Source: a phage. From it: a stretch of DNA of 64,000 nt. The stretch lies in sequence record PZ445488.1; one strand, written 5' to 3'. The translations under genes were made by a program, and so were the position numbers. The notes under the pieces were generated by a model. That model saw only the letters and a list, made by a program, of their open reading frames with translations. It was not told where the DNA came from and did no database searches. Below, one piece after another: positions 1 to 64,000 of this stretch (its first letter is position 1; the number at the start of each line of letters is the position of its first letter).

Positions 1-699
1 AACATAATCAAAATCACGTTCAAACACATGGGCACTTACCATGGTATGAGTATAATCACCAACTTCTACACCGCATTCGTTAGCGATATAATGAAGTAAT
101 TTTCCTTGGAGATAAAAATCCAACTGCATAACAACAGCACAGTTCTGAGAACGCATATGACAGTGGGTATAAAGCTTACCATCACGAATATAATAAGTTA
201 CTGAGTCAGTACATGGATATTCAAGTGTTTCGTCCGAATCAAGCAAAGCCTGATCAGAACTTTCTAGAATTTGGAACACAACTCTTCGAGAGTTAGGTTT
301 TTCTTTAAGTTCTTTTAGAAGAGTTGGTAATTGGGCCGCAATGCGAGGACCATAGAAAGTGTTGAAGTTCGCCGGCAAAACATCTGATTTTGGTTTAGAA
401 ATAAATTTAGCGACATTAGGATATGCCTTAAACGCTTCTTCTGCGTTGGTACCACCAGAAATCATAAACTTCCAGAAGTCTTCGGCATATTCATAAGAGA
501 TGCGGTTAATACGTGGGTCGGTCATTTTGAATGATGATGGAGTGTCAACAACTACTGTCATAGACCCAATTTCATTACAACGTCCAATACGAGAATCAGT
601 TACGAATTCCGGGTTTTCTAAAATTTCACGATTGACTGCTTTAAATGCGGTTTGAAAATCTGCGGCTTTGATATATTTCATTGTGTTATGTTTTCCCAT
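1..699 (-). CDS. 42: dNMP hydroxymethylase-family protein (thymidylate-synthase fold; gp42-like), 3' end beyond window
   Basis: Minus-strand ORF from ATG 697-699 (GAGG about 5 nt upstream) running off the window start, so absent from the ORF track. Translation MGKHNTMKYIKAADF...PCTDSVTYYIRDGKLYTHCHMRSQN...GDYTHTMVSAHVFERDFDYV matches TS/dCMP-hydroxymethylase motifs. Confidence 0.6.
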   Translation of the reverse strand, partial: MGKHNTMKYIKAADFQTAFKAVNREILENPEFVTDSRIGRCNEIGSMTVVVDTPSSFKMTDPRINRISYEYAEDFWKFMISGGTNAEEAFKAYPNVAKFISKPKSDVLPANFNTFYGPRIAAQLPTLLKELKEKPNSRRVVFQILESSDQALLDSDETLEYPCTDSVTYYIRDGKLYTHCHMRSQNCAVVMQLDFYLQGKLLHYIANECGVEVGDYTHTMVSAHVFERDFDYV

Positions 700-741
700 G
701 TTTACCTCAATACAATTTATTATATACTCAATTCATAAAGC

Positions 742-981
742 TTATTTGAATTTCTTGGCAATGTTGATATAACGTAAAGCTTCAGAATCTATACTTCCAA
801 GAACACTATGAAGAAATGCATCAGCGTAGTATTCCAATTGAACAGGTTCTTTAATCACTTTAGCCGCTTTGGTTTCAAACAGGCCCATCAGGGCCTTTTT
901 AAGAATTTGTTCGTTAGTGTTCAGTTTCATAGTCAAAATCTCTTCGTTAAGTTTATAATTAAAACTTTTTCTAGAAATCAT
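742..981 (-). CDS. hypothetical protein (79 aa)
   Basis: ORF track; lies between the gp42-like gene and the U32 gene; no motif recognised; not membrane-like, so not an obvious Imm. Confidence 0.4.
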   Translation of the reverse strand: MISRKSFNYKLNEEILTMKLNTNEQILKKALMGLFETKAAKVIKEPVQLEYYADAFLHSVLGSIDSEALRYINIAKKFK

Positions 982-2138
982 TCCGGGTACCTCAAAGCGT
1001 CATCAGAGCTAGTTATATCAATAATAGATATGGAGTTTTCTGCTAACCCGTTTTTAGATAATTGACGTTTATAATATCTTTCACAATATGTACACGTCGT
1101 CCCGCAGATTTCATTAGCACAATCGAAATCTGGATGTCTGAACCACCTTTTTTCTAAAAAGCCATCTAACAAAGAGGTTTCAATATTTACTGTATGTGAA
1201 AACTCAGTTTCGTTTTCAAGAGTGAAAATAGTCTCTAAAGGCTTCCACAGTTCTAACAAATTACCTTCAAACTTTTCAGAAGCGTATGCTTCAAGAACTT
1301 TCAAAATGTAGTCTGTGCTACCTGTACGTCCTGAAACTTTGAATTGAGTGATACCAATATCATTATAAAGTTTCAAATCTTGAGGACGAACAAAACGAGT
1401 TCTCAGCCAGTTAAATGGGTCTGTATCACGAGCTTTAATACAGTGTTGCATTGGATATCCATTTAAGGATTTAGCATCATCAGCGGTAACATCAGTACTA
1501 TGGAAAATATAGCAAGAGTCACGATAGCTACAATGTGTTGTATACCCTTTACCAGCATTAGAACAGAACTCATTTACAAGAACTTCAAATATTATATTGT
1601 TCTTATTGCAAAACTCTGCTGCACGCTTCAGGAAAGAAACTGAACGGTTCTTATGAATTCCGCAGCAGACCTTTTTGATATTATATTGGTCATGCAAGTA
1701 TTTGATTTGAGTTACAGCATCGACATGTAGAATTGTTGAAACTTCAATCTCAATATCTTTATTGACTTCACGAACAATTTCCATAACAACAGGGTTAGCG
1801 ATAGTAATACGCCATACGCCTATTGACCAAAGATACTGAACATAATCCTGAATAGCTTTCTTCTTCCACTCAACTAGTTCTCTTTTTGAACCAGGATTTA
1901 TCGTGTTGAGTGTATAGTTAAAGCAAATACCTAATTCGTTACAACGTTTAACGTAATCTTCTAACATCTTTTTGTCAACGTCAGGAAGCCTAAAATCAGG
2001 TCTGGCTGCTACAAAAGCCATTTCTCTTGTAGAGCCGTATACTTCGTTTATCAAGCTATTAGGATAAGTTTTATTGAGCTCTACGATTTTATCAAGAAGA
2101 GCTAAATCAAAATTCGTTCCGATTTTAAAAGTATTCAT
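978..2138 (-). CDS. peptidase-U32-family protein (Fe-S, TrhP/RlhA/UbiU-like putative hydroxylase fold)
   Basis: 386 aa; ATG at 2138. Segments ANPVVMEIVREV, IFEVLVNEFCSNAGKGYTTHC and GITQFKVSGRTGS parallel U32 blocks (SDPGLIMLVRE, ELEIFVHGALC.AYSGRC, GVHSLKIEGRTKS); Cys-rich C-terminus CANEICGTTCTYC. Confidence 0.6.
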   Translation of the reverse strand: MNTFKIGTNFDLALLDKIVELNKTYPNSLINEVYGSTREMAFVAARPDFRLPDVDKKMLEDYVKRCNELGICFNYTLNTINPGSKRELVEWKKKAIQDYVQYLWSIGVWRITIANPVVMEIVREVNKDIEIEVSTILHVDAVTQIKYLHDQYNIKKVCCGIHKNRSVSFLKRAAEFCNKNNIIFEVLVNEFCSNAGKGYTTHCSYRDSCYIFHSTDVTADDAKSLNGYPMQHCIKARDTDPFNWLRTRFVRPQDLKLYNDIGITQFKVSGRTGSTDYILKVLEAYASEKFEGNLLELWKPLETIFTLENETEFSHTVNIETSLLDGFLEKRWFRHPDFDCANEICGTTCTYCERYYKRQLSKNGLAENSISIIDITSSDDALRYPE

Positions 2139-2195
2139 TTTTTTTGCATCTCACGTTAATTGATGCGATGGTTTTTGCAGGTCTTACTTAAATTA

Positions 2196-2597
2196 TTATA
2201 GATTAGGTTTATATGATTTAAATGTTTCGAATTCGCCTTTATTCATAAGAGCTTTGAATTCGTCAGGACGCATAGCTTTGTCGTCGATAATCCAATCATA
2301 TACTGGTTTATGTGTTAGCAAATTATGGTACTTCAAGCCAATGTTTGCCAAGTTCTGAATCAGACTTGGGAGAATGTCAATTGCTATACGACCAGGACCT
2401 ACTGACTTCATACCACGAGCCGTGTAAAGCGTTATGGTATGCCCTGCATCATACAGGGCATTAATGGCAGACACCATTTCGACGTCTGGTTTGAAGTTCA
2501 CGTAATCACGATTGTTATTCCATTCCGTGATGCAATCATCGATATCAAAACAAAGATTAAGCATGTTTTCTACATGGTGCATTAGATTCGTTCCCAT
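2196..2597 (-). CDS. HAD-superfamily phosphatase (sugar-phosphate phosphatase candidate)
   Basis: 133 aa; HAD motif I FDIDDCIT and TARG motif; ATG at 2597 or 2582 (ATGA-type overlap with upstream stop). Confidence 0.6.
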   Translation of the reverse strand: MGTNLMHHVENMLNLCFDIDDCITEWNNNRDYVNFKPDVEMVSAINALYDAGHTITLYTARGMKSVGPGRIAIDILPSLIQNLANIGLKYHNLLTHKPVYDWIIDDKAMRPDEFKALMNKGEFETFKSYKPNL

Positions 2598-4270
2598 TGA
2601 TGAGTGATATCGCCACCGATTGGACGATAGGAAACACCAGTTTCTTTATCAGTTAGTACCCATTTACCAGGATTTTTTGTAATCAGAGTAGCCGTTACAG
2701 GTTCTGCTACGTCATAACTAATAGAGCCGTCTTGAAGTACACGGCCCATGTTATGTAATTGCTTAGTCAGAAGTTCCATACCTTTATAATATGCGGCCAC
2801 CGCTTTAAGTGGATTATTCTTGAAATAACCACCTAATGCAATCCAGATAATTGCTACTGCCAAATGATGATACTCATTAAACGAACTCATCTTTCCATAT
2901 TTGTAAACTAATGGATTGATGTTAATAGTCACATTACAAGTTGTTTCATCAATAGTAAACTGACCCCAGGTCGGATTAGCATTGAATTCATCATAACCTG
3001 AAACAGCATAAAGCACTTTAGCTTCATCGTACAATTTTGGCCCGTAAATCTTGGTTTCACCAAAATATCCACGAGGGTCGATAAACTTGACTTCACCATT
3101 ATCAGTAATCATAGTATTACTGAAGTTCGGGTCGCCGTGAATAACAGAGTACTGTCCCTGAGAACGGTTATGATAACGAATAAGATGTTCTAAAGCTTGT
3201 TTCAACATTGGCTTCAGACGTCCAATCTTAGTGTAGTTCACGTGTGTGATTTTACCAAATGAATCAATCAATGGCTGAATGCTTTCACAACGATCAATAA
3301 CTTTCGTATAGAACTCTTTAGTGAAATCACGGCGAACAGTTTCAGGACTTACAAAATAAGTGTCTGTGCTGAATTTCAGTGCATCTAAAATTGCATCAAC
3401 AATTTGTGGACGAGCAAGACTTGATTTGGATTTAATATATTCAAATGCCGGCTTACCTTTAATGCGTTCCATAATAAAGTGGCCGCCAGGATGATAACTT
3501 ACAATCCGTGGAACTGAATCTGATTTAACTTTCTTATACCAATTGACTTCATCTTTTTGAAGTGCAACGCCCTGTTCTGTTAAAGCAATCTTTGTTACCG
3601 TTTCTTCGCCAATTTCAACTGCATTAAAACTACGATTAAGTTCACGAACTTCATGAGCTTTTTCAAGTTTAGGCATATCACCTAAATCAATTAGATTCAT
3701 AAGCTCTGATTTATTGAATGCACTACCGTAAAGGAATTCTACGAAATCACGTCCTTTGCAGTATTCGTGAATTTCCTCATCAGTAGAACCCATGTAGAAT
3801 TCCCAGTCTTTGAACTGATAAATTCCTACAACATTACCACCTGTTGAACCTACGTTAGTGATATTTTCACCATCGAAATTATATCGACATTCATCACCCT
3901 TAACATAGATTGCGTTAACATTCCAAGACCATGAACCAAAGTCAGGAATAATATCACACCAGTTAACAATTACGTTATGGCCATCTAAATCTTTGTATAA
4001 TTTAGCAAGAGCATAAGCAGAACCATACGCTTCATCAACTGTACGAATAGTCACATTGAACCCTTCTTGCTCGCAATAAGCTCGAACAGTTTCAGCAAAT
4101 TTTGAATGAACTACTACAATAATTTCATCTGCGCCAAGGTCAGAATAAATTGTATACAAATTGCTCAGAATAGTGTCTTGTTTATAGTTAACAAGCACCT
4201 TAGGAATATGGTGCGTTATTGGATACAAACGAGTTGCCAGTCCAGCACCAAGAATAACAGCTTTTTTCAT
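2582..4270 (-). CDS. bifunctional sugar-1-phosphate nucleotidyltransferase (N-term, RmlA/LicC/MurU-like) and anomeric sugar kinase (C-term, APH/choline-kinase fold)
   Basis: 562 aa; N-term KAVILGAGLATRLYPIT (GxGTRLxPxT pyrophosphorylase motif); C-term VIHGDPNFSNTMI...FIDPRGYFG (APH-type catalytic loop and DFG-like motif); ATG at 4270 with GAGGA RBS. Confidence 0.7.
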   Translation of the reverse strand: MKKAVILGAGLATRLYPITHHIPKVLVNYKQDTILSNLYTIYSDLGADEIIVVVHSKFAETVRAYCEQEGFNVTIRTVDEAYGSAYALAKLYKDLDGHNVIVNWCDIIPDFGSWSWNVNAIYVKGDECRYNFDGENITNVGSTGGNVVGIYQFKDWEFYMGSTDEEIHEYCKGRDFVEFLYGSAFNKSELMNLIDLGDMPKLEKAHEVRELNRSFNAVEIGEETVTKIALTEQGVALQKDEVNWYKKVKSDSVPRIVSYHPGGHFIMERIKGKPAFEYIKSKSSLARPQIVDAILDALKFSTDTYFVSPETVRRDFTKEFYTKVIDRCESIQPLIDSFGKITHVNYTKIGRLKPMLKQALEHLIRYHNRSQGQYSVIHGDPNFSNTMITDNGEVKFIDPRGYFGETKIYGPKLYDEAKVLYAVSGYDEFNANPTWGQFTIDETTCNVTININPLVYKYGKMSSFNEYHHLAVAIIWIALGGYFKNNPLKAVAAYYKGMELLTKQLHNMGRVLQDGSISYDVAEPVTATLITKNPGKWVLTDKETGVSYRPIGGDITHQWERI

Positions 4271-4311
4271 GTTGTGGTCCTCATTGGTAAGTAGGTGTAT
4301 TGTACACTATT

Positions 4312-4455
4312 CTAGTTAAAGCATTCATACTTTGCTTGTAGTCCAATCATAATCCATCCGATTATAAGAGTCGGAATCATTACTGGAGCCGTTAAGCTCC
4401 AGTAGATAGTCATGACAAGCATCAATAGTAAAAGTCCTATTGTTATTGCTTTCAT
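4312..4455 (-). CDS. small hydrophobic protein (47 aa, 2 predicted TM segments)
   Basis: Hand-translated MKAITIGLLLMLVMTIYWSLTAPVMIPTLIIGWIMIGLQAKYECFN; its ATG overlaps the stop of the SIS gene (ATGA); below the ORF-track size cutoff. Confidence 0.35.
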   Translation of the reverse strand: MKAITIGLLLLMLVMTIYWSLTAPVMIPTLIIGWIMIGLQAKYECFN

Positions 4456-5087
4456 TGTTCGCCTCGTAACATGGCACCTAGTGCACCACCAGGGTGGAAC
4501 TTAAGGAAGTCATTAGAGGTAAATCCGCGTTCAGACGAAAGGTTGATAGCGAACGTATCGATAAGCGCTAACAACAATGTAGTGGACATTGTAGGAGCCA
4601 GAGAATTCTCATCAACCTCTACCGCGATACCGGTACAGAATGTATAATCAAAAAGAGCTTCGTATTCTTGTGGAATGTCCGGGTTACAATGCAACAGAAT
4701 CTGTTTGACATTTGGACGAATCATTTTAAGATGCTTAGCCACGCCTATCATTTCTTCAGTCTTACCAGAACGACTAATATGAATCAACACATCATTAGGC
4801 GCAATGAATCCTGCATCACCGTGAGAATAATGCCCAGTGTTCAAGTACATACTCGGGATACCGAGCGAAGCAAATGTCTCAGAAGCTTTAGTTGCAATAT
4901 TAGCATTCTTACCAACACCTGTAATAATTACTCGGCTTTCATAATTACTAAGTCCAGGGCGTCGAAGAGTTTCTAGAATAGCATTATAACGAGCAGGGTT
5001 TTGACTAATTACTTTGGCCATAGCGGCCAAAGAAGAAGCTTGTTTTATGATTGCGTCAATAGCGATAGTAATAGGAGTAGTTTTCAT
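4452..5087 (-). CDS. SIS-domain sugar-phosphate isomerase, KdsD/GutQ-type (arabinose-5-phosphate isomerase-like), no CBS domains
   Basis: 211 aa; VIITGVGKNANIATKASETFASLGIPS...HISRSGKTEE...LAPTMSTTLLLALIDTF...FHPGGALG aligns block-by-block with the KdsD SIS domain; ATG at 5087. Confidence 0.7.
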   Translation of the reverse strand: MKTTPITIAIDAIIKQASSLAAMAKVISQNPARYNAILETLRRPGLSNYESRVIITGVGKNANIATKASETFASLGIPSMYLNTGHYSHGDAGFIAPNDVLIHISRSGKTEEMIGVAKHLKMIRPNVKQILLHCNPDIPQEYEALFDYTFCTGIAVEVDENSLAPTMSTTLLLALIDTFAINLSSERGFTSNDFLKFHPGGALGAMLRGEQ

Positions 5088-5127
5088 ATTTCTCTCATTT
5101 AATTAGTTTACCGTCCATGACATTATA

Positions 5128-7839
5128 TCAAAAATCGAACATATCGAACAGAGATGCTTTCTTCTCGTAATCGAGTTTCGCTGCTGATGTGAATCCTTCA
5201 AGTGGTTTAATAAATGTCTTCTCAAGGAGAACAGTGTAGTCCATCCAATGAAGTACGTCGTCTTTAATTAAATCTGTGATTTCAGTACCAGAAGGCCATG
5301 CGATACATTTATCACCGAATGGGTTTCCATCACGTAAAGGCAGAACGTATACCTTTTCGCCTTCTACAACTTGTGGAGCATCAATATTACCTTTGATAGC
5401 TCTGTTATATGTCAGAATTCCACGAATATGGAACGGGCATTTAGGACCAGGGAATCCACCAACGTCATATTTAGCAATGTTATTCGCAGAAGATACCGAC
5501 GCGATGCTAATATAATTCAATTGACGGAATTCTTTTTCAAACTCTTTAAAATATTCTTGTAATGATTCTTCACCTTCTTGAAGCATACGACGAATACATT
5601 CTTTAAGAGCTTTCTGTACTGCTTTAGGGGTCGAAGATTTCTGTGTTTCGAGACCCATGATTTTGAGTTTAGGCTCAGCGTATCTGGTTCCTTCCATATC
5701 CCACACGTTTAATGCATAACGTTTCTTACCAGTCCAGAATCCACCAATACCTTTAGAACCGAGTGGAGGACCAGCAATAGCTTCTCGGTCCATGAACATC
5801 AAATGTTGCTTATTATTCATGTATTCACACATTTCACGGAAACCTCTATCAATAGCCGGTTCCATACGTTCACGAGCAAACTTATCTAAGAAGTCTACCC
5901 AATGGTTGGTATCACGGAATTTAGATTCACCAACCTTATCGATAATTTTATCAGCAGATACGTAAATAGAGTCTGTATCACCATAAAGAACGAAAGCTTC
6001 ACCTTCTGTACCACAAACTTCATTCAGATATTCATTAACTTTACGTTCAATCCACTGTAAAGCCATTTGCCCGAATGTTGTGATTGCAGTAGCATTACGC
6101 AAATCATAATAACGGAACCAAACGTTACCAAGTGCACCATAAAGCGAGTTGATGAGCAATTTACGGTTAATTTGTGCAGTCATACCTGCAACTTCAGTAC
6201 GTTGAGCTCTAAACAACATTTCATTAAGAGATTTAGCAGACAACTTTTTAATCTTTTCTTTAATCTCGTCAGTGAAGTCGAAACGATAATCAACATCTAA
6301 TGGTTCGTCAACAGAAAGATTAGGATTATGTAACGCCTCTTTAATTATTTCACCATTACGTTGAGCCGCAAGCATATAACCTTTATGTTCTTTACGTTGA
6401 TTAAAGACCTTAGTGATTTCAGTTGGAACTACACCATCACGGTCTTTATAATACATCATGCCGTTAGGAGAGCAACTGTACACATCTGAAGGACGTTCAG
6501 CGATTGCGTTAATATAATCATGCAATGGAGCTACTTTAAACGTTCCTGCTATTGTTTCTGGGCTAATATTCACTTGGCGAATAATACTTGGATACAGAGA
6601 TGTAAGGTCGAAACTCATTACATATTTGTATCGATTTGGAATAGGTTCCTTAACAAAAGCGCCAGGATAAGGTTGAACCGGGTGAGAACGACCTTGTGGA
6701 ATCACCTTGTTCTGCTCTTTAAGGCTATTAAAAATAATAGCATCCCATGTTTTAATTGGGCTGAACACAGATTGAATCTGTATCTTAGCATAATAACCCA
6801 TGTCCAAACTCAAGTTGATGAACTGGCGCTTAGCATCAATTTGCAATACACGATACACGTCGATAATGTTATAAGAAATATATCGTTGGTGATTGCTTTC
6901 ACGAAGCTTAGAAATAGGGCCGTCATATTTCAGTTTACCGACATTCAATTCAAATTCTGAAATGTAATCCAGAGAATACGACGGTTGGTTTGTGAAAGAG
7001 AATTTTTTGTAAAGGTCAATGTAATCAAGAACAGAAATACCGAACAATGTAATGATTTCACGAGAACCATACATGTTTTCGATAACTTTAACACGAGTTT
7101 TACGATGTGGTGATAAACGTTTCGCAGTAGATTCGCCAAAAATATTCTTGATTCGGTTATACACATATGGAATATCAAATGACTCAACGTTCCATCCGGT
7201 TAAAATGACAGGAGTTTTCTGTTGCCAGAAGTTGAGATATTCCATCAACAATTCTTTTTCGTTATCGAACGGCATATAAATGATTTTATCGATAATTTCG
7301 GATGGAACTTCATCACCACCTTGTTCTTGAAGCTTAGCCGCAATTTCGATAGACCATTCTTCTACATTACCATATGGAGAATTCAAAAGGTCGAATACGT
7401 AGAACCTGTCGTCAATTGAGTCATAATGGGTGATAGCATCAATCGGATGTTTTGCTTGTGACGGCTCAGGGAACCCATCCGGAGATGTTACTTCGATATC
7501 GAAGTTAGCCACACGAATTTTTGTATGGTCGTATTTGATTTCATAGTTATAAGTGTCAGACAAATACGACAATTTGAAATCGTCCATACCTAATGCTTCA
7601 AGACCGATATCTTCCATGCGTTTAATCCATTGGGAGGCATCACGCATATTAGCGAACAACTTACGAGTACACGGCTTACCGTAGATATCGAAATATTTCG
7701 TAGCCTGACTTTCTGGACAATGAGCAAACAATGATGGTTTATATTCTACTTCACGAGTACGTTCACGGCCATTAGAATCGATGTAACGTTCAAAAATTGA
7801 ATCACCAATCTGTTCAACCGTTAAGTAAAATTCTTTCAT
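5128..7839 (-). CDS. 43: DNA polymerase gp43 (family B, with 3'-5' exonuclease)
   Basis: 903 aa; N-terminus MKEFYLTVEQIGDSIFERYIDSNGRE and motifs YGDTDS and KILLNSLYG-like match the T4/RB69 polymerase (RB69 gp43 is 903 aa, from memory); ATG at 7839. Confidence 0.97.
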   Translation of the reverse strand: MKEFYLTVEQIGDSIFERYIDSNGRERTREVEYKPSLFAHCPESQATKYFDIYGKPCTRKLFANMRDASQWIKRMEDIGLEALGMDDFKLSYLSDTYNYEIKYDHTKIRVANFDIEVTSPDGFPEPSQAKHPIDAITHYDSIDDRFYVFDLLNSPYGNVEEWSIEIAAKLQEQGGDEVPSEIIDKIIYMPFDNEKELLMEYLNFWQQKTPVILTGWNVESFDIPYVYNRIKNIFGESTAKRLSPHRKTRVKVIENMYGSREIITLFGISVLDYIDLYKKFSFTNQPSYSLDYISEFELNVGKLKYDGPISKLRESNHQRYISYNIIDVYRVLQIDAKRQFINLSLDMGYYAKIQIQSVFSPIKTWDAIIFNSLKEQNKVIPQGRSHPVQPYPGAFVKEPIPNRYKYVMSFDLTSLYPSIIRQVNISPETIAGTFKVAPLHDYINAIAERPSDVYSCSPNGMMYYKDRDGVVPTEITKVFNQRKEHKGYMLAAQRNGEIIKEALHNPNLSVDEPLDVDYRFDFTDEIKEKIKKLSAKSLNEMLFRAQRTEVAGMTAQINRKLLINSLYGALGNVWFRYYDLRNATAITTFGQMALQWIERKVNEYLNEVCGTEGEAFVLYGDTDSIYVSADKIIDKVGESKFRDTNHWVDFLDKFARERMEPAIDRGFREMCEYMNNKQHLMFMDREAIAGPPLGSKGIGGFWTGKKRYALNVWDMEGTRYAEPKLKIMGLETQKSSTPKAVQKALKECIRRMLQEGEESLQEYFKEFEKEFRQLNYISIASVSSANNIAKYDVGGFPGPKCPFHIRGILTYNRAIKGNIDAPQVVEGEKVYVLPLRDGNPFGDKCIAWPSGTEITDLIKDDVLHWMDYTVLLEKTFIKPLEGFTSAAKLDYEKKASLFDMFDF

Positions 7840-7897
7840 TATTTTTCCTTTAGACGAGTTATTGTCTTTTGTTTGTTGATGAACTTATTATACTCCA

Positions 7898-7917
7898 AAT
7901 GGGACCGAAGTCCCATT
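7898..7917 (-). promoter_or_regulatory. UUCG-tetraloop RNA hairpin (AAUGGGAC-UUCG-GUCCCAUU) between regA and gene 43
   Basis: Perfect 8-bp inverted repeat read on the minus strand, no U-run after it; could be an RNA stability or translational-operator element upstream of 43. Confidence 0.3.
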
Positions 7918-7920
7918 GCT

Positions 7921-8289
7921 TTAATTACCAATTGTATATTTTGCTTTCAAAGTCCAGTCATCTTTCTGTTTAAAAGAGATAACACGGAAGTTATTAGTCA
8001 GGCCAAACAGATCTTCACGAGCAGAGTCTTCAATAACAATCAAGCCCCAGTCTTCAAGCAACTGAGCAATCGAATCACGACGCTGATAGTCTTCACCATC
8101 AATATCAACCTGACGTCCATCCATACGCAACATTTCTTTAAAGTGGACAATATAGTACTTACCTTGCTTTTGGAGGATATGACAAGACTGGTAAAGGACT
8201 TTATCTTTGTTATTAGCGATGCCCATACGGGTTAGAGTCTCTTTGACTTTCAGAAAATCTTCAGGGTTCTTCAATTTAATTTCAATCAT
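7921..8289 (-). CDS. regA: translational repressor RegA
   Basis: MIEIKLKNPEDFLKVKETLTRMGIANNKDKVLYQSCHILQK... matches T4 RegA (122 aa) when started at the internal ATG 8289; the track start at 8298 adds three residues. Confidence 0.9.
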   Translation of the reverse strand: MIEIKLKNPEDFLKVKETLTRMGIANNKDKVLYQSCHILQKQGKYYIVHFKEMLRMDGRQVDIDGEDYQRRDSIAQLLEDWGLIVIEDSAREDLFGLTNNFRVISFKQKDDWTLKAKYTIGN

Positions 8290-8291
8290 TT

Positions 8292-8855
8292 TTACCATTC
8301 CAATGCTAATTTTTTAAATTGTTTTTGTTCTTTTACGTTTTTAGTAACTTCTTTGAGAAATTCATCAGTGACCATGGCCTTCAGTTCTTTAAGGACTATT
8401 GGCAACTTGTTATTTTTTTCAAGGAGCCGCTTATACTCGGTAGCATCATTCATGTTGATTGTGTAATGTTTCATCAACAGTTTGATAACTAGTAACTCTG
8501 AAGTGTCTTCGACTAGTTTAGCCCATTTAGAGAATCGACGACCACGCGGAATTGCCGCCATCATATAGTTGAAGTGCGCTTCATCACTTAATTCAGAACC
8601 GACTAAGTTCATCATGTAAACGGCTGGCATACATTCTGGAAACTGTGATAATGAGTTCTCAACCATAAATTTTGAGTAGTCGACCTGAGCAATTGACATA
8701 GATTTCTTTTCATTAATAGCATTAATGATTTTAAAGAATTCATTCTCAGGTTTTTCTTTAAACATATCAGCACATTTTTGAATCGCATCAGCGTCATTAG
8801 ACTTCCATGCAATTTGGTGCTCGTTAAGCTGGACGTCATCATCGAATAAGTTCAT
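8292..8855 (-). CDS. 62: clamp-loader subunit gp62
   Basis: 187 aa; synteny between 44 and regA; ATG at 8855. Confidence 0.8.
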
Positions 8856-8856
8856 A

Positions 8857-9819
8857 TTATTTCCAAGTCAGTTCGCAGGTCAGTTGAAGAAGCATATACA
8901 TAACATGTAATTCAATATTACATGCTAGTCCATGAAACTTATTATTTTCGCCTGCAATTTCGTAAAGCGAAATAATACTTTTACCGGGTGCAACTTGGTC
9001 ATAACATTCTGAAACTAATTTATCGATGAACCATGAATAATCTGCAGCATATTTTGGAGCTAATGCACGAAGCTGTTTGATATCTTTGTTCTTCATTGCT
9101 TCGATAACATCAGAGACTGTGCCACGGTCATTAGTTACGATAGACAGAATACCTGCATCAAGAACACCTTTAGACGAGTACTGGTCTAATTGGCCAATTG
9201 TGCGACGAAAGTCTGGGAAGTTCTTTTTAACCAGAGCTGCAACAACTTTCATATCAGCGATTTCGATATTTTCGTTCTTACAGATTTCAACCATACGATG
9301 AATCATTTTCTTCATCATCGAGATTTTATCTTCTTCAGTCGGACGACCGAATTCGATAACTCGACAACGACTACGTAATGGTTCAATAATTCCATCAATA
9401 TTGTTAGCAGTGATAATAATAGAGCAGTTACTAGAGAATTCTTCCATAAACGTACGAAGGTGACGTTGTGATTCGGCAAGGCCACTACGGTCAAATTCGT
9501 CAATAACAATAACTTTAGGCTTGCCTTCCATTGAGACTGAACGAGCGAATGCAGTTAACGGACCACGCACAAAATCAATCTTACAATCAGAACCGTTGAC
9601 GAACATCATTTCGGCATTGATATCATTACATAATGCTTTTGCTACGGTTGTTTTACCTGTACCAGGAGAAGGAGAGTGCAAAATAATATGAGGAAGTTTT
9701 CCTTTAGATACTAAAGACTTGAATATTTCATGGTCATACGCAGGCAGAATACATTCGTCAATGGAAGAAGGACGATATTTCTGTTCTAGAATGTGTTCTT
9801 TGGAATTGATAGTAATCAT
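8857..9819 (-). CDS. 44: clamp-loader ATPase gp44 (AAA+)
   Basis: 320 aa; Walker [11 protein letters not shown], Walker [12 protein letters not shown] motif (PLRSRC); ATG at 9819. Confidence 0.92.
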
Positions 9820-9844
9820 GTAATTTTCCTCATTATCATTAAAC

Positions 9845-9862
9845 TGGAGGATTTCTCCTCCA
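9845..9862 (-). promoter_or_regulatory. RNA hairpin UGGAGGA-GAAA-UCCUCCA in the 45-44 intergenic region
   Basis: 7-bp inverted repeat followed on the minus strand by GUUUAAUGAUAAUG; possible attenuator or processing site. Confidence 0.3.
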
Positions 9863-9894
9863 TAATCGTACTACATTAAACGTAAAGCTTTGAC

Positions 9895-10581
9895 TTAGAA
9901 GTCGTGAGTAGAATCGGCTTCCATTGCAATAACATAACTTACTTGAGAGCTTTCAAACTTGGCTGCAACTTTATCACCAGCTCCCCACAACATTACTTTA
10001 TAGTTACCTGGCTGGATTTTCATATTAGCCATGTTGATTACGAAGTTAAAGTTGTTAGAACCATCATAATCGGTAAGAGTCAAAGAATACTTAGGACGAG
10101 TCAAGCCAGAATCTTCAACTTTATTGTAACCATTGATAACAATTTTACCATCTTTATTTGTAATAGCAATTGTATCAATCTGAAGACCACGTGAAACTCG
10201 AAGCAATTGTTGAAGGTCTTCGGCTTTAATTTCAGTAATCACAGAAGCCACTGGGAATTGAATTGGCTTATTAGGAAAAACAATGGTGCTCTTGTCGGCA
10301 GCAGGCCAATAAACTGTGGAACGTGTATCTGCAATTTTAATATTGCCATCAGTGTGCATTGAAATTTCAGCATCATCAGACACTAGACTCAAAATGCTTA
10401 AGAAGCTATTCAAATCATAAAGTGCTACGTCAAAATCAATTTCATCAGAGATATTTGCTTCTGCATAAGTGGTGCCATTAACTGCACGAGTCATAATAAA
10501 TTTACCTTGACTCAGCAGAATACCGGAGTTAATAGAGGCAAAGTTTTTCAGAATAGCGATAGTATCTTTAGACAGTTTCAT
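9895..10581 (-). CDS. 45: sliding clamp gp45
   Basis: MKLSKDTIAILKNFASINSGI... and C-terminal ALEADSTHDF match T4 gp45 (228 aa) from ATG 10581; the track start 10596 is a TTG extension. Confidence 0.92.
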   Translation of the reverse strand: MKLSKDTIAILKNFASINSGILLSQGKFIMTRAVNGTTYAEANISDEIDFDVALYDLNSFLSILSLVSDDAEISMHTDGNIKIADTRSTVYWPAADKSTIVFPNKPIQFPVASVITEIKAEDLQQLLRVSRGLQIDTIAITNKDGKIVINGYNKVEDSGLTRPKYSLTLTDYDGSNNFNFVINMANMKIQPGNYKVMLWGAGDKVAAKFESSQVSYVIAMEADSTHDF

Positions 10582-10623
10582 TTTATTTCCTTTCAAGACA
10601 ATTCAAAGTTTATAACAAATTTA

Positions 10624-11040
10624 TTATGCATCAACCATCTGCTTTTTAATAGCTTCAGGCAGTGATTCAATATATTCTGGAATTTTAGAAGCAACAATTT
10701 CGCCAGCTGCAATTAATTGTTCGTCTGCATCAACACAGTAGAAATCTTCCAGACGCTCAGAACCGTCTTTATCAAGAACGATTTTTCCACCGGCTTCAAT
10801 AGAATCTTTATAGTGCTTACGCATCAGATGAATCCACATATCAGATACATCGTTATCAATAAAACCATAAATCATAAAACGAGTTTCTTGTGGCAAAGAT
10901 TGAAGCTTTTTAGCACTTGCGTCATCACAATGCAGGACCCATGCTTTACGAACACGATTATGGTTATGCGGGTTAGCGTCAGTACGGATAGAAGTAACTT
11001 TCAGATCAGCAGCAGTGAAACCTTTAGCAGTAGTAAACAT
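10624..11040 (-). CDS. rpbA: RNA polymerase-binding protein RpbA-like (by position)
   Basis: 138 aa between 45 and 46 as in T4; assignment by synteny only. Confidence 0.45.
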   Translation of the reverse strand: MFTTAKGFTAADLKVTSIRTDANPHNHNRVRKAWVLHCDDASAKKLQSLPQETRFMIYGFIDNDVSDMWIHLMRKHYKDSIEAGGKIVLDKDGSERLEDFYCVDADEQLIAAGEIVASKIPEYIESLPEAIKKQMVDA

Positions 11041-11052
11041 ATTATTTCTCTC

Positions 11053-11253
11053 TTATTCGTAGAAGTCAGTAACTGTCCATGCGGAATTGCGATTAGACAT
11101 TATTTTATTATACTCATCTTTAAAAGCAGATTTGAGCATTTGTTCAGTAACAATATGTTCTTCACCTGAAAACGTATTGGTCAAAACATATTTTTTAATT
11201 TCAGGGACAACGAGAAGATGTTGTCCGGTTGAATACTCCATGTTGTTCTCCAT
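11053..11253 (-). CDS. hypothetical protein (66 aa; T4 45.2 position)
   Basis: ORF track; ATG at 11253; compact early array. Confidence 0.5.
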   Translation of the reverse strand: MENNMEYSTGQHLLVVPEIKKYVLTNTFSGEEHIVTEQMLKSAFKDEYNKIMSNRNSAWTVTDFYE

Positions 11254-11260
11254 TTAATTT

Positions 11261-11294
11261 GATGTGGTCATTATAACCACATCGTGTTAAAGCG
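11261..11294 (-). promoter_or_regulatory. candidate MotA-dependent middle promoter (MotA-box-like CGCTTTA, 12-bp spacer, TATAAT) with the -10 in the loop of an 8-bp palindrome
   Basis: Minus strand reads aaCGCTTTAacacgatgtggtTATAATgaccacatc; palindrome GATGTGGT/ACCACATC; sits directly upstream of the 11253 start. Confidence 0.4.
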
Positions 11295-11295
11295 T

Positions 11296-12984
11296 TTATG
11301 AAACAGTCATTACCGTAAATCGTCCAACTTTGCTCATCTGAAGATGTTGTCCATAACGTTGAGGGTCATGGTCTCGATGAGAGATAATGAACACATTAGT
11401 ATTTTGTAAACTTCCAAGAATGGTATCTATAGCCTTAACAGCCTCAGAATCGACAGCACCATCAAAAACCTCATCAAGAATCAGAGTGTTGATTTTAACG
11501 CCAGAGACCTTTTCAGCAATATCTCGCCATGTAAACAACAATGCGATATCGATACGTGCCTTTTCACCTTGACTAAATGAAGCATAACTGAACTCTTCAC
11601 GGCCACGTGATTTTATAGATTCATTGAATTCTTCGTCAATAGAAAACACGTAATCAGCTTCCATGATTTTAAGATAGTGGTTAATCTGCTTGTTGAACAG
11701 AGGCACATATTTTTTAATGATAGCACCTTTAATACCAGAATCTTTTAACATATCTGTGATAATACCACGATGGTATTTTTCAAGAACGATATCCGATTTT
11801 GTTTTAATGATTTTATCAAGTTCTTTTTGAAGCAAAGCTATCTCATCGGCGTGGTCGATAAATTCCGCCGAGGCTTGCTCTATTGCAGCTTTAACTTTCT
11901 TAGCTTTATCAATAGTGGCAATCATTGCTTGTTTCTTGGTACGGATATCGGATGCAAGGTCCTGTTTAGTCTTAACATTAGCTCGATATTCGTCCACTAG
12001 GACACTCAGATTATCTCTGTGGCAGGTAAGTTGCTCGAATGAGTGATTACATTCATGAAGCTTATCGGTAATCTTAGAGACAATAGGGTCACCCTGGTGC
12101 AACTGTGATGCGCAAGTAGGACATGTACCGCCATCATGATACATCTTAATAACTTTGTTATATGAGTCAATTTTAGATTTAATCAAGAATGCTTCTTGTC
12201 CGATCTTGTTGAATGCCTCAGTAGGGTCTTCGTCAAGAACGATATTAAGTAGACGCTCGTTAGCTTCTTCAATTTCTGCTTTTAATGAACGAGCTTCTTT
12301 GGCTAGGTCGTCATACATATTCTGTAGACGCGCTACATTATCGCCAGATAATTTCTTTTGACGTTCGATATTCTCGTTATAAATCTTAATTTGTTGGATA
12401 ATACCATCTTTCTTGGCATCGAGAACTTGTCCCTGGGAATTAAGTTCTCGAACTTGAGACTTATTGATTTTATCCATTTCAGCTAGTGTTCCAACTTCTA
12501 ATAAGTCTTCAACAAGCTTTCTGCGAGCAGGGGTGCTAAGAGCCATGAAAGGGGTATACCCTGCCGTCCCAAGCACAACGATCTGTTTAAAAGACGCGTA
12601 TGACATTCTGATGCTACGTTCAAATTCTTCTTGGAAGTCACGACTGCTGGCAGATTCATCAAGACGAACACCGTCAACGGAGATTTCGAAAATATTAGGC
12701 TTTTGGCCTCGTTTAATGAAGTATTTTTTATCATCGAATTCCATCCAAAGCTCAACTAAGAGCTCTTTCTTGTTCGTGCTATTAATGATTTGTCCTTTCT
12801 TAACATCACGAAATGGTTTACCGAAAAGTCCGAAAGTAATGGCTTCTAACATCGTAGATTTACCACCGCCATTTTTACCAGTGATTAATGTCTTTTGGAC
12901 TTTATCTAATTGGATATCAATAGGATTCCCACCTACCGACATGATGTTTTGATAACGAACACGATTTAATTTAAATGATTTCAT
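11296..12984 (-). CDS. 46: recombination endonuclease subunit gp46 (SbcC/Rad50-like ATPase)
   Basis: 562 aa; N-terminal Walker A ITGKNGGGKST, coiled-coil middle with CxxC hook (CPTCAS), C-terminal signature and Walker B; ATG at 12984. Confidence 0.92.
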   Translation of the reverse strand: MKSFKLNRVRYQNIMSVGGNPIDIQLDKVQKTLITGKNGGGKSTMLEAITFGLFGKPFRDVKKGQIINSTNKKELLVELWMEFDDKKYFIKRGQKPNIFEISVDGVRLDESASSRDFQEEFERSIRMSYASFKQIVVLGTAGYTPFMALSTPARRKLVEDLLEVGTLAEMDKINKSQVRELNSQGQVLDAKKDGIIQQIKIYNENIERQKKLSGDNVARLQNMYDDLAKEARSLKAEIEEANERLLNIVLDEDPTEAFNKIGQEAFLIKSKIDSYNKVIKMYHDGGTCPTCASQLHQGDPIVSKITDKLHECNHSFEQLTCHRDNLSVLVDEYRANVKTKQDLASDIRTKKQAMIATIDKAKKVKAAIEQASAEFIDHADEIALLQKELDKIIKTKSDIVLEKYHRGIITDMLKDSGIKGAIIKKYVPLFNKQINHYLKIMEADYVFSIDEEFNESIKSRGREEFSYASFSQGEKARIDIALLFTWRDIAEKVSGVKINTLILDEVFDGAVDSEAVKAIDTILGSLQNTNVFIISHRDHDPQRYGQHLQMSKVGRFTVMTVS

Positions 12985-13220
12985 ATGTATTCTCTTCGAA
13001 TGAAGTCCTCTACATATTTTAACATGTCATCCCTATCAGCAAAATATTCATCTAGTTCTGCATACATAACAACACCTGGGGCGTACTCACAGGTAACATA
13101 CATTGTTCCAAAGAAACGAGGAGTTGATTCCTCGTAATTCTCAGTCCATTCAACTATACCAATATAACCGTCACCAACACTAAATTCATGACGATGGATT
13201 TCATAATCAGTCTTCGTCAT
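12981..13220 (-). CDS. hypothetical protein (T4 46.1 position)
   Basis: ORF track frame; start moved to ATG 13220 (GAGG 9 nt upstream); the track start 13235 is TTG. Confidence 0.45.
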   Translation of the reverse strand: MTKTDYEIHRHEFSVGDGYIGIVEWTENYEESTPRFFGTMYVTCEYAPGVVMYAELDEYFADRDDMLKYVEDFIRREYI

Positions 13221-13464
13221 TATACGCATCCTCAATACACGCTTCAGCCATTTTAAGAATAGAGCCAGGAGTATCGTTGTCCATTATATTAAAGCTAAAT
13301 TCAATAGCCCAGTCGGTACAGACATGAACGGCTTTAACTTCATTGCCTTCAACGCGTAATGGCTCAATCCAATACTTGATAGTGTTCTCGAATCCATCAT
13401 CATCTTTAACGTCTATTTCAACTTCAAGCCCGAGCCCAGCATTGTTAAATTCATCTAAAGTCAT
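13207..13464 (-). CDS. hypothetical acidic protein (85 aa)
   Basis: ORF track; ATG at 13464 overlaps the gp47 stop. Confidence 0.5.
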   Translation of the reverse strand: MTLDEFNNAGLGLEVEIDVKDDDGFENTIKYWIEPLRVEGNEVKAVHVCTDWAIEFSFNIMDNDTPGSILKMAEACIEDAYNDED

Positions 13465-14480
13465 TGTGTTGCCTCAATATAAAGTTCGTTGGAATATTTG
13501 ACCAGCGCTTCTCTGTCTTCGTCTGAGATATCTGGAATCGCGTCAATATATTCTTTAATGATATCTTGAAGTGATTTAATCTCGATTTCCTGGTCGTCAT
13601 CAGATTCAACACTGTTATCAACTTTAGAAACCATACGAAGAGAGTGAACTACTTTTTCAAGTTCAGATTCAAACTTAGTCAACTCTGAATCAATTTCTGA
13701 TACTATAACACGTACGGCTAGATTAGTATAATCAGAATAATTAATTTTGCCTTTAAACGGATAAGTGATTCGTCGATGCCATGTTGTTTCATTAGGAATA
13801 AATTCCATACGTTCAACATCAGTGTCAAATACCCAGAATCCGCGCGGATCGTTCTCATCACCTGCAGTAAGGGTCCATGGTGTCCCAATATATTTGACGT
13901 TAGCAGCTTCAGAGATTGTGTGGAAGTGGCCAGACCAGACTTGTTTATAGGTCTTTAAGAAATCAGGTTCAAGCCCATGAGACTTCATTCCTTTATAGAA
14001 ATAAAAACCGTTCAGTTCCCAGTGACCAACACAATACGCAGCAGAAGAAGTCTTGATGTGCTCTAAGATTTCACCTGTATTTTCTTCACACATCCACGGA
14101 ACGATATCGATCAGACATCCGTCAAAATCTACAGTAGTTGGATGTTCGTAAATAGTAAAGTTTTCAAATTGAGTTAACAATTCAGAAACAGTGTTAGGTG
14201 TTATTGTATTCTTAAACGCCATGTCATGGTTTCCTATCGTGACATGAACGTGAATGCCTGCCTTAGAAATCATATCAACGATTTCACGATTGAATTCCAT
14301 TGTACGATGTGTTATTGCTTTACGGACGTCGAACCAATCACCGTACTGAATCCAAGTTTTAATCCCGTGTTTCTTAGAGTATTCAATTGCTTGACGAATA
14401 CCATCGCGTTGAATATCTTGAACCCATGGGTCGTCTTGTTTGACTCCAATATGGAAGTCGCCTAAGTGCAAAATTTTCAT
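13461..14480 (-). CDS. 47: recombination endonuclease subunit gp47 (SbcD/Mre11-like phosphoesterase)
   Basis: 339 aa; MKILHLGDFHIG and GNHD metallophosphatase motifs; ATG at 14480. Confidence 0.92.
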   Translation of the reverse strand: MKILHLGDFHIGVKQDDPWVQDIQRDGIRQAIEYSKKHGIKTWIQYGDWFDVRKAITHRTMEFNREIVDMISKAGIHVHVTIGNHDMAFKNTITPNTVSELLTQFENFTIYEHPTTVDFDGCLIDIVPWMCEENTGEILEHIKTSSAAYCVGHWELNGFYFYKGMKSHGLEPDFLKTYKQVWSGHFHTISEAANVKYIGTPWTLTAGDENDPRGFWVFDTDVERMEFIPNETTWHRRITYPFKGKINYSDYTNLAVRVIVSEIDSELTKFESELEKVVHSLRMVSKVDNSVESDDDQEIEIKSLQDIIKEYIDAIPDISDEDREALVKYSNELYIEATQ

Positions 14481-14526
14481 ATTATTTCCTCATTAGTTAA
14501 TTCATTCTATCATCCGTTTATAAAGC

Positions 14527-14550
14527 AAAAAAGGAACTCCGAAGAGTTCC
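14527..14550 (-). terminator. rho-independent terminator (GGAACUC-UUCG-GAGUUCC + U6)
   Basis: 7-bp stem, UUCG tetraloop, followed on the minus strand by TTTTTTGC; immediately 3' of the small ORF at 14550..14723. Confidence 0.6.
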
Positions 14551-14723
14551 TATCCACATAGTACACCATACAGAGGCTCATTTGAACTTTTAAATCGAAT
14601 GGGCTTGTATGTAATAGTTCCTTCGGCTTTAGCTTTATCATAAGACTCTTTAAAACGTCTCATTCTTTCTGCTTTGCCTTTACGGATTTTATCGAAATTT
14701 TCAGAAGTCGGGATGTTCGTCAT
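14550..14723 (-). CDS. small basic protein (57 aa)
   Basis: Hand-translated MTNIPTSENFDKIRKGKAERMRRFKESYDKAKAEG...; ATG at 14723; its stop lies within the terminator stem; below the ORF-track cutoff. Confidence 0.35.
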   Translation of the reverse strand: MTNIPTSENFDKIRKGKAERMRRFKESYDKAKAEGTITYKPIRFKSSNEPLYGVLCG

Positions 14724-14762
14724 GCATAATCACCTCTCAGAAAATACCTAAATCGATTTCTC

Positions 14763-14969
14763 TCATCGTTTCCACCATTTCTTAACTTGAAATGAATCAA
14801 CCCACACGAGTTGTTTTGGGTCTGCCTTTACAATAGGCGGACAAATTTCTGTAATAGAACCGTCGTGATATTCCTTTTCAGAAATTTTAACACAAAGAGG
14901 ACCTCCCAATTTAAGGGTGAACCCTGCATTCAGCTTCAGACGTTTAAACTTTGTTTGAACTAGCGCCAT
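14763..14969 (-). CDS. hypothetical protein
   Basis: ORF track frame; ATG 14969 (GAGG 9 nt upstream) preferred over the TTG at 14984. Confidence 0.4.
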   Translation of the reverse strand: MALVQTKFKRLKLNAGFTLKLGGPLCVKISEKEYHDGSITEICPPIVKADPKQLVWVDSFQVKKWWKR

Positions 14970-15267
14970 TAATGATGTCCTCAATAGCCTGACGAGTAGT
15001 AACCCACTGGATTTTAATTAACTTGTCATTATATGGTTGTCGTAGAATATCCCGAGATTTCTTAATAGCATATTCGTAAGCTTCGAAGTTGTTTTGAATT
15101 GCTGCTTCTTGAGCATGAGCATAAAGACGGTTTAGTTCAAAACGATTCTTTTTAAGAATCTTTTCGGATTTTTTACGTGCTTCAGCTTCATTTTTCTTTT
15201 GGATTTCTTGTAGCATTTTAGCTACTGCATCTTCTGCTTCTTTATTTTCAATAATCTCGGTAGTCAT
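14944..15267 (-). CDS. hypothetical protein (107 aa, Lys/Glu-rich coiled coil)
   Basis: ORF track; ATG at 15267. Confidence 0.5.
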   Translation of the reverse strand: MTTEIIENKEAEDAVAKMLQEIQKKNEAEARKKSEKILKKNRFELNRLYAHAQEAAIQNNFEAYEYAIKKSRDILRQPYNDKLIKIQWVTTRQAIEDIINGASSNKV

Positions 15268-15268
15268 A

Positions 15269-15484
15269 TTATCTCATTAAATTAAAATAAAAACGTCCAT
15301 CCTCTTCAATACAGAACTCATACTCAACCGGAGTCCCATTTATCGAAAATGACACGTCATGTGGGTTCAAAGGGTCGATGTCAAAATTAATTTTAAATTC
15401 ACGACCCAACAGTTTTACCAAATAAGGGATTGCTTCGTCAAAAGGTTCTTCTAAGTAGTTAGAGATGTCAATTGTCATCCTCAT
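15269..15484 (-). CDS. hypothetical protein
   Basis: ORF track frame; start placed at ATG 15484 because the longer track ORF would run 95 nt into gene 55. Confidence 0.4.
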
Positions 15485-16025
15485 ATAAAAAATCCAAACT
15501 AGGCGAATCGCTAACAACTTCCTTCTTTTCAGCCCCAGGAGCTTTATAAGCGGATTCTTCATAATGCGTCATTTTATCGTAGATGTCTTGAATAAACGTT
15601 TCATCTACCAACGCTACCATATCATCGTCATGACTGTCGTAGACATTATGAACGAAGTAACTATATTTCTTTGCAACTTCCTTACGTTCTTTTTTGATAC
15701 GTTGGACAAAAGCATTAAAACAAGCTCGAGTTATGTATGCATGTGGGTTATTGTACTTAGTTTCGTCGAAATTATGAAGTCCCTTAATAGAGGCTTCAAT
15801 CCCATCTGCAATCATCTCCTGCTTCCAAGACTGGGTATATCCTGAAAAGTTGAAACGTTTGGACAGGCCTTCGGCAATAAGCATAATTGCTAAACCGATG
15901 GTATCATTCTGACGAATAATTTTGTTTGGGTCTTTATTATTTAAGAGCTCCTTTTTCCACTCGATTATAGCGGCGAGAAGCTCTTTATTATTCACATAGT
16001 TATTTTTAGGTTTTTGTTCAGTCAT
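15468..16025 (-). CDS. 55: late-transcription sigma factor gp55
   Basis: [60 protein letters not shown]... matches T4 gp55 (185 aa) from ATG 16025 with AAGAGG RBS; the track start 16043 is TTG. Confidence 0.9.
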
Positions 16026-16046
16026 AAGTACCTCTTGGCTCAATTC

Positions 16047-16081
16047 ATAGGTCTATTATATCATAATATTTAGAGACCTAT
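16047..16081 (-). promoter_or_regulatory. early promoter with extended -10 (TGATATAAT) in the loop of an 8-bp palindrome (AGACCTAT/ATAGGTCT), upstream of gene 55
   Basis: Minus strand reads GATAGGTCTCTAAATATTATGATATAATAGACCTATG. Confidence 0.45.
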
Positions 16082-16097
16082 CTTAAAGCACGAGATA

Positions 16098-16367
16098 CTA
16101 TCGGAGCAAACAATAAGCCTGAAACACTTTTTCCATTAAACGTTTGAACTCATGTATATCAATATAAAGCTCAGTAAGACCGGCATTATAAAGAAAATCT
16201 AAAAAGTTCTCATGTGTTTCGTTATAGTCGCCTTCATTTAATTGAGATACATGAGTTTCCCAAAAACCAACACCTTTAACGAATGGAAAATACGTGACTT
16301 TCATGTATTCGTCAACATAAAATTCGCCCAGCTTTTCTTCAGTTATACTGATTCGAGTTAATTTCAT
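16098..16367 (-). CDS. hypothetical protein (89 aa)
   Basis: ORF track; ATG at 16367. Confidence 0.5.
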   Translation of the reverse strand: MKLTRISITEEKLGEFYVDEYMKVTYFPFVKGVGFWETHVSQLNEGDYNETHENFLDFLYNAGLTELYIDIHEFKRLMEKVFQAYCLLR

Positions 16368-16591
16368 TCTAGTTCCTTTGCTGCTTCAAGAGCAGCATCA
16401 AGCGAATCAAATTGGTCAACGAAATCAATATTCAACGCATCGTCAACCGTAGCATATAGCCACCATTGTTTAAATTCATATTCTAGAATAAATCCAGGAC
16501 CTTCGATCTGAGGAAGACCTAGACTATTTGTACCAACTTCGTAACCAGCTAGACGCAGATCATTAATCAAAGTTTCTGTTAGTACGCTCAT
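16364..16591 (-). CDS. hypothetical protein (75 aa, acidic)
   Basis: ORF track; ATG at 16591. Confidence 0.5.
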   Translation of the reverse strand: MSVLTETLINDLRLAGYEVGTNSLGLPQIEGPGFILEYEFKQWWLYATVDDALNIDFVDQFDSLDAALEAAKELE

Positions 16592-16920
16592 TTTACCGCC
16601 TTAACAATTTTCAAGTCAGCGAATTTTTTCTTACGTTGATTTTTCATACGACGGATAGTTTTTTCAGAGATTTCATGTTTCTGATAAGCTTTAGATTCAA
16701 CACCAAATGCAGCAACGTCAAATTCAGAAAGAATATATTGTACTAGAATTTCGCGAATAGAATTACGTCCAATTTTCTGGTCGTGTTTTTGCATGATTTC
16801 ATAAAGACGGAATTCCCACGCGTCAAGAACTTGAGGAGTAACAATACCACCTTTTTCTAGAAGACTAACAACTTTATCGAAAGCGAAAGAGTTCACTACG
16901 TTTTTGATTTTAGTAGACAT
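16588..16920 (-). CDS. hypothetical protein (110 aa)
   Basis: Start placed at ATG 16920 (AGAGGA RBS); the upstream ATG 16959 lies inside the promoter -10. Confidence 0.5.
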   Translation of the reverse strand: MSTKIKNVVNSFAFDKVVSLLEKGGIVTPQVLDAWEFRLYEIMQKHDQKIGRNSIREILVQYILSEFDVAAFGVESKAYQKHEISEKTIRRMKNQRKKKFADLKIVKAVK

Positions 16921-16939
16921 ATTATTTTCCTCTGTTATT

Positions 16940-16983
16940 TTATTATCCAACGAGAGCATTATACTCTGCTCTCAAGAGTTTGT
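16940..16983. repeat. 44-bp exact repeat, copy A (identical to 46351..46394)
   Basis: ttattatccaacgagagcattatactctgctctcaagagtttgt occurs identically about 29.4 kb away; contains TATAAT between inverted GAGAGC/GCTCTC. Confidence 0.85.
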
Positions 16984-16986
16984 GCG
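16958..16986 (-). promoter_or_regulatory. promoter-like element (TATAAT -10; degenerate -35 CGCACA) within repeat copy A
   Basis: Same -10 and spacer as the 46369..46397 promoter, but the -35 TTTACA is replaced. Confidence 0.3.
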
Positions 16987-17226
16987 TTATTTCGTGATAA
17001 GATAATGTAAATAGTTTGCTTGACGAACACTGATATCAACACCCATATCAAAGATACCTTTATAGAACGGGTATTTGTTTTCAGTAGAATCTAGACTAAA
17101 AGCCTTTCCGCCACAACTAACGGTAATAGCATCAGTTAAAGTGTCATATGCAAACTTAATAGTTGAGCCGTTCACTACGACTTCAAGACGTTTTTTCGAT
17201 GTAATAATGTCTAATTCTTGTTCCAT
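16987..17226 (-). CDS. hypothetical protein (79 aa)
   Basis: ORF track; ATG at 17226 with GAGGAAAA RBS. Confidence 0.5.
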   Translation of the reverse strand: MEQELDIITSKKRLEVVVNGSTIKFAYDTLTDAITVSCGGKAFSLDSTENKYPFYKGIFDMGVDISVRQANYLHYLITK

Positions 17227-17254
17227 GATATTTTCCTCATTTTAAGACGATAGG

Positions 17255-17284
17255 AAGATAACACTTCTTCCTACCATCGTAAAC
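17255..17284 (-). promoter_or_regulatory. early promoter candidate (GTTTAC, 18 bp, TATCTT) within palindrome TAGGAAGA/TCTTCCTA
   Basis: Minus strand reads GTTTACgatggtaggaagaagtgtTATCTTcctatc. Confidence 0.35.
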
Positions 17285-17286
17285 TA

Positions 17287-17487
17287 TTAACCGAACTTTT
17301 TAGCGCCTTTCCAGCCTTCGTACATAATTGCGCAAGTCAATAGCACAGCATGTTGGCATTCTTTGTATTTGTAAATCCAGAACCAGCGTAAAAAGTCTTC
17401 ATCCTCAACACCGTTGAGTTTCATATTGGCAAAGAATTCGGCACGTTCTTCACGAAGTTGCCATGACACAATATTTTCAGGATTCAT
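17287..17487 (-). CDS. hypothetical protein
   Basis: ORF track frame; ATG 17487 preferred over the GTG at 17499. Confidence 0.4.
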   Translation of the reverse strand: MNPENIVSWQLREERAEFFANMKLNGVEDEDFLRWFWIYKYKECQHAVLLTCAIMYEGWKGAKKFG

Positions 17488-17711
17488 TTTGTGTTCCACG
17501 CCCCATTTTCATCGATGAACTTAATCCAGTCATTTACAGACCATTTAGTTGTATCACCCTTTGGATTAACATTTAAAGTATATAATCCCTGCTTAAAAAG
17601 CATTCGTTTGATATTCATAATTTCCTCAACTGTAACGATAACATTCGTTAGCTTTACGTTTGGCTTCAGTATGAGAAGTATTATAATCATACTCTTCTTT
17701 ACTGTAAACAT
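17484..17711 (-). CDS. hypothetical protein (75 aa)
   Basis: ORF track; ATG at 17711. Confidence 0.45.
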   Translation of the reverse strand: MFTVKKSMIIILLILKPNVKLTNVIVTVEEIMNIKRMLFKQGLYTLNVNPKGDTTKWSVNDWIKFIDENGAWNTK

Positions 17712-17919
17712 CTTTTTTCAACTTACGAACCTCTTTGCGGAGTTGTCGATTCATTTCATTCTTGACTTCAGAATCAACACCTTTCATACGTTTCCATTTA
17801 TCTGAGCGGAAGATGTTTTCAACCATGTCTTTGTGGCTAACACCGTCAGGAGCTTTACGCTTACCAAAATAGTCGTAATCGCGAACTTTCAAATCTTTAC
17901 GACGATATGTTTTACCCAT
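17626..17919 (-). CDS. hypothetical basic protein
   Basis: ORF track frame; ATG 17919 (GAGG 5 nt upstream) preferred over the GTG at 17949. Confidence 0.45.
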   Translation of the reverse strand: MGKTYRRKDLKVRDYDYFGKRKAPDGVSHKDMVENIFRSDKWKRMKGVDSEVKNEMNRQLRKEVRKLKKDVYSKEEYDYNTSHTEAKRKANECYRYS

Positions 17920-17926
17920 AAGTACC

Positions 17927-18175
17927 TCAGAGGTTGATTGATACGACACGTTTGATAAAATTCACTTCACTTACTGAAAGGTCTTTGAGACCGATTGATT
18001 CTAAACGCTGAGTAAGCGTCAACATCGGGATATAATCCCATTGTGTTTTAGTCGTTTGATAAGTACGGACGCCATTAGCAATTTCAACATGTAAATCGGA
18101 AATGGTAATGAATACCAGTCGCTCGTCATTAACTTTAAGGGTTAGAACAACTTTCTTTGAATCTAAACTAATCAT
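17927..18175 (-). CDS. hypothetical protein (82 aa)
   Basis: ORF track. Confidence 0.45.
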   Translation of the reverse strand: MISLDSKKVVLTLKVNDERLVFITISDLHVEIANGVRTYQTTKTQWDYIPMLTLTQRLESIGLKDLSVSEVNFIKRVVSINL

Positions 18176-18354
18176 GGCTTAATTTCCTTCGCAATTGAAC
18201 AGAAGATACCACGGTCACAAAGCATTTCACCAATTTCTGGATATTTGATTGAACGGTACCAAACATCCAGGCTTGAAACTCTGGTTATCTGTACTGCATT
18301 ACCGTTGACAGAATAATACTGGTCAACCTTAATTTCTTTATCTTCAATTGTCAT
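18172..18354 (-). CDS. hypothetical protein (60 aa)
   Basis: ORF track frame; ATG 18354 with AGAGGAAAATAAA RBS. Confidence 0.4.
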   Translation of the reverse strand: MTIEDKEIKVDQYYSVNGNAVQITRVSSLDVWYRSIKYPEIGEMLCDRGIFCSIAKEIKP

Positions 18355-18382
18355 TTTATTTTCCTCTATAGTAGATGGTTTA

Positions 18383-18411
18383 ATCTTAACACATCTATTG
18401 AGGATGTAAAC
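18383..18411 (-). promoter_or_regulatory. early promoter candidate (GTTTAC, 17 bp, TAAGAT)
   Basis: Minus strand reads GTTTACatcctcaatagatgtgtTAAGAT, upstream of the 18354 start. Confidence 0.35.
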
Positions 18412-18503
18412 TGTTTTATGAAAATATTTTTGATTTGAGAGGGGCACAAGGAGATAGTGAAGTGAGGATTCCAATAGATTATATTAGAAATGGGATAAAG
18501 AAG

Positions 18504-18520
18504 ACCAGGCGGCACCTGGT
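18504..18520 (-). terminator. weak terminator-like hairpin (ACCAGG-UGCCG-CCUGGU) followed by a U-rich tract
   Basis: Immediately 3' of the nrdH stop; the U-run is interrupted (CUUCUUUAU). Confidence 0.3.
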
Positions 18521-18843
18521 CAATCTTCTATGATATCAGAGTCGTATCCTAATGAAATCAAGGACTTTTTAAACTCTGCAATATTCTTTTGTTTCTTATC
18601 ATTTAAAAATATGACAGGATAACGAATATTAAGTGAAGTGAATCCTGCACGTTTAGCAAGAGATACGATTAAAGGACGATCATATTCAATCTTACCATTA
18701 TTAGTGAGGACTTTATAAAATGTATAAGGAGCATTGAGCTCCTTTAAAAGTTTTGTAACAGTATAACATCCTGGACAACGACCTACTTCTTCAGGGATGC
18801 CATAAATTTCAATCTTGTTCTTTAAGTTCGAGTTTTGTTCCAC
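18520..18843 (-). CDS. nrdH: glutaredoxin-like protein NrdH
   Basis: CPGCY redox motif and glutaredoxin-like length; start proposed at GTG 18843 with AAGGAA RBS, because the track start would overlap the upstream gene by 160 nt. Confidence 0.55.
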   Translation of the reverse strand: MEQNSNLKNKIEIYGIPEEVGRCPGCYTVTKLLKELNAPYTFYKVLTNNGKIEYDRPLIVSLAKRAGFTSLNIRYPVIFLNDKKQKNIAEFKKSLISLGYDSDIIED

Positions 18844-19126
18844 GAGAAATAATTCCTTGATAAGCCCAATAAGGAGGATTAACAGAATCATCACCAGAGT
18901 TTTCTTCAGGAAAATAAACCTGGATAACAAATCCAGATGCATCAAATGTAAAATAAACTGTAGGCAGTTCACCTAACAATTCGACACGAGCATTAATTTC
19001 TTCGAGATCTCGTTCGCGTTCAGCCCAAAAACTAGGATTTAGATTACATTCGTAAAAATAATAGTCATTACCGAACATATCAAACCCATTCCAACTCTCT
19101 ACCACGTACCGCTCAAAACTAATCAT
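18809..19126 (-). CDS. hypothetical protein (105 aa)
   Basis: ORF track. Confidence 0.5.
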   Translation of the reverse strand: MISFERYVVESWNGFDMFGNDYYFYECNLNPSFWAERERDLEEINARVELLGELPTVYFTFDASGFVIQVYFPEENSGDDSVNPPYWAYQGIISRGTKLELKEQD

Positions 19127-19128
19127 AA

Positions 19129-19344
19129 TTAAGCCTTTTTATCAAGAACAGAATTCAGTCTGTTAGTAATTTTATCCAGACGCTCATTGAACTCATTAGA
19201 AGATAAGCCCTTTTCTGGAGAAATTAAACTAATCACGAAAAATACACCAGTAAAAGGAATAAGAAAAATAGCTCCAACTGCCATAAACAAAAAGAACGTT
19301 ACAGTTGTAAGAAAATCAGCTAAACCTTTACGAAATTTATACAT
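19129..19344 (-). CDS. small membrane protein (71 aa)
   Basis: ORF track; hydrophobic core FFLFMAVGAIFLIPFTGVFFVISLI. Confidence 0.45.
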   Translation of the reverse strand: MYKFRKGLADFLTTVTFFLFMAVGAIFLIPFTGVFFVISLISPEKGLSSNEFNERLDKITNRLNSVLDKKA

Positions 19345-19458
19345 ATTTACCCTTAATTAATTAACCAAGCATTGATAAGCACTAAACCATATTGCGAATA
19401 AAATTCTGGACCAAAATGAAAAATCATATCATTTATAGTATCCATAATGTAATTCAAT

Positions 19459-19929
19459 TTAATCATGTTTCCACACCCCATCGGTATTTGACCAAAGTCG
19501 CTGATTATCTGATCCTCGCCACAGCTTTTTGGTCGGAAGATTTTTCTCATACTTCCCATCAATAATAACATCAACATATTTAAGCATTTCTAGCTGTTTA
19601 ATATCTTCAAACTTATATCCTGTCCACAACCAAATGCTTTTATTGGGATAAAGATTTTTTACTGTTTGAACAATGTAATGAATAACATCTCGGTTATCAG
19701 GATAGAGAGGGTCTCCTCCGGTTATAGTTAATCCTTCTATATAATCATTATTCAAACATTCAATTAATTGTTCTAGTGTTTCACCAGTGAATGGAATACC
19801 ATTTCTAGCGTTCCATGTTGATTTATTATAACACCCTTCGCATTTATGCAAACAACCTGTAACGAAAAGAACGACCCTACAACCAGGGCCATTCACAAAA
19901 TCGCAAGGATAAAATCTATCATAATTCAT
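19459..19929 (-). CDS. nrdG: anaerobic ribonucleotide reductase activating protein NrdG (radical SAM)
   Basis: 156 aa; Cys-rich N-terminus (CDFVNGPGCR, CLHKCEGC); same length as T4 NrdG. Confidence 0.9.
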   Translation of the reverse strand: MNYDRFYPCDFVNGPGCRVVLFVTGCLHKCEGCYNKSTWNARNGIPFTGETLEQLIECLNNDYIEGLTITGGDPLYPDNRDVIHYIVQTVKNLYPNKSIWLWTGYKFEDIKQLEMLKYVDVIIDGKYEKNLPTKKLWRGSDNQRLWSNTDGVWKHD

Positions 19930-21743
19930 TGGTGTTTAACCCTATGCATGATTTCTTTATTTTTACCGAGATTAAATCCGCGTTCGTTCGGATTTCCAAG
20001 ATAACCGCATGTTCTTCTTATGGTGTTCATCTTTTTAGGATCAGTTTCTCCACAAACTGAACAAACAAATCCGTTTTCAGTAGGAGTCATTTCATGGGTA
20101 CTTCCACACGTAAAACATTTATCTACTGGCATATTAACACCAAAATAATCTAAATGTTGTGCAGCATAATCCCACACAGCCTCAAGACCTTTTAGGTTAT
20201 TTTTCATATCAGGAAGTTCAACATAAGAAATGTGACCACCTGTCGCAATGAAATGATATGGCGCTTCACGAGAAATCTTTTCAAACGGAGTAATATTTTC
20301 TTCTACTGAAACATGGAAACTATTAGTGTACCAGCCTTTATCAGTGACATCCTTTACACTTCCATATTTTTCTGTATCAAGTTTACAGAAACGATAACAC
20401 AAGTTTTCAGCAGGAGTAGAATATAAACTAAAAGCAAATCCAGTTCTTTCAGTCCACTGTTTAAGATGAGCATTCATTTTAGTTAAAATTTCTTGTCCAA
20501 TATCACGACCAACAAGAATATTCAATTCATGAATACCAATATATCCTAAAGACACTGAACTTCTACCGTTTTTAAATAACTCAATTATATCATCGTCGGG
20601 TTTAAGACGAACACCAAATGCACCTTCTTGGTAAAGAATAGGAGCAACAGTAGCTTTAACTCCTTTTAAGGAACTAATTCTACACATCAAGGCTTCAAAG
20701 CACAGATCCATTCGTTCATTAAATAACTCAACAAATTTCTGTTCATTGAACTGTGTTCCAATATAAGAATCTAACGCGATGCGAGGAAGATTCAGTGTTA
20801 CAACACCGAGATTATTACGTCCATCAAGAATTTCATTACCAGTCGAATCTTTCCATACACTCAAGAAACTACGGCAGCCCATTGGAGAAACAGGAATAGA
20901 TGAGCCGGTGATAGCTTTATTATTCTTAACAGAAATAATGTCAGGATACATTCTTTTGCTTGCACACTCTAGAGCGAGTTGCTTAATATCATAGTTCGGA
21001 TCGTCTTTATAAAGATTAACACCCTCTTCGACAAACATAACAAGTTTAGGGAAAATAGGAGTTATTCCATCACGACCAAGACCTTTAATCCGATTTTTCA
21101 GAATTGCTTTCTGAATCATTCGTTCGGTCCAATCAGTTCCAGTACCAAATGTAATTGTTACAAAAGGCGTTTGCCCGTTTGAACTAAAAAGAGTATTTAC
21201 CTCATACTCATAAGCTTGAAATGCGTCATATACATCTTTTTCTGTTTTAGATTGAGCATAATTCAGAATGTCTGGTATTTGCCATTTTTCTGCATCTTCA
21301 ACATGTTTAGCGTATGTACGTTTAACATAAGGAGAAAGAACTTTATCGACATTCGCAAATGTAGTTCCGCCGTACTGATGTGAAGCAACTTGTGCAGTAA
21401 TTTGTGCCATAATTGCAGTAGCAACACCAATCGATTTAGGCGTTTCAATTTGAGCATTGCCCAATTTAAATCCGTTCTCAAGCATCCCCTTTAAATCGAC
21501 TAAACAGCAATTGGTAAACGGAAGAGCAGGAGAATAATCAATATCATGCATGTGGATAATTCCACTTTCATGCGCATTCATAATAAAAGACGGGACCATA
21601 TTTTTGGCAATGTGCTTAGACACAATACCAGCCATAAGGTCCCGTTGAGTTGGAAAAACACGAGAATCTTTATTAGCATTCTCGTTCAAAAGATCTTTAT
21701 TAGTTTTATAAATTAATCCTTCAATTTCTTTTTCAATTTTCAT
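19926..21743 (-). CDS. nrdD: anaerobic ribonucleoside-triphosphate reductase NrdD
   Basis: 605 aa; C-terminal Cys cluster (CFTCGSTHE...CSVCG) and glycyl-radical motif RTCGYLG. Confidence 0.95.
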   Translation of the reverse strand: MKIEKEIEGLIYKTNKDLLNENANKDSRVFPTQRDLMAGIVSKHIAKNMVPSFIMNAHESGIIHMHDIDYSPALPFTNCCLVDLKGMLENGFKLGNAQIETPKSIGVATAIMAQITAQVASHQYGGTTFANVDKVLSPYVKRTYAKHVEDAEKWQIPDILNYAQSKTEKDVYDAFQAYEYEVNTLFSSNGQTPFVTITFGTGTDWTERMIQKAILKNRIKGLGRDGITPIFPKLVMFVEEGVNLYKDDPNYDIKQLALECASKRMYPDIISVKNNKAITGSSIPVSPMGCRSFLSVWKDSTGNEILDGRNNLGVVTLNLPRIALDSYIGTQFNEQKFVELFNERMDLCFEALMCRISSLKGVKATVAPILYQEGAFGVRLKPDDDIIELFKNGRSSVSLGYIGIHELNILVGRDIGQEILTKMNAHLKQWTERTGFAFSLYSTPAENLCYRFCKLDTEKYGSVKDVTDKGWYTNSFHVSVEENITPFEKISREAPYHFIATGGHISYVELPDMKNNLKGLEAVWDYAAQHLDYFGVNMPVDKCFTCGSTHEMTPTENGFVCSVCGETDPKKMNTIRRTCGYLGNPNERGFNLGKNKEIMHRVKHQ

Positions 21744-22213
21744 TTTAAACTCTTTCTAAGCTGCTTTTTGAATGAAGCTATTAATTGTGTTTTAGTATCA
21801 GATTCATTATATTCAAATCCTCTTTGAAGCATCTCAGTCATCATTTCCTCTTTACCTAGTCTTGAGAACTCTTTAGTTTTGTCTGGAACAAAATTAGGAT
21901 GGATATTATTATCAGAATAATCTTGTTTCAAATAAGCAAGAAGAGCTTCAAGCCATTCGAGGTAGTCGACATCACGACCTTTAAGACCAGAACGGTTGAA
22001 CTTATGCTTCATTTGGCCTTCTGCTGCGTTGCACAGATTACAGAGTAATCCACGAACTCTACCGGCTTTTGGCCCGTTTAACTCGTGGTCGTGGTCAAGA
22101 TGGTTACCTTGAACATCAGGGTCTAATTCACGGTGGCAAATAGGACACTTACCGTTCTGTGCATCATAAAATTTTTGTTTTTCTTCTTTATATTTTGCGC
22201 CTGATAATAACAT
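21740..22213 (-). CDS. 49: endonuclease VII (Holliday-junction resolvase) gp49
   Basis: 157 aa; zinc and active-site motifs CPICHRELD...HLDHDHELNGPKAGRVRGLLCNLCN; ATG at 22213. Confidence 0.9.
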   Translation of the reverse strand: MLLSGAKYKEEKQKFYDAQNGKCPICHRELDPDVQGNHLDHDHELNGPKAGRVRGLLCNLCNAAEGQMKHKFNRSGLKGRDVDYLEWLEALLAYLKQDYSDNNIHPNFVPDKTKEFSRLGKEEMMTEMLQRGFEYNESDTKTQLIASFKKQLRKSLK

Positions 22214-22218
22214 GATAA

Positions 22219-22250
22219 ACCCTTACCTTAAATAGATAAGGGTATTTATA
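22219..22250 (-). promoter_or_regulatory. gene 49 late promoter (TATAAATA) abutting a hairpin (ACCCUUA...UAAGGGU) that sequesters the gene 49 Shine-Dalgarno
   Basis: Minus strand reads TATAAATAcccttatctatttaaggtaagggtttatcATG; the 3' arm contains AAGGG 5 nt before the AUG. Confidence 0.55.
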
Positions 22251-22252
22251 AT

Positions 22253-22423
22253 TTAGTAAATGTTATAAAAGTTACGATGAGAACGTTTAGCTTTGCGAAG
22301 CTGACGTTTAGTAGGACGAACTGTAAATGGTTGTCCAGAGAAAAAATTCGGATCGGTTTTAATAAGCAAATACCAATCACGCTTGCCATTTTTTAATAAA
22401 CGGTACAATAATTTAACTTGCAT
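22253..22423 (-). CDS. hypothetical basic protein (56 aa)
   Basis: ORF track frame started at ATG 22423; the track start 22450 is TTG. Confidence 0.35.
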   Translation of the reverse strand: MQVKLLYRLLKNGKRDWYLLIKTDPNFFSGQPFTVRPTKRQLRKAKRSHRNFYNIY

Positions 22424-22472
22424 AATAATCTCTTCCCATTTCCATATCAATTAATTCATTTATTGAAGGTTC

Positions 22473-22502
22473 ATCATAACATGGTTCTTCGTCGTTGTAA
22501 AC
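22473..22502 (-). promoter_or_regulatory. early promoter candidate (GTTTAC, 18 bp, TATGAT)
   Basis: Minus strand reads GTTTACaacgacgaagaaccatgtTATGAT, in the 100-bp gap upstream of the 22423 start. Confidence 0.4.
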
Positions 22503-22551
22503 CGTTTCGACGTCTGGCTCGACAGTCTCCCATCGAGCCGAATACCATGGT

Positions 22552-22908
22552 TTAACCCCGGAGTTTATTGAGCTCTTCATAATCAATCCAGGATTCTAGC
22601 CCTGATGGCAGGTCACATTCAATGTTCCACAGAAGCTCTTCAATGGCTTGCAGGCGATTATATTCTTCAACGGTAATGGTAACCATTGGTGCAACCGGTT
22701 CTGCCTTTTTAACCATCATGTCGTTCATCAGGACGTAAAGGTCATCACGAACGACAGTGTCGTTCCAACCCCATGATTTGGCTTCGTAAGCTAATGATGA
22801 AGGGAGCACATTTAAAACTTCAATAATAGTTGGAGCATCAGGACCAAGTTCATTGGCACAAACTTCGTATACATCTTGGAAATCTTTAAGATTTAATGAA
22901 TATGTCAT
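22552..22908 (-). CDS. hypothetical protein (118 aa)
   Basis: ORF track; ATG at 22908. Confidence 0.5.
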   Translation of the reverse strand: MTYSLNLKDFQDVYEVCANELGPDAPTIIEVLNVLPSSLAYEAKSWGWNDTVVRDDLYVLMNDMMVKKAEPVAPMVTITVEEYNRLQAIEELLWNIECDLPSGLESWIDYEELNKLRG

Positions 22909-22926
22909 TTAAAATATTCTCGCAGT

Positions 22927-23223
22927 TTATTGTTCTACCCAGGCACAGGAAACTTCGAAATCAGGACCACCGTATTCCCAGTGATATTCACCAACAGGAA
23001 TCCAGTCACCGTGCTCGTTTTCTTCATAGTCCTCAGCCTCAAGGCCAACGAATCGCCATTGGACACCGATGATTCGATTACCCATTAATATATGAAATTC
23101 ACCCCATGGATTATCGATAGCATATTGGATATCGTTCTTAGCACGAGAACACATTTCTTGATATAACAAAGCTTCTAATTCGCCCTGATCATAAGGGCCC
23201 GGGAAAGTTAAATCAATACTCAT
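22927..23223 (-). CDS. hypothetical protein (98 aa)
   Basis: ORF track. Confidence 0.5.
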   Translation of the reverse strand: MSIDLTFPGPYDQGELEALLYQEMCSRAKNDIQYAIDNPWGEFHILMGNRIIGVQWRFVGLEAEDYEENEHGDWIPVGEYHWEYGGPDFEVSCAWVEQ

Positions 23224-23483
23224 TTAAAATATTCTCGTAGTTGGTCAAATCCACCAATATGACTTCCATCAGGAGCAAATACTTGAGGCATAGTCAATCC
23301 AACTTGTGATTCACGTCCAAGCTTAACCAGAAGCTCAGCAATTTTCTCATCATCAAAAACACCTTTTTCTGGCATAACATTAATGAATTCGAATGGCTGT
23401 TTCTTAACAGTCAGCAATCGTTTCGCATTATCACAATAAATGCATTTATGAATAGTAGAGTCATACCCGTACACTTTAAACAT
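23220..23483 (-). CDS. nrdC: thioredoxin/glutaredoxin NrdC
   Basis: MFKVYGYDSTIHKCIYCDNAKRLL...GGFDQLREYFK matches T4 NrdC (87 aa) from ATG 23483; the track start 23498 adds MKGKI. Confidence 0.85.
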   Translation of the reverse strand: MFKVYGYDSTIHKCIYCDNAKRLLTVKKQPFEFINVMPEKGVFDDEKIAELLVKLGRESQVGLTMPQVFAPDGSHIGGFDQLREYFK

Positions 23484-23889
23484 TATTTTTCCTTTCATCG
23501 ATTAAATATGCAATGCCAAATACAATACATGTAATAAAACCTGTGATACAGATAGAAACCAACAACACTGTACCAAAGAACCAAATCAAGTTATTTTTAG
23601 TAGTTTGTTTGATATCCATCTCACGAATTTCTATAGCTATCGTATCACCTTTATTCAGAAGCGTATAAAACGACGGTGATACACGCCTGTCAAAAACTCG
23701 TCCTTGCTCATCTTTATAGACTGCAATAAATTCTAATTTAGAATATTTTCCTGTAGATTGGCCTGAGATTAATTCCACTACCTCCACAGGAATTACTTTA
23801 GTTTCCATGTAAGTATTCTGACTGTTCCAAATGAATGGAATAATGGCAAAAACTAAAGCTGCGATAAAACAACGAAGGCTATATCTCAT
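23476..23889 (-). CDS. membrane protein (137 aa)
   Basis: ORF track; N- and C-terminal hydrophobic segments. Confidence 0.5.
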   Translation of the reverse strand: MRYSLRCFIAALVFAIIPFIWNSQNTYMETKVIPVEVVELISGQSTGKYSKLEFIAVYKDEQGRVFDRRVSPSFYTLLNKGDTIAIEIREMDIKQTTKNNLIWFFGTVLLVSICITGFITCIVFGIAYLIDERKNNV

Positions 23890-24194
23890 TATAATATTCT
23901 CTCAAATTTGTGGAAGCATTTACGGCATTTCAATTTCAAGTTATCAGTGGTCCAGTTAACCAGTTGGACTTGGATAGTTCCACATTCCGGGCATGGATGT
24001 TTTGCTGCTGATTTGGCAGCATTTTCACGTCGTTCAACCATTTTCATTATTTCGTTCCATGCCGGAGGAACGAACTCTTCTTCACCGTGGATTTTATCTC
24101 GCTGAACAAATTCAATCTTTGAACTATCGTCAATAAACTTAACCAAGCAGTGGTTAGTGTTCATATCAATATCCTCTAAAAGACGTAGTTTCAT
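23889..24194 (-). CDS. zinc-ribbon protein (101 aa)
   Basis: ORF track; CPECG...CRKCF pair near the C-terminus. Confidence 0.5.
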   Translation of the reverse strand: MKLRLLEDIDMNTNHCLVKFIDDSSKIEFVQRDKIHGEEEFVPPAWNEIMKMVERRENAAKSAAKHPCPECGTIQVQLVNWTTDNLKLKCRKCFHKFERIL

Positions 24195-25144
24195 TATAAC
24201 ACCTCAATGGCATTTCGTAAACCATCCGCTTTTGCATTCAGAGCTTTTAATGATTTAGTTTGTTCTGCAATCTGGGCTTCGACTTCTTTCAGACGTGATT
24301 TGAGGTATTCACGTTCTTCGCTCAGGTTATCAACCTTTTCTGCTTTAGGTTCTTTAATAGGCTTAGACTTAAACACATTAGGATTCTTCAGCTTAATTCG
24401 GGTGCGAGAACTATATAACATTGAACCGTTATCTTCGGATTCGTCGAACGTTTCAACAACATCCATAGTCTCTAACAATGTAATAAGTTTATAAGACAAT
24501 GAACGAACGGTTTTGTTATGCTTATTAATTTCTTCAGCTTTCATGGTACCGAGATTACGTGAGTAGTAATAAGGAACCTGGATATCAATTGATAATGATG
24601 CGTTACCATTACCGGTTGGTTTGAATACTGCAGTAACCCAATCTTTAACATGAACTTTATTTGTACGGCCATCACCGCCAGTGAATAATTTACGAGAATG
24701 TTTAAAAAGCATATTCACTTGGTTATTGAATTCACAAGCAAATTTATCAGCAAATTTAGTTTCAGGAATGGTAGATAACCAATCAGCCAAATGAGTCTTT
24801 TTAACATCATTAACAATAGTGAATTCAACCAAATCGGTTTTAGATGTCACAGATTTAATAAAGCTCGGCTTCATAAAGTTTTTAATGTTATCGCGAGCTA
24901 CAGTAGAAGATAATAAACGAGAACGTTTGAACCATTGAAGCAGTGTCCCTAATGAATGAGAATACGCATTCTGAGTATCTTTACAGATATGATTTTCTTG
25001 ACCTGTGTATGTACCAAAATCGCGAAGAATACCACTTACTACATCTCGGTGTGGAACATCAAATCCTAGTGCACCAACAGCGCGCTTGGCATGAACGTTA
25101 GCGATAAGACCGGCAAAGTATTCAATGTAATGTGAACGTGTCAT
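24194..25144 (-). CDS. hypothetical protein (316 aa) with C-terminal coiled coil
   Basis: ORF track; ATG at 25144; first of three similarly sized genes, each preceded by a palindromic promoter. Confidence 0.55.
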   Translation of the reverse strand: MTRSHYIEYFAGLIANVHAKRAVGALGFDVPHRDVVSGILRDFGTYTGQENHICKDTQNAYSHSLGTLLQWFKRSRLLSSTVARDNIKNFMKPSFIKSVTSKTDLVEFTIVNDVKKTHLADWLSTIPETKFADKFACEFNNQVNMLFKHSRKLFTGGDGRTNKVHVKDWVTAVFKPTGNGNASLSIDIQVPYYYSRNLGTMKAEEINKHNKTVRSLSYKLITLLETMDVVETFDESEDNGSMLYSSRTRIKLKNPNVFKSKPIKEPKAEKVDNLSEEREYLKSRLKEVEAQIAEQTKSLKALNAKADGLRNAIEVL

Positions 25145-25173
25145 AATATTTTCCTCTCGTTAAGATAGATTCA

Positions 25174-25202
25174 TTATACTCCAACCATCCTTGGTTGTAA
25201 AC
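25174..25202 (-). promoter_or_regulatory. early promoter (GTTTAC, 17 bp, TATAAT) with palindromic spacer CAACCAAGGATGGTTG
   Basis: Minus strand reads GTTTACaaccaaggatggttggagTATAAT; 26 bp shared with the copy at 26193..26221. Confidence 0.5.
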
Positions 25203-25206
25203 CGTT

Positions 25207-26166
25207 TTATGATTTTAATGCATTCATTGCATTAAAAAGTTTAGAATACTGCAACTGGAGATTCGTTACAACACTTTGAGCATCACGAAGCTTAGCTTGT
25301 GCTTTGTCAAGTTCAACGGACAGTTGGTCCATAGTGGCCTTGATTTGATTGTAATGGTAATCTTCGACCGGAAGAAGGTCATTAGAAACATTTAGTTTTA
25401 CTGCAGACAGTTTGCACACATTTGGCAAACCTTTAAACATTGATTTACCCGAAGTAGAATATGAACCTAGAACTTCAGCATTACCAATTGGGGTTGCAGT
25501 AATTGACGCTTCAAATGTTGCATTTTCCTTTTTAAGATTTTGATAGTATTCAGAGTCTTTGTGCCACCATGGCGCAGGAACCTTTTTACCAATAGATACA
25601 CGAGCCTGGATAGCGATATGGCCCTTATTCTTGATAGGGTCGATAATATTAAGCTCACGAGAATAAATTGCTTTAATCTGGTGGATATTATCACCTAAAA
25701 CTTCCAACGCTTGGTGGAATACACGAGCAACGTTATCATTCTTAGGTTTATACGTAAGAGTGAACTCGTTCTCACTGATAACCATGATTTCCAACTTATC
25801 GTAAGTATATTTCAAATGTTTCATGTTAATTGCTTGAGGACGAATACGAGAAGCAATGGCCATCAGATTGTTAAGGTTATTCCGGAACTGCTTAGCGAAA
25901 TATTGTCCTTCACCGCCAATACAAAAATTACGAAGTTTCTGTTTGGCTAATAAACGGCTGAACTCACCATTTTTAATGAACTCTTTAACGGGCGTGTTAG
26001 TAACACATTCAAATTGAGTAAACATACGAGAAGTAATCCCATAATACGAACAGACTTCCTCAATCTCTTCAGGAGTTTTTACAGGCATACGGATAGGATT
26101 AGGTCCTGGAGTATATGCGTTCGAGGTAAATTCTTTGATAAGTTCTCTACGTGTAATAAAAGCCAT
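25207..26166 (-). CDS. hypothetical protein (319 aa) with C-terminal coiled coil
   Basis: ORF track; ATG at 26166. Confidence 0.55.
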   Translation of the reverse strand: MAFITRRELIKEFTSNAYTPGPNPIRMPVKTPEEIEEVCSYYGITSRMFTQFECVTNTPVKEFIKNGEFSRLLAKQKLRNFCIGGEGQYFAKQFRNNLNNLMAIASRIRPQAINMKHLKYTYDKLEIMVISENEFTLTYKPKNDNVARVFHQALEVLGDNIHQIKAIYSRELNIIDPIKNKGHIAIQARVSIGKKVPAPWWHKDSEYYQNLKKENATFEASITATPIGNAEVLGSYSTSGKSMFKGLPNVCKLSAVKLNVSNDLLPVEDYHYNQIKATMDQLSVELDKAQAKLRDAQSVVTNLQLQYSKLFNAMNALKS

Positions 26167-26192
26167 TTTATATTCCTCATGTTGAAAAATTT

Positions 26193-26221
26193 ATTATACT
26201 CCAACCATCCTTGGTTGTACA
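26193..26221 (-). promoter_or_regulatory. early promoter (TGTACA, 17 bp, TATAAT), paralog of 25174..25202
   Basis: Identical 26-bp core attatactccaaccatccttggttgta. Confidence 0.45.
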
Positions 26222-27217
26222 TCATTCCTTAAGAAGTTTTACTACTTGAATAAGATTAGCTCGTTCTGTTTTATTTTTACCATTTAAGCCTGCTAATCGT
26301 GAGATTTCATCGTCAGTCTGTTGAATAGTTACATTAAGTTCGTTAATCAAAGCTTCAAAGTATTTGATTTGCTCAGCATGTTTTGATTCAAATTTCTGAA
26401 CCGGAATAACGTCTTGGTTCAGTTCATCAATAAGGTCTTTAAGAGCATCTTCTTGGTTGATATCATATTCAACTTCTTTTATTTCTTCAACGAGCTCGTC
26501 TTTATATCTAACGTCTTTTAGTCCTGGAGCTGGTCCTGAAATCTCTTCTTTAAGAGTACAAACATACCCAATACGGTATCCAATGCCGTCTCGCTTGATA
26601 TCAACTTCGTCGATAAATCCACAATGTTTAAGACCAGAGCCGATTATGTCAAAATATCCTTGACGTCGTCCTTCAAACGTTACACGAACTACTAAGACAG
26701 TTTTACCACCAACCTTTTGAAGCTCACATTTATAAAAGTCTGTTGAACCTGAATAACGTGGATGAGTTTTAAAGTTCATCTGACGATCTAGGCCCATTTG
26801 TAAACGTGCTGTTACGGCCATAAAACGTGTTTGGTTCTCGTTAAGATGAGCAACAATCCATTTCAAAGGCATTTTACACTGTTCACGACCGAACAAATCA
26901 GTACGTCCTAGATTACGCAGGATATTGTTAGAGTTAATCATCGACAGAACGTTAAGTTTATTCAGCGCGCTGAAGATTCCATCAGCCATTGATTTTCCAT
27001 AACCTTTACACGCTTTAATAAGTGCTCGCGGCAGATTAGTATAGATTTCAGACGGCATATGAAAATCAAATTTACTAGTCAGTAATTGATGAACTTGGAT
27101 AGCAATTTGCTCATAATTAAGTGCTCTGCGATCGTTATGGTCTTTAAACCACACTTTAATCTGTGAAGCACATAAACCGTTAATTTCATGTTTTACCGCA
27201 TCAGATGTAATACTCAT
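26222..27217 (-). CDS. hypothetical protein (331 aa) with C-terminal coiled coil
   Basis: ORF track; ATG at 27217; preceded at 27253..27276 by a degenerate copy of the CCAAGGA(T/C)GG promoter element with a shortened spacer. Confidence 0.55.
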   Translation of the reverse strand: MSITSDAVKHEINGLCASQIKVWFKDHNDRRALNYEQIAIQVHQLLTSKFDFHMPSEIYTNLPRALIKACKGYGKSMADGIFSALNKLNVLSMINSNNILRNLGRTDLFGREQCKMPLKWIVAHLNENQTRFMAVTARLQMGLDRQMNFKTHPRYSGSTDFYKCELQKVGGKTVLVVRVTFEGRRQGYFDIIGSGLKHCGFIDEVDIKRDGIGYRIGYVCTLKEEISGPAPGLKDVRYKDELVEEIKEVEYDINQEDALKDLIDELNQDVIPVQKFESKHAEQIKYFEALINELNVTIQQTDDEISRLAGLNGKNKTERANLIQVVKLLKE

Positions 27218-27279
27218 AACTATTTCCTCAGATTGAATTGGAACTCAAAACCATTATAACCCGTCCTTGGGTAAAGCGT

Positions 27280-27807
27280 TTATGCGTGAACCGTCTTTAA
27301 ACGTTCTTCAAATTTCCGAAGAGTACTAATACGTTCTGCTTTCTGTTTTGTATAGTTTGCAATACGTTCTGAAGTGAGAGCGTATCGTTCGTTTACTGTT
27401 TCTTTCATGAAGTCAGGGATTTCACGAGAAGCTTTAATTTCATCAAACTTGTCGAGTACTGCCTGGTCTTCAGCGATTAAATTTTCATACATCTCGATAT
27501 CTTTCTTGATAAACTCGATATCTTCCTGAGTTACTTTGGATAAACGAGATGCTTTATCCTTTTTGTACTGCTCGTTAGTTTCACGAGACCAGAATAATGT
27601 ACGTTTTTTGTTAGTGTTTTTGTAGACTTCCACAATTCCAACTGAATCGATGATAACAATCCAATTCCAGCGAGATTTGAAAATCTGACCTCCATCCACG
27701 GTAATCTCGTTACCATAAGCAACGTCATTAAAGAACTTGCTCTGTGCTTCAGATTTAAATTTACCGTCGTTATAATTTACCAGGTTGAAAATATCTTTAG
27801 CGTTCAT
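27280..27807 (-). CDS. hypothetical protein (175 aa)
   Basis: ORF track; ATG at 27807 with GGAGGTAAAAC RBS. Confidence 0.55.
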   Translation of the reverse strand: MNAKDIFNLVNYNDGKFKSEAQSKFFNDVAYGNEITVDGGQIFKSRWNWIVIIDSVGIVEVYKNTNKKRTLFWSRETNEQYKKDKASRLSKVTQEDIEFIKKDIEMYENLIAEDQAVLDKFDEIKASREIPDFMKETVNERYALTSERIANYTKQKAERISTLRKFEERLKTVHA

Positions 27808-27834
27808 GTTTTACCTCCAGTAGTTGATAGGTCT

Positions 27835-27863
27835 ATAATAACATAACCATAGACCTTGTAAAC
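27835..27863 (-). promoter_or_regulatory. early promoter (GTTTAC, 17 bp, TATTAT) inside palindrome AGGTCTAT/ATAGACCT
   Basis: Minus strand reads GTTTACaaggtctatggttatgtTATTATagacctatc. Confidence 0.5.
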
Positions 27864-27865
27864 AA

Positions 27866-28153
27866 CTAAAAGAAACTTTTTTCGGTATTTTTTCCACTGA
27901 ACCAAACAGACTTCGGGATTTTTTGTAATTTTTCAGATTTAAGTTTCTCTTCCTGTTCTTTCTTATATACACTCTTGTCGTACTGGAGCATCTCTATGGC
28001 ATTCTTTTGCAAATGATCTAAGGTAATTAAGGCTTTAGTTTTTCCTTTCAAGGAAGAGTCCTGGCGAACTTCCTCGCTATATTGCATCGTAGAACTAACC
28101 ATACGATGTGCATAGAGTTCGACTGCGGCTTTAATTTTTTGCATAAAATCCAT
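27866..28153 (-). CDS. hypothetical protein (95 aa)
   Basis: ORF track. Confidence 0.45.
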   Translation of the reverse strand: MDFMQKIKAAVELYAHRMVSSTMQYSEEVRQDSSLKGKTKALITLDHLQKNAIEMLQYDKSVYKKEQEEKLKSEKLQKIPKSVWFSGKNTEKSFF

Positions 28154-28290
28154 AACATATCCTCTTTGATTTGTACATCATTATTTTAAATATTTCTATG
28201 CCCTCAGTAGGTTCCTGGTGTCCTTCTTTGAGGTAAGCCATATGATTATTCATCTTTATGGCTTTTGTTACCTCAGGACTTCCTGTAAGC

Positions 28291-29292
28291 TTATTTCAGT
28301 AAAGTTACTTCAGAGATTTCCTCCCAACCATCTTTATCAGTTGAAATAAAATCTGCTACATAAAGAGCCGTACGTAATGATACATTGCGAAGACGAGATA
28401 CGTTAGCCTTCATCCAGGACAATGCTTTGTACGTTTCAGCATCAGTCAAGCCACGTTTCTGCATCATGTCAGTAGATAATATTACATCTTCAACTCGAAC
28501 CATAATCTCTTCATTAGAGTGTACTCCAAGGTCCAAATACACTGAACGAGATACTAAAGCTTGAAGGTGTGGAGCAAGTTTCGAACCGCGTTCTAACTCT
28601 TTATCAATATCAACGTTTGTAATGAAAACGATAGTACCTTCAAACTCAAATTCTTTATCGATACCCTTATCCTCGAGATAAGATGACGCAGTGCTCCAAC
28701 AAACTTTGCGTTTATCTCCGGTATCTAATGCTGCTTTAAGAAGGTTCAGGATGTCCATATCTGAGAATACGTCAACGTCATCGATTAAGAGAACGCTGTC
28801 TTCATCACGGTTGAGCCAAAGTTGTTCGTAAAGGCCAATACCGGAGATTTTACCATTAATGCTTTTGTATTTGATGAAACCATTATCATTAGCATTATTA
28901 AGTGCTTTATCCAGAGAATACGTCTTACCAATACCAGCTGCACCTGAAATAATGAGTGAACGAATTTTGCCATCAATAATGCCATTCGTCATCATGTTCA
29001 TTACTTTAAAGCGTTTGTTGATACGAGTTTTCATATCTTCAGTGCTTTCAACAACTGCAACTGGTGACGTCTCAACTCCTTCCATTACGATGTCTGATTT
29101 GAAGACCCATACTCCACGTTCAGAACCATCAATCATAACGAAAATTTTACCGTCACCTAAGTGGGAACATTCAGGATTAAGCTTTGCCGGGAACCATGTC
29201 TTTGTGGCAACATAAGAACCAGAGATTTCGTTATTACGATAGATACCTTTTTTGATTTGAACGTTGAACATTTTATTCTCCAATTTACTCAT
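28291..29292 (-). CDS. P-loop NTPase (AAA-like ATPase)
   Basis: 333 aa; Walker A GAAGIGKT and Walker B LLIDDVD; ATG at 29292. Confidence 0.6.
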   Translation of the reverse strand: MSKLENKMFNVQIKKGIYRNNEISGSYVATKTWFPAKLNPECSHLGDGKIFVMIDGSERGVWVFKSDIVMEGVETSPVAVVESTEDMKTRINKRFKVMNMMTNGIIDGKIRSLIISGAAGIGKTYSLDKALNNANDNGFIKYKSINGKISGIGLYEQLWLNRDEDSVLLIDDVDVFSDMDILNLLKAALDTGDKRKVCWSTASSYLEDKGIDKEFEFEGTIVFITNVDIDKELERGSKLAPHLQALVSRSVYLDLGVHSNEEIMVRVEDVILSTDMMQKRGLTDAETYKALSWMKANVSRLRNVSLRTALYVADFISTDKDGWEEISEVTLLK

Positions 29293-29309
29293 TTCGTTTC
29301 GATAGGTCT

Positions 29310-29338
29310 ATAGTATCATATCCTAAAAGCATGTACAC
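29310..29338 (-). promoter_or_regulatory. early promoter (GTGTAC, 17 bp, TACTAT) followed by GACCTATC palindrome arm
   Basis: Minus strand reads GTGTACatgcttttaggatatgaTACTATagacctatc. Confidence 0.45.
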
Positions 29339-29367
29339 TACTTTTTAAAAATATTTTAACCCCCTAA

Positions 29368-29385
29368 GGGGACCCGAAGGTCCCC
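29368..29385 (-). terminator. UUCG-tetraloop hairpin GGGGACC-UUCG-GGUCCCC (terminator or stability element)
   Basis: 7-bp GC-rich stem 3' of the 29390..29656 gene; near-identical hairpins at 47276..47291 and 7898..7917. Confidence 0.4.
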
Positions 29386-29389
29386 ACAT

Positions 29390-29656
29390 TTACTTATCAC
29401 ACTTAGCAACATAATTAGGCATATCACAGAATACAGAGCGAGTAACTACTCGTCCCTTTGACCATGCTTCAGTTGCTTGTCCGGCCGTGCTATTAATATA
29501 GCTTGATTTAATGTTCTCAATACCCTGAGAATGTGATGCATTTACCGAACCGTTAGAAGGCGCAGGAGCCGGTGGTAACCAGTCTCCTGCGCCCGTGGTA
29601 GCACCAACAGAGAATGCCATCATTACTGCGAATAAACCAATTACTAATTTTTTCAT
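29390..29656 (-). CDS. small secreted/periplasmic protein (88 aa, signal peptide)
   Basis: MKKLVIGLFAVMMAFSVGATT... signal-peptide-like N-terminus; ATG at 29656; a late promoter motif lies 28 nt upstream. Confidence 0.55.
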   Translation of the reverse strand: MKKLVIGLFAVMMAFSVGATTGAGDWLPPAPAPSNGSVNASHSQGIENIKSSYINSTAGQATEAWSKGRVVTRSVFCDMPNYVAKCDK

Positions 29657-29683
29657 ATTTACCTCAAGTTAATGGTTATTTAT

Positions 29684-30673
29684 CTATTTATAGTAAGAAT
29701 TATGATTTTCGAGATAGACTTGCTCAAGGAAATCATCCCAGAAACTCATATCTACTTTTTGTTGCATACCATTCTTGGCAGCTTGTTCTGACGCATGTTC
29801 AACTTGGTCAACGATATCTTCTAGGAATTCTTGTACAGTTTTAAACGTATGTTTACCAAGCTTAACATCGAGAATAAATGGAGCATCTTGAAGTGGGTAA
29901 ACCAGGTCGCCGGTTTTGTAAATTTCCAATAATTGAAGTCCACCACGACATGCATGACTCAATGCTTTCCAGTCAATACCTTCGTTAGCTTCTGCCTTAC
30001 GAGCACGTTCACCATAGTTCTCTTCCAGTTTAACCAGGATGGCATTGAACTCTTTATTGGTTAACGTGTCTTGGAATTTACGGTCTAACAGATTATAGAA
30101 TGTTTGCTTACCTGTTTTCTCGTTTTCGGTTTCAACCCACGAAGCAAATTCACCTACAGGCAGAACATTCTTCATATGTGATAAACGAATTACTGCACCA
30201 TTATCAAAGTATTGTCCCCATTCATTAGAACGTTTAAGGGCTTGACGAAGAACAGCCAGTCGAGAACCCTTGACACCGTATTTAGAAGCTTGCTTACGGA
30301 CATACCCTAAATAAGATTTCATGTTAGTGGTATAGAAACGAGACCTGTTATCTTGAATATACTTCCATACATCAGGCAAATCAGATTTAACTACTAGACT
30401 TGGTGGAGTGTGAAGCATATCTAATGCGACGGTTTCACCATCCGCAGCTAGTTTAAAGAAATATTTGAGACTATACAACTCATGGTCTACGTCGTCTTTT
30501 GTGTTCTTAGAAGATGTGTTATTCGTGTTCTTGCTCATGTGTTCTTTAACGTTACCGGTCAAGATATCACGAGCATGAGGGACATAAATTTCTTTAAAAT
30601 CGACGTCAGATTCAGGAGTAGACGTTCCATAAAGGTGGCTACCAAAGTAGCTTTTCATAATTGTTTTCATCAT
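29684..30673 (-). CDS. predicted nucleotidyltransferase (Pol-beta superfamily GS...DxD motif)
   Basis: 329 aa; N-terminal YFGSHLYGTSTPESDVDF fits the minimal nucleotidyltransferase signature. Confidence 0.5.
   Translation of the reverse strand: MMKTIMKSYFGSHLYGTSTPESDVDFKEIYVPHARDILTGNVKEHMSKNTNNTSSKNTKDDVDHELYSLKYFFKLAADGETVALDMLHTPPSLVVKSDLPDVWKYIQDNRSRFYTTNMKSYLGYVRKQASKYGVKGSRLAVLRQALKRSNEWGQYFDNGAVIRLSHMKNVLPVGEFASWVETENEKTGKQTFYNLLDRKFQDTLTNKEFNAILVKLEENYGERARKAEANEGIDWKALSHACRGGLQLLEIYKTGDLVYPLQDAPFILDVKLGKHTFKTVQEFLEDIVDQVEHASEQAAKNGMQQKVDMSFWDDFLEQVYLENHNSYYK
29685..29692 (-). promoter_or_regulatory. late promoter motif TATAAATA (minus strand)
   Basis: Exact T4 late-promoter octamer 28 nt upstream of the 29656 ATG, overlapping the end of the upstream gene. 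Confidence 0.45.
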
Positions 30674-31143
30674 TTAGCCTTATATTCAAGAGTAGGACAG
30701 ACTTTTTCTTTACGAGCTTTAAGGTATTCACCTATTAATGATTTCTTACGTTCAATAGGCTCAAGTCCATTTTTAATTCGTTCTTGGTTTTGCGCAATGA
30801 GCTCAATTTCTTTATAATATTTTCTGTCGTTATATTTGTCTAACAACCAAGACGGACCAATTACCAACCCGGTAGCAATAAAAGCCATGACTGCTACAAT
30901 TAAAATGCCTACACCAATTGAGGCTGGAACTAATGTCCATAGACTGCTAAAAACAAAGAATTTAGTTAAAATTTCCTGGCCAATGATTGTGACTGCTGCT
31001 AAAATCGCAAATCCAATAATTGAAACAGCCAATACCGGGATTAACGTTTTCCAAAAATAAGCACATAATGTTTTCGGACGATTCCACGTACTATTGAACG
31101 CGGCATAAATTTTAAAGTGCCAAGAGTTTTCATTGATAATCAT
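30670..31143 (-). CDS. integral membrane protein (157 aa)
   Basis: ORF track; several hydrophobic segments. Confidence 0.5.
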   Translation of the reverse strand: MIINENSWHFKIYAAFNSTWNRPKTLCAYFWKTLIPVLAVSIIGFAILAAVTIIGQEILTKFFVFSSLWTLVPASIGVGILIVAVMAFIATGLVIGPSWLLDKYNDRKYYKEIELIAQNQERIKNGLEPIERKKSLIGEYLKARKEKVCPTLEYKAK

Positions 31144-31152
31144 AATAATTCC

Positions 31153-31683
31153 TTATTTCAAAGTCGGGATAATAGAATCGAGATAAGCTTTAAGAGCAAC
31201 TGCTTCATCTTTGTCTAATGTAACGATATGTTGACGAAGGTCATCAATTTGGCGAATAACTACGACATCACCGTCTTCATAAGAAGGATTAACGCCTAGG
31301 ACCGTTGTATAGTCAGGGCGGTCCTGATTTGTAATAAAAGCATTACGGCATTTAGCCCATTGAAGTTTGGCTTTTTTGACTGTTTCAGATTCCATGAATT
31401 CTTTCACCTTAGTGACAAATGTTTTCCAATTATTAATAGAAAAACATTTGTCTTCAGTTTCGATATTAACCCCACTATAAAGTCCGTGATAAAAACGAAC
31501 TTGAAGGTCTTCATCAATGTTAATTACAGATGCATGGCCGGGTGGATTGAGTTTCAAAATCTTGTCCAGTTCCATAGGAAGAATAGTAACAGCATCATCT
31601 TCTTGTGTCAGAACGTAAGCATAACCACGTTTTTCGATACATAAATCACCAAACAACTCGGTTGTTTCAATTACAATTTTCAT
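31153..31683 (-). CDS. hypothetical protein
   Basis: ORF track frame from ATG 31683 (MKIVIETT...); the track start 31695 is TTG. Confidence 0.55.
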   Translation of the reverse strand: MKIVIETTELFGDLCIEKRGYAYVLTQEDDAVTILPMELDKILKLNPPGHASVINIDEDLQVRFYHGLYSGVNIETEDKCFSINNWKTFVTKVKEFMESETVKKAKLQWAKCRNAFITNQDRPDYTTVLGVNPSYEDGDVVVIRQIDDLRQHIVTLDKDEAVALKAYLDSIIPTLK

Positions 31684-31684
31684 A

Positions 31685-31864
31685 TTATTCACCAATTAAA
31701 GTTTCAACAAAATTCACCAAAGCATTCTGGCACGCATCAACCTGATTTTCATAAAAGTCTCCGTTATCATTTACCGCGTGATAAGCTACATCATTCAAAT
31801 CTGAATCGGCTTCACGTAGGTCACGGATAAGGCCCATCAATTTATTAGCTTGTTCACGGGTCAT
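31685..31864 (-). CDS. small protein (59 aa), paralog of the 32243..32422 product
   Basis: Hand-translated MTREQANKLMGLIRDLREADSDLNDVAYHAV...; shares its N-terminal pattern with MTRKEKISKLMFLIEEYANS...; below the ORF-track cutoff. Confidence 0.4.
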   Translation of the reverse strand: MTREQANKLMGLIRDLREADSDLNDVAYHAVNDNGDFYENQVDACQNALVNFVETLIGE

Positions 31865-31999
31865 TTTACCATACTCGTTTCAATAAGATTCACTATGCCG
31901 TTTACCATGTTATAAGTAAACATCGGATAATTGTATTGTACTACAACATAAGCGATAAGCAAAAGTTTCATTTTGTTCTCCGTTCATTTTGGTAGGACT

Positions 32000-32029
32000 A
32001 CTATAACATAATCCTACCAAGATGTAAAC
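32000..32029 (-). promoter_or_regulatory. early promoter (GTTTAC, 18 bp, TATAGT) inside palindrome GGTAGGA/TCCTACC
   Basis: Minus strand reads GTTTACatcttggtaggattatgtTATAGTagtcctacc. Confidence 0.45.
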
Positions 32030-32235
32030 TACCGATTGTGTTTTAAATGTTGATAAAGTTCTTCAACTTGTTTTGGGTCCAAAACAATTAGATCATTTTC
32101 TTGACGAAGATAAATCCATCCCTTATCCCCAGGGCCATTTTTACAAAACATCACCACCATATCATCATCTTCAGCGCTTTCAGGTAAAAGTTCAAGTACA
32201 CCGTCTTCAGATTTTCCAGTATAATCGTAAAGCAT
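32029..32235 (-). CDS. hypothetical acidic protein (68 aa)
   Basis: ORF track frame started at ATG 32235 (GAGGA 6 nt upstream). Confidence 0.45.
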   Translation of the reverse strand: MLYDYTGKSEDGVLELLPESAEDDDMVVMFCKNGPGDKGWIYLRQENDLIVLDPKQVEELYQHLKHNR

Positions 32236-32242
32236 AATGTCC

Positions 32243-32422
32243 TCACATAATCTCGTTAACATACATTTGCAATTCGGTGTGGGCGTCGGCCATCTTTTTC
32301 ATAGCTCTGTTAATGTCGATGTCTCCATCTTCGCAACCATGAGCATTTTCCCAATCGGATACAGAATTAGCATACTCTTCAATCAAAAACATCAACTTAG
32401 AAATCTTTTCTTTACGTGTCAT
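32243..32422 (-). CDS. small protein (59 aa)
   Basis: ORF track frame started at ATG 32422 (AGAGGAGAA RBS); the track start lies inside the promoter element. Confidence 0.45.
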   Translation of the reverse strand: MTRKEKISKLMFLIEEYANSVSDWENAHGCEDGDIDINRAMKKMADAHTELQMYVNEIM

Positions 32423-32449
32423 AACGTTCTCCTCTAGTAAGTAAGGACT

Positions 32450-32478
32450 ACTATAACACAACCTGAGGAGAAGTAAAC
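32450..32478 (-). promoter_or_regulatory. early promoter (GTTTAC, 17 bp, TATAGT)
   Basis: Minus strand reads GTTTACttctcctcaggttgtgtTATAGTagtcc. Confidence 0.45.
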
Positions 32479-32489
32479 TGATAGATGCC

Positions 32490-32516
32490 AAAAAGCCCCA
32501 ACCATAAGGAAGGGGC
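32490..32516 (-). terminator. rho-independent terminator (GCCCC-UUCCUUAUGGUU-GGGGC + U5)
   Basis: 3' of rI; its stem is nearly identical to the terminator at 47968..47995. Confidence 0.6.
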
Positions 32517-32523
32517 TAGTAAA

Positions 32524-32826
32524 TTAGATAGATGTAGGCTCTAATTTTATTTTCATGAACTCAGCAAATTGTCTGGCAGTTTTTATGCCTTGTTCATGAC
32601 ATTCAAATGCATCATCACAGGGGCTATTTTTGTAATGCTTTGCCATATACTTATAGAATTTTTCAGAATTCTCGACATTTTGAATTTCAAACAAAGTATA
32701 TACGTTTTTAATCCCTGATTCCATAAAGTTATCAAAATATGGGTCAATATGTGCAGTACCAACGATAGGAGTTGTTGCTGCAAAAAACCCCAGCATCGCT
32801 ATGACAGCTATCGCTCTTAAGGCCAT
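32524..32826 (-). CDS. rI: lysis-inhibition regulator RI (antiholin)
   Basis: MALRAIAVIAMLGFFAATTP...DPYFDNFMESGIKNVYTLFE resembles T4 RI (signal-anchor plus periplasmic domain); lies next to tk as in T4. Confidence 0.85.
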   Translation of the reverse strand: MALRAIAVIAMLGFFAATTPIVGTAHIDPYFDNFMESGIKNVYTLFEIQNVENSEKFYKYMAKHYKNSPCDDAFECHEQGIKTARQFAEFMKIKLEPTSI

Positions 32827-32838
32827 ATAGGCCTCCTG

Positions 32839-33051
32839 TTAATTTTGGCCAGTATTTATTTTTCGCCTTTGGACGGCCTTAACATCTGCGAGGTATTTTT
32901 CCAGCTTGCGCTTGCGTGTATAATCAGCTTTAGAACCGGTTTGACGGATATCCTCGTTTAAATGAGAAATAGAATGTCCTAATTCTCTTCGGATTTCGTC
33001 CAATTGGGTTACAGTAAGATTACGAAGTTGTCTTTCGTTTAATTGCTGCAT
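32839..33051 (-). CDS. hypothetical protein (70 aa)
   Basis: ORF track; ATG 33051 with AAGAGG RBS. Confidence 0.5.
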
Positions 33052-33075
33052 ATATACCTCTTGGTTAGATATTAG

Positions 33076-33083
33076 TATTTATA
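33076..33083 (-). promoter_or_regulatory. late promoter motif TATAAATA (minus strand)
   Basis: Exact octamer 25 nt upstream of the 33051 ATG, overlapping the tk stop. Confidence 0.4.
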
Positions 33084-33660
33084 ACAACCCTGTCAAATCA
33101 TTCCAATGCTTCCGGCATAATGACACGTATCTATCGGTATCACCAATTTCAATTTGACTGCCATCTGTAATTGGAAGTCCGTCTTCCGTGACTCTAGCTA
33201 CCATTGTGGCCTTTTTACCGCAATGACAGACACCTTTAAGTTCAACAAGCTTATCGGCAATAGCCATTAATGCTTGAGAACCTTCAAATAGATTACCTTT
33301 AAAATCTGTTCGTAGTCCATATGCCATTACTGGCACATTGTATACGTCAACAATACGACTAAGTTGATACACCTTTTCAGTAGTTAAGAACTGAGCTTCG
33401 TCAACAAATACACAGTGAATATCCTTTTGTGCTGCAGCCCATTTATAGAATTCAAAGATATCCATGTCTTTTGTAATTATATTGGCATCCTGACGAATAC
33501 CAATACGAGAGACTATTTCACCTTTTGAATCACGAGTATCAATAGCCGGTTTAAGAACTAATACACCCATGCCACGTTCTTTATAGTTATGTGCGGCAGT
33601 AAGTAATGAAGCAGACTTACCAGCGTTCATAGCGGCATAGGTAAAAATTAAACTAGCCAT
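33079..33660 (-). CDS. tk: thymidine kinase
   Basis: 193 aa; P-loop AAMNAGKS and zinc-ribbon cysteines (CHCGKKA...CRKHW). Confidence 0.93.
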   Translation of the reverse strand: MASLIFTYAAMNAGKSASLLTAAHNYKERGMGVLVLKPAIDTRDSKGEIVSRIGIRQDANIITKDMDIFEFYKWAAAQKDIHCVFVDEAQFLTTEKVYQLSRIVDVYNVPVMAYGLRTDFKGNLFEGSQALMAIADKLVELKGVCHCGKKATMVARVTEDGLPITDGSQIEIGDTDRYVSLCRKHWNDLTGLL

Positions 33661-33850
33661 AAGAGTCCTTAGTTAAATTTTCTAAATATGTTTCTAAATC
33701 ATTTTCAGCTTTATTGATAGATTTTACTAATTCGTAATATGTTTCGGCATCTCCATATTCAGAAGATATTTCAAAAGACAAATCCTTTTCTAAACTAATA
33801 ATTTCACCAACTAAAAATAATATTTCGTTCTTTTGTTCGCGAGTAATCAT
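33653..33850 (-). CDS. small acidic protein (65 aa)
   Basis: ORF track; paralog-like to the adjacent 63-aa ORF. Confidence 0.45.
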   Translation of the reverse strand: MITREQKNEILFLVGEIISLEKDLSFEISSEYGDAETYYELVKSINKAENDLETYLENLTKDSYG

Positions 33851-34038
33851 AAGGAATTTATATAATTAATAAGTTCTTGTTCTTTATTATCGAATTCTTT
33901 AGAAAGTTCTTCGTACTCGTTTTCACTAAAAGGACCGCATTCATTACAAACTTTTTCCAATTCACTATTTTTATCCATAACTTCGTGGATAAGAGAAAAG
34001 AGTTTGTCTTTTTGTTCTTTACTTAAACTCATAACCAT
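33847..34038 (-). CDS. small acidic protein (63 aa)
   Basis: ORF track. Confidence 0.45.
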   Translation of the reverse strand: MVMSLSKEQKDKLFSLIHEVMDKNSELEKVCNECGPFSENEYEELSKEFDNKEQELINYINSL

Positions 34039-34256
34039 GTCACCTTTAAGCAGTATTCTTCTACATGCTGTTTACGACCTTTCTTATCAATAAAGGTATA
34101 TTCAACGAATGTTCCGATGTAGTCTTTATCTACATCATGTGGACTATTAATTGGACATTTGGTACGACAAATGCGTTCCCATTGACGAATAATTACTGCC
34201 TTATTCTTTGGGTCATATGGATGCGGATAATGTATATTCATAATAATGGTTCCCAA
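34029..34256 (-). CDS. hypothetical protein (75 aa)
   Basis: ORF track. Confidence 0.45.
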   Translation of the reverse strand: MGTIIMNIHYPHPYDPKNKAVIIRQWERICRTKCPINSPHDVDKDYIGTFVEYTFIDKKGRKQHVEEYCLKVTWL

Positions 34257-34705
34257 TCAACAATCACAATTTCTAGTTTAGTGGAATACGTATCTAAAAT
34301 CTCTTCGATGACATCCCAGTTTCCACCACCTATACCTGCACCAATTCTTGGCATATAAATTACAGGCTTTGCTATCTTATTCTTTCCGAATTTATTTAAT
34401 TCTATTATACAATTCATTAAAGCAGAGTACTCAAAATTAGGTCCCGGCTCAAACTGCGTATAAAGATTAAAGCAATAAGCTTTATGGGTCTTGAAATATT
34501 TTTCATAAACCGAATAGGAACCGAGTTTAGTCTCATCGCCGAATTCGGTTTGGAGCTTATCGGCTTCTAAAATCTTTGGAAAGGCCTTCGCTAATTGCCC
34601 GGCTACTCCTGCGCCCATTGTATGGAAACAGTTACAACCATGAGCAACATTTTTACCTTCAGAAAACAGGGCGACAATATCGCCCTTGATATAGTTTTTA
34701 ATCAC
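34238..34705 (-). CDS. macro-domain protein (ADP-ribose binding / hydrolase family)
   Basis: 155 aa; VAHGCNCFHTMGAGVAGQLAKAFP and GAGIGGG blocks typical of macro domains; the start is GTG per the ORF track. Confidence 0.6.
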   Translation of the reverse strand: MIKNYIKGDIVALFSEGKNVAHGCNCFHTMGAGVAGQLAKAFPKILEADKLQTEFGDETKLGSYSVYEKYFKTHKAYCFNLYTQFEPGPNFEYSALMNCIIELNKFGKNKIAKPVIYMPRIGAGIGGGNWDVIEEILDTYSTKLEIVIVDWEPLL

Positions 34706-35045
34706 TTGCTACAAGTCCTCTAGTATAAGAGTCAACTAGACGGTCCACCATAGAATTGCATGCTGCCTTATCTTTAGGTTCCGCCACCGAGCATTCTAAT
34801 ATTTGCCATTTTTTATAGTATCTTTTAATTAAGGTAGATGCCTTGAACCTACTAGACGCCCCATCTTTTTCTCCGTCTTTATACGCATATAACAATTTTT
34901 GTGAAAAATCTACTTTACACTCTTGACTTTTACCACAATAATCAGACGCCGTTCTGTTTGTATACTCCGTTACATCAGTATATGTAGTATTAGCAAGAGC
35001 GTTAAATGAAACCAAGCTAACTATTAAAGCCAACATTTTGGTCAT
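34698..35045 (-). CDS. secreted/periplasmic protein (115 aa, signal peptide)
   Basis: MTKMLALIVSLVSFNALA signal-peptide-like N-terminus. Confidence 0.5.
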   Translation of the reverse strand: MTKMLALIVSLVSFNALANTTYTDVTEYTNRTASDYCGKSQECKVDFSQKLLYAYKDGEKDGASSRFKASTLIKRYYKKWQILECSVAEPKDKAACNSMVDRLVDSYTRGLVASD

Positions 35046-35584
35046 TCTTTTATTTCCAGTAGTTTATTTGATTTAAGGTAATTAGCCTTTTCTAGGACTT
35101 CAGAAGCATATTTACTTCCAGCACTTGTCTTCCATCCCGCATTATATGAGGATATAGCTTTTCTTATATCCCCGTTATGTATATTTAACCAATAAGAAAA
35201 TTCGATATAAGCCCATCTTGCTGAATTAGACCGCTTAGATAGCATTTTCTTAATTTGGGCATCAGTCATATTATAACCAAGCTGGTTAATTCTTGCCCTC
35301 ATTGTTGGTAGATAGTTTTGGAACATTCCATACGCATGGTGACCTTTCTTATCTTTAAGATTAATACCTGCGGATGATTCTTGCCATAGTATTGCGGCCA
35401 TTATGTATCCAAGTCCTTTCTTATGCATATTTTCATGCGTTTTAAATTTTCCGTCCTTAGAAAACTGTTCCCCAAACTGATAAGCATAATTCAAGTTATC
35501 GAGTTGGACATTACTAAAAGTATGCTCGGAGCTATGTGCTGATAACGAAAGAGCAAATAGACCAGCGAGTAGTGCTTTTCTCAT
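35042..35584 (-). CDS. periplasmic lytic transglycosylase (SLT domain)
   Basis: Signal peptide MRKALLAGLFALSLSA; SLT motifs AAILWQESSAG, AYGMFQ and YNAG. Confidence 0.65.
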   Translation of the reverse strand: MRKALLAGLFALSLSAHSSEHTFSNVQLDNLNYAYQFGEQFSKDGKFKTHENMHKKGLGYIMAAILWQESSAGINLKDKKGHHAYGMFQNYLPTMRARINQLGYNMTDAQIKKMLSKRSNSARWAYIEFSYWLNIHNGDIRKAISSYNAGWKTSAGSKYASEVLEKANYLKSNKLLEIKE

Positions 35585-35592
35585 GTTTACCT

Positions 35593-36051
35593 CTAGATTT
35601 TAATCACTGCTTTAGAAGCTTTTCCTGGTAGTCGTTTACTGTTAATAATAGCCATTCTGCATTGAAGAGTCTTCATTTTGAATGCTGGATTTTCGCGACA
35701 GACTGTAAGTCCTAACCAAAGATTTCCATCAGTTATTTCTAAACGGCCTGGGCGATATTCGACACCTTCGACAAAATCTTCATCAACATCTGGACGTGCC
35801 GGCATTGATAAAAATTCTGCAACTTCTTTAACATGATTTTTTACTTTATGAAATAATTCAAAAACGTAATTCTCATCTATTTCTCTCTGGATGGCACGAT
35901 CTAAGAGATGTTGAGAATACTTGATATGAAAGCCTGGTAGTCCAAGAGACTTTGCAGCATCTTTTATACCGGCATTTATTTTGCGGAACTCCGTTTCAAA
36001 GATTCGACGGAGTTTATTACGGCGGATAAAAACTTCCGAATTGATAGACAT
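35593..36051 (-). CDS. regB: site-specific endoribonuclease RegB
   Basis: MSINSEVFIRRNKLRRIFETEFRKIN...YSQHLLDRAIQREIDENYVFELFHK... matches T4 RegB (about 153 aa); ATG at 36051. Confidence 0.85.
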   Translation of the reverse strand: MSINSEVFIRRNKLRRIFETEFRKINAGIKDAAKSLGLPGFHIKYSQHLLDRAIQREIDENYVFELFHKVKNHVKEVAEFLSMPARPDVDEDFVEGVEYRPGRLEITDGNLWLGLTVCRENPAFKMKTLQCRMAIINSKRLPGKASKAVIKI

Positions 36052-36079
36052 TTTGATTTCTCCTCTAGTTGACAGGTCT

Positions 36080-36108
36080 ATAGTAACACAACTAGAGGAG
36101 AAGTAAAC
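36080..36108 (-). promoter_or_regulatory. early promoter (GTTTAC, 17 bp, TACTAT) with the -10 in the loop of a 10-bp palindrome (CCTCTAGTTG/CAACTAGAGG) that also contains the regB RBS
   Basis: Minus strand reads GTTTACttctcctctagttgtgtTACTATagacctgtcaactagaggagaaatcaaaATG. Confidence 0.5.
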
Positions 36109-36112
36109 TACT

Positions 36113-36328
36113 TTATTGATAAAACGGAGTTAAAGCCCAAGATTCTTTAGATACCATATCGGTGAAATGTCTCATCTCTTCGATTTGGCGACGACGCTGG
36201 TCAGCATAATCTTCTTCACCTTCTTCCTTACAATCTTCAAGGTCTTCTTCAAGATACTTTAAGTATTCACTACAAATTTTGTTGACCTTTTCTTGAAAGT
36301 CCAATAACCCAGTAATAGTAGAAGCCAT
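36113..36328 (-). CDS. hypothetical acidic protein (71 aa)
   Basis: ORF track. Confidence 0.45.
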   Translation of the reverse strand: MASTITGLLDFQEKVNKICSEYLKYLEEDLEDCKEEGEEDYADQRRRQIEEMRHFTDMVSKESWALTPFYQ

Positions 36329-36594
36329 TAGTATTTTTCCTCAGGTCGAAATACTGCACGACACGCCCACATGCTGGCTTCTTTTAGATGTTGCTTAGCA
36401 TACTTAAGAGCCTGTACTGCATCCATATCTTCTTTGGTTTGTTGCTCTGTTTCATTTTCTTTCAAGATATAGGCTTCTTCAATCAGAGCATCAAACAACA
36501 ATCCAAGACGGACTTCTGCATCTTTAATAGCGTTCACTTTACCGATTTTATCATCGGTATGCGGCTTGTAGCCTTTGATGTCTTCAATCGACAT
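36328..36594 (-). CDS. hypothetical protein (88 aa)
   Basis: ORF track frame started at ATG 36594 (GAGGA 9 nt upstream) to resolve the overlap with the 36584..36808 ORF. Confidence 0.45.
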   Translation of the reverse strand: MSIEDIKGYKPHTDDKIGKVNAIKDAEVRLGLLFDALIEEAYILKENETEQQTKEDMDAVQALKYAKQHLKEASMWACRAVFRPEEKY

Positions 36595-36808
36595 AAGGAA
36601 TTTCCTCATCGGTGGCAAGGTCATATTCGACCAATTGGATAGGCTCATTAATACCATATCCACGTACAATGATATCAGTTGTCGGATAGTTTCCAGTAAT
36701 ATCACCCATTCTAAATGCTTCAGTGAATGATTGCTCGCCAGAGCAACTAAACCAGGCGGCAAAACATTTTAAAACATCTTCAGACCCTTCTATAATCAAT
36801 TTAGCCAT
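36584..36808 (-). CDS. hypothetical protein (74 aa)
   Basis: ORF track; start abuts the GrcA-like stop. Confidence 0.45.
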   Translation of the reverse strand: MAKLIIEGSEDVLKCFAAWFSCSGEQSFTEAFRMGDITGNYPTTDIIVRGYGINEPIQLVEYDLATDEEIPYVD

Positions 36809-37170
36809 TATAGGCTCTCAGTAAAGGTACGAGCGATAACGTCGCGCTGCTGTTCCGGAGTCAGAGAGTTAAAGCGAACTGCATAACCGGATACACGGAT
36901 GGTCAGCTGAGGATATTTTTCCGGATGCTTAACTGCATCTTCCAGAGTTTCGCGACGCAGAACGTTAACGTTCAGGTGTTGACCACCTTCAATTTTAACT
37001 TTAGGTTGATGTTCAATTTCAATTTCACGGGCATTCAAACCGTAGAAAATTTCCGGGTCTACAATAGCGTCTTCTTTAAAAGTCTTAGAGACAATAATCC
37101 GGGCTTGAGTACCGTCTTCAAAATAAATAGTGCCTTTGTGTGTGCCTTCAAGAATTTGATATGCTTTCAT
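36808..37170 (-). CDS. grcA: autonomous glycyl-radical cofactor (GrcA/YfiD-like; T4 Y06I-type)
   Basis: 120 aa; glycyl-radical motif RVSGYAVRF; the C-terminal about 60 aa ([59 protein letters not shown]) match E. coli GrcA as I remember it. Confidence 0.85.
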
Positions 37171-37176
37171 ATAACC

Positions 37177-37485
37177 TCAATTAGAAAATAAATTTATCCA
37201 AGTTTTTTCTTTAATCAAAAATGGGTCAGAATTAAACGCCATTAAACTTTGAGTGATTAATCCCTTAAACGGCCCATCAATAAATTCCATTTTGAAATGC
37301 GGAATACTAGTCATCAACCGTGCATTAGGAGCAGTACAAAGAACCTGCTGCCCTGCGAACGGACCTTTAGTCAAACGATATCGTTTAGGTTTAAAATGGT
37401 AAATCTCGTAATTTTCTACAAGAGCCCTTTTATTGCATACTGGGCTGTTATAACAATACTCAAAAACTTCAATAGTGGTCATCAT
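37177..37485 (-). CDS. hypothetical Cys-rich protein
   Basis: ORF track frame; start moved to ATG 37485 to remove the overlap with the upstream gene. Confidence 0.4.
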   Translation of the reverse strand: MMTTIEVFEYCYNSPVCNKRALVENYEIYHFKPKRYRLTKGPFAGQQVLCTAPNARLMTSIPHFKMEFIDGPFKGLITQSLMAFNSDPFLIKEKTWINLFSN

Positions 37486-38021
37486 TGCATTCCAATCACA
37501 AAAAATTGAGGACGAGCAATACCGCCGATGCAATATTTGCTTTTGCAACAGTGTTGGACTGTTTTAATATGGACATTGTAAATCTTATCCATATCAGGAG
37601 CTTTAATAGGCTCGTCAATTATGTACAGAATACGAGAAAGCGTTAATCCACGGAATTTAGAACCTTCATTGCCAATAAAACTACGGACAGAATCAGTAAA
37701 TAAACGGAATCGAATATCATCGCTAGAATAACGAGAAAATTCTTTTTTAATGTTGCCAGCAGAAATTTTAGCATAGGCTGAAGTATTAGAAAGAACAATA
37801 ACTGTTCCACCGTCATACAGCCAATTAACAGCAAAATTAGTTACTGCAGTCGATTTACCTGATTGTCGGCCGCCGTCTAAACGAAGTGTACAGTACTGCT
37901 TGAGTACGTCTTCAAACGGTGGGATATAACCGTTCTTACAAATTTCTTCTACTCTAGCATCAGAATGGTGTGTAAAAGCATTCATCAGGGATAGATAAGG
38001 TCCAGTTAAAAATGTTCTCAT
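37482..38021 (-). CDS. P-loop-containing protein (179 aa)
   Basis: ORF track; Walker-A-like GGRQSGKST. Confidence 0.5.
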   Translation of the reverse strand: MRTFLTGPYLSLMNAFTHHSDARVEEICKNGYIPPFEDVLKQYCTLRLDGGRQSGKSTAVTNFAVNWLYDGGTVIVLSNTSAYAKISAGNIKKEFSRYSSDDIRFRLFTDSVRSFIGNEGSKFRGLTLSRILYIIDEPIKAPDMDKIYNVHIKTVQHCCKSKYCIGGIARPQFFVIGMQ

Positions 38022-38193
38022 TTAGTTTCTCTTAAGGTTGGGGCCATTCCGTGGCACATGTTAGGTCCTTCGACTCGCTATGTAAACCCATTACCGCATT
38101 GCGCTCGACCTTATTACAGGTTGGAAAAGGTACATCACTTAGAGGACTCGACGTTCATAAGGAGAGGTTGCGTTTCCCTTTATTAGACAAGAA

Positions 38194-38523
38194 TTATACT
38201 CTAGGCTTTTGAGCTTGTTTGGTATTGGATTCCCATGCGGCTTTGGTAATTTTGTTAGCGGCATAGCCAAAGGCATTAGATAGAACACCTTTAGAGTTGA
38301 ATACATCCAATCCAATAAGTACACCTGCTGTGTTAAATTTAGGAGCAAAGTATGCATTAGTTTTAGAAAGAGCTTTTTTCAATTCAGGGTCTTGAACCAA
38401 GCCATCAAAAACGCCTTTACTATTTACTTTATATGTTACTTTGGGATTTTTACCTTCTTCGATAGCAGCTTTCTGTTCAGCAGATAATGTAACTTCAGTG
38501 ATAAATTCTTGATACATTTTCAT
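38194..38523 (-). CDS. internal-protein-like capsid-targeted protein (ipII/ipIII class)
   Basis: N-terminus MKMYQEFITE matches the T4 internal-protein capsid-targeting leader MKTYQEFIAE; adjacent to denV as in T4. Confidence 0.55.
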   Translation of the reverse strand: MKMYQEFITEVTLSAEQKAAIEEGKNPKVTYKVNSKGVFDGLVQDPELKKALSKTNAYFAPKFNTAGVLIGLDVFNSKGVLSNAFGYAANKITKAAWESNTKQAQKPRV

Positions 38524-38529
38524 TTTTCC

Positions 38530-38943
38530 TTAGTAAATTGATTTACCATAGTATTTGTACCAAGTCAGTCGTTGAGCAATTTTTTCATCTAAGCGTGCTT
38601 GACTTATCGCAATGGACGCTTCGGAAGGGACATAATTATTACGAAATTCGGCAGGGATGTCGGAAATATCCTGGACTGTCGTGTCCTTGATTTTGAAACC
38701 ACGTTTCAAGCATTCAGCGATTAGCTCGATTTGTCGTAAACGTAAAAATTCAAGTTTGTCGTAAAAGAATGTTACGTGACCTGTGCCTAAGATAAATGTT
38801 GGAGAGATTTTAAAATCCTTTACACGTTTACCGTTTTGAACATGTTTACGGACTGCACCAAATACGCGTGGTAATTCACGATACTCAGCCATAAGATGTT
38901 GGTCGGTCAGTTCAGAAACAAGTGTTAAATTGATACGGGTCAT
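38530..38943 (-). CDS. denV: endonuclease V (pyrimidine-dimer DNA glycosylase) DenV
   Basis: [35 protein letters not shown]... matches T4 DenV (138 aa) from ATG 38943; the track start 38955 is TTG. Confidence 0.9.
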
Positions 38944-38970
38944 AATTTCCTCCAAGTAGTTGATGAATGT

Positions 38971-39000
38971 ATAGTATCAAAGTCCTTGGAGGAAGTAAAC
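38971..39000 (-). promoter_or_regulatory. early promoter (GTTTAC, 18 bp, TACTAT) inside palindrome CCTCCAAG/CTTGGAGG that contains the denV RBS
   Basis: Minus strand reads GTTTACttcctccaaggactttgaTACTATacattcatcaactacttggaggaaattATG. Confidence 0.5.
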
Positions 39001-39001
39001 A

Positions 39002-39283
39002 CTATTTTTCTGAAGCGCCTGAAATATATTTTTCAAGACGTTGTTTCATTAACGAGCCGTTCTTAGCGATTTCTTCCGGTTTATCGCACATACGCAACAG
39101 TGCTTCAAGCTTAGCGATATCGCTGGTACGTTCAAATTTGCGAGTATCTATCTTACTGGCAAGTTCAGAAATACGTGCTAATAGACTTTCGGCTTCAACC
39201 AAAGCTGCACCTAGCTTAGTTGCAAATGTGTCAGTAGCTTCGTTAAGAATAGATTCTGATAAAAATTCACTATATGTTTTCAT
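39002..39283 (-). CDS. internal-protein-like capsid-targeted protein
   Basis: From ATG 39283: [20 protein letters not shown]...; the ATG overlaps the lysozyme stop (ATGA). Confidence 0.55.
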
Positions 39284-39768
39284 ATATACGCTTTCCAAGT
39301 TCCTGTTTTAAATGTTGAGATTACGCGTTTCGCGCGATTAGGTGTCTGACGATACCATTTAGATTGGGCTAGATTTACTGCCGCTTCATCCCAACGTTTC
39401 TGTTGAAGCATACGAAGAGAATTAGTAAAACCAGCAACGCCTGCTACACCCATTTGGAAGACCATATTGACCAATGCACATCGACGAACTGCATCTAAAG
39501 AATCATATACCGGTTTAAGTTTAGCATTACCCAAGATTCCGCGAACGGCTTTATCGACGTCTTCATTAAATAGCTTTTCAGCCTCATCAAGGGTAATTGT
39601 ACCGTTGCATTTACGACCGATCATTCTGTCAAGTTCAGCTTTAGCTACGGCTAAAGACGGGTTCTTTGTTACTAAATGGCCTATGCCAATCGTCCAAAAG
39701 CCTTCAGTGTCTTTGTATAAAGTCAGTCTAAGACCTTCGTCATTACGAAGCATTTCAAATATATTCAT
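39280..39768 (-). CDS. e: lysozyme (endolysin) gene e
   Basis: 162 aa; [32 protein letters not shown]... is about 80 percent identical to T4 lysozyme by eye; ATG at 39768. Confidence 0.95.
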
Positions 39769-39770
39769 AA

Positions 39771-39794
39771 TACCTCCTACGTTTATAGGAGGTA
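39771..39794 (-). promoter_or_regulatory. RBS-sequestering hairpin upstream of lysozyme e (UACCUCCUA-UAAACG-UAGGAGGUA)
   Basis: 9-bp perfect inverted repeat; the 3' arm on the mRNA contains AGGAGG 5 nt before the AUG; classic T4 gene e architecture. Confidence 0.55.
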
Positions 39795-39802
39795 TTTATT
39801 AC

Positions 39803-40261
39803 TTATAGGAGGGTAGTGAGCACCTTATATAATGATTTGCCCATCACATATTCCCATTGAGAAGGTTTAATTAAAGCGAATGCATCAAATTCAGGAATCT
39901 GTCGTCCGTCTGGGAATGTATGATAGGAATTACAAACACTGTTTCTGAATTGCTCGTGCTCTACAGGGATGGTATATAGGAACAGATGAATATTCTTATT
40001 GTCTGAGTAATGATGTTCACCTAGGTCTTTCAGGAAGGCAGGGTCATATTGTGTAAACCCAGTTTCTTCTTCGCATTCACGAATAGCGGCTTCAATAGGA
40101 GATTCGCCAGGTTCGACACGGCCTTTAGGAATATCCCAGCGATGAGCTAATGCACCTTTAGGACGAGAACCAGTTACACGCCCCATGAATAATTCTTTAT
40201 CTTCGGTAAGGAAAATAATACCGGCTGATAGCTCTTTCACTTTATTTTTCTTACTCATCAT
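39803..40261 (-). CDS. nudE: Nudix hydrolase NudE
   Basis: 152 aa; Nudix box GRVEPGESPIEAAIRECEEETG. Confidence 0.85.
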   Translation of the reverse strand: MMSKKNKVKELSAGIIFLTEDKELFMGRVTGSRPKGALAHRWDIPKGRVEPGESPIEAAIRECEEETGFTQYDPAFLKDLGEHHYSDNKNIHLFLYTIPVEHEQFRNSVCNSYHTFPDGRQIPEFDAFALIKPSQWEYVMGKSLYKVLTTLL

Positions 40262-40502
40262 CTCGGTCCCATGATTTGGCCATTAATTCGGACATAAATT
40301 CTTCAATGCGCGTTTCTTTAGATGGACTTTCACTATTAGAGACCACAAGTTTGTAATCTGCAATAGGACAGAACATATCAAGGTCCGTATTAAGGTCGTC
40401 TTTGATTTTTTCTTCTGACACATCTTTATCGTATGTGTACAGATAACTATCACATGATTCTGATTTAATGTAAATTGCTATACTCATCTCAAATTCCTGC
40501 AT
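40251..40502 (-). CDS. hypothetical acidic protein (83 aa)
   Basis: ORF track. Confidence 0.45.
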   Translation of the reverse strand: MQEFEMSIAIYIKSESCDSYLYTYDKDVSEEKIKDDLNTDLDMFCPIADYKLVVSNSESPSKETRIEEFMSELMAKSWDRDDE

Positions 40503-40975
40503 TCGGTAATAAAACGTTCAACTTCATTATTCTTGGCTTTTATCTTGTCTTTATGTTCTTGTAAACCACTTTTAATAAGATTAATAATGATGGCGGCGGT
40601 ACCGCCGCCAATGATGCCACCAACAACACTTACGATACTAGATGCTAATAAGATAGCAATAATATCAACAAAACCGAAAGAACTCACCTTAGTACTGAAA
40701 AACCATACCGACGGTACAAATATAATCCATCCTGTTATCCATTGGCACTTATTGAAAAACTTTTCAAGCTCAGCTTGAGTTGTTCGTATTACTTCATCGA
40801 TAGGTTGATATCCATTAATGTATCTGTTCACGATAATACCTGCTGGCTGGTCGATTTTAAATTCTTGGCAAATACGTTTCACTAAGTAGGATGGACATCC
40901 TGTCCAATCCACTGAATAGTACGAAATACCTTCGTTGCCATCGTCTATATTAGACCAATATGTTTTGTTAATCAT
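40484..40975 (-). CDS. membrane protein (163 aa)
   Basis: ORF track; two C-terminal hydrophobic segments. Confidence 0.5.
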   Translation of the reverse strand: MINKTYWSNIDDGNEGISYYSVDWTGCPSYLVKRICQEFKIDQPAGIIVNRYINGYQPIDEVIRTTQAELEKFFNKCQWITGWIIFVPSVWFFSTKVSSFGFVDIIAILLASSIVSVVGGIIGGGTAAIIINLIKSGLQEHKDKIKAKNNEVERFITECRNLR

Positions 40976-41661
40976 TACCAGCCTTCCATAGGGAATTCCA
41001 GATAAACTTGAGCATTGACACGAATTTCATTGGTAATCTTTTTAACTCGGTCTGTATTACGAGATACACGTCCGAACCAACGCCATCCGTTACTAGTTGC
41101 ACGAGAACCAGTGTGCCATGTTTGCCAATCAAACTGAAGAAGAGTACGATCTGGAGCTTCCCATTTCTCTAGTTCGCCTTTTTCGATTTTTTCGAGGACT
41201 TCTTTGTGCCACTGGCGATAGATAAGTTCGCCATCAGGAATCTGACTGAACTCTGCAGTTCCTGTTGCAAAATGAGTAGGACACACATCAGCGTTAACAA
41301 GACCAAGAATATGTTCAGACAAATAGCGAGGATTGTCATAGTCAGGTTGTCCTGCAGTAATAAAATGTTGACCAACCGGAATATCCGGGCGTGGTACGTC
41401 ATCATGGTGATAACCAGGAATAGCAGGATACCAACCAGGCATCAGCATATGGACTCGTGAATCAAATACTACATCTGAGTCTTTCCAATCGTCAGGGAGA
41501 TTTTGGATAAAGCTACGAGTAATTGGACCGCCGTTATCAAAAGCAAAATTCAAATCGCAATTAAAGAACATAGGCTCGTTTTTAATCTGGTCATTTTTAA
41601 TCGCATGAGCAAAACCACCTACTGCACGAGCTTGACTATTAAACACTTTAGAACTATTCAT
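40975..41661 (-). CDS. hypothetical protein (228 aa), His-rich motifs
   Basis: ORF track; function not assigned. Confidence 0.55.
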   Translation of the reverse strand: MNSSKVFNSQARAVGGFAHAIKNDQIKNEPMFFNCDLNFAFDNGGPITRSFIQNLPDDWKDSDVVFDSRVHMLMPGWYPAIPGYHHDDVPRPDIPVGQHFITAGQPDYDNPRYLSEHILGLVNADVCPTHFATGTAEFSQIPDGELIYRQWHKEVLEKIEKGELEKWEAPDRTLLQFDWQTWHTGSRATSNGWRWFGRVSRNTDRVKKITNEIRVNAQVYLEFPMEGW

Positions 41662-41662
41662 A

Positions 41663-41968
41663 TTATTTTCCTCGACATTCTTTAATGAAATTTTCTAGAT
41701 TGGTAGATTCAATAGCTTTTTTACGAGCTTCTGCGTGTTCTTCTTCAGACAATTTACATTTATAATTGACCCAGACGTTATGGTCGAAACTAGTCGTGGC
41801 ATATAATAACAATGCTCCAACGAATAGCAAAAACGGCGATAAGAATACAAAACCAGGAACACCATCCATACTGTAAGCCTTTTGTAATACTGCAACAGAA
41901 AGAGCTGCGTAAAAAAGTGATACAAATATTGTTAAAAGACCAATTCGGTTGGTTTCGCCTAATTTCAT
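41663..41968 (-). CDS. membrane protein (101 aa)
   Basis: ORF track; ATG at 41968 with GAGGAGAA RBS. Confidence 0.5.
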   Translation of the reverse strand: MKLGETNRIGLLTIFVSLFYAALSVAVLQKAYSMDGVPGFVFLSPFLLFVGALLLYATTSFDHNVWVNYKCKLSEEEHAEARKKAIESTNLENFIKECRGK

Positions 41969-41997
41969 AATATTCTCCTCATGTTTTAATAGGACTA

Positions 41998-42026
41998 CTA
42001 TAACATAGTCCTATCAGTTTGTACAC
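41998..42026 (-). promoter_or_regulatory. early promoter (GTGTAC, 17 bp, TTATAG) within palindrome ATAGGACTA/TAGTCCTAT
   Basis: Minus strand reads GTGTACaaactgataggactatgTTATAGtagtcctat. Confidence 0.45.
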
Positions 42027-42227
42027 TTATTTTGACATTTCTTCGATGTCACGACGATACCCATCACGAACTTCACGAAGAGCTTCAAGGCCACACATAG
42101 GCTCGATACCAGTAATGTGAACTTGATTAATCTGATACTCTACATCTTCTAACTGAGCGAAAACATAACGACGTTCTGCTGCACAACCAGGTTTAGCTTT
42201 ACCGAAACGTTTATTCAAAGTAGTCAT
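42027..42227 (-). CDS. hypothetical protein (66 aa)
   Basis: ORF track frame from ATG 42227 (GGAG RBS). Confidence 0.45.
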   Translation of the reverse strand: MTTLNKRFGKAKPGCAAERRYVFAQLEDVEYQINQVHITGIEPMCGLEALREVRDGYRRDIEEMSK

Positions 42228-42265
42228 TTTTATATCTCCATTCACTCATTTGTTTTGATAGGTCT

Positions 42266-42295
42266 ATAGTATCAACAACTACAGACCTTGTAAAC
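42266..42295 (-). promoter_or_regulatory. early promoter (GTTTAC, 18 bp, TACTAT) + GACCTATC arm
   Basis: Minus strand reads GTTTACaaggtctgtagttgttgaTACTATagacctatc. Confidence 0.5.
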
Positions 42296-42307
42296 TGTTT
42301 TGTGAAA

Positions 42308-43264
42308 TTATTTGAAAGGTTTTACCATATGAAAGTTTTGTTTGAAACGCTTGACGTAATCGTCGTGTCCTAAGCTTTGGTACATACTTACTACTTTGCT
42401 ATAATTTTCCCAAGCGAACTCACGGAACCATCCTGATGTGATTGATGTACAGACCTTTTCAAGGGCCATCATAAAACTATCACGTGGATGGATTTCAAAG
42501 TTATTAGGAATCTGAGAACGTTCTAACGCTAGTACACATGATTCTTCGTATACGCCGGCCAATTTGACCATTTCTGGTAATGATTCGAACTTCTCGCGTG
42601 AGGTCATGACTTCAGAACCATCTTTCATATAAAATGTATACGCTGGACGGTCTGTTAGTGCAATGGCTTCATGAATAGTATCATGGTCATATGTATAGAT
42701 GTCATCTTTAAAGAACGCACTTTTAGAAGTGTCAAGAACTGGGTGAGCATAATTCAAGGTTTCTTTCTGGCGTTTCAGCATAATTTCAGTAAGTTCATCG
42801 TTCAGTGTAACACCTTTACCACGAAGATACTGAATATGGTTCATAGTCTTTAAAAAGAATGGATTATTTTTCTTGAAACGATGAGACATCTTAATTGCAA
42901 GACATATCTCAGGAGTTGCCCAGTAAAACCCGTTCAAACGGTCTTTAGTCAAATTTTTCTTGGCGTATTTTAAAAGGTCATAAGAAGACGTGAAATCTTC
43001 AGGAGTGAGTTCACCGACTAGTTCGCGAACGTTAGTGATAGCCGGAACGATGTATGCTTCAAAATGAGTTTCGCGTCCATTATGGAAGCATTTGAAAACT
43101 TGGACATCAGGGTTATCTTGGTGAACATATACACCCATCATTTGATTTTTGAATGCATTCCAAGAACCTTGGTCCGCAATAAAGTCCCAATCACTATTTT
43201 TAATAGCGCTAGAATCAATAAGACCGTGATAGTGAAGTGCACGAGAACCAATAACTAACATCAT
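42308..43264 (-). CDS. hypothetical protein (318 aa)
   Basis: ORF track; weak nucleotidyltransferase-like GS...DWD pattern, not called. Confidence 0.55.
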   Translation of the reverse strand: MMLVIGSRALHYHGLIDSSAIKNSDWDFIADQGSWNAFKNQMMGVYVHQDNPDVQVFKCFHNGRETHFEAYIVPAITNVRELVGELTPEDFTSSYDLLKYAKKNLTKDRLNGFYWATPEICLAIKMSHRFKKNNPFFLKTMNHIQYLRGKGVTLNDELTEIMLKRQKETLNYAHPVLDTSKSAFFKDDIYTYDHDTIHEAIALTDRPAYTFYMKDGSEVMTSREKFESLPEMVKLAGVYEESCVLALERSQIPNNFEIHPRDSFMMALEKVCTSITSGWFREFAWENYSKVVSMYQSLGHDDYVKRFKQNFHMVKPFK

Positions 43265-43292
43265 AATATTTTCCTCGGATTAATTCATTAAC

Positions 43293-43532
43293 TTAAATTT
43301 CGCGACATGCGATATTATATTCATCCCAGAGGTCGTCATGTGAAGCCTCTACCAATGGAACGATTGTGCCGTTTATGTCTTCATTATAAGGGCAAATTGT
43401 ACAGTGCGCATCTTCGAATCGGATGTCTTTGTGTTCAGATTTTTTATAACGCATATCGAATATCTTTGCAAACTTTTCACGAGTAATAGTTTTAGCAACT
43501 ACTTCGGTTCCGATACTTTCGTAATAAATCAT
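43293..43532 (-). CDS. hypothetical Cys-containing protein
   Basis: ORF track frame from ATG 43532 (GGAG 7 nt upstream); an in-frame ATG at 43544 lacks an RBS. Confidence 0.45.
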   Translation of the reverse strand: MIYYESIGTEVVAKTITREKFAKIFDMRYKKSEHKDIRFEDAHCTICPYNEDINGTIVPLVEASHDDLWDEYNIACREI

Positions 43533-43561
43533 TGTGGACTCCATTTGTTTTGATAGGACTA

Positions 43562-43590
43562 CTATAACATAGCCCTATCTTGTTGTAAAC
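43562..43590 (-). promoter_or_regulatory. early promoter (GTTTAC, 17 bp, TTATAG) within GATAGG-CTA palindrome
   Basis: Minus strand reads GTTTACaacaagatagggctatgTTATAGtagtcctatc. Confidence 0.45.
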
Positions 43591-43594
43591 TGTT

Positions 43595-43792
43595 TTAGCA
43601 AGAATAACTAGATGATACCCAGCCTTGAACAGTGATACTATTGTGGGATAATGAGATCGCGTCCTGGAGATTCAGACCTGCGTTATCTTCAATCCACAAT
43701 GTAACTTCTTCACGCTCTTCGGTTGCAATCTGGAACAGGTTTTCCAGGGCAGCTACTGCCGTACGTACAGCACAATCTAATTCACGAGACAT
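43595..43792 (-). CDS. small protein, member of a tandem paralog family (C-terminus WVSSSYSC)
   Basis: ORF track; shares its C-terminal motif with the next two ORFs. Confidence 0.4.
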   Translation of the reverse strand: MSRELDCAVRTAVAALENLFQIATEEREEVTLWIEDNAGLNLQDAISLSHNSITVQGWVSSSYSC

Positions 43793-43801
43793 ATGATTTC
43801 C

Positions 43802-44074
43802 TTAACAAGTGTGAGAAGATGCAACCCAACCACCATCTTCAAGGCTCAGGTTGTAGTCGTATTGGTAAACGTCAGCCCATTCAGCCTGGCCGTTTTTTGT
43901 ACAACGTTCAAGATCGGCTTTAAGATGTCCGGGTGAATGATAGGTTCCACCCATGCCATAAGCTGGATACAAGTTGAATGTTGTGTTTTGTTTATCAGCA
44001 ATTTCTTTGGCAGCCTCAATAGCTGCATAGATTTTTGCTACAGCTTCAGCCAGTTCGGTTTGTTCTTTAGACAT
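43802..44074 (-). CDS. small protein, tandem paralog (C-terminus WVASSHTC)
   Basis: ORF track. Confidence 0.45.
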   Translation of the reverse strand: MSKEQTELAEAVAKIYAAIEAAKEIADKQNTTFNLYPAYGMGGTYHSPGHLKADLERCTKNGQAEWADVYQYDYNLSLEDGGWVASSHTC

Positions 44075-44083
44075 AATGATTCC

Positions 44084-44389
44084 TTAGCACAACGCAGAAG
44101 ACGAAACCCAAGCACCTTCAGTAATAACGTATCCATTACCTTCACGCTTAACATCGCCGCCATTATTTTCAATTTCATCTTTCATCCACTGGGATACGAT
44201 TTCACCCTTAGGATAATAAGTACGACCGCTACCATAATCACCTACAGAAAATGATACGGCATATTGGTCTGCGATCTTTGTTGCTTCTTCTTCGATACGT
44301 TCAGCTTGATTCAGAAGTTTATAAATTGCATCTGAAGCGGATTTGGCATCATTAAACTCTGGTACTTTAATTTCAATAATCTTACTCAT
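44084..44389 (-). CDS. small protein, tandem paralog (C-terminus WVSSSALC)
   Basis: ORF track. Confidence 0.45.
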   Translation of the reverse strand: MSKIIEIKVPEFNDAKSASDAIYKLLNQAERIEEEATKIADQYAVSFSVGDYGSGRTYYPKGEIVSQWMKDEIENNGGDVKREGNGYVITEGAWVSSSALC

Positions 44390-44745
44390 TTTCTACATTC
44401 CTTAATAAAGTTTTCGATTGTTTCATTTTCACGTCTAGCTAGGAGTTCATTATAACTAATCATTTGAGAAGCGTAAACCTTTTTATTTTTCTTGTTGTGG
44501 TTTATAAAATCGTAGTAAAAATAGACTACAGTAAAAAATGATGCGATGGATGCAAAGGCTTGGGTATACCGTAAGTCCTGCCATTGGTCTGTGAATCCAC
44601 CAGTGTTCCCTATAAATCCTAACACAACGCCGTCAATAAGAAATCCAACTAATCCAAAGGCAAATCCCATGCCAATACTCATAATAAAAATTAGAATGTT
44701 CTCACCAAGAGAAGGCCATACGGTTAAGAGTTGAGGCTTTTGCAT
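44386..44745 (-). CDS. membrane protein (119 aa)
   Basis: ORF track; hydrophobic core. Confidence 0.45.
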   Translation of the reverse strand: MQKPQLLTVWPSLGENILIFIMSIGMGFAFGLVGFLIDGVVLGFIGNTGGFTDQWQDLRYTQAFASIASFFTVVYFYYDFINHNKKNKKVYASQMISYNELLARRENETIENFIKECRK

Positions 44746-45149
44746 CTTATTTCCTTAACGAATTCCATAGCTTCTTCATATTCATACTTTTTAACAGCTT
44801 CATCATACTGAGCTTGGGCTTTTGCGCACTGAACTTTCCATTCTCTTAATCGGGCTCTGTGATGACGTCCTTGGTACCAATATCCCATCCAGTTAATAGG
44901 CATTAATAAAAACGGTACAATAAGTGGTGCGACGAACATTAATGAAAATGCTGCATCGGACGATATAACTTCACTAGAATCTAAAACGGCTCCTATAATC
45001 ATAAAGATTAAAAATGCTAAAGCTAAAATAGGGCCAAATAGTACTTCATTTGGGATTAATTTACGCTTGTATTCATACGCCCAGGGCTTACTTGGCATGT
45101 ACAGGGTTGGCTTTGACATATTCTCTACATTCCATAATAAATTGCTCAA
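44724..45149 (-). CDS. membrane protein (start uncertain)
   Basis: ORF track; overlaps the upstream ORF, so an internal Met (about 45098-45119) is likely the true start. Confidence 0.45.
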   Translation of the reverse strand: MSNLLWNVENMSKPTLYMPSKPWAYEYKRKLIPNEVLFGPILALAFLIFMIIGAVLDSSEVISSDAAFSLMFVAPLIVPFLLMPINWMGYWYQGRHHRARLREWKVQCAKAQAQYDEAVKKYEYEEAMEFVKEIRCKSLNS

Positions 45150-45705
45150 GGATTAAATTGTTAGTGAAATTAGGACTAACAACCATAGTTTCATAAAGCG
45201 CATCAATAGAACTTAAAGCATCAACTCTTTTAAGCAAAGGCTTGCCTTCATACATAGTTTCAGAATCGACGATTAACGTAAAGTAGTATTTTTTATTATC
45301 GACTAGAACTTCTGTATCGATATAAAACATATTAGACCTCAGAAGCTTATCTCTAAAACCATAATAATCTTCAGAGCGTTCGCTGATATATTCCCATTCA
45401 GTGTTTAAACAACAAACAGACCACGTAGGAGCAACGAAATCAGTGAATCTAATATCATGGTCTGCAACTAGTTTAGCAATAGCTCCGATATCATTAATCA
45501 TGATACCTGGGGCTAATAAAGATTTTCGGTTATTTGCATATTCAGTTGTCTCATAAGAAGACGACCAGTACCATTTACGTCCAGTTGCAACATATCGTAA
45601 TGAATCAACTAAAGACGTAGGTGGATTTACCTTATTTCGGAACTCTTCGAACATTGAGTCAATATCATTATTTTGGTTTCGCATGTTAACTCCTTTATTA
45701 TCCAA
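45088..45705 (-). CDS. hypothetical protein (205 aa)
   Basis: ORF track. Confidence 0.5.
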   Translation of the reverse strand: MDNKGVNMRNQNNDIDSMFEEFRNKVNPPTSLVDSLRYVATGRKWYWSSSYETTEYANNRKSLLAPGIMINDIGAIAKLVADHDIRFTDFVAPTWSVCCLNTEWEYISERSEDYYGFRDKLLRSNMFYIDTEVLVDNKKYYFTLIVDSETMYEGKPLLKRVDALSSIDALYETMVVSPNFTNNLILEQFIMECREYVKANPVHAK

Positions 45706-45733
45706 AAGGAGGACCGGAGTCCTCCGTATTATT

Positions 45734-46327
45734 TTATTTCAAAGAGTTAATATATTCTTGTACATCAGCAGAAGTGGTTTCGACACCGGTTGGAGTGCCA
45801 TTGAACGTTTCAACACGAGTCAGAGTGTCTTCGATATCAACCTTGGTCAGTGCAGCGATTTCAATTACATCATCAGCCGTAGAGATACCAAGGGCATTAG
45901 CTGCTCGAGTTTCACGAATGTATTCGAGTTTGATTGCCAGGTTCTGACGAGCATCGTCAAGTTCAACCACCTTACGAGCAATTTCAATTCGCATAGCGGC
46001 ATACCCGTCAGCTTTTGTATTAAGTTGTTCGGCAGTTCGACGATACAGAAGACCAAGCTTAGCATGCATAGTAACATCTTGTCCTTCAGCCAGGAGCTTA
46101 CGAATTTCACGTTCCTTAGAAGCGGCTTGCTTGTTCTTTTCATTAACAAGTTCGCGAATACGTTTTTCTTCGTTAATAGATTTAACAGAAGCCGTTTTTA
46201 GTTCTTTGATTTGGGTAATCAACTTATCTGCAGCTGCGTTATACTGTTCTTCGACAGTCAGATTTTTAGCCATAACAGTACCCAGTTTAGTGCGGATGAA
46301 TTCAACAAGTTTCTTCAGTGTGTTCAT
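45734..46327 (-). CDS. coiled-coil protein (PspA/IM30-like pattern, tentative)
   Basis: ORF track frame from ATG 46327 (AAAGG RBS); largely heptad-like, Ala/Lys/Glu-rich. Confidence 0.5.
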
Positions 46328-46350
46328 ATTATTACCTTTCAATTGGTGGT

Positions 46351-46394
46351 TTATTATCCAACGAGAGCATTATACTCTGCTCTCAAGAGTTTGT
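46351..46394. repeat. 44-bp exact repeat, copy B (identical to 16940..16983)
   Basis: See copy A. Confidence 0.85.
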
Positions 46395-46397
46395 AAA
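46369..46397 (-). promoter_or_regulatory. early promoter (TTTACA, 17 bp, TATAAT) with the -10 between inverted GAGAGC/GCTCTC
   Basis: Minus strand reads TTTACAaactcttgagagcagagTATAATgctctcgttgg. Confidence 0.5.
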
Positions 46398-46625
46398 TTA
46401 TTTTTTAATCAAATTAACATAAAACTTGGCGTCTTCCGGGTGCATTCCTTCGCAGTATTCTTCAACCATGAACTTCTTAACAGCTTCATAAGGACCACTC
46501 AGATTAAGCTCAGTTGTCCAGAACTTGGAATCTTGTACTGAATCGATACGAACTTCAGGGTGACGGTTGCGAATAACTTCTTCTGTGTATTCATAATCAA
46601 CGACATCAATACTAACTTTAGCCAT
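46398..46625 (-). CDS. hypothetical protein (75 aa)
   Basis: ORF track; ATG 46625 with AGAGGAGAAAC RBS. Confidence 0.45.
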   Translation of the reverse strand: MAKVSIDVVDYEYTEEVIRNRHPEVRIDSVQDSKFWTTELNLSGPYEAVKKFMVEEYCEGMHPEDAKFYVNLIKK

Positions 46626-46654
46626 TTTGTTTCTCCTCTTGATTTGATAGGTCT

Positions 46655-46683
46655 ATAGTAACACCGTCCATGGTGTTTGTACA
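46655..46683 (-). promoter_or_regulatory. early promoter (TGTACA, 17 bp, TACTAT) + GACCTATC arm
   Basis: Minus strand reads TGTACAaacaccatggacggtgtTACTATagacctatc. Confidence 0.45.
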
Positions 46684-47187
46684 TCATTTATTTTTAATTT
46701 TGCAAATTTTTCCAGCTTCGATACATGCAGCATAGATGATGCTCTGGGCAATTTTATTGCTAGTAGACCTTGCAATCACACTAAGAACAATTTCTTTTTC
46801 TTCACCACCACAACCCCAGGACCTTTGCTCATGAGTACCTTTAACTACGGCTGAAACTTCAACAGAACGTCCGCCATCAGAAGTTTTAACATCTACAACC
46901 CAATCGCCATCTTTCTCTTCAACCTGTGGTTTATCCCAAGAAATACTAATATATGATTCACTGTCAATAGAAGTCGCCGGGTTTTTCTTTACTGTAAGGC
47001 CTTCACTTTCCAGCCATTCAATAGTATTTGCGCATAAATCAGAAGAACACCTCATCGGAAACCGGCAAGATTTTTCACCTTTAGCTGCAGTGTTATACAT
47101 CTTTTCTAAAATACGCTTTTGCACGTTTTTAAAAATAGTTTCAGCAGATTCTTCAGATTTTTTATTCAGTTCAGTGTAAAGACTCAT
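46684..47187 (-). CDS. hypothetical protein (167 aa)
   Basis: ORF track frame from ATG 47187 (AGAGGAAAAT RBS); the track start 47376 would read through the promoter and terminator. Confidence 0.5.
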   Translation of the reverse strand: MSLYTELNKKSEESAETIFKNVQKRILEKMYNTAAKGEKSCRFPMRCSSDLCANTIEWLESEGLTVKKNPATSIDSESYISISWDKPQVEEKDGDWVVDVKTSDGGRSVEVSAVVKGTHEQRSWGCGGEEKEIVLSVIARSTSNKIAQSIIYAACIEAGKICKIKNK

Positions 47188-47215
47188 AATATTTTCCTCT
47201 GTGGTTGATAAATCT

Positions 47216-47244
47216 ATAGTATCACATCTAGGGAAGAAGTAAAC
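47216..47244 (-). promoter_or_regulatory. early promoter (GTTTAC, 17 bp, TACTAT)
   Basis: Minus strand reads GTTTACttcttccctagatgtgaTACTATagatttatc. Confidence 0.5.
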
Positions 47245-47275
47245 AACTTTTTCAGTAAGTTGTAGACCCCCTAAT

Positions 47276-47291
47276 GGGGACCGAAGTCCCC
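47276..47291 (-). terminator. UUCG-tetraloop hairpin GGGGAC-UUCG-GUCCCC (terminator or stability element)
   Basis: 3' of the 47297..47923 gene; paralogous to the hairpin at 29368..29385. Confidence 0.4.
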
Positions 47292-47296
47292 ATTCT

Positions 47297-47923
47297 TTAC
47301 TTACGAGTTTTTGCATACTGAGCAGCGTCAGCAGCCAAACGACCTGCTTGTCGAAGTTTTTCTTTAATCTCATCATGAAGTGGTTGAGTATACTTCAAAC
47401 CTTCGATAGTCAAATAAAGACGATAAAGGTCTGGGGTATCAAGGTTGTTGATATGTTGGCCATTACGAAGACTATTGAATTCACGAACGAGTGAAGATGT
47501 ATCAGATTCAATATCACGAACAAGCGAAGATAGTTGTTTATATTTTTTTTCCAGGCTAGAAGTATCAAACTTAAGAGCAGGAGCTTTAGGAGTTGCTTTT
47601 ACTTCCGGCTTAGGCTCAGGTTTTGCTACTGCTTTAGGGGTCGCAGGTTTAGGAGTGGTAGGAGCAGGTTTTACTTTAGGCGAACCAGATTTAGCAGAAA
47701 CACCACCACTAACAATATCTTTGAATGCTTTAGAAGCTCTGTAATATTCTTTTTGGCTGGAAGTGTCGATACCGTACATGGCTTGAACGTTTTTGAAAAA
47801 CTCTGTACTAGTTTTTGTACCAGAAATAGCATCGTAAGCAGCTTGCCATTTCTCTTTTGTCATACGTACACCGGCTTCGGTGATTACTTCCGTTTCGGCT
47901 AAAAATTCATTAAAAGTATACAT
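47297..47923 (-). CDS. internal-protein-like capsid-targeted protein (Lys/Pro/Ala-rich)
   Basis: 208 aa; N-terminus MYTFNEFLAE resembles the T4 internal-protein leader; a late promoter lies 36 nt upstream. Confidence 0.55.
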   Translation of the reverse strand: MYTFNEFLAETEVITEAGVRMTKEKWQAAYDAISGTKTSTEFFKNVQAMYGIDTSSQKEYYRASKAFKDIVSGGVSAKSGSPKVKPAPTTPKPATPKAVAKPEPKPEVKATPKAPALKFDTSSLEKKYKQLSSLVRDIESDTSSLVREFNSLRNGQHINNLDTPDLYRLYLTIEGLKYTQPLHDEIKEKLRQAGRLAADAAQYAKTRK

Positions 47924-47958
47924 TGATGGTCCTTAGAAAGTAGGTTTATTGTTTACTA

Positions 47959-47966
47959 TATTTATA
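47959..47966 (-). promoter_or_regulatory. late promoter motif TATAAATA (minus strand)
   Basis: Exact octamer directly after the terminator and 36 nt upstream of the 47923 ATG. Confidence 0.45.
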
Positions 47967-47967
47967 C

Positions 47968-47995
47968 AAAAAAGCCCCAACCTTTCGGAAGGGGC
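47968..47995 (-). terminator. rho-independent terminator (GCCCC-UUCCGAAAGGUU-GGGGC + U7)
   Basis: GC stem followed on the minus strand by TTTTTTTG; closes the tRNA / small-RNA region. Confidence 0.6.
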
Positions 47996-48038
47996 TATAT
48001 ACCTTGTCGGGGTTTCCACCTACTAGGTAAGTGTTTGT

Positions 48039-48130
48039 ACGAAACGCCGGGATTCGAACCCGGTTATTAAGCAGTTGACGCTACTCAATATTTTTAAAAG
48101 GCCATATCTCTACCATATCCGAACGTCCCG
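48039..48130 (-). ncRNA. tRNA-like element (canonical T-arm and acceptor-like ends; cloverleaf not resolved)
   Basis: Minus strand has CCGGG-TTCGAAT-CCCGG followed by CGTTTCG, which can pair with an upstream CGGGACG, but no consistent D or anticodon arm could be folded by eye. Confidence 0.3.
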
Positions 48131-48298
48131 TCAAAAACGCTACTCGGCTTACGGCAAAGATATTTCCTCGAATCGATAATTCTGTGCGCCGTTTCTGCTG
48201 TGATGTAAGGGGATATTAACGAATCATAAAGATTTATTAAGACCAGTCCTTACTCAGGGAACATCAGTCCGACGACTTGCCGGTAGCGACCCGGCTTC

Positions 48299-48643
48299 TT
48301 ATTTTGGCATATCATCAATTTGCTCTCGACGCCGATGCCATAGATTAATCGCTTCATAAACACATTCAGCATTTGGTATATGGCGACAATAGTATAGTGA
48401 TTCGCGTTTCTGGAACCGATGTTGCAATGGGATTTCGTTTAAAAGGTCTTTACGGTCAAAGTATTCAAAACTAGTTAACCCGGAACGGTTTTTAAGAAAC
48501 TTCCAATGGCCAAATTCATTTTGGAAATAAACGTAATCAGCGTGTTGATATAATGAATTAATCAACCGGTCGGAAATAACTGTATCCTGTTCGTTAAAAT
48601 AAAACGTTAAATCATGAACTACCAGATAAATATTACCTTTCAT
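48299..48643 (-). CDS. hypothetical protein (114 aa)
   Basis: ORF track frame from ATG 48643 (GAGGAAAAT RBS); the track start overlaps tRNA-Arg. Confidence 0.45.
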   Translation of the reverse strand: MKGNIYLVVHDLTFYFNEQDTVISDRLINSLYQHADYVYFQNEFGHWKFLKNRSGLTSFEYFDRKDLLNEIPLQHRFQKRESLYYCRHIPNAECVYEAINLWHRRREQIDDMPK

Positions 48644-48661
48644 ATTTTCCTCACTTGAAGT

Positions 48662-48738
<77 letters not shown>

Positions 48739-48741
48739 AAT

Positions 48742-48816
48742 TGGTGACCCTGGCTGGTTTCGATCCAGCTACCTATCAGTTATGAGCTGACAGCTCTCCC
48801 ATTGAGCTACAGGGCC
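48742..48816 (-). tRNA. tRNA with anticodon CAU (Met, or Ile after lysidine modification)
   Basis: Hand-folded: acceptor GGCCCTG/CAGGGTC, D-arm GCTC-AATGGGA-GAGC, anticodon loop CTCATAA, T-arm GCTGG-ATCGAAA-CCAGC, encoded CCA; 3 nt from tRNA-Arg. Confidence 0.75.
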
Positions 48817-48895
48817 TTAATAACTTTCTATTATGAAAGGCACTTTAGAGCACCTTTGGTAATAGAGGGTATGAATTAATAATAACACATAATTC

Positions 48896-49411
48896 TTAAA
48901 GCAAATCAATCATTTTAACAGTTGGCAAAACAATTTCTTCTTCAATATAAGCAAATTCGACACGTTCAACTACACGCAAGAAATCGTAATCATAGTATTC
49001 AGAAGCATAGCCAAGAATATCAATAAGTCCTTGAGATATCTCATCGCCTTTCACAAAGAACAGGTCGAATACGCGGGCTTCGTCTTCTTCAGATTTATCA
49101 CCAAGGTCTACTTCGATGCCAAAGACCTTTTTAATAAATTCCGGTTGGAGTTGGTCTGAGAACAGTCCTTCAACCAGATATTCGTAGATAATAAGCGAGC
49201 AACGACCGAATGGTGTATTACCGCAATAACGTTCGGCTTTGGTGCTAGAATGACGGCTCTTAAATTTCTTCAAGAGATATTTAAACTGTTGGAGCTCATG
49301 CTCTTCCACTTCAAACAATGTTTTGGTTTTATAGTTGTCACCATCACTTTCATAGGTAGTGACATCAATTACGTAGCCCTTAGGAATTGTACTGCCTAAT
49401 CGAATATTCAT
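48896..49411 (-). CDS. hypothetical protein (171 aa)
   Basis: ORF track. Confidence 0.5.
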   Translation of the reverse strand: MNIRLGSTIPKGYVIDVTTYESDGDNYKTKTLFEVEEHELQQFKYLLKKFKSRHSSTKAERYCGNTPFGRCSLIIYEYLVEGLFSDQLQPEFIKKVFGIEVDLGDKSEEDEARVFDLFFVKGDEISQGLIDILGYASEYYDYDFLRVVERVEFAYIEEEIVLPTVKMIDLL

Positions 49412-49415
49412 TTAA

Positions 49416-49706
49416 TCACCGTACCATATTAATGTAATTATATTCAATGCAACGTAATTTCAAAGGATTCTTGAAAATATCATATTCAAGAGGGCCTTTT
49501 TCTGTTTCAATAAAGAAATCAAAGTTAACTGTGTTAAATTTATCATCTTCACAGAGTAATTTAACCTGTGAAGACGAACGGTCAATGTAAACCTTTTCAA
49601 CTTCAAAATATGTTAAAATGCCATAATCATCGACTAGTGCTTTAGCTGCACGTTGATCGCTTTCGTATCCATTCTCGACAGATTTTACTTTAGCATAAAG
49701 AATCAT
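49416..49706 (-). CDS. hypothetical protein (96 aa)
   Basis: ORF track. Confidence 0.45.
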   Translation of the reverse strand: MILYAKVKSVENGYESDQRAAKALVDDYGILTYFEVEKVYIDRSSSQVKLLCEDDKFNTVNFDFFIETEKGPLEYDIFKNPLKLRCIEYNYINMVR

Positions 49707-50083
49707 GAGTGTTCCACCACTTCAAAGGTATGAGCATCAACAATATGATACCAGTCAAAATTTTCTTCTGCGTTTTTATAAATTTCGCGAAGAGCTTCAA
49801 CAGTTTTTCCTGTAGCAACAAGGTCGTCAATACCACCAAGAGGATAACAGTCATAACCAGCAAACAGAAGGAAATTAATAGTTTCTGTAGGTTCTGGATG
49901 CAAAACACCATTATCATCTACCACTTCAAAGAAAGTGTAAGAAGGAGTACAAGTTTTAATCCAGGCCCATGCTTGAGCTGCTGAATCAAACGGATTACGG
50001 AATAAACGACAATCCGGGTCTTTAGAAGGATTTGCTTCAAAATCCGCATATATGTGATATTTCATTTTACTCACCTTTTGCAA
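49703..50083 (-). CDS. hypothetical protein (126 aa)
   Basis: ORF track. Confidence 0.5.
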   Translation of the reverse strand: MQKVSKMKYHIYADFEANPSKDPDCRLFRNPFDSAAQAWAWIKTCTPSYTFFEVVDDNGVLHPEPTETINFLLFAGYDCYPLGGIDDLVATGKTVEALREIYKNAEENFDWYHIVDAHTFEVVEHS

Positions 50084-50273
50084 TTTTATCCATAACGATA
50101 GCGATTAAGCCGATTAGAAATGCTACTACCAATGAGATAGAGTTTTCAGTTGTTGTCAGTAGTCCACAAATGAATCCTACAAACATCGAAAAACTAAAAG
50201 CCATTGAAGCAATTACTACAGCAACATTACGAATCAGTTCAGCGCGTTTCATTTTATTTCTCCATTTACTCAT
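50067..50273 (-). CDS. small membrane protein (68 aa)
   Basis: ORF track; two hydrophobic segments; ATG 50273 with GGAG RBS. Confidence 0.45.
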   Translation of the reverse strand: MSKWRNKMKRAELIRNVAVVIASMAFSFSMFVGFICGLLTTTENSISLVVAFLIGLIAIVMDKIAKGE

Positions 50274-50289
50274 TTGATTTGATAGGACT

Positions 50290-50316
50290 ACTATAACATA
50301 GTCCTATCATGTAAAC
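50290..50316 (-). promoter_or_regulatory. promoter-like element (GTTTAC, short 14-15-bp spacer, TATAGT) in palindrome GATAGGACTA/TAGTCCTATC
   Basis: Same element family as 50618..50647, but the spacer is about 3 bp shorter; probably weak or inactive. Confidence 0.3.
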
Positions 50317-50318
50317 TA

Positions 50319-50582
50319 TTAAATACCAGCTTCGCGTTTAACATAATCGACGTAAGCTTGGATAGCTTTCTTGCTGGTAATTTTTACCTGGCCTCGTCCG
50401 TTGCCTTCTTTAGAGTTTTTCTTAACAACTACATTACCATCTTTAACACCCCATACATGGACATAAGTACCGATGTTTCGGTCGTAGAACATTGCATGGT
50501 CGTTGTTGTAAGAGAATGATTCGTAGTTCTCTGACAGAGTAGAAGATTGAGATTCAGCGATAAATTCTTTATAGGTTTTCAT
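50319..50582 (-). CDS. internal-protein-like capsid-targeted protein (ipI class by position)
   Basis: 87 aa; N-terminus MKTYKEFIAE is a near-exact match to the T4 internal-protein leader; next to 57B as T4 ipI is. Confidence 0.55.
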   Translation of the reverse strand: MKTYKEFIAESQSSTLSENYESFSYNNDHAMFYDRNIGTYVHVWGVKDGNVVVKKNSKEGNGRGQVKITSKKAIQAYVDYVKREAGI

Positions 50583-50617
50583 TTGTTTTTCCGTTTGGTT
50601 GTTGATTTGATAGGACT

Positions 50618-50647
50618 ACTATAACATAGTCCTATCAGCATGTAAAC
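50618..50647 (-). promoter_or_regulatory. early promoter (GTTTAC, 18 bp, TATAGT) in palindrome GATAGGACTA/TAGTCCTATC
   Basis: Minus strand reads GTTTACatgctgataggactatgtTATAGTagtcctatc. Confidence 0.45.
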
Positions 50648-50650
50648 TAC

Positions 50651-50938
50651 TTACAGAAGAGTTTTTGCAATAATTTTAAGCTGAGCTACAGAAATATGCT
50701 TAGCTTTAAACAGTGCGGTCTCTTCGGCCGGAGAGATAACAACAGTAGCGCCATCTTTCTTAGCAGACCATCCGTCCCCTAAGTAAACAGTACCTTTTAC
50801 TTCTTCACCATCAACCAGACTAATCATCGGTTTACCCTCACGTCCTTTATTTGCTTTAATAACTTCGGAAGTAAGGGTTGCTTCGGTCAGAGTAGAAACG
50901 TTAGCAACAGGTGATATAAATTCTTTATAGGTTTTCAT
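50651..50938 (-). CDS. internal-protein-like capsid-targeted protein (second tandem copy)
   Basis: 95 aa; N-terminus MKTYKEFISP. Confidence 0.55.
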   Translation of the reverse strand: MKTYKEFISPVANVSTLTEATLTSEVIKANKGREGKPMISLVDGEEVKGTVYLGDGWSAKKDGATVVISPAEETALFKAKHISVAQLKIIAKTLL

Positions 50939-50972
50939 TTTATTTCCTTGAGGTTGTTTATTTGATAGGATG

Positions 50973-51002
50973 ATAGTATCACACCATCATCCTTATGTAA
51001 AC
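50973..51002 (-). promoter_or_regulatory. early promoter (GTTTAC, 18 bp, TACTAT) in palindrome AGGATGAT/ATCATCCT
   Basis: Minus strand reads GTTTACataaggatgatggtgtgaTACTATcatcctatc. Confidence 0.5.
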
Positions 51003-51015
51003 TGTTTTGTGAAAA

Positions 51016-51701
<686 letters not shown>

Positions 51702-51705
51702 TTTA

Positions 51706-52440
51706 TTACCTTAAGATTGTTTCAATTTTAGAATAAAGCTCTTCTAAAGAGCCGTCGTTTGTAATAACTAAATCGCCTTCTTCAATAGGCAACCCAGCTT
51801 CTGTAATATGTTTATCGGTGGATTCCGTACCAGAGCGAACCACATGAATAACTGTAGCACCCATCGCTCTAGCGGTTTCCATTTCATGGACTTGGCGTGT
51901 ATCGGTTACAACATAGTAATCGAAATCACTTCCAATATAATCCATATAATTTAATGCAAAAAGTTTAACCCAATACATACGGTCAAATAAATTAACGACA
52001 ACATCCGTACCGAGGGCTTGCATAAGACGGCGGATTGACCATGTGTCGTTGATATTATTTATAGCTTCACGCAGGGCTTCATATGGTTTAATATCTAGAT
52101 ATGAATATCCACCTTCTAACGATGATAATACTTTAACATTATTAATTGGTAAATATTGACTTTGTAAATAAATTAGCGCTTCTTCCAATAATTCAATAAC
52201 ATCCAACTTATTGAGATTTAATGGTGTTTCACGGTCATATCCAACACCTTCAAAGTATTCGTATTTCAACTCGGTGAATACGTTGGGGTTTTCAGCATGT
52301 TTACGCTCCCAGGCTATTGCTAGAGCGTCTTTAATTGGATATGCCAATTGGTATTTTACGGATTTAAAGTTTGAATTGATGTAATCAGCAGTAGTGTCTT
52401 TACCACTACGTTTGATGCCACTTAAAAAGATTAGCTCCAT
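51706..52440 (-). CDS. 1: deoxynucleoside monophosphate kinase gp1
   Basis: 244 aa; P-loop GIKRSGKDT; synteny 57A-1-3-2-4. Confidence 0.85.
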   Translation of the reverse strand: MELIFLSGIKRSGKDTTADYINSNFKSVKYQLAYPIKDALAIAWERKHAENPNVFTELKYEYFEGVGYDRETPLNLNKLDVIELLEEALIYLQSQYLPINNVKVLSSLEGGYSYLDIKPYEALREAINNINDTWSIRRLMQALGTDVVVNLFDRMYWVKLFALNYMDYIGSDFDYYVVTDTRQVHEMETARAMGATVIHVVRSGTESTDKHITEAGLPIEEGDLVITNDGSLEELYSKIETILR

Positions 52441-52493
52441 AGGTTTTCCTCATATAATTTATGAATGATTATAACATACAGAGCTAGAAGCGA

Positions 52494-53084
52494 TTAACGC
52501 AAAGAAGGGTGTCTAGAAATGGATTTAGATTCGACCGCTTGACGTGGTTGTTGAGATACAATGACTTCGCCGTCTTTTTCTATCGTCATATACGCGAAGT
52601 GAATAGTTGCTACGCACGTAACGGCAGGGTCAGAATCTTCAGTGTAACTAAATTCAATTTCGCTCAGATCGGAAATCCATGGTTTATAGAAATTCGCAGT
52701 CAAAACTACTTCGGTCTTATTGTTGTTTAAAATGTGCAAAGTAACAAACTCAGGACCATCGGCATGTGCCGTATTATGTCCGGTTATATAGTTATTAGTG
52801 CTGAGCATCCATTTATACATGTTCATCCAGGACGTCATGTCTTCATCAACTATAAATCGTACAATAAAAGGGTCATATTCAAATGTAGTGCCTGCACGCA
52901 TTGCACGCCCTAGCCCCATTGTGCCTGTCACAGTTTCAACAACAGGAATTCTCACACCTGGCAGTGGAGCCGTTTGGGCATTGAGCACAAAACCTGAAGT
53001 TCGTGTACTATCCGGGATATCCACAACAAAGTTTGTTATATTTGTTTGGTTAAAAATCTGTCTCGCTGGACGAGTCATAAGCAC
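52494..53084 (-). CDS. 3: tail completion / sheath stabiliser gp3-like (by synteny)
   Basis: ORF track; position between genes 1 and 2. Confidence 0.5.
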   Translation of the reverse strand: MLMTRPARQIFNQTNITNFVVDIPDSTRTSGFVLNAQTAPLPGVRIPVVETVTGTMGLGRAMRAGTTFEYDPFIVRFIVDEDMTSWMNMYKWMLSTNNYITGHNTAHADGPEFVTLHILNNNKTEVVLTANFYKPWISDLSEIEFSYTEDSDPAVTCVATIHFAYMTIEKDGEVIVSQQPRQAVESKSISRHPSLR

Positions 53085-53180
53085 CTCAAAAACGCTTTAA
53101 TAAAAATGCAGTATAATGGTTTTAGGTCTCTTCCATTAATCCGGTTCAACAGAATATCAGAAGAACGGAAGAGAATAGAA

Positions 53181-54002
53181 TTAAGATTTCCAAACAGTAT
53201 TCGCAGAGAAACGTTTTCCTTTTGACATAAACTGCTGAGTAGGTAACATGATTATGTTAGCCCAGTCTTTAGGAGCGATTTCTGTTATTGTTCCTCTAAT
53301 GTGGCCTGGCAGGTATGCTTTAATCATTTTGTCAGCACCTTGAAATCCTTTCACCTTGCTCCAGTCTATCTTCAACTTTGTGTTATTAGTAATAGTAGTT
53401 GTGCTAGCATATTGCTTCAGCAATTCTTCAAGAAACTGTTGTCGTGCTTTAGGTGGGATATAGTGCAAGTTTAACCCATACATCAAATTATGTTTACCTA
53501 ATCCTAAATAAATAATCAAAGGATATCTGTCCCAATACGGCAGAGTATCTTTATGTTTAGCATCATACACGTAAGTATAAATTTTGCCTGGCGTAGGCTT
53601 GACTACTTTATGACCTTTTACACTTTTCTTAATTGTTTCAACAAACCACTTAGATGATTTGTTGTTTACTGCTGCGCCTTCATTTCTAATCTTTTCTCGT
53701 ATTGAACTGCGAAACGAGTTTATCATCAGAAGTTGACGTTCTTGCTTATTAAGTTTATTTTTAGGTTTAGATTCAAGCGTTTCAATTTTCTGTGCAGTCT
53801 TAATAGATGATGCATATCTAGACATTGCAGATGTAAACGACGAGTATTTTATTCCTTTTGATTCTGCAAATGCTTTTGCAGTGATTCCTTTCTCTTTAGC
53901 TTTCTTGTATTCTAATCCTATCTCAATCCATTTTCTTTCATTCATAGACTGAGCAATCTTAGGGGCTTGTACGCCTTCAGATATAATTTGGAATATGCTC
54001 AT
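53181..54002 (-). CDS. 2: DNA end-protector protein gp2
   Basis: 273 aa; length and position match T4 gp2. Confidence 0.7.
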
Positions 54003-54004
54003 AA

Positions 54005-54454
54005 TTACCCCTTGTATCCGAGTTTCCTAAGTCCGTCTTCGGTTAGAACTCGAAATTTTATATTTCTCTTTTCAGCAACAGCTGAAGCAGCTTTCCATTT
54101 GTCACAGTTCACAGACCAGGTGTATATTTCATTCATATAACGTTTCTTTGCTGCGGTAGTAAGATTTGCAGGCTTAATAGGTGGTTGAGTTTCTTTCTTT
54201 GGTTTTATTTCTACAAAGAACTCTTGACCTGATGCATCTTTCATCCATATATCCATAAAGTATCGACGTTTTTTACCTTCTGCGTTACAGAAATATGGAA
54301 TTACTGCCGTTTCGCTGCCCCATGCAATAATTTCTGGATTTTTATCTAACCATTCGAAAAAGAATTTTTCCCAGTTTGAACGGTACGTTATTTTGGTATG
54401 GTCTCCACGGTATTTTTTTAAATTTTTTGGGACCCATTTACCAGAGTAGGCCAT
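54005..54454 (-). CDS. 4: head completion protein gp4
   Basis: 149 aa; ATG at 54454; divergent late promoters lie just upstream. Confidence 0.75.
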
Positions 54455-54465
54455 GTTGTCCTCCT

Positions 54466-54473
54466 TATAAATA
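54466..54473 (+). promoter_or_regulatory. late promoter motif TATAAATA (plus strand) for gene 53
   Basis: Exact octamer about 43 nt upstream of the gene 53 start. Confidence 0.55.
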
Positions 54474-54480
54474 GTATTAT

Positions 54481-54488
54481 TATTTATA
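54481..54488 (-). promoter_or_regulatory. late promoter motif TATAAATA (minus strand) for genes 4-2-3
   Basis: Exact octamer 27 nt upstream of the gp4 ATG; divergent from the gene 53 promoter. Confidence 0.5.
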
Positions 54489-54515
54489 CCAATTTAATAT
54501 TGGAAGGAGACTATT

Positions 54516-55091
54516 TTGTTATTTACATTCTTCGACCCAATAGGATATAGTGCTAAAACAGTTGATAAGAATGCACCTACTATTCCTATGACAGACATAT
54601 TTCGTAACTATAAAGAGTACTTTAAACGTGTTGCTGCCAATTATAGATTACGTTCTTATTACATTAAAGGCTCTCCACGTCCTGAAGAACTAGCAAACAT
54701 AATTTATGGCAACCCTCAATTATACTGGGTCCTTTTGATGTGTAATGATAACTATGATCCGTATTATGGTTGGATTACATCTCAGGAAGCAGCGTATCAA
54801 GCGTCTATTCAGAAATATGCAAATGCTGGTGGAGACCAAATTCTTTACCATATTAACGAGAACCGTGAGAAATTTTACAATTTAGTTTCATATCCAGACG
54901 AGCCTTTAGTGTGGTATGATAAAGGTGATGAAGCTCGTAAGTATCCGCAATATAAAGGACCTTTAGCTGCAGTAGATACTTATGAAGCGGCAATATTAGA
55001 TAATGAAAAACTTCGTAAAATAAAAATTGTTGCAAAAGAAGATATAAACTCGTTTATTACTGATTTGATTCGTGAGATGGAGATTGCATAA
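54516..55091 (+). CDS. 53: baseplate wedge protein gp53
   Basis: MLFTFFDPIGYSAKTVDKNAPTIPMTDIFRNYKEYFKR... matches T4 gp53; TTG start with GGAGA RBS. Confidence 0.85.
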   Translation: MLFTFFDPIGYSAKTVDKNAPTIPMTDIFRNYKEYFKRVAANYRLRSYYIKGSPRPEELANIIYGNPQLYWVLLMCNDNYDPYYGWITSQEAAYQASIQKYANAGGDQILYHINENREKFYNLVSYPDEPLVWYDKGDEARKYPQYKGPLAAVDTYEAAILDNEKLRKIKIVAKEDINSFITDLIREMEIA

Positions 55092-56827
55092 TGGAAATGA
55101 TTAGCAGTAGCCTTAATTGGTTCGTGGGTGTTGTTGAGGACAGAATGGACCCATTAAAACAAGGGCGAGTTCGAGTTCGAGTCGTTGGTCTTCATCCAGC
55201 ACAGAGAGCACAAGGTGATGTACAAGGTATTCCTACAGAAAAACTTCCGTGGATGACTGTTATTCAACCTATTACGTCTGCATCAATTTCAGGTATTGGT
55301 GGTTCTGTTACAGGTCCTGTTGAAGGAACTCGAGTATATGGTCATTTCTTAGACAAATGGAAAACAAACGGGATTGTACTTGGTACATACGGCGGAATCG
55401 TACGTGAAAAGCCTAATAGACTTGAAGGTTTTTCAGACCCGACTGGCCAATATCCGCGACGTTTAGGTAATGATACGAACGTATTAAACCAAGGTGGTGA
55501 AGCTGGTTATTATTCAAACTCTAACGTAATTCAAGATAACAACTTGGATTATGGTATAAACCCAGATGATACAGATTTAGCAAATATTCCAGAAGATGAT
55601 GACCCTAATTTTACAATAACAGAAATGTTACGTCGTGACGAAGGACTTCGTGATAAAGTGTATTGGGACCATCTAGGGTATCCTACAGTAGGTATTGGAC
55701 ACCTTATCGTAATGGAAAAGACCCGAGATATGTCTCGAATTAATAAATTGTTATCTGATCAAGTAGGGCGTGAAGTAACAGGAAATCCCGGGACTATTAC
55801 ATTAGAAGAAGCAACAGCGTTATTTGAGAAAGACCTTGCTAAGATGCAGAAAGATATTCGTTCTAATTCTAAAGTAGGTCCTGTTTATGCCAAAATGAAT
55901 AGGTCTCGCCAAATGGCATTAGAAAACATGTGCTTCCAAATGGGTGTTGGCGGTGTAGCAAAATTCAATACTATGCTTAAAGCAATGGCCGCAGGCGATT
56001 GGAAAACTGCATACAAATCTGGGCGTGATTCGTTATGGTTCCAACAGACTAAAGGACGTGCTTCACGCGTAACAACAATTATTTTAACTGGTAACATGGA
56101 ATCATACGGTGTTCCTGTTAAAACACCACCTTCGCCTGGTGTTGGTGCCGATTTAGTTACTAGAAATACAGATCCAGAAGATCCGGCTAGTCCTCCTGTT
56201 CCATTAGATTCACGTATCCTTTTTAAAGAACCGGAATCAAGTTATCGTGGTGAATACCCGTATGTTCATGCTATGGAAACAGAAAGCGGACATATCCAAG
56301 AGTTTGACGACACTCCAGGTAATGAACGTTATCGCTTAGTTCATCCAACAGGGTCATATGAGGAAGTTTCTCCATCCGGTCGTCGTACTCGTAAAACTGT
56401 AGAAGACCTTTTTGACATCACTAATGGCGATGGGAACTTCTTGATTTCTGGTGATAAACTTGTTAACGTTGGTGCTAATGAAATATATTATAACATGGCA
56501 GACCGCCTCCATCAAATAGATGGCAGCGACACAATCTTTATTCGTGGTAACCAAACTAAAACTGTTGAAGGCGATGGAACTCTTTACGTTAAGGGCAATA
56601 TCAAAATAGTTGTTGACGGAAATGCAGATATTCTTGTTAAAGGTGATGCTAAAACTCAGGTTGAAGGGAATCATGATTACACCGTCAACGGAAACGTTAA
56701 ATGGACTGTTAATGGTAATGTTGATATGACTGTTGCCGGGAATTGGGCAGAAACAATGTCTACAATGAGCTCAGTAGCTTCAGGACAATACACAATTGAT
56801 GGTAGCCGTGTGGATGTCGGGTTATAA
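55091..56827 (+). CDS. 5: baseplate hub + tail lysozyme gp5
   Basis: 578 aa; internal lysozyme domain (DEGLRDKVYWDHLGYPTVGIGHL, like gene e); C-terminal beta-helix VxGxxxxx-type repeats. Confidence 0.95.
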   Translation: MEMISSSLNWFVGVVEDRMDPLKQGRVRVRVVGLHPAQRAQGDVQGIPTEKLPWMTVIQPITSASISGIGGSVTGPVEGTRVYGHFLDKWKTNGIVLGTYGGIVREKPNRLEGFSDPTGQYPRRLGNDTNVLNQGGEAGYYSNSNVIQDNNLDYGINPDDTDLANIPEDDDPNFTITEMLRRDEGLRDKVYWDHLGYPTVGIGHLIVMEKTRDMSRINKLLSDQVGREVTGNPGTITLEEATALFEKDLAKMQKDIRSNSKVGPVYAKMNRSRQMALENMCFQMGVGGVAKFNTMLKAMAAGDWKTAYKSGRDSLWFQQTKGRASRVTTIILTGNMESYGVPVKTPPSPGVGADLVTRNTDPEDPASPPVPLDSRILFKEPESSYRGEYPYVHAMETESGHIQEFDDTPGNERYRLVHPTGSYEEVSPSGRRTRKTVEDLFDITNGDGNFLISGDKLVNVGANEIYYNMADRLHQIDGSDTIFIRGNQTKTVEGDGTLYVKGNIKIVVDGNADILVKGDAKTQVEGNHDYTVNGNVKWTVNGNVDMTVAGNWAETMSTMSSVASGQYTIDGSRVDVGL

Positions 56828-56830
56828 ATA
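56823..56830 (+). promoter_or_regulatory. late promoter motif TATAAATA (plus strand)
   Basis: Exact octamer overlapping the gp5 stop, 16 nt upstream of the 56846 ATG. Confidence 0.5.
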
Positions 56831-56845
56831 ATTCAGAGGTAAATT

Positions 56846-57307
56846 ATGAAGAAATCCAAAACCATACAATTCCGTTACATTTATAAATCAACAGTAACCA
56901 ACCCAAAGGGGTTGGTTCGAATATATATAGGAAAGCATGAATCCAGATATTTTAATCTAGAGGATGATAATTACGTAGGAAGCGGGGATTATATACAAAA
57001 GATTAAAAACAAACCAGGCTATGCTATAGATTTCGAAATTATCGAATTCGTTTCAACACTCGATGTTTTAAATGAAAGAGAAAAATTTTGGATATCTGAA
57101 TATAGAAAAACAGGCCAGTGTGTTAATATAAAAGACGGTGGAGATGGATTTTCTTCAAACGATTTAAAACGAATGTGGTCTAATCCTGAGTATCGAGAAA
57201 CTCAACTTAAAGCTTTGGCAAAAGGAAAATCTACAAAAGAATTTTCAGAAAAATTTCAAAAATTAATAAACTTAGATGTTCGGAATCTGAATATCGAAAG
57301 AAAATGA
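56846..57307 (+). CDS. GIY-YIG homing-endonuclease-like protein (seg family), catalytic N-terminal part
   Basis: GIY-YIG signature YIYKST...VRIYIGK; first copy of a WSNPEYRE-type DNA-binding repeat; ends in an ATGA overlap with the next ORF. Confidence 0.6.
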   Translation: MKKSKTIQFRYIYKSTVTNPKGLVRIYIGKHESRYFNLEDDNYVGSGDYIQKIKNKPGYAIDFEIIEFVSTLDVLNEREKFWISEYRKTGQCVNIKDGGDGFSSNDLKRMWSNPEYRETQLKALAKGKSTKEFSEKFQKLINLDVRNLNIERK

Positions 57308-57708
57308 GTAATGCGATGAAAACTGCTTTTGAAAATGATCCCACATTAAAAATTCGTATTTCTAATACTGTCAAATCTTTATGGAAATCCGATGAATATA
57401 GAAACAAATTAATTAATCATCCAGGAAAAATAGAAGGAACGAAAAAATCCTGGAATAATCCTTTAATAAGAAAATCAAGATTAGATACTAGAAATAAAAA
57501 ACTAAGATCAGTTGAACCTTGGATTAGTATTGAAAAAGTCAAAAAACTTTGGGAGGATTTGGGAAAACCTCATCCGCAGAAATATAAATGGTTTAGAGAA
57601 AAAGCAATTGAACATAATCTACCGGATGTAAGTTATAACGCAATTTTAAAAGCATTGAAAAAATGTGATTATAAATTTACACCATTGGAGAATTCAATAA
57701 TTGGCTAA
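57304..57708 (+). CDS. seg-family endonuclease C-terminal DNA-binding part (separate ORF or frameshifted remainder)
   Basis: Repeats WKSDEYRNK and WNNPLIRKS continue the motif of the preceding ORF; its frame is open about 26 codons upstream of the ATG. Confidence 0.5.
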   Translation: MSNAMKTAFENDPTLKIRISNTVKSLWKSDEYRNKLINHPGKIEGTKKSWNNPLIRKSRLDTRNKKLRSVEPWISIEKVKKLWEDLGKPHPQKYKWFREKAIEHNLPDVSYNAILKALKKCDYKFTPLENSIIG

Positions 57709-58216
57709 TATACTTCCTTTAAATACCGACTTAGGAGAAGACATGGAAGGGGCGTCTATTGACGTCCTTTTTACTCCACAGTTAGAAACAACCGAAACTT
57801 TAGTGTCAATAAATATAACAGATTATGAACCGACACAAGGCATTACGGTGGACGGTAATCGTTTATATGGAACATATGAAAGTGTGTTTAGCTTTTCTTC
57901 TGATGCATTGAAATACCGATTAAATGATGATTTTGAAACCGCATCTTCATGGGATGATTTACCAAAAGATGAGTCAACACAGTTATATTTGTGGAGAGCT
58001 CCTCAGAATCTTCGTAAAGTGTTTAGTTATACGGTTGAAATGATTTATAACCACCAAGAAGAAAGTTCATCAGGCGGTTCTAGAAGTGACTCTGGTACAG
58101 AACCTCCACCGGCTCCAGTACAAAAAACTCTTACTAAGGTTTATACAAAAACTATAGTAGGAAATTGGAGCAAATGGGCTCATCAATTACGAAACTATGT
58201 TTATGTGAGGCCGTGA
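57701..58216 (+). CDS. hypothetical late protein (gp5.1 position)
   Basis: ORF track; between the seg-like ORFs and PAAR gp5.4. Confidence 0.5.
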
Positions 58217-58218
58217 AA

Positions 58219-58512
58219 ATGTCTGGTTTAAGTTACGACAAGTGCGTTACAACAGGTCATGAAGCATGGCCTCCTACTGTAATAAATGCTTCCCAATCTA
58301 AAGTGTTCACCGGCGGTATTCCTGTTCTTGTGGCAGGAGACCAAATAACACCTCATACAGAAATTAAAAAACCATACGAGACTCATGGAGGTGTTACTGA
58401 ACCTCGTACATCTAAAGTATACATCACCGGTAAAAAGGCCGTTCAAATGGCTGATCCAATTTCATGCGGTGATACTGTTTCTCAGGCCTCGTCAAAAGTC
58501 TTTATAAAATAG
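58219..58512 (+). CDS. 5.4: PAAR-repeat spike-tip protein gp5.4
   Basis: From ATG 58219: [14 protein letters not shown]...; 97 aa as in T4 gp5.4; the track start 58165 is TTG. Confidence 0.8.
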
Positions 58513-58520
58513 GAATTAAA

Positions 58521-60491
58521 ATGGCAAACACTCCTGTAAATTATCAATTAGCCAGAACAGCGAATGCTATTCCCGAGATTTTTATCGGTGGTACATTTGC
58601 CGAAATCAAACAAAACATTATCGAATGGCTCAATGGGCAGAATGAATTTCTTGATTATGATTTTGAAGGTTCACGCTTAAATGTATTGTGCGACCTTTTA
58701 GCATATAATACTCTTTATATCCAACAGTTCAGTAATAGTGCAGTGTATGAAAGTTTTATGCGTACTGCAAACTTGCGTAGTTCTGTTGTACAAGCGGCTC
58801 AAGATAACGGATATCTGCCTTCATCTAAATCAGCAGCACAAACAGAAATTATGCTCACATGTACGGATGCATTAAATAGAAACTATATCACTATTCCACG
58901 TGGTACTCGTTTCCTGGCGTATGCTAAAGGTACTTCTGTAAATCCATATAACTTTGTTTCCACCGAAGACGTCATTGTAGTTAAAGACAAAAATAATCAA
59001 TATTTCCCACGTCTTAGGTTAGCTCAGGGACGTATTGTTCGCACTGAATTAACATTTGATAAATTAAAACCTATCATTATTCGTGATAAGAACATTGACC
59101 GTAATTTGGTTAAATTGTATGTTGACGGAGCAGAATGGATTAACTGGACTCGCAAATCGATGGTTCATGCTGGTTCTACTTCAACCATTTATTATATGCG
59201 AGAAACTGTTGACGGGAACACTGAATTTTATTTTGGTGAAGGTGAAATCTCTATTAACACATCAGAAGGTGCTTTAACATCCAACTACATTGGTGGCCTT
59301 AAACCTGTCCAGGGTTCTAAAATCGTAATTGAATATATTTCTACTAATGGTGCTGAAGCAAATGGTGCAGTAGGATTCTCTTATGCTGATACATTAGCTA
59401 ATATCACAGTTATTGGAATTAATGAAAACCCAAGTAATAACCCTGACTTCGTTGGTGCGGATGGTGGTGGCGACCCTGAAGATATTGAACGTATCCGTGA
59501 ATTAGGTACAATTAAACGTGAAACTCAACAACGATGTGTGACTGCAACCGATTACGACACATTCGTCTCTGAACGATTTGGTTCTATTATTCAAGCGGTT
59601 CAGACATTTACGGATTCATCTAAGCCTGGGTACGCATTTATTGCTGCTAAACCTAAGTCTGGGTTATATTTGACTTCCGTCCAACGAGACGATATTAAAA
59701 ATTATCTTAATGAGTATAACTTAGGGACGATAACTCCTGTTGTTATTTCTCCTGATTATTTGTTTATTAAAATGAATATTCGCGTTACGTATGCATTGAA
59801 CAAATTACAAGAATCTGAACAATGGTTAGAAGGCCAAATTATTAATAAAATCGACCGGTATTATATTGAAGACGTGGAAATTTTTAACTCGTCATTCGCA
59901 AAATCTAAAATGCTAACATATGTCGATGACGCAGATATTTCTATCATTGGTTCGTCTGCGACTATTCAAATGGTTCGCGAGGTACAGAACTTCTACAAAA
60001 CACCTGAAATAGGTATTAAATACAATAACCAGATTAAAGATAGAACATTAGAATCTAACGTGTTTTCATTTGATAGTTTACGCGTTGACCCTGAAACAGA
60101 AGCTACTATTAAATACGACGTTCGCATTGTAGGTTCAGATAGAAATGACCGTGGCATTGGACAAGTTATCATTGGTCCGTTTGCAGATGGCGACGTTATA
60201 GAAAACGCTTATATTCAACCATATACTGGTGACGATTTTAATAAACTTCATGTTACGGACGGAAGAAACAAATATTACTCTATAGGTGAAGTAAATTATC
60301 CGGCTGATTCAATTTATTGGAATATAGCTAAAATTGATTTAACTTCTGATAGGTTTGAAGTTCAAACTATTGAACTCTATTCAGACCCAGCTGATGATGT
60401 TATCTTTACTAAAGACGGGTCATTAATTGTATTTGAAAATGACTTACGTCCACAATATTTAACCATAGATTTGGAGCCTATTTCACAATGA
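58521..60491 (+). CDS. 6: baseplate wedge protein gp6
   Basis: 656 aa; size and position match T4 gp6. Confidence 0.9.
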   Translation: MANTPVNYQLARTANAIPEIFIGGTFAEIKQNIIEWLNGQNEFLDYDFEGSRLNVLCDLLAYNTLYIQQFSNSAVYESFMRTANLRSSVVQAAQDNGYLPSSKSAAQTEIMLTCTDALNRNYITIPRGTRFLAYAKGTSVNPYNFVSTEDVIVVKDKNNQYFPRLRLAQGRIVRTELTFDKLKPIIIRDKNIDRNLVKLYVDGAEWINWTRKSMVHAGSTSTIYYMRETVDGNTEFYFGEGEISINTSEGALTSNYIGGLKPVQGSKIVIEYISTNGAEANGAVGFSYADTLANITVIGINENPSNNPDFVGADGGGDPEDIERIRELGTIKRETQQRCVTATDYDTFVSERFGSIIQAVQTFTDSSKPGYAFIAAKPKSGLYLTSVQRDDIKNYLNEYNLGTITPVVISPDYLFIKMNIRVTYALNKLQESEQWLEGQIINKIDRYYIEDVEIFNSSFAKSKMLTYVDDADISIIGSSATIQMVREVQNFYKTPEIGIKYNNQIKDRTLESNVFSFDSLRVDPETEATIKYDVRIVGSDRNDRGIGQVIIGPFADGDVIENAYIQPYTGDDFNKLHVTDGRNKYYSIGEVNYPADSIYWNIAKIDLTSDRFEVQTIELYSDPADDVIFTKDGSLIVFENDLRPQYLTIDLEPISQ

Positions 60492-63400
60492 CAGTAAAAG
60501 CGCCAGCAGTCACGAGTCTCAGATTATCTAAATTGTCCGCAAACCAAGTTCAAATTCGCTGGGATGAGGTTGGCGCTAATTTCTACTATTTTGTGGAAAT
60601 AGCTGAGACCAAAACAGCTAACGGGGAAGTAATTCCACGTAATAGCTATAGATGGACTAATTTAGGATATACCGCTGATAACAATTTCTTTGAGTCTGGT
60701 TTAAATTCATTAACAACATATATGATGCGTGTGGCTACAGCAGCGGAGGGATTTGAGCAGTCTGATTGGAGATATACCGAAGAGTTTGAAACATTTGAAA
60801 TAAACGCTTATACATTCCAACATATGATTGAAATGCAATTAGCTAATGAGTTTATTTCTGAAAAATTTACAAAAAATAATACAAACTACGTTGATTTTAA
60901 TAATGACACGATCATGGCAGCACTGATGAGCGAGTCGTTCCAATTTAGTCCTGCATACACCGATGTGTCATCGATTAGAAATTTTATAATTGGCGAAAAT
61001 CAGTATCATGAAATCCAGGGGCATATCCAAGATGTATGTAAAGATATAAATCGAGTATATCTAATGGAATCTGAAGGAATTCTTTACCTTTTTGAAAGAT
61101 TCCAACCTATTGTAAAAGTGTCTAATGATAAAGGCCAAACATGGAAAGCGGTTAAATTGCTTAATGACCGTGTAGGATATCCACTTTCACGAACTGTATA
61201 TTACCAATCAGAATATACGACGTATTTGCTCGGCTATGATAAGATTTTTTACGGGCGTAAATCATCCGATATTCGTTGGTCTGCTGATGATGTTCGTTTC
61301 AGTTCACAAGATGTAACATTTGCTAAAATCGGGGATCGATTAAATTTAGGTTTTGATGTAGAGATTTTCGGTACATACGCGTCATTACCAGGAAACGTAT
61401 CACGTATTGCAGAAGCTATTACTTGTAATGATGACTATGTTTATATTGCGGCCAGAGATAAAGTTCGCTTCGTTAAAACCAGTAACGCTCCTATTGATTC
61501 AGATCCATTATCTCCGACCTATTCCGAACGGTTGTTTGAACCTGAGACGTTTACAATAACAGGCAACCCTAAAGCAGTTTGTTATAAAATGGATTCTGTT
61601 GGTGGAAGAATATTCGCTCTTATTATTGGTGAAGTCGAAAACGTTAATGACGACCCAAGAACAAAGCCTATTTTAGATTCCGTTGATAAAGGTGTATACG
61701 TTTTAGACCATGACGCTGGAACATTTAAAAGGATATTTGGTAATACCGAAGAAGAACGCCGTCGTATAGAACCGGCTTTCACCAATATGTCTACTGACGG
61801 TGTTGAGCTTTATATCTCTTCTAGTAATTTTAAATTTTTGGAATCTGATATTGTTGACGACCCAGAAACGCAATCTAAGTATGGACTTTTAGGAGCAGTT
61901 AAGTACGAATATCCTAGAGAATGGCTCGCAGATAAACATTACCATATGATGATTTTCGCATCAAACGAAGAAAGTAATTGGGAAACTTTTTCACCAACTC
62001 CTATGCAGTATTATGCAGAACCTTTCTTTAGTTATTCTAGAAAATCAGGCACACGTTCTTGGATTAATAACTCTGATAGAGCGGTAGTGATTTATTCTGA
62101 TTTGCTTTACACAAAGGTAGTGGAAAGCCACCCTAGCACTTCACCTGATCGTAAAGTTCATGAATACTGGAATGATGGCGATTGTAAGATTGTTATGCCG
62201 AATATAGAATTCACTGGATTTAAAAAATACGCATCTGGTATGTTGTTTTATAAATCATCAGGTGAAATAATTTCATATTACGATTTTAGTTATCGTGTTA
62301 GAGATAACGTTTCTATAATTTGGAAGCCCACTAATGTATTTTTGACCTCCTCATTACAAAACCAAGAAAAAGAAACTTCTTGGGTTCCTGTTGAAGAGAC
62401 AGGTCTAGCTGACCCGGATTTACGCCCATTACTCACTACAATGATGCCAGAGTCTTATCTGTTGGATAATACAAACTTTGAAGCATTTTGTGAAGCGTAT
62501 ATTCAATATCTTTCTGATGGATACGGGACTCATTATAATAACTTATTGAATTTGATTAAAAATAAATACCCACGAGAAGAACACGCATGGGAATATCTTT
62601 GGTCCGAAATTTATAAACGGAACATTTATTTGAATGCTGAGAAACGTGATTTAGTTTCTAGGTTCTTTGAGTCCAGAAGTTATGATTTTTATTCTACTAA
62701 AGGAACTGAAGCGTCGTATAAGTTTTTGTTTAAAGTTCTTTATAACGAAGACGTTGAAGTGGAAATTGAGTCATCTGCTGGAACAGAGTACGATATCATA
62801 ATTCAATCTGATTCTATAAGTGAAGATTTGGTTGGACAAACTATATACACCGCTACAGGTAGATGTAATGTTACATATTTAGAAAGAAGCTATTCTAAAG
62901 GTAAATTACAATGGACTGTGACTATTCATAACCTTTTAGGTAGGCTTTTAGTCGGTCAAGAAGTAAAAGCCGAAAGACTAGCAGATTTTGAAGGTGAAAT
63001 AGTTCGCGGTATTAAAGGTAAAGAACTTGCCCAAAACACTATCGATTATTTTAATCGTGGTAGAGCTTATTACGTCATGAAAATAAAGTCAAATCTTCCG
63101 TCCTCTCGTTGGAAATCTGACGTACTACGTTTTGTACATCCGGTAGGATTTGGATTTATTGCAATAACCTTATTAACAATGTTTATTAATACAGGATTAA
63201 CGCTTAAACATGTTGAAACTATTATTAATAAATATAAAAATTATAAGTGGGATTCCGGACTGCCTACGGAATATGCAGACCGCGTCGCTCGTTTAGACCC
63301 TCAAGGTAATGTAGAATTCAATCCTGTTACAGGTGAAGTAATTTATGATGCTGGGCCTTATGCCGGTATCGAATACCCTTTACCTGCAAATTATAACGAA

Positions 63401-63586
63401 GAAAATGATAACTCTATTTTCCAAGGACAATTACCGTCCGAACGACGCAAGCCAATGAGCCCATTATTTGACGCATCAGGTACAACGTTCTCTAGATTTA
63501 GAGAGCTTGTTAATGAAAGATTGTTAGATAACGTGGGAAATCCTAGAGACCCGATTAATCCACCACAGGTTAAATTAGATGAATGA
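60488..63586 (+). CDS. 7: baseplate wedge protein gp7
   Basis: 1032 aa, identical in length to T4 gp7; synteny. Confidence 0.9.
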   Translation: MTVKAPAVTSLRLSKLSANQVQIRWDEVGANFYYFVEIAETKTANGEVIPRNSYRWTNLGYTADNNFFESGLNSLTTYMMRVATAAEGFEQSDWRYTEEFETFEINAYTFQHMIEMQLANEFISEKFTKNNTNYVDFNNDTIMAALMSESFQFSPAYTDVSSIRNFIIGENQYHEIQGHIQDVCKDINRVYLMESEGILYLFERFQPIVKVSNDKGQTWKAVKLLNDRVGYPLSRTVYYQSEYTTYLLGYDKIFYGRKSSDIRWSADDVRFSSQDVTFAKIGDRLNLGFDVEIFGTYASLPGNVSRIAEAITCNDDYVYIAARDKVRFVKTSNAPIDSDPLSPTYSERLFEPETFTITGNPKAVCYKMDSVGGRIFALIIGEVENVNDDPRTKPILDSVDKGVYVLDHDAGTFKRIFGNTEEERRRIEPAFTNMSTDGVELYISSSNFKFLESDIVDDPETQSKYGLLGAVKYEYPREWLADKHYHMMIFASNEESNWETFSPTPMQYYAEPFFSYSRKSGTRSWINNSDRAVVIYSDLLYTKVVESHPSTSPDRKVHEYWNDGDCKIVMPNIEFTGFKKYASGMLFYKSSGEIISYYDFSYRVRDNVSIIWKPTNVFLTSSLQNQEKETSWVPVEETGLADPDLRPLLTTMMPESYLLDNTNFEAFCEAYIQYLSDGYGTHYNNLLNLIKNKYPREEHAWEYLWSEIYKRNIYLNAEKRDLVSRFFESRSYDFYSTKGTEASYKFLFKVLYNEDVEVEIESSAGTEYDIIIQSDSISEDLVGQTIYTATGRCNVTYLERSYSKGKLQWTVTIHNLLGRLLVGQEVKAERLADFEGEIVRGIKGKELAQNTIDYFNRGRAYYVMKIKSNLPSSRWKSDVLRFVHPVGFGFIAITLLTMFINTGLTLKHVETIINKYKNYKWDSGLPTEYADRVARLDPQGNVEFNPVTGEVIYDAGPYAGIEYPLPANYNEENDNSIFQGQLPSERRKPMSPLFDASGTTFSRFRELVNERLLDNVGNPRDPINPPQVKLDE

Positions 63587-64000
63587 TTCAAGTGTTGTCT
63601 ATCGTTCGATAGTTACTTCAAAATTTAGAACTGAAAAAATGTTGAATTTCTACAATTCAATAGGTGATGGTGATAATAAAAACACCATCTTTATAACGTT
63701 TGGTCGGTCTGAACCATGGGCTGCTAATGAAAATGAGGTGGGCTTCGCCCCGCCGTATCCAACAGACTCGGTTTTAGGCGTAACAGATATGTGGACTAAC
63801 ATGATGGGTTTAGTTAAAGTTATCCCATCTATGTTAGACTCGGTTATTCCTAGACGTGACTGGGGAGATATTCGTTATCCAGACCCTTATACATTCAAAA
63901 TAAATGATATAGTCGTATGTAATACAGCCCCTTATAATGCTACTGAAGTCGGTGCCGGGTGGTTAGTATATCGTTGCGTAGATGTTCCTGATGTTGGGAT
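63579..64000 (+). CDS. 8: baseplate wedge protein gp8 (5' part; continues beyond window)
   Basis: ATG at 63579 overlaps the gp7 stop (ATGAATGA); MNDSSVVYRSIVTSKFRTEKMLNFYNSIGDGDNK...; not in the ORF track because it has no stop in the window. Confidence 0.85.
   Translation, partial: MNDSSVVYRSIVTSKFRTEKMLNFYNSIGDGDNKNTIFITFGRSEPWAANENEVGFAPPYPTDSVLGVTDMWTNMMGLVKVIPSMLDSVIPRRDWGDIRYPDPYTFKINDIVVCNTAPYNATEVGAGWLVYRCVDVPDVG

Follow-up and report, generated by a model that had tools for sequence, protein, structure and literature searches.

A predicted AfhB-type dCMP 5-hydroxylase, and a U32-family protein proposed as its oxygen-independent analogue, in the arabinosylation cluster of a Mosigvirus-like phage

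Introduction

Enzymes of the AfhB type, represented by phage RB69 gp48 and phage HY126 AfhB, are already known, and their structures and biochemistry were published in 2025 and 2026. According to Lee et al. [quoted passage not shown] The same paper proposes D169N (ThyA numbering) as diagnostic of 5hodCMP synthases, assigns the conversion of 5hodCMP to 5hodCDP to RB69 gp159, describes the arabinose of RB69 DNA as ether linked directly to C5 without a methylene bridge, and cites He et al. (Nat Chem Biol 2026) for the crystal structure of the HY126 enzyme with its flavin and for reconstitution in vitro. An independent study of Mosigvirus NP also found 5-arabinosyl-dC without a methylene bridge and called the older assignment of arabinosyl-hydroxymethyl-C to RB69 erroneous. 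Two crystal structures from this clade, both released by the PDB on 2025-07-16, are 9IQC (“Monooxygenase dependent on riboflavin with dCMP and FAD”) and 9IQU (“phage HY126 dCMP hydroxylase-AfhB with substrate dCMP”); they contain dCMP, and flavin, not folate, is the cofactor. In our literature search, “Afh” gene names were matched in PMC13326640 only.

T4 gp42 (PDB 1B49, 1B5D, 1B5E, and 6A9A) resembles the enzyme considered here in its thymidylate synthase (TS) fold, its nucleophilic Cys, its cytosine-selecting Asp, and its acidic residue at the position of ThyA L143, as well as in the slot of its gene beside gp43 and in acting on dCMP before replication, with glycosylation following. The two differ in chemistry, in that gp42 uses methylene-THF to make a 5-CH2OH product, whereas the AfhB clade uses flavin and O2 to make a 5-OH product. 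Beyond the AfhB clade, the closest solved structure is that of MilA, the CMP 5-hydroxymethylase of mildiomycin biosynthesis (5JNH and 5B6D), likewise a TS homolog specific for a cytosine nucleotide. MilA, however, is folate dependent, prefers a ribonucleotide, yields a hydroxymethyl product, and is ~320 aa long.

The U32 family, which is also represented at this locus, has a different chemistry. All characterized U32 proteins are tied to O2-independent hydroxylation and carry Fe-S clusters on conserved cysteines. In E. coli, RlhA is responsible for ho5C2501 in 23S rRNA and TrhP for ho5U34 in tRNA, while UbiU/UbiV carry out O2-independent hydroxylation of ubiquinone precursors with prephenate as the oxygen donor. 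Direct hydroxylase activity has been reconstituted in vitro for no U32 protein, the E. coli members included. Pairs of O2-dependent and O2-independent systems have precedents in TrhO/TrhP and in UbiI/H/F versus UbiU/V.

Results and Discussion

Gene neighborhood of the locus

The DNA analyzed here (the window) is a stretch of 64,000 nucleotides from a phage (record PZ445488.1). On nucleotide identity and gene order, we assign it to the Mosigvirus (RB69-like) lineage: positions 1 to 5200 show ~97% DNA identity to more than 150 Mosigvirus genomes from Escherichia and Shigella phages, and the whole window is collinear with Mosigvirus NC_041863.1. The minus-strand order of gp43, isomerase, 47-aa ORF, nucleotidyltransferase/kinase, HAD phosphatase, U32 gene, 79-aa ORF, and ORF 1-699 is that of RB69 genes 56 down to 48.

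The flanking landmark of this minus-strand cluster is the gene for the 903-aa DNA polymerase gp43 (5128 to 7839), annotated as DNA polymerase in syntenic records. Beside it lies the predicted gene for an arabinose-5-phosphate isomerase (4452 to 5087; RB69 gp55 equivalent), with matches to SIS (E = 1.7e-10), KpsF/GutQ TIGR00393 (E = 2.2e-32), and KdsD (E = 1.2e-30). A small hydrophobic 47-aa ORF (4312 to 4455; RB69 gp54 position; phrog_3610) separates this gene from the nucleotidyltransferase gene, and its position is conserved in several genera, a 144-bp ORF being found there in PEi20, CBH8, Kc304, and EcS1. The next gene (2582 to 4270; RB69 gp52:53/AfhE equivalent) is predicted to encode a bifunctional sugar-1-phosphate nucleotidyltransferase and kinase, with an N-terminal PF00483 match (E = 1.5e-9), NCBIfam nucleotidyltransferase matches, and weak kinase-family matches over residues 238 to 410. 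It is followed by the gene for a HAD-type sugar phosphatase (RB69 gp51/HY126 AfhF equivalent) at 2196 to 2582, coordinates that we took from the SHSML-52-1 annotation; its product matches the capsule biosynthesis phosphatase model TIGR01689 (E = 3.7e-13). PMC13326640 describes AfhE/gp52:53 as a nucleotidyltransferase-kinase and gives the AfhF/gp51 phosphatase a role in the UDP-arabinose pathway. Two further genes separate the phosphatase gene from ORF 1-699: one for a 386-aa U32-family protein (978 to 2138; RB69 gp50; PF01136, E = 7.3e-11, 42.2 bits against a cutoff of 22.4) and a 79-aa ORF (742 to 981; RB69 gp49 position; phrog_8601, unknown function) that has no Pfam or NCBIfam match and has homologs in Mosigvirus, Tegunavirus, and Serratia phage 92A1.

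An earlier note, made from the nucleotide sequence, had placed ORF 1-699 beside a sugar-nucleotide module, and the isomerase, nucleotidyltransferase/kinase, and phosphatase genes bear this out. In syntenic records, the arabinosylation cluster to which these three genes belong continues just outside the window with glycosyltransferase and kinase genes, the arabinosyltransferase gene lying immediately to the left. Elsewhere in the window are a minus-strand gene for a dNMP kinase (51706 to 52440; T4 gp1/RB69 gp159 ortholog; PDB 1DEK, E = 2.4e-90) and genes for the anaerobic ribonucleotide reductase NrdD (19926 to 21743; PF13597, E = 2.8e-171), its radical-SAM activase (19459 to 19929), and a GrcA-like glycyl-radical protein (36808 to 37170). 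With NrdD, its activase, and the GrcA-like protein, the phage is equipped for replication without O2.

Identity of ORF 1-699

ORF 1-699 starts at an ATG (699 to 697) on the minus strand and remains open through the left end of the window, giving a stop-free translation of 233 codons with the N terminus MGKHNTMKYIK. Full-length orthologs from near-identical phage records have 238 aa and end in ...DYVKGFLD, so that just the last 5 residues (KGFLD) and the stop codon fall to the left of the window and an intact 3′ end can be inferred from the orthologs. The 233 residues that the note had described as only N-terminal thus make up an essentially complete protein. All of the motifs that the note had listed are present, namely, SRR (residues 137 to 139), PCTDSVTYYIRD (162 to 173), MRSQN (182 to 186), and DYTH...HVFERDF (215 to 230). 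The translation matches Pfam PF00303 (Thymidylat_synt; E = 7.7e-15) with a score of 55.2 bits, which, against a curated cutoff of 24.3, is far beyond chance, and it also matches PHROG 160, “thymidylate synthase.” An AlphaFold2 (AF2) model predicted from an alignment of 35 homologs (pLDDT 84) has the TS fold and superposes on 9IQC with a TM score of 0.93.

We conclude with high confidence that ORF 1-699 is predicted to encode a dCMP 5-hydroxylase (5hodCMP synthase) of the AfhB/gp48 type, the window holding codons 1 to 233 of 238. In this analysis, that assignment is based on orthology, the active-site signature, the genes around the ORF, and the lack of any T4-type gp42. The translation is identical to RB69 gp48 at 230 of 233 positions (98.7%) and to HY126 AfhB at 227 of 233 (97.4%), and there are no differences from either at active-site positions. 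Relative to RB69 gp48, the substitutions are N85, V107, and T126; taking both proteins, there are three to six conservative substitutions, at positions 17, 31, 85, 87, 107, and 126, off the active site. Length, gene neighborhood, and the E/C/N/D active-site signature are the same in all three. We therefore expect no functional difference from AfhB/gp48, and by inference from these orthologs the allele in the window should be active. Since the chemistry of AfhB is already established, the window contributes one more allele only.

Searches of solved structures gave the same picture. A phmmer search of the PDB returned the near-identical chains 9IQC (E = 1.3e-156), 9IR2, and 9IQU, and the best Foldseek matches to the model were 9IQC and 9IQU (97% identity, TM 0.93), followed by MilA (E ~1e-18, TMq 0.83, 22% identity; phmmer E = 8.5e-11) and then by ordinary thymidylate synthases; the structures of T4 gp42 were not among the top 50. 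The orthologs are 97 to 100% conserved in more than 150 Mosigvirus records. Their GenBank labels are still “thymidylate synthase,” “deoxycytidylate 5-hydroxymethyltransferase,” or “hypothetical protein.” A phage Tn-seq preprint describes proof-of-principle insertions only and holds no essentiality data for Bas46.

Active-site equivalences were read from an alignment with E. coli ThyA and T4 gp42 and from a 123-sequence alignment. The T4 gp42 query sequence was validated by its full-length match to PDB 1B49 (E = 2.6e-170 over residues 1 to 246). The nucleophile is C163 (ThyA C146, gp42 C148), the acidic residue is E160 (ThyA L143, gp42 D145), and the residue that would confer specificity for cytosine (dCMP) is D194 (ThyA N177, gp42 D179). 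N186 takes the place of the folate-site Asp (ThyA D169, gp42 D171), which is the published diagnostic of 5hodCMP synthases, and V190 takes the place of a Gly (ThyA G173, gp42 G175). All five residues are kept in 120 of 120 database homologs (53 to 99% identity). At a second position, that of Val190, the clade likewise differs invariantly from the folate enzymes, and we found no mention of this in the sections of PMC13326640 covered.

Alternative readings of ORF 1-699

The reading favored by the earlier note, and the view taken of RB69 in 2018, is that of a diverged folate-dependent dCMP hydroxymethylase (EC 2.1.2.8) making 5hmdCMP, which is then arabinosylated. The TS fold, catalytic Cys, and cytosine-specifying Asp are indeed common to the translation and gp42, ORF 1-699 sits in the gp42 position beside gp43, and many GenBank records of its orthologs read deoxycytidylate 5-hydroxymethyltransferase. 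However, C163 and D194 do not discriminate, since they are common to T4 gp42 and AfhB, and the positions that differ point away from a folate enzyme: T4 D171 is replaced by Asn and T4 G175 by Val in all 120 members of the clade. The divergence from gp42 that the note had called “partial identity” is also much stronger than those words suggest. BLASTP gave 24.8% identity over 218 columns (E = 3e-13), against the figure of >70% that the note would have taken as arguing for a canonical gp42, and T4 gp42 in turn matches 9IQC with an E value of ~4e-6, on a par with its matches to ordinary ThyA. On these grounds (24.8% identity, with Asn186 and Val190 in place of the folate-site Asp and Gly), we rejected ORF 1-699 as a T4-type gp42. 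Direct evidence from the orthologs runs the same way, in that RB69 gp48 makes 5hodC and not 5hmdC with 18O derived from O2 (PMC13326640), the crystal structures hold flavin and not folate, and the earlier RB69 hmC assignment has been termed erroneous. We therefore regard a hydroxymethylase as very improbable, and the label dCMP hydroxymethylase gives way to that of the 97.4 to 98.7% identical orthologs AfhB and gp48, which convert dCMP to 5-hydroxy-dCMP. The suggestion that the enzyme has an altered substrate or product held for the product, which in the AfhB/gp48 orthologs is 5-OH, and failed for the substrate, given that the dCMP-specifying D194 is retained.

The gene could instead be a decaying or nonfunctional remnant, a reading to which the position of its 3′ end outside the window lends some room. 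Against it, the frame is uninterrupted for 233 codons with every catalytic residue intact, conservation is 97 to 100% across more than 150 Mosigvirus records, and the gene is the sole candidate source of modified dCMP in the genome; we give this reading no better prospects than the hydroxymethylase. No canonical gp42 was found elsewhere in the window and no second gp42-like gene in a complete Mosigvirus genome, where a T4 gp42 query matched the AfhB-type gene only. Since that genome has no T4-type gp42, the enzyme of ORF 1-699 would fill the gp42 role.

The use of dUMP as the substrate, whether by a hydroxymethylase (as the earlier note had suggested), a hydroxylase, or a second thymidylate synthase, is the least credible of the alternatives, for although many ortholog records read thymidylate synthase and TS profiles match, Asp194 (T4 D179) replaces the Asn of ThyA (N177) in 120 of 120 homologs, the NCBIfam thymidylate synthase models score far below every cutoff (best 68.6 bits against 174.55), the complete Mosigvirus genome carries a separate, ordinary td (45% identical to E. 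coli ThyA), and the crystal structures contain dCMP. ThyA itself (EC 2.1.1.45) was rejected on the same subcutoff scores and on D194, N186, and E160 in place of Asn177, Asp169, and a hydrophobic residue at 143.

Predicted reaction and pathway

With ORF 1-699 taken as a 5hodCMP synthase, the comparison with gp42 suggests that the substrate, dCMP, is unchanged and that the chemistry and the cofactor have changed: an enzyme of TS fold would have lost folate one-carbon chemistry and become a flavin-dependent monooxygenase. On the model of TS and gp42, Cys163 would attack C6 of dCMP, and Asp194 would read the N3/N4 face of the cytosine and so select dCMP. A loosely bound reduced flavin and O2 would then deliver the hydroxyl to C5. 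The resulting 5-hydroxy-dCMP would be phosphorylated by the phage dNMP kinase (51706 to 52440) and host kinases, and gp43 would incorporate 5hodCTP instead of dC. Finally, 5hodC in the DNA would be arabinosylated with UDP-arabinose made by the products of the adjacent isomerase, kinase/nucleotidyltransferase, and phosphatase genes. Enzymes of the AfhB type show a striking and now established swap within the TS fold, from folate one-carbon transfer to flavin/O2 hydroxylation, with 5-hydroxycytosine as the handle for arabinosylated, restriction-resistant phage DNA.

The U32-family gene

An enzyme of the AfhB type needs O2, yet the window encodes the anaerobic NrdD, and the U32 gene at 978 to 2138 may bear on this. 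The AF2 model of its product (pLDDT 89.6) has the U32 TIM-barrel fold, with U32 peptidase Mk0906 (5D88) as its best PDB match (E = 9e-7); a sequence search of the PDB with the same protein gave no match. Eight cysteines in two clusters, C192/C203/C209/C233 and C340/C345/C349/C352, are invariant in 74 of 74 sequences of the subfamily. The protein resembles RlhA, TrhP, UbiU, and UbiV in its PF01136 match and its U32 fold. Its gene is associated with genes for the making of prephenate, the oxygen donor shown for UbiU/UbiV, and RlhA and TrhP hydroxylate C5 of a pyrimidine, the position that we propose for this protein. Pairwise and profile similarity to UbiU, UbiV, TrhP, and RlhA was insignificant, and the eight Cys, which may or may not correspond to the four-Cys 4Fe-4S motif of UbiU/UbiV, could not be reliably aligned with those proteins. 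The protein belongs to a separate, largely phage-borne subfamily.

Among cultured phages, the U32 gene is present in 222 records, all at ≥80% identity and all from phages of enterobacteria and Shewanella, hosts that are facultative anaerobes. In Acinetobacter phages, AfhB orthologs (~69% identity) occur without U32. Among the viral contigs of IMG/VR, U32 is absent from 35 of 51 AfhB-type loci, and the reverse arrangement was found as well, in that 32 distant U32 loci (37 to 55% identity) have no AfhB-type or gp42-type gene in the 10 kb around U32 that was checked for TS-fold genes (one has an ordinary ThyA), a more distant TS-fold gene being possible. In these contigs, U32 lies in tight same-strand cassettes of glycosyltransferase-isomerase-nucleotidyltransferase/kinase-U32, glycosyltransferase-U32, or U32-chorismate mutase. 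Cellular genomes yielded 11 loci of the subfamily among ~185,000 species genomes, mostly on MAG contigs, with cassettes like those of IMG/VR and no TS-fold gene. They are assigned to Erysipelotrichales, Oscillospiraceae, Romboutsia, Gastranaerophilaceae, Tannerella, Phocaeicola, and similar groups, which are obligate anaerobes. Other U32 homologs are flanked by genes for dCMP deaminase and DNA polymerase III or stand amid deoxynucleotide salvage genes.

Three configurations are thus observed. AfhB stands alone mostly where the hosts are aerobes, U32 stands alone in contigs and MAGs assigned to anaerobic taxa, and phages of facultative anaerobes have both. Two analogous enzymes serving a single step would be expected to show such a pattern, which parallels TrhO/TrhP and UbiI/H/F versus UbiU/V. 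The pattern does not amount to a strict rule that a facultatively anaerobic host entails U32, which we tried and rejected, as E. coli Dhakaviruses have AfhB and no U32; one of them, QL01, has a TS-like gene and neither U32 nor chorismate mutase.

From this pattern we propose O2-independent, prephenate-dependent hydroxylation of cytosine C5, on dCMP or DNA, as the function of the U32 protein, a proposal based on sequence and gene context to which we give roughly even chances. The protein would be a nonhomologous functional analogue of AfhB, which depends on O2 and flavin, and phage-encoded chorismate mutase and DAHP synthase would supply the oxygen donor, prephenate.

The link to prephenate is one of genomic association only. 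Prephenate is the product of chorismate mutase, and the shikimate pathway begins with DAHP synthase. Next to U32, a gene for a type II chorismate mutase (PF01817, above cutoff) was present in eight of the eight other genera sampled (Marfavirus, Gualtarvirus, Kanagawavirus, Winklervirus, Bragavirus, Kagamiyamavirus, Tegunavirus, and that of Shewanella phage Thanatos-2), directly after U32 in most and with one or two small ORFs between them in three. The pair is intact in Thanatos-2, where the TS gene is not adjacent. A gene for a fused DAHP synthase/chorismate mutase is found directly upstream of U32 in three IMG/VR loci, and Mosigvirus genomes have a DAHP synthase gene beside that for dCMP deaminase, outside the window, the distribution of DAHP synthase over 213 phage records mirroring that of U32.

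Within the window, tblastn and profile searches of its whole length found no chorismate mutase, and in this lineage the slot is held by the 79-aa ORF at 742 to 981. We considered this ORF as a diverged chorismate mutase and rejected it, both on the lack of a CM_2 match or any similarity to phage chorismate mutases and because Tegunavirus TG1 has a homolog of it plus a separate chorismate mutase.

Were the proposal correct, phages of facultative anaerobes could produce 5-hydroxycytosine DNA under the anoxic conditions of the gut, U32 would be the only hydroxylase of related phages whose hosts are strict anaerobes, and the full modification of DNA without O2 in gut phages that carry an anaerobic ribonucleotide reductase would be explained. 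Shikimate pathway genes carried by phages would likewise acquire a purpose, and the U32 hydroxylase family, which is poorly understood, would gain a phage-encoded member that is small and soluble and has a nucleotide-level readout. The lead is possibly new; we did not find the idea in the literature covered, He et al. 2026 and Mahler et al. 2025 aside, and it may be in print.

The Thanatos paper does not discuss its U32 and chorismate mutase genes, and in PMC13326640 the U32 gene has a table entry, “sugar or heterocycle reductase,” and is otherwise undiscussed. In the BASEL annotation it is entered as a putative UDP-arabinose enzyme. Acinetobacter phage DLP3, which has no U32 gene, produces the same arabinosyl-5hoC (PMC13326640), so that the arabinose pathway can do without U32.

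A putative oxygen-independent counterpart of the dCMP hydroxylase

A minus-strand gene for a U32-family protein (RB69 gp50; window 978-2138) precedes the gene of the O2-dependent dCMP hydroxylase by two positions on its upstream side. Eight cysteines are invariant in all 74 of its relatives, and the only chemistry known so far for the U32 family is O2-independent, prephenate-dependent hydroxylation, with cytidine C5 among the targets. We propose that this protein is an anaerobic analogue of AfhB.

Genes that could supply prephenate accompany the U32 gene in other phages. In eight other phage genera its neighbor is a gene for a type II chorismate mutase (PF01817, scoring above the cutoff), at loci L003:7158-7403, L006:4357-4734, L007:4158-4397, L008:4158-4502, L009:4155-4499, L010:4530-4904, L011:4155-4499, L012:4134-4391, and L013:3230-3523. 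None of the 51 phage records carrying this gene is a Mosigvirus. Mosigvirus genomes have a DAHP synthase gene, for the entry enzyme of the shikimate pathway, beside the dCMP deaminase gene (NC_041863.1 16211-17203, locus L023, outside the window), and DAHP synthase and U32 show parallel distributions across phage records. Three IMG/VR contigs have, immediately upstream of U32, a gene in which DAHP synthase and chorismate mutase are fused (L051:8399-9430, L054:7290-8354, and L055:8323-9384).

The slot held by chorismate mutase in other genera is occupied here by a 79-aa ORF (phrog_8601; window 742-981, minus strand) without a known domain, located between the U32 and hydroxylase genes. This ORF varies more than its neighbors, with ~88-97% identity among Mosigviruses versus at least 99% for most U32 copies, and its alignment is split into two pieces in several records. 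Another small minus-strand ORF, encoding a strongly hydrophobic 47-aa product (phrog_3610; window 4312-4455), is kept between the arabinose-5-P isomerase and nucleotidyltransferase/kinase genes across several genera.

By its gene content, the phage is equipped for O2-free replication: on the minus strand it encodes an anaerobic ribonucleotide reductase, NrdD (window 19926-21743), the radical-SAM activase of NrdD (19459-19929), and a GrcA-like glycyl-radical protein (36808-37170). In contrast, its published cytosine hydroxylase, of the AfhB type, requires O2.

Two U32-subfamily genes occur on metagenomic contig L018 (L018:6001-7098 and L018:11227-12360), interspersed with genes for a 5'-deoxyribonucleotidase, a deoxynucleoside kinase, a nucleoside deoxyribosyltransferase-like protein, and a radical-SAM/SPASM protein. 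This group may represent a different nucleotide-modification cassette.

A second signature of the hydroxylase clade

In the hydroxylase, Val190 (codon at window 130-132) replaces a glycine conserved in ThyA (G173) and T4 gp42 (G175), and it does so in 120 of 120 clade members. Val190 is thus a second invariant signature of the clade, alongside the published D169N, and is possibly linked to the folate-to-flavin switch. Labels given to public orthologues of the ORF (window 1-699) disagree with one another: thymidylate synthase, dCMP hydroxymethylase, deoxycytidylate 5-hydroxymethyltransferase, peptidase, and hypothetical protein all occur, and the function established by experiment appears in none of the records compared.

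A divergent structural region

Synteny places the baseplate genes at window 57710-63998. Identity to Mosigvirus NC_041863.1 drops to ~85% there, versus 93-98% for the rest of the window, a difference that points to a structural module of mosaic or exchanged origin.

Follow-up and report, generated by a model that had tools for sequence, protein, structure and literature searches.

Why does the locus with which an RB69-like phage modifies its DNA encode a protein of the U32 family? The biosynthesis of arabinosyl-5-hydroxycytosine was solved in 2025-26 wholly with a hydroxylase that requires O2. The gut bacteria preyed on by RB69-like phages live largely without O2. The U32 identity of the gene is already in the public annotations ("U32 peptidase" for the gene of RB69-like phages, in database names also "peptidase U32" and "collagenase-like protease"), and Table 1 of Lee et al. 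2026 labels it "sugar or heterocycle reductase" (PMC13326640). What our analysis newly suggests is the role of an O2-independent hydroxylase. No paper that connects U32 and chorismate mutase with the modification of phage DNA was found in the accessible literature.

Organization of the DNA-modification locus

The window, i.e., the whole 64-kb stretch of DNA that was analysed, comes from an RB69-like Mosigvirus, and its modification region is 96.7% identical to that of RB69 and 97.2% identical to that of HY126 over 4.5 kb. The synthase, isomerase, bifunctional enzyme and phosphatase of the arabinosyl-5-hydroxycytosine cluster of the RB69/HY126 type are all present in the window (Table 1). The GT1 and the kinase of the cluster are located beyond the window start, which also cuts off the C-terminal few residues of the gp48 ortholog. 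The product of the locus is arabinosyl-5-hydroxycytosine, not hydroxymethylcytosine. The 5-hydroxy-dCMP synthase of the RB69 gp48 type is flavin- and O2-dependent, as seen from bound flavin and 18O2 labelling, and the gp51/AfhF phosphatase converts arabinose-1,5-bisphosphate to arabinose-1-phosphate (PMC13326640). The TIGR01689 match of this phosphatase is to the capsule biosynthesis phosphatase family. The bifunctional enzyme consists of an NTP_transferase N-terminal part and an APH/choline-kinase-like C-terminal part, and its gene is intact in the window and split in the RB69 reference. The sugar-nucleotide cassette spans 2196..5087 on the minus strand. The first-pass annotation had placed the U32 gene between such a cassette and a dCMP-hydroxymethylase-like gene; the cassette was found as described, but the gene on the other side encodes a 5-hydroxy-dCMP synthase (PMC13326640) and is separated from the U32 gene by a 79-aa ORF. 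The window also encodes an anaerobic ribonucleotide reductase, NrdD (571 bits) with NrdG, and in this respect the phage is fitted out to replicate without O2. A scan for promoters and terminators across 600..5300 gave a signal no higher than the shuffled expectation.

Table 1. Coordinates of the modification genes in the window and of the cysteine motifs of the U32 protein
Feature	Position	Strand	Basis or remark
ThyA-family 5-hydroxy-dCMP synthase (RB69 gp48 ortholog)	1..699	minus	ATG 699..697; gp48-ortholog HMM E 1.4e-142
79-aa ORF (RB69p049 ortholog)	742..981	minus	4-nt overlap of its start with the U32 stop; between the U32 gene and the ThyA-family gene
U32-family protein, 386 aa	978..2138	minus	ATG start; ortholog of RB69p050 / HY126 XAN60477
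C-terminal motif C340-X4-C345-X3-C349-X2-C352	codons 1083..1121	minus	Family-specific
Putative [4Fe-4S] ligands 1-3: C203, C209, C233 (CX5CX23C)	codons 1440..1532	minus	Alignment to characterised U32 enzymes
HAD-type phosphatase (RB69 gp51 / HY126 AfhF ortholog)	2196..2597	minus	TIGR01689 E 3.7e-13; phrog_1238
Bifunctional sugar-1-phosphate nucleotidyltransferase / sugar kinase, 562 aa (RB69 gp52:53 / AfhE ortholog)	2582..4270	minus	phrog_4098; PMC13326640
SIS-domain arabinose-5-phosphate isomerase (RB69 gp55 ortholog)	4452..5087	minus	KpsF/GutQ TIGR00393 E 2e-32; phrog_5670

Family assignment and conserved residues of the U32 protein

The translation of the U32 gene contains the blocks quoted in the first-pass annotation, ANPVVMEIVRE, FEVLVNEFCSNAGKGY..C and FKVSGRTGS, together with the Cys-rich tail CANEICGTTCTYC, and its placement in the U32 family was borne out. 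The protein matched PF01136 (Peptidase_U32) over aa 94-286 with 42.2 bits, above the GA of 22.4 (E 7.3e-11; for scale, E. coli UbiV scores 38.3 bits), and it has a TIM-barrel-like U32 fold, so that neither a missing profile match nor an unrelated fold speaks against the family. The dN/dS of the gene was 0.06-0.07, which indicates strong purifying selection. A closer likeness to TrhP, RlhA or UbiU, which had also been proposed, did not hold. The U32 C-terminal domain PF16325 (Peptidase_U32_C), which E. coli TrhP has, was not found by profile search in the phage protein, nor was DUF3656 (PF12392), which E. coli RlhA has. The NCBIfam TrhP equivalog NF011996 gave no match, and the best NCBIfam match, UbiU NF047963, was weak (18.5 bits vs a cutoff of 440, E 9e-4). 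Membership of the TrhP, RlhA and UbiU subfamilies was rejected on these domains and equivalog scores, and the U32 subfamily to which the phage protein belongs is a distinct one, about 360 aa long and uncharacterised. Neither a second U32 subunit nor UbiT is encoded in the 64-kb window, which has a single U32 gene. Searched against PDB sequences, both the protein and the profile of its family returned spurious matches only, and from BFVD came a single addition, a split ortholog in phage OLB35.

The U32 Fe-S hydroxylases carry four conserved cysteines (CX6CX15CX3/4C or variants) that bind a [4Fe-4S] cluster, and the ligands have been assigned in UbiU, TrhP and RlhA (PMC6747719). C203, C209 and C233 of the phage protein align with C169/C176/C193 of UbiU, C170/C177/C193 of TrhP and C169/C176/C192 of RlhA, and they are conserved 100% across 33 family members. 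The canonical position of the fourth ligand is Thr247 in the phage protein, and the family-invariant C158, C177 and C192 are candidates for a fourth ligand. With three of the four canonical cysteines aligned, the Fe-S character of the phage protein is plausible. The C-terminal four-cysteine motif, which is 100% conserved in two alignments of 33 and 46 family members, is absent from UbiU and TrhP and may form a second metal or Fe-S site. In addition to the cysteines, N78, G107, S134, E185, K267, G270, R271 and Y277 are common to the family and at least three of the four E. coli enzymes; E185, K267xxG270R271, Y277 and N78 are shared with UbiU, TrhP and RlhA.

A chorismate mutase partner in sister phages

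Where the window has the 79-aa ORF, sister genera have an AroQ chorismate mutase. The product of chorismate mutase is prephenate. In five sister lineages, the U32 ortholog (83-87% identical) is followed by this mutase, and the two genes overlap by 4 nt in three of them (Entb_45, LC53 and Thanatos-1). The same-slot proteins of these three phages and of SdyM_006 and TG1 all match the CM_2 profile above the Pfam GA (34.7-44.6 bits vs 27) and all have the catalytic set, the EcCM residues R11, R28, K39, E52, S84 and Q88 being invariant. Altogether, 56 phage records carry the mutase, in one operon with the U32 ortholog. U32 and mutase are still adjacent in the rearranged Thanatos cluster, and within Kanagawavirus they are present (Entb_45) or absent (ZX14) as one unit. 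The two genes are a two-gene module in the sister genera, and the mutase, judged from profile and catalytic residues, is bona fide. The module could come from a single acquisition.

The 79-aa ORF itself was considered as a cryptic chorismate mutase and rejected: it had no Pfam or NCBIfam match and no CM_2 signature, BLASTP against the Entb_45 mutase found nothing, and hhalign gave a probability of 0.2%. Its AF2 model (pLDDT 65) was too poor for a fold search. The dN/dS of this ORF was about 0.2, and it is frameshifted in HY126. No chorismate mutase is encoded anywhere in the 64-kb window, and Mosigvirus is generally without one, so the link to prephenate is made through the orthologs.

Distribution among cultured and uncultured phages

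The phage-database matches to U32 comprised 222 records, all at least 80% identical and all in 5hoC-type clusters. The gene was absent from the hmC-type T-even phages in this search, in agreement with the earlier remark that T4 is not known to have a U32 homolog. The ThyA-type synthase was found in 374 phage records, among them 57 of Acinetobacter and 20 of Rhizobium phages, and both U32 and chorismate mutase were missing from five of five inspected loci of Acinetobacter, Pseudomonas and Rhizobium phages. The module is also missing in Dhakavirus IME08 (E. coli host) and Kanagawavirus ZX14 (Enterobacter), the hosts of which are facultative anaerobes, and a strict rule that phages of facultative anaerobes carry U32 was rejected because of these two. 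What holds is the one-way statement only: none of the inspected phages with aerobic hosts had U32. Phylogeny confounds this correlation with the host, as the Acinetobacter phages form a separate subfamily.

Homologs also occur in uncultured phages. The metagenomic phage L005 has a DAHP synthase (237 bits) after U32, in the position taken by the chorismate mutase in the sister genera. At five of seven uncultured-phage loci, the direct neighbours of U32 include homologs of the gp45-type kinase and of the 5hoC glycosyltransferase-1, the latter belonging to phrog_3891 (hhalign 98.9%, E 2e-17; HMM E 1e-18 to 1e-30). A 330-aa neighbour of U32, the profile of which had no match among PDB sequences, was identified by PHROG and by hhalign against the phage arabinosyltransferase. 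Other neighbours are dCMP deaminase, dUTPase, UDG, ThyX, NT5C, dNK and Pol III alpha, and epimerase-like genes lie near U32 in L005 and L006. No ThyA-type synthase was found within 10 kb on either side of any of these U32 loci, though one could sit elsewhere on the contig. From this gene content, U32 appears to stand in place of the ThyA-type synthase in the uncultured Pol III-alpha phages, as a non-orthologous displacement. Where a dCMP deaminase lies next to U32, the substrate could be uracil instead of cytosine.

Proposed function and alternative explanations

On balance, and with slightly better than even confidence, we regard the phage U32 protein as an O2-independent, prephenate-dependent pyrimidine C5 hydroxylase with a DNA precursor as substrate, most likely dCMP, which it would convert to 5-hydroxy-dCMP. 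Its Fe-S binding, use of prephenate, substrate and anaerobic role are what we infer from the family, the gene contexts and the distribution. The characterised U32 members are all tied to O2-independent hydroxylation, in two of three systems at a pyrimidine C5, and prephenate has been shown to be the oxygen donor for UbiUV. No U32 enzyme in the literature has been reconstituted in vitro, and none is known to act on DNA or on free nucleotides. According to a scheme of the kind proposed for UbiUV, the substrate ring would lose two electrons through the Fe-S cluster or clusters, and decarboxylation of prephenate would hand over the hydroxyl, yielding the hydroxylated base and phenylpyruvate. Under anoxia, the flavin/O2 ThyA-type 5hodCMP synthase would be inactive, and U32 as its back-up would provide the hydroxyl group that accepts arabinose in DNA. 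For this one step the phage would then own both an aerobic and an anaerobic enzyme, as its host does with TrhO/TrhP and UbiIHF/UbiUV.

The first-pass annotation had seen in the gene an extra, undescribed chemical step. The arabinosyl-5-hydroxycytosine of RB69 is also made by DLP3 and Maestro (PMC13326640), the loci of which have no U32 gene; an alternative, O2-independent route to the known C5 hydroxylation is therefore likelier than an additional step. We estimate about 62,000 C per genome, which gives about 6e6 hydroxylations per cell and a demand for roughly 10 mM donor. Such a bulk demand explains a dedicated prephenate supply if DNA is modified, but not if tRNA is. Prephenate would be spent stoichiometrically, by millions of molecules per infected cell, and this would be the reason for the phage-borne chorismate mutase and DAHP synthase.

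The same considerations bear on whether the substrate is RNA. The sole characterised pyrimidine-hydroxylating U32 enzymes work on RNA and require prephenate, and a phage enzyme like TrhP or RlhA might keep up ho5U34/cmo5U in tRNA or ho5C2501 in 23S rRNA during infection, the sister-phage chorismate mutase providing prephenate for this enzyme and also for CmoA. The phage does encode tRNAs, but these, Arg(UCU) and Met(CAU), lie outside the NYN boxes that TrhP serves. RNA modification needs no bulk prephenate, the PF16325 domain of TrhP, the PF12392 domain of RlhA and a TrhP equivalog match are all missing, and the gene is confined to 5hoC-type clusters, never occurring in hmC T-even phages, with homologs that adjoin genes of DNA glycosyltransferase, kinase and polymerase. 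We consider an RNA substrate unlikely.

It is improbable, too, that the protein acts on the sugar side or on another heterocycle, tailoring the product beyond arabinosyl-5hoC. The gene lies directly after the sugar-nucleotide cassette, TIM-barrel folds are frequent in sugar enzymes, epimerase-like genes are near its homologs in L005 and L006, and the reductase label of PMC13326640 points the same way. However, DLP3 and Maestro form the same arabinosyl-5hoC without the gene, and the isomerase, the bifunctional enzyme and the phosphatase already account for the UDP-arabinose route. The linkage to chorismate mutase or DAHP synthase and the conserved Fe-S cysteines would be left unexplained.

Hydroxylation of cytosine in DNA after incorporation, e.g., of residual unmodified C, would be in line with the action of RlhA and TrhP on RNA polymers and with the Pol III alpha, RecA and UDG-like genes that adjoin U32 in uncultured phages. 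T-even-type phages, however, destroy dCTP by a dCTPase, the gene of which was found in relatives; with dCTP removed, there would be no C-type dNTP to polymerise under anoxia, and an enzyme acting on the polymer could not rescue replication. The TMK-like kinase, dCMP deaminase, NT5C and dNK neighbours suggest mononucleotides or nucleosides as substrates, and we give action on the polymer little chance. That the protein is a quinone hydroxylase of the UbiU/UbiV kind, or some other enzyme of the host's metabolism that keeps up the energy supply in anoxic infection, is very improbable: the chemistry is common to the family and UbiU is the best NCBIfam match, but the score is far below its cutoff, the second subunit and UbiT are absent from the window, and the gene lies strictly inside DNA-modification clusters. 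A true peptidase or collagenase, after the database names, is hardly credible, as the U32 family is now seen as Fe-S hydroxylases and the conserved gene contexts fit no proteolytic role.

Returning to hydroxylation of a DNA precursor, we propose tentatively, with somewhat less than even confidence, that these proteins constitute a second, O2-independent viral class of 5-hydroxypyrimidine deoxynucleotide synthases. In enterobacterial T-even-like phages, U32 would back up the flavin/O2 ThyA-type synthase under certain conditions; in the large group of uncultured Pol III-alpha phages it would be the sole hydroxylase and lead to glycosylated 5-hydroxypyrimidines in DNA. If true, prephenate-dependent hydroxylation reaches DNA precursors, beyond RNA and quinones, a U32 enzyme has its first free-nucleotide substrate, and DNA hypermodification is tied to the shikimate pathway for the first time. 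This would explain the replication of fully modified DNA in the gut, which is relevant to phage therapy and to studies of defence evasion run only in air. It would also give a function to the phage chorismate mutase and DAHP synthase, predict new hypermodified bases in many uncultured phages, and open U32 chemistry to a first reconstitution in vitro with a substrate that is small and soluble. Should the idea be wrong, a strongly conserved orphan gene is left within a well-studied locus.

Comparison with known systems

TrhP (YegQ), which carries out prephenate-dependent C5-hydroxylation of tRNA U34, resembles the phage protein in the U32 domain, the three aligned cysteines and the E/KxxGR/Y residues. 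It is paired with the O2-dependent TrhO, so that two routes lead to one hydroxylation at a pyrimidine C5, and the same logic is proposed for the phage. The identity is about 20%, detectable at profile level only, and the phage protein differs in having no PF16325, a putative fourth cysteine ligand placed elsewhere and the extra C-terminal four-cysteine motif; it is virus-encoded and presumably acts on a deoxynucleotide destined for DNA rather than on tRNA. RlhA (YdcP), which is required for ho5C2501 in 23S rRNA, is the sole known U32-based 5-hydroxycytosine system. It needs prephenate and iron, and its Cys169/176/192 align with the phage cysteines, but it is a ribosome-binding protein of 653 aa with DUF3656, as compared to 386 aa without this domain. 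Mk0906, a U32 protein of Methanopyrus kandleri (PDB 5d88), is 14% identical, has 247 aa and is without the Cys-rich C-terminal extension.

The Fe-S ligands of UbiU/UbiV are experimentally proven, and the putative ligands of the phage protein align with them. UbiU/UbiV back up the flavin/O2 enzymes UbiI/H/F in anoxia, which is the role proposed here for the phage protein. They form a heterodimer that needs the lipid-binding UbiT, whereas the window has one U32 gene; the C-terminal four-cysteine motif might stand in for the cluster of the second subunit. RB69 gp48, DLP3 gp80 and the HY126 homolog belong to the same type of gene cluster as U32 and share its proposed product, 5-hydroxy-dCMP. Their fold and cofactors are unrelated to those of U32 and the oxygen source of gp48 is O2; the activity of gp48 is experimentally proven, and that of U32 is proposed. 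T4 has both the anaerobic NrdDG and the aerobic NrdAB. Their chemistry and families differ from those of gp48 and U32, and, as an analogy only, they are a T-even precedent for separate aerobic and anaerobic enzymes at one step of nucleotide metabolism.

U32 gene and its locus

The 4.5 kb around the U32 gene was 96.7% identical to RB69 and 97.2% identical to phage HY126; the window belongs to an RB69-like Mosigvirus, whose U32 gene is orthologous to RB69p050. The first-pass annotation had placed the encoded protein in the U32 family, which was confirmed: the motifs quoted there all occurred in the translation of the ATG-initiated, 386-aa ORF, the Pfam Peptidase_U32 profile matched aa 94-286 with 42.2 bits against a curated threshold of 22.4 (E 7e-11), and nothing pointed to an unrelated fold. 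The protein matched the phage protein family phrog_5757 along its full length, and its subfamily comprised 481 cluster representatives at E<=1e-30. The U32 identity is already public, as the RB69p050 orthologs are recorded under the names 'peptidase family U32', 'putative protease' and 'collagenase-like protease'. Purifying selection on the gene is strong (dN/dS 0.058 in comparison with RB69 and about 0.07 with the orthologs of Shigella and Yersinia phages). A sigma-70-like site (TTTAAA-16-TATAAT, 2222..2195, minus strand) precedes the gap of 57 nt in front of the U32 start, and a short inverted repeat, GCATC...GATGC, lies inside this gap (region 2139..2222, minus strand); promoter-like sites around the U32 region were not more frequent than in shuffled sequence.

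Genes of the U32 locus, in the order listed for the locus, and other genes of the window
Feature	Position	Strand	Remark
DNA polymerase gp43		-	first in flanking order, before the isomerase
Arabinose-5-phosphate isomerase	4452..5087	-	
Bifunctional nucleotidyltransferase/kinase	2582..4270	-	single intact ORF, 562 aa
HAD phosphatase	2196..2597	-	
U32 gene	978..2138	-	386 aa
79-aa ORF (RB69p049 ortholog)	742..981	-	overlaps U32 stop codon
ThyA-family gene	1..699	-	cut at window edge
NrdG	19459..19929	-	
NrdD	19926..21743	-	571 bits
tRNA genes Arg(UCU) and Met(CAU)	48662..48816	-	only two in the window

The sugar-nucleotide cassette proposed beside the U32 gene was indeed there (2196..5087), while the neighbour taken for a dCMP-hydroxymethylase-like gene has to be renamed, since the ThyA homolog gp48 makes 5-hydroxy-dCMP (PMC13326640). 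Lee et al. (NAR 2026, PMC13326640) reported that RB69 DNA contains arabinosylated 5-hydroxycytosine (5hoC) and not hydroxymethylcytosine, that gp48 works with flavin and takes its O atom from O2, as seen by 18O2 labelling, and that the isomerase, the bifunctional enzyme and the phosphatase explain UDP-arabinose synthesis; the gp48 activity was confirmed in vitro by He et al. 2026, as cited therein. Their Discussion mentions the pathways of tRNA and rRNA pyrimidine hydroxylation without tying them to gp50, and Thomas et al. 2018 and the Thanatos paper are silent on the U32 gene. The intact bifunctional ORF, which the RB69 reference record divides into RB69p052 and RB69p053, is in line with the literature, in which the RB69 split is put down to a sequencing error. 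Both anaerobic reductase genes, nrdD and nrdG, are present, which shows that the phage has the equipment to make dNTPs under anoxia.

Conserved cysteines of the window protein's family

The window protein was aligned with 32 relatives and with four E. coli enzymes, UbiU, UbiV, TrhP and RlhA, taken from the K-12 record. C203, C209 and C233, invariant across its family, aligned with UbiU C169/C176/C193, TrhP C170/C177/C193 and RlhA C169/C176/C192, and in UbiU their counterparts account for three of the four [4Fe-4S] ligands that were assigned by experiment (Pelosi et al. 2019, PMC6747719). The fourth-ligand position of TrhP and RlhA is occupied by Thr247; this ligand shifts among U32 enzymes (UbiU C232, UbiV C39; PMC6747719), and the window protein's family has further invariant cysteines of its own (C158, C177, C192). 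An invariant C-terminal motif, C340-X4-C345-X3-C349-X2-C352, is specific to this family and could form a second cluster or a metal site. The non-cysteine signature residues N78, S134, E185, K267xxG270R271 and Y277 of the window protein recurred in three or more of the four E. coli enzymes.

Distribution and chorismate mutase partner

By tblastn, the U32 gene was found in 222 phage-database records, all at least 80% identical, 154 of them Mosigvirus-like and 68 from phages of Klebsiella, Serratia, Proteus, Yersinia, Enterobacter, Providencia, Edwardsiella, Pectobacterium, Shewanella and others. Homologs of the ThyA-type synthase occurred in 374 phage records, including 57 of Acinetobacter and 20 of Rhizobium. 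Among the loci inspected with HMMs, U32 was present in phages of Escherichia, Enterobacter, Serratia, Shigella, Yersinia and Shewanella; it was absent from Acinetobacter phages Maestro, Acj9 and DLP1, Pseudomonas phage PspYZU05, Rhizobium phage RL38J1, E. coli Dhakavirus IME08 and Enterobacter phage ZX14.

In Enterobacter phage Entb_45 the gene overlapping the U32 stop is annotated 'chorismate mutase', and its product passes the Pfam CM_2 profile (40.9 bits, GA 27), as do the same-slot proteins of Serratia LC53, Shewanella Thanatos-1, Shigella SdyM_006 and Yersinia TG1 (34.7-44.6 bits). The AroQ active-site residues R11, R28, K39, E52, S84 and Q88 were kept in all five proteins when aligned to E. 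coli PheA and TyrA, and 56 phage records carry the mutase gene. The two genes are still adjacent and overlapping in Thanatos-1 despite its rearranged cluster order, and in Kanagavirus they come or go as a unit, being present in Entb_45 and absent from ZX14. U32-less loci of the 5hoC type show that this two-gene module is accessory and not needed for the core pathway. So far the module was seen, among the inspected loci, only in phages of facultative anaerobes, an association that is one-directional and confounded by phylogeny.

The RB69p049 ortholog sits in the exact slot of the AroQ chorismate mutase of the sister genera. As a mutase candidate this 79-aa ORF was rejected: profile searches and BLASTP found no similarity, and hhalign gave a probability of 0.2%. 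Selection on the ORF is weaker (dN/dS about 0.2), HY126 has a frameshift in it, and some metagenomic copies are shortened to 47-58 aa. No chorismate mutase gene is encoded anywhere within the 64-kb window, and Mosigviruses would therefore need host PheA and TyrA for prephenate.

U32 genes of uncultured phages

About 250 metagenomic proteins of some 360 aa showed 48-58% identity to the window protein. Contexts were read for eight such loci, seven phage-like and one bacterial-looking. The phage-like contigs carried Pol III alpha, SSB, primase and RecA, and their U32 genes stood among genes for TMK-like kinase, dCMP deaminase, dUTPase/DCD, UDG, NUDIX and ThyX. In four loci a protein of about 330 aa overlapping or abutting the U32 start was a homolog of the first DNA arabinosyltransferase of RB69 and HY126 (GT1, phrog_3891; hhalign probability 98.9%, E 2e-17, 256 columns). 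In HMM scans U32 had both GT1 (E 1e-18 to 1e-30) and a gp45-type kinase as neighbours in five of the seven, and no ThyA-type synthase was found within +/-10 kb in any of the seven, even at E<=1e-2, on contigs that were partly viewed. The combined pattern, a ThyA-type synthase or U32 or both, together with GT1 and the kinase, is as expected if U32 supplies the same hydroxylated nucleotide. Galactosyltransferase-1 of Rhizobium phage RL38J1 (gp215, L028:10708-11739) also matched the GT1 HMM (E 2.7e-15); judged from these profile matches, the GT1 family appears to attach the first sugar to 5hoC whichever sugar is used, and seems specific for the 5-hydroxypyrimidine acceptor, not for the sugar.

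One of these loci, L022, additionally encodes a TAGT-family glycosyltransferase (33.9 bits, GA 27.5) and UDP-galactopyranose mutase, and has the appearance of a new cluster for glycosyl-hydroxypyrimidine modification of DNA that lacks a ThyA-type synthase. Within L022:7777-16179 the TAGT-family gene is overlapped by U32, with a second glycosyltransferase and a dUTPase/dCTP-deaminase-fold gene nearby. In the bacterial-looking context (L003:9185-17428, and L004) two U32 paralogs accompany a 5'-nucleotidase (NT5C), a PnuC-like transporter, a deoxynucleoside kinase and a nucleoside deoxyribosyltransferase, and are flanked by an AlaX-like protein and a radical SAM enzyme; this may be a cellular modified-nucleoside pathway. 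A radical SAM/SPASM gene recurred a few genes from U32 in four independent loci (L002:1314-2249, L003:14160-15185, L023:7980-9011, L024:7972-9000) and could belong to the same system, for example as an oxidant or electron route, or to a separate modification.

In the uncultured-phage locus L005 a DAHP synthase gene (237 bits) directly follows U32, accompanied by an NAD-dependent sugar epimerase gene (L005:11145-12804). DAHP synthase is the entry enzyme of the shikimate pathway, and it is unusual for a phage to encode it.

Discussion

Prephenate is the product of chorismate mutase. TrhP and RlhA need this compound, it is the demonstrated O donor of UbiU/V, and the PheA mutase domain by itself restores the TrhP, RlhA and UbiU/V activities. 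We consider the U32 protein, on balance, a probable O2-independent, prephenate-dependent C5 hydroxylase that would make 5-hydroxy-dCMP when O2 is lacking, and so would back up the O2-using ThyA-type synthase under anoxia. About 62,000 cytosines per genome and a burst of 100 amount to about 6e6 hydroxylations, or roughly 10 mM donor, which supports a bulk substrate and rationalises the phage-borne chorismate mutase and DAHP synthase.

Hydroxylation of RNA, as by TrhP, is unlikely for this protein: RNA-binding domains are missing, the sole phage tRNAs fall outside the NYN targets of TrhP, and the gene is tied exclusively to 5hoC clusters. A sugar-side or 'reductase' role is doubtful, because the same base is made by phages without U32 and the chorismate mutase link would be left unexplained. 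We give as little credit to hydroxylation on the DNA polymer. T-even-type phages destroy dCTP, so an enzyme working on the polymer could not restore replication under anoxia, and a mononucleotide substrate is favoured. A quinone hydroxylase is very improbable, and a true protease is hardly credible.

No paper in the accessible literature was found to connect U32 with chorismate mutase and phage DNA modification, and in that literature the O2-independent back-up role, the two-gene module and the substitution of U32 for the ThyA-type synthase in uncultured phages all appear undescribed. If true, a known kind of enzyme would act on a new class of substrate and in a virus, and the back-up reading is directly testable by running the existing locus assays without oxygen.

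As compared to the E. coli enzymes UbiU, UbiV, TrhP and RlhA, the window protein is only 17-20% identical and, by its sequence, is outside all characterised U32 subfamilies. Its C203, C209 and C233 align with cysteines of TrhP, but it lacks PF16325, the U32 C-terminal domain that the first-pass annotation proposed to look for and that TrhP has; they align with cysteines of RlhA, but the protein gave no match to the RlhA-type C-terminal profile PF12392; and they align with Fe-S ligands of UbiU, the protein's best NCBIfam match, but it scores only 18.5 bits against that equivalog's cutoff of 440. The proposed pairing of gp48 with U32 would be paralleled by the paired enzymes TrhO/TrhP and UbiIHF/UbiUV.

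What the first reader, a model, noticed from the sequence alone, without database searches (positions are those of the whole stretch)
2196..5087. Phage-encoded nucleotide-sugar biosynthesis module inserted between DNA polymerase (43) and the gp42-like gene: candidate NDP-D-arabinose pathway for hmC hypermodification
Three adjacent early genes supply the chemistry to make an activated pentose. The KdsD/GutQ-type SIS isomerase lacks CBS domains and would interconvert ribulose-5-P and arabinose-5-P. The HAD phosphatase carries motif FDIDDC. The 562-aa fusion joins an RmlA/LicC/MurU-like sugar-1-P nucleotidyltransferase (GAGLATRLYPIT) to an APH/choline-kinase-fold anomeric kinase (HGDPNFSN, IDPRG). 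This mirrors AmgK-MurU and the heptose GmhA/HldE/GmhB logic (isomerase, 1-kinase, phosphatase, nucleotidyltransferase). The module sits where T4 has imm/beta-gt, and no alpha-glucosyltransferase lies between 47 and 55. Arabinosyl-hmC has been reported for RB69, whose polymerase this gp43 appears to match, but to my knowledge the donor pathway was not assigned there.
Basis: partly seen in the sequence, partly recalled or inferred. Interest (0 to 1): 0.85.

Follow-up and report, generated by a model that had tools for sequence, protein, structure and literature searches.

The report
Known phage UDP-arabinose DNA-modification genes
These three genes of an RB69-like coliphage make the activated arabinose that the phage attaches to its DNA cytosines; the pathway is real but was published in 2025-2026, and the modified base is 5-hydroxycytosine, not hydroxymethylcytosine.

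Summary
Three co-directional minus-strand genes lie next to DNA polymerase gp43. They encode a CBS-less SIS arabinose-5-phosphate isomerase (4452-5087), a 562-aa nucleotidyltransferase/kinase fusion (2582-4270) and a small HAD phosphatase (2196-2582).

The window is a Mosigvirus. The three proteins are 100%, 99% and 98% identical to those of phage HY126. According to a 2026 NAR paper, the HY126 fusion (AfhE) and phosphatase (AfhF) were shown biochemically to turn arabinose-5-P into UDP-arabinofuranose. The AfhF crystal structure is PDB 9IQW.

The acceptor base is wrong. The "gp42-like" gene (1-699) is an O2/flavin-dependent 5-hydroxy-dCMP synthase, so arabinose sits on 5-hydroxycytosine.

One new lead lies just outside the coordinates. 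A highly conserved U32-family gene (978-2138) sits inside the cluster. In related phages it is translationally coupled to a chorismate mutase, and it is absent from the Acinetobacter phage loci examined. It may provide an O2-independent, prephenate-dependent route to 5-hydroxycytosine. This is untested.

The parts
4452..5087 (-). Single-domain (CBS-less) SIS arabinose-5-phosphate isomerase, the orthologue of RB69 gp55. It would convert ribulose-5-P to arabinose-5-P.
   Evidence: Pfam SIS 41.2 bits against a cut-off of 25. TIGR00393 KpsF/GutQ E 2.2e-32 and KdsD E 1.2e-30, covering the SIS half only. PDB 3ETN E 5.5e-25, 5UQI and 2XHZ. phrog_5670 E 2e-116. 211/211 identical to HY126 XAN60481.
4315..4455 (-). 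47-aa ORF of unknown function (RB69 ORF054c / HY126 XAN60480). It overlaps the isomerase stop codon.
   Evidence: tblastn gives 100% identity to the HY126 47-aa protein. phrog_3610 E 4.5e-27, unknown function. No role is assigned.
2582..4270 (-). Bifunctional AfhE orthologue (RB69 gp52:53). The N-terminal sugar-1-P nucleotidyltransferase spans about aa 1-200. The C-terminal APH/choline-kinase-fold kinase spans about aa 205-510.
2196..2582 (-). AfhF orthologue (RB69 gp51). A small HAD-superfamily, Mg-dependent phosphatase that converts arabinose-1,5-bisphosphate to arabinose-1-P.
   Evidence: 126/128 identical to HY126 XAN60478. PDB 9IQW E 5.8e-87 and 1XPJ E 3.7e-10, with DIDDCIT aligned to DLDGTLT. 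TIGR01689 E 3.7e-13. The start codon overlaps the fusion's stop codon as TAATG.
978..2138 (-). U32-family protein (RB69 gp50). It is part of the cluster and has no experimentally assigned role that I could find; PMC13326640 Table 1 gives it a computational label. I propose it is an O2-independent pyrimidine C5 hydroxylase.
   Evidence: PF01136 42.2 bits against a cut-off of 22.4. AF2 pLDDT 92.4, with the U32 protein 5D88 as top PDB fold hit. Ten invariant Cys in 60 homologues. The best hhalign match among E. coli U32 proteins is RlhA, at 81.6% probability. 79-87% identical across phage genera.
742..981 (-). 79-aa ORF (RB69 ORF049c) of unknown function. Its start overlaps the U32 stop codon by 4 nt.
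   Evidence: phrog_8601 E 1.5e-50, unknown function. Homologues occur in Yersinia TG1 and Serratia 92A1, with a conserved YYxDAFxHS motif. It is not related to chorismate mutase.
1..699 (-). It makes the acceptor base. The window start removes its last 5 codons.
   Evidence: 97.4% identical to HY126 XAN60475. PDB 9IQC/9IR2/9IQU E 1e-156. In the alignment with ThyA 4DQ1, N replaces D169 and D replaces N177. The O2- and flavin-dependent activity is shown in PMC13326640.

Best explanation
The three genes form the UDP-D-arabinofuranose branch of the arabinosyl-5-hydroxycytosine DNA hypermodification system of Mosigvirus (RB69-like) phages.

The pathway has four steps:
1. The SIS isomerase diverts ribulose-5-P to arabinose-5-P. 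This step is predicted.
2. The kinase half of the 562-aa fusion phosphorylates C1 to give arabinose-1,5-bisphosphate. This is reported for the 99%-identical HY126 AfhE.
3. The HAD phosphatase removes the 5-phosphate to give arabinose-1-P. This is reported for the 98%-identical HY126 AfhF.
4. The N-terminal nucleotidyltransferase half of the fusion condenses arabinose-1-P with UTP to give UDP-arabinose. This is reported for AfhE.

Phage arabinosyltransferases (RB69 gp46:47 and gp3), which lie outside this window, then transfer arabinose onto 5-hydroxycytosine in DNA. That base is made at the nucleotide level by the neighbouring thymidylate-synthase homologue at 1-699.

Assigning this to the window rests on near-identity and synteny. 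None of the enzymes from this window was assayed.
For: Identity and synteny:
- Window 900-5200 is 97.4% identical to HY126 and 96.6% to RB69, with the same gene order.
- The proteins are 211/211, 557/562 and 126/128 identical to those of HY126.

Family and fold checks made here:
- SIS/KdsD/GutQ profiles and PDB API structures.
- NTP_transferase above the Pfam cut-off.
- The kinase catalytic set K/E/HxDxxxxN/D is invariant in 58 homologues.
- The HAD protein matches solved structures 9IQW (E 5.8e-87) and 1XPJ.

Gene-fusion evidence: proteins of about 910 aa carry HAD + SIS + NTP_transferase + kinase-like domains in one chain, and a 761-aa protein carries SIS + NT + kinase.

Literature:
- PMC13326640 sections 24, 25 and 27.
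- PMC13390438.
- PMC6024577.
Against: - No enzyme from this window was assayed.
- The two primary papers with the AfhE/AfhF biochemistry and phage genetics could not be read here (He et al. 2026, Nat Chem Biol; Mahler et al. 2025, Cell Host Microbe). I rely on the summary in PMC13326640.
- The isomerase step is predicted only. Some related clusters (JS98, Proteus Pm5461, Shewanella Thanatos-2) lack a SIS homologue in the fetched locus, so the host KdsD/GutQ may suffice.
- PMC13390438 still calls the full pathway 'not yet characterized'.
- The nucleotide used (UTP) was not tested here.
Confidence: 0.92

Rival explanations
1. One reading: the module makes NDP-D-arabinose to decorate 5-hydroxymethylcytosine, as in T4-type hmC systems, and the pathway is so far unassigned.
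For: Thomas et al. 2018 reported 'arabinosyl-hmC' for RB69 (PMC6024577). The module occupies the position of T4 imm/beta-gt, and there is no alpha-gt between genes 47 and 55.
Against: The adjacent thymidylate-synthase homologue is 97% identical to the solved O2/flavin-dependent 5-hydroxy-dCMP synthase of HY126 and has the D169N signature. NMR and MS work re-assigned the RB69 base to arabosyl-5-hydroxycytosine, meaning arabinosyl-5-hydroxycytosine, and calls the hmC assignment erroneous. The pathway has been assigned.
Confidence: 0.04
2. The module supplies arabinose-5-P or an activated sugar for something other than DNA. Examples would be boosting host KDO/LPS synthesis or decorating virion or cell-surface glycans, in the manner of capsule-biosynthesis loci.
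For: The HAD protein's best curated family is the 'capsule biosynthesis phosphatase' TIGR01689, and PDB 9IQW is titled 'Capsule biosynthesis protein'. KdsD-type isomerases feed KDO synthesis. The giant-virus-like contigs that carry the four-domain fusion also carry a Glyco_transf_25 gene.
Against: In seven T4-like phages of seven host genera the genes sit next to the 5hodCMP synthase, and in the annotated loci also next to DNA glycosyltransferase candidates and a nucleotide kinase. RB69 and DLP3 DNA carries arabose, meaning arabinose, on every cytosine. The family hits are far below the curated cut-offs, so they show homology, not the same function.
Confidence: 0.03

Closest known systems
Afh / arabinosyl-5-hydroxycytosine system of Escherichia phage HY126 and RB69 (AfhE, AfhF; RB69 gp55, gp52:53, gp51)
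   Same: The genes, their order and their sequences are the same: 98-100% protein identity and 97% DNA identity. The solved AfhF structure 9IQW matches at E 5.8e-87.
   Different: Nothing substantive differs. The window is a different isolate. It gives 100% matches to partial phage CEV1 records for the fusion and ORF49. The fusion ORF is intact here, whereas the RB69 reference splits it through a sequencing error.
Heptose nucleotide-sugar pathway GmhA / HldE / GmhB (and HddC)
   Same: The step logic is the same: SIS isomerase, anomeric kinase acting on a sugar phosphate, HAD phosphatase removing the distal phosphate, then nucleotidyltransferase. The kinase and transferase are fused in one protein, as in HldE. 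HddC is among the structural hits.
   Different: The substrate is a pentose rather than a heptose. The kinase has an APH/choline-kinase fold, not the ribokinase-like fold of HldE (established knowledge). The HAD enzyme is of the small 1XPJ type. The product decorates DNA, not LPS.
AmgK-MurU and LicA-LicC (kinase plus nucleotidyltransferase salvage pairs)
   Different: In those pairs the two enzymes are separate proteins that act on unphosphorylated substrates, and no phosphatase step is needed. Here the kinase acts on a sugar 5-phosphate and the two enzymes are fused.
T4 glucosyl-hmC system (gp42, alpha-gt, beta-gt)
   Same: The genomic neighbourhood between genes 43 and uvsX is the same. The overall strategy is also the same: a modified dCMP made by a thymidylate-synthase homologue, followed by post-replicative glycosylation.
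   Different: The base is 5-hydroxy-C (O2/flavin chemistry) rather than hydroxymethyl-C (folate chemistry). The sugar donor is phage-made UDP-arabinose instead of host UDP-glucose. There are no alpha-gt or beta-gt homologues.

Membership tests
HY126/RB69 arabinosyl-5hoC (Afh) gene cluster | Orthologues of the isomerase, AfhE fusion and AfhF phosphatase, in the same order between gene 43 and the 5hodCMP synthase | tested here: met
   Protein identities of 211/211, 557/562 and 126/128 to HY126. The gene order is identical to HY126 and RB69.
HY126/RB69 arabinosyl-5hoC (Afh) gene cluster | Virion DNA carries arabinosylated 5-hydroxycytosine, and the enzymes make UDP-arabinose | not testable with these tools
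   This needs LC-MS/NMR of the DNA and enzyme assays. It is reported for RB69, NP and HY126 in PMC13326640 and PMC13390438.
KdsD/GutQ-type arabinose-5-phosphate isomerase | SIS domain most similar to the KpsF/GutQ/KdsD subfamily | tested here: met
   PF01380 scores 41.2 bits against a cut-off of 25. TIGR00393 gives E 2.2e-32 and KdsD NF008141 gives E 1.2e-30. PDB API structures 3ETN, 5UQI and 2XHZ all match.
KdsD/GutQ-type arabinose-5-phosphate isomerase | C-terminal tandem CBS domains of full-length KdsD/GutQ, with a score above the equivalog cut-off | tested here: not met
   The protein is 211 aa and the match covers profile positions 47-202 of 328. Scores of 107-113 bits fall below the cut-offs of 204-505. 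It resembles the single-domain API 3ETN instead.
Sugar-1-phosphate nucleotidyltransferase (RmlA/LicC/MurU, PF00483) | N-terminal GxGxR...K signature and the Rossmann-like NT fold | tested here: met
APH / choline-kinase (eukaryotic-like kinase) fold | Catalytic loop HxDxxxxN, metal-binding Asp, ATP-binding Lys and Glu, and the bilobal kinase fold | tested here: met
APH / choline-kinase (eukaryotic-like kinase) fold | Pfam PF01636 score above the gathering threshold | tested here: not met
   APH scores 17.0 bits against a cut-off of 23.2. Several distant homologues do carry a precomputed PF01636 hit. Membership therefore rests on fold and motifs, not on the curated sequence threshold.
HAD-superfamily phosphatase | Motif I DxDx(T/V), a later DD motif, and the HAD Rossmannoid fold | tested here: met
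   FDIDDCIT aligns with DLDGTLT of 1XPJ, and IIDDKA aligns with YIDDRA. The protein is 98% identical to solved structure 9IQW. TIGR01689 gives E 3.7e-13, which is below its cut-off. There is no Pfam HAD hit.
T4-type dCMP hydroxymethylase / glucosyl-hmC system | A folate-type thymidylate-synthase homologue (D169 retained) together with alpha- or beta-glucosyltransferase | tested here: not met
   The window's homologue has N at the D169 position and is 97% identical to the 5hodCMP synthase 9IQC. No ORF of alpha-gt size lies between genes 47 and 55.
U32 prephenate-dependent hydroxylases (RlhA, TrhP, UbiU/UbiV), considered for the neighbouring gene 978-2138 | Peptidase_U32 domain with conserved Fe-S cysteines | tested here: inconclusive
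   PF01136 is above its cut-off. hhalign against RlhA gives 81.6% probability and aligns C203-x5-C209-YIFHS with RlhA C-x6-C-YISHA. Ten Cys are invariant. The canonical motif is altered, and matches to UbiU and TrhP are weak. Cluster binding cannot be tested.
U32 prephenate-dependent hydroxylases (RlhA, TrhP, UbiU/UbiV), considered for the neighbouring gene 978-2138 | Dependence on prephenate and activity without O2 | not testable with these tools
   The evidence is contextual only. A CM_2 chorismate mutase is coupled to U32 in five related phage genera. A DAHP synthase lies next to a metagenomic homologue. The window itself has no chorismate mutase next to U32.

The most novel reading that the evidence does not exclude
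The U32-family gene immediately downstream of the module (978-2138; RB69 gp50) may be an O2-independent, prephenate-dependent pyrimidine C5 hydroxylase. It would give these phages an anaerobic route to 5-hydroxycytosine, in parallel with the O2/flavin-dependent thymidylate-synthase homologue. This would mirror the phage's own pairing of aerobic and anaerobic ribonucleotide reductases, and the host's UbiIHF/UbiUV and TrhO/TrhP pairs.

Supporting points:
- Among E. coli U32 proteins, the best profile match is RlhA, the 23S rRNA 5-hydroxycytidine synthase.
- In phages of Enterobacter, Yersinia, Serratia, Proteus and Shewanella hosts, the gene is followed by a bona fide chorismate mutase, which makes prephenate.
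- It is absent from the two Acinetobacter phage clusters examined and from all listed tblastn hits.
- It is the most conserved protein of the cluster.
- Metagenomic homologues sit beside dCMP deaminase, thymidylate kinase, DNA glycosyltransferase candidates and a DAHP synthase.

No paper I could search makes this link. Two key papers could not be read.
Probability: 0.35. Interest if true: 0.75.

Novelty: already known. Interest (0 to 1): 0.25.

Why it matters
The finding itself re-derives from raw sequence a pathway that specialists have now published. That pathway is a phage-encoded route to UDP-arabinofuranose, a sugar nucleotide that E. coli does not make. The phage uses it to coat every cytosine of its DNA and so evade restriction and CRISPR.

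The adjacent U32 / chorismate-mutase lead could matter. The published cytosine hydroxylase needs O2, yet these phages infect gut bacteria. An O2-independent hydroxylase would explain how the modification is made without oxygen. It would also extend prephenate-dependent U32 chemistry from RNA and quinones to DNA precursors. Finally, it would provide a small phage enzyme for the in vitro reconstitution of U32 activity, which the 2024 PNAS paper says had not yet been achieved.

Tried and rejected
- Is ORF49 (742-981) a diverged chorismate mutase? No. BLASTP shows no similarity and hhalign gives 0.1% probability. Yersinia TG1 and Serratia 92A1 carry both genes.
- A MAFFT alignment of the phage U32 with UbiU, UbiV, RlhA and TrhP placed the Cys motif wrongly. 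hhalign gave the better register, so I do not use the MAFFT Cys equivalences.
- A PDB sequence search with U32 found nothing.
- A profile search of PDB with six full-length fusion sequences also returned only nucleotidyltransferases.
- The AFDB library was unavailable, so the U32 subfamily could not be placed by structure.
- The promoter and terminator scan of 600-5400 gave fewer sites than shuffled controls, so nothing is claimed about transcription.
- He et al. 2026 and Mahler et al. 2025 are not held. Searches for Afh gene names gave nothing further.
- A strict rule that every E. coli phage with this cluster has U32 fails, because Dhakavirus JS98 lacks it.
Full report
**Observation.** On the minus strand, downstream of DNA polymerase gp43 (5128-7839), lie these ORFs:
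- a 211-aa ORF (4452-5087)
- a 47-aa ORF (4315-4455)
- a 562-aa ORF (2582-4270)
- a 133-aa ORF (2196-2597)

All quoted motifs are present. The last gene most likely starts at 2582, giving 128 aa. There the sequence TAATG overlaps the stop codon of the 562-aa gene. That start matches the HY126 and RB69 annotations and the crystallised construct. Two further genes separate the module from the "gp42-like" gene: a 386-aa U32-family protein (978-2138) and a 79-aa ORF (742-981). The gp42-like gene itself occupies 1-699, and the window start removes its last five codons.

**What the proteins are.** I tested each protein here.
- Isomerase: it has a SIS domain above the Pfam cut-off. Its best curated matches are KpsF/GutQ/KdsD, covering only the SIS half, so it has no CBS domains. 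Its best solved relatives are arabinose-5-phosphate isomerases (3ETN, 5UQI, 2XHZ).
- Fusion, N-terminal half: it passes the NTP_transferase threshold.
- Fusion, C-terminal half: it is only weakly APH-like by sequence (17 bits against 23.2).
- Fusion, conserved residues: the kinase catalytic set K227, E241, H378-G-D380, N385 and D398, and the transferase residues K24 and D106, are invariant down to 25% identity.
- Phosphatase: it has no Pfam hit. It matches TIGR01689 (E 3.7e-13), the HAD structure 1XPJ (E 3.7e-10, with motif I aligned) and PDB 9IQW (E 5.8e-87).

**Source and prior knowledge.** The window is a Mosigvirus. Bases 900-5200 are 97.4% identical to Escherichia phage HY126 and 96.6% to RB69, with the same gene order. 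The fusion and ORF49 give 100% matches to partial records of phage CEV1. The isomerase, fusion and phosphatase are 211/211, 557/562 and 126/128 identical to the HY126 proteins.

The literature has assigned this pathway.
- Thomas et al. 2018 already proposed RB69 ORF055c and the repaired ORF53_52c as UDP-arabinose candidates (PMC6024577).
- Lee et al. 2026 (PMC13326640) propose the route Ru5P to Araf5P (gp55), to Araf1,5P (gp52:53 C-terminal domain), to Araf1P (gp51), to UDP-Araf (gp52:53 N-terminal domain).
- The same paper states that He et al. 2026 showed HY126 AfhE to be a dual arabinose-5-P kinase and UDP-arabinose pyrophosphorylase, and AfhF to be an Mg-dependent phosphatase.
- PDB 9IQW is evidently that AfhF.

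I could not read He et al. or Mahler et al. 2025, so the biochemistry is cited second-hand.

**An independent line of evidence.** Homologues of the fusion include proteins of about 910 aa with HAD, SIS, NTP_transferase and kinase-like domains in one chain. There is also a 761-aa SIS + transferase + kinase protein. These fusions link all four activities into one pathway. The contigs that carry them have XRN exonuclease, a Ulp1-type protease and SNF2 genes. They look like giant-virus or eukaryotic DNA.

The acceptor base is not hydroxymethylcytosine. The thymidylate-synthase homologue at 1-699 is 97% identical to the solved HY126 enzyme (9IQC, 9IR2, 9IQU). In the alignment with ThyA it has Asn at the D169 position and Asp at the N177 position. 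That is the signature Lee et al. give for 5-hydroxy-dCMP synthases. They showed the RB69 enzyme incorporates 18O from O2 and carries a flavin. RB69-type DNA carries arabinose joined by an ether bond to 5-hydroxycytosine, and the earlier hmC assignment is called erroneous.

**A lead outside the coordinates.** The U32 gene (978-2138) has no experimentally assigned role that I could find. Lee et al. list RB69 gp50 only as "sugar or heterocycle reductase". The characterised U32 members are RlhA (5-hydroxycytidine 2501 in 23S rRNA), TrhP (5-hydroxyuridine in tRNA) and UbiU/UbiV. All are implicated in O2-independent hydroxylation with prephenate as oxygen donor (PMC10990095).

I found the following:
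1. The phage protein passes the U32 Pfam threshold. It models confidently (pLDDT 92.4), and the U32 structure 5D88 is its top solved fold match.
2. Ten cysteines are invariant in 60 homologues. They include a C-terminal C340-x4-C345-x3-C349-x2-C352 motif that the E. coli proteins lack.
3. Among the three E. coli proteins compared by profile, the family matches RlhA best: 81.6% probability, E 1e-5, 206 columns. The alignment pairs THC-SYRDSC-YIFHS with ALCVAYSGQCYISHA. UbiU and TrhP match weakly; UbiV was not compared.
4. tblastn finds the gene in 222 phage records. The hosts named in the counts and the 60 listed rows are Enterobacterales, plus Shewanella. The AfhE-like fusion is found in 374 records, including 57 Acinetobacter phages. 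The DLP1 locus, and the DLP3 cluster as published, go straight from the phosphatase to the synthase with no U32.
5. In Enterobacter Entb_45, Yersinia TG1, Serratia 92A1, Proteus Pm5461 and Shewanella Thanatos-2, a small AroQ chorismate mutase lies downstream of U32 (immediately after it, or after one small ORF). It scores above the Pfam CM_2 cut-off in all five, and a profile of four of them matches PDB 1YBZ at E 7e-14. In Entb_45 the genes overlap by 4 nt. In Thanatos-2 the U32-mutase pair sits at a different place in the cluster, yet the two stay together.
6. U32 is the most conserved protein of the cluster. It is 79-87% identical across genera, against 42-72% for the fusion and 60-83% for the (partly truncated) DNA polymerase matches.
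7. Metagenomic homologues at 48-58% identity sit in large phage-like contigs. Their neighbours include dCMP deaminase, thymidylate kinase, UDG, deoxynucleoside kinase, a TAGT-like glycosyltransferase with UDP-galactopyranose mutase, and a DAHP synthase in one contig.

**Interpretation of the lead.** The published cytosine hydroxylase requires O2, and the phage also carries the anaerobic ribonucleotide reductase NrdDG (19459-21743). The simplest reading is that U32, fed by host or phage chorismate mutase, is an anaerobic route to 5-hydroxycytosine.

Several points count against it or remain open:
- No U32 enzyme had been reconstituted in vitro as of the 2024 paper.
- The canonical Cys motif is altered.
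- Mosigviruses lack the mutase. In its place they carry the unrelated 79-aa ORF49.
- Dhakavirus JS98, which also infects E. coli, has the cluster without U32.
- Two primary papers that could not be read may already address the gene.
- No paper in the searchable library links U32 or chorismate mutase to this system.
- A 2025 paper shows phages re-using the prephenate-dependent CmoA for DNA modification, which is a relevant precedent.

**Verdict.** The sugar-pathway interpretation is correct in its steps but wrong about the base, and it is already published. I score the finding low for novelty. I record the U32 / chorismate-mutase hypothesis as the most novel reading not excluded, with probability about 0.35.

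Noticed in passing
window 978-2138 (-): A U32-family gene lies inside the DNA-modification cluster. Its family has ten invariant cysteines, including a C-terminal C340-x4-C345-x3-C349-x2-C352 motif; the last three have radical-SAM-like CX3CX2C spacing. Its best E. coli profile match is RlhA, the 5-hydroxycytidine synthase. It is the most conserved protein of the cluster across phage genera (79-87%).
   Followed up: yes
L003 6158-6397; L015 6230-6523; L016 6240-6497; L017 8134-8391; L019 10242-10628: Related T4-like phages of Enterobacter, Yersinia, Serratia, Shewanella and Proteus encode a small AroQ chorismate mutase just downstream of U32. It scores above the Pfam CM_2 cut-off in all five. 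In Entb_45 the genes overlap by 4 nt, and in Thanatos-2 the pair sits at a different position in the cluster but stays together. Chorismate mutase makes prephenate, the proposed oxygen donor of U32 hydroxylases.
   Followed up: yes
window 742-981 (-): A 79-aa ORF (RB69 ORF049c, phrog_8601) starts 4 nt inside the U32 stop codon and occupies the slot where other genera have chorismate mutase. It is unrelated to chorismate mutase. It has a conserved YYxDAFxHS motif, and homologues coexist with the mutase in Yersinia TG1 and Serratia 92A1. Its function is unknown.
   Followed up: partly
L008, L012/L013, L009/L010, L011, L014 (metagenomic contigs): Homologues of the phage U32 at 48-58% identity occur in large phage-like contigs, some with DNA polymerase III alpha. 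Their neighbours include dCMP deaminase, thymidylate kinase, UDG, NT5C, deoxynucleoside kinase and radical SAM/SPASM genes. One contig (L011) has a DAHP synthase next to U32. Another (L014) has a TAGT-like glycosyltransferase and UDP-galactopyranose mutase, with no thymidylate-synthase homologue within 8 kb.
   Followed up: partly
P0200, P0202, P0205, P0207, P0208, P0213, P0214 (loci L021-L024): Proteins of about 890-955 aa join HAD, SIS, nucleotidyltransferase and kinase-like domains in one chain; all four were confirmed here for P0200, P0205 and P0213. They sit on contigs with XRN exonuclease, Ulp1 protease, SNF2 and Glyco_transf_25 genes, and one comes from a eukaryote transcriptome. They look like giant-virus or eukaryotic versions of the whole pentose-activation pathway.
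   Followed up: partly
L018 (JS98), L019 (Proteus Pm5461), L017 (Thanatos-2): Some related clusters have the fusion and the HAD gene but no detectable SIS isomerase in the fetched locus. JS98 also lacks U32. The isomerase and U32 therefore look like dispensable or replaceable parts of the system.
   Followed up: no
window 19459-21743 (-): The anaerobic ribonucleotide reductase genes nrdG and nrdD are present, as in RB69 and T4. The phage is thus equipped to replicate without oxygen even though its published cytosine hydroxylase needs O2.
   Followed up: partly
window 742-4270: The fusion protein and ORF49 give 100% tblastn matches to partial GenBank records of Escherichia phage CEV1 (KM389389, KM389390). 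The window probably comes from CEV1 or a near-identical isolate rather than from RB69 itself.
   Followed up: no
window 4315-4455 (-): A conserved 47-aa ORF (phrog_3610) lies between the isomerase and the fusion and overlaps the isomerase stop codon. The RB69 record notes similarity to the T4 42-imm intercistronic region. Its function is unknown.
   Followed up: no
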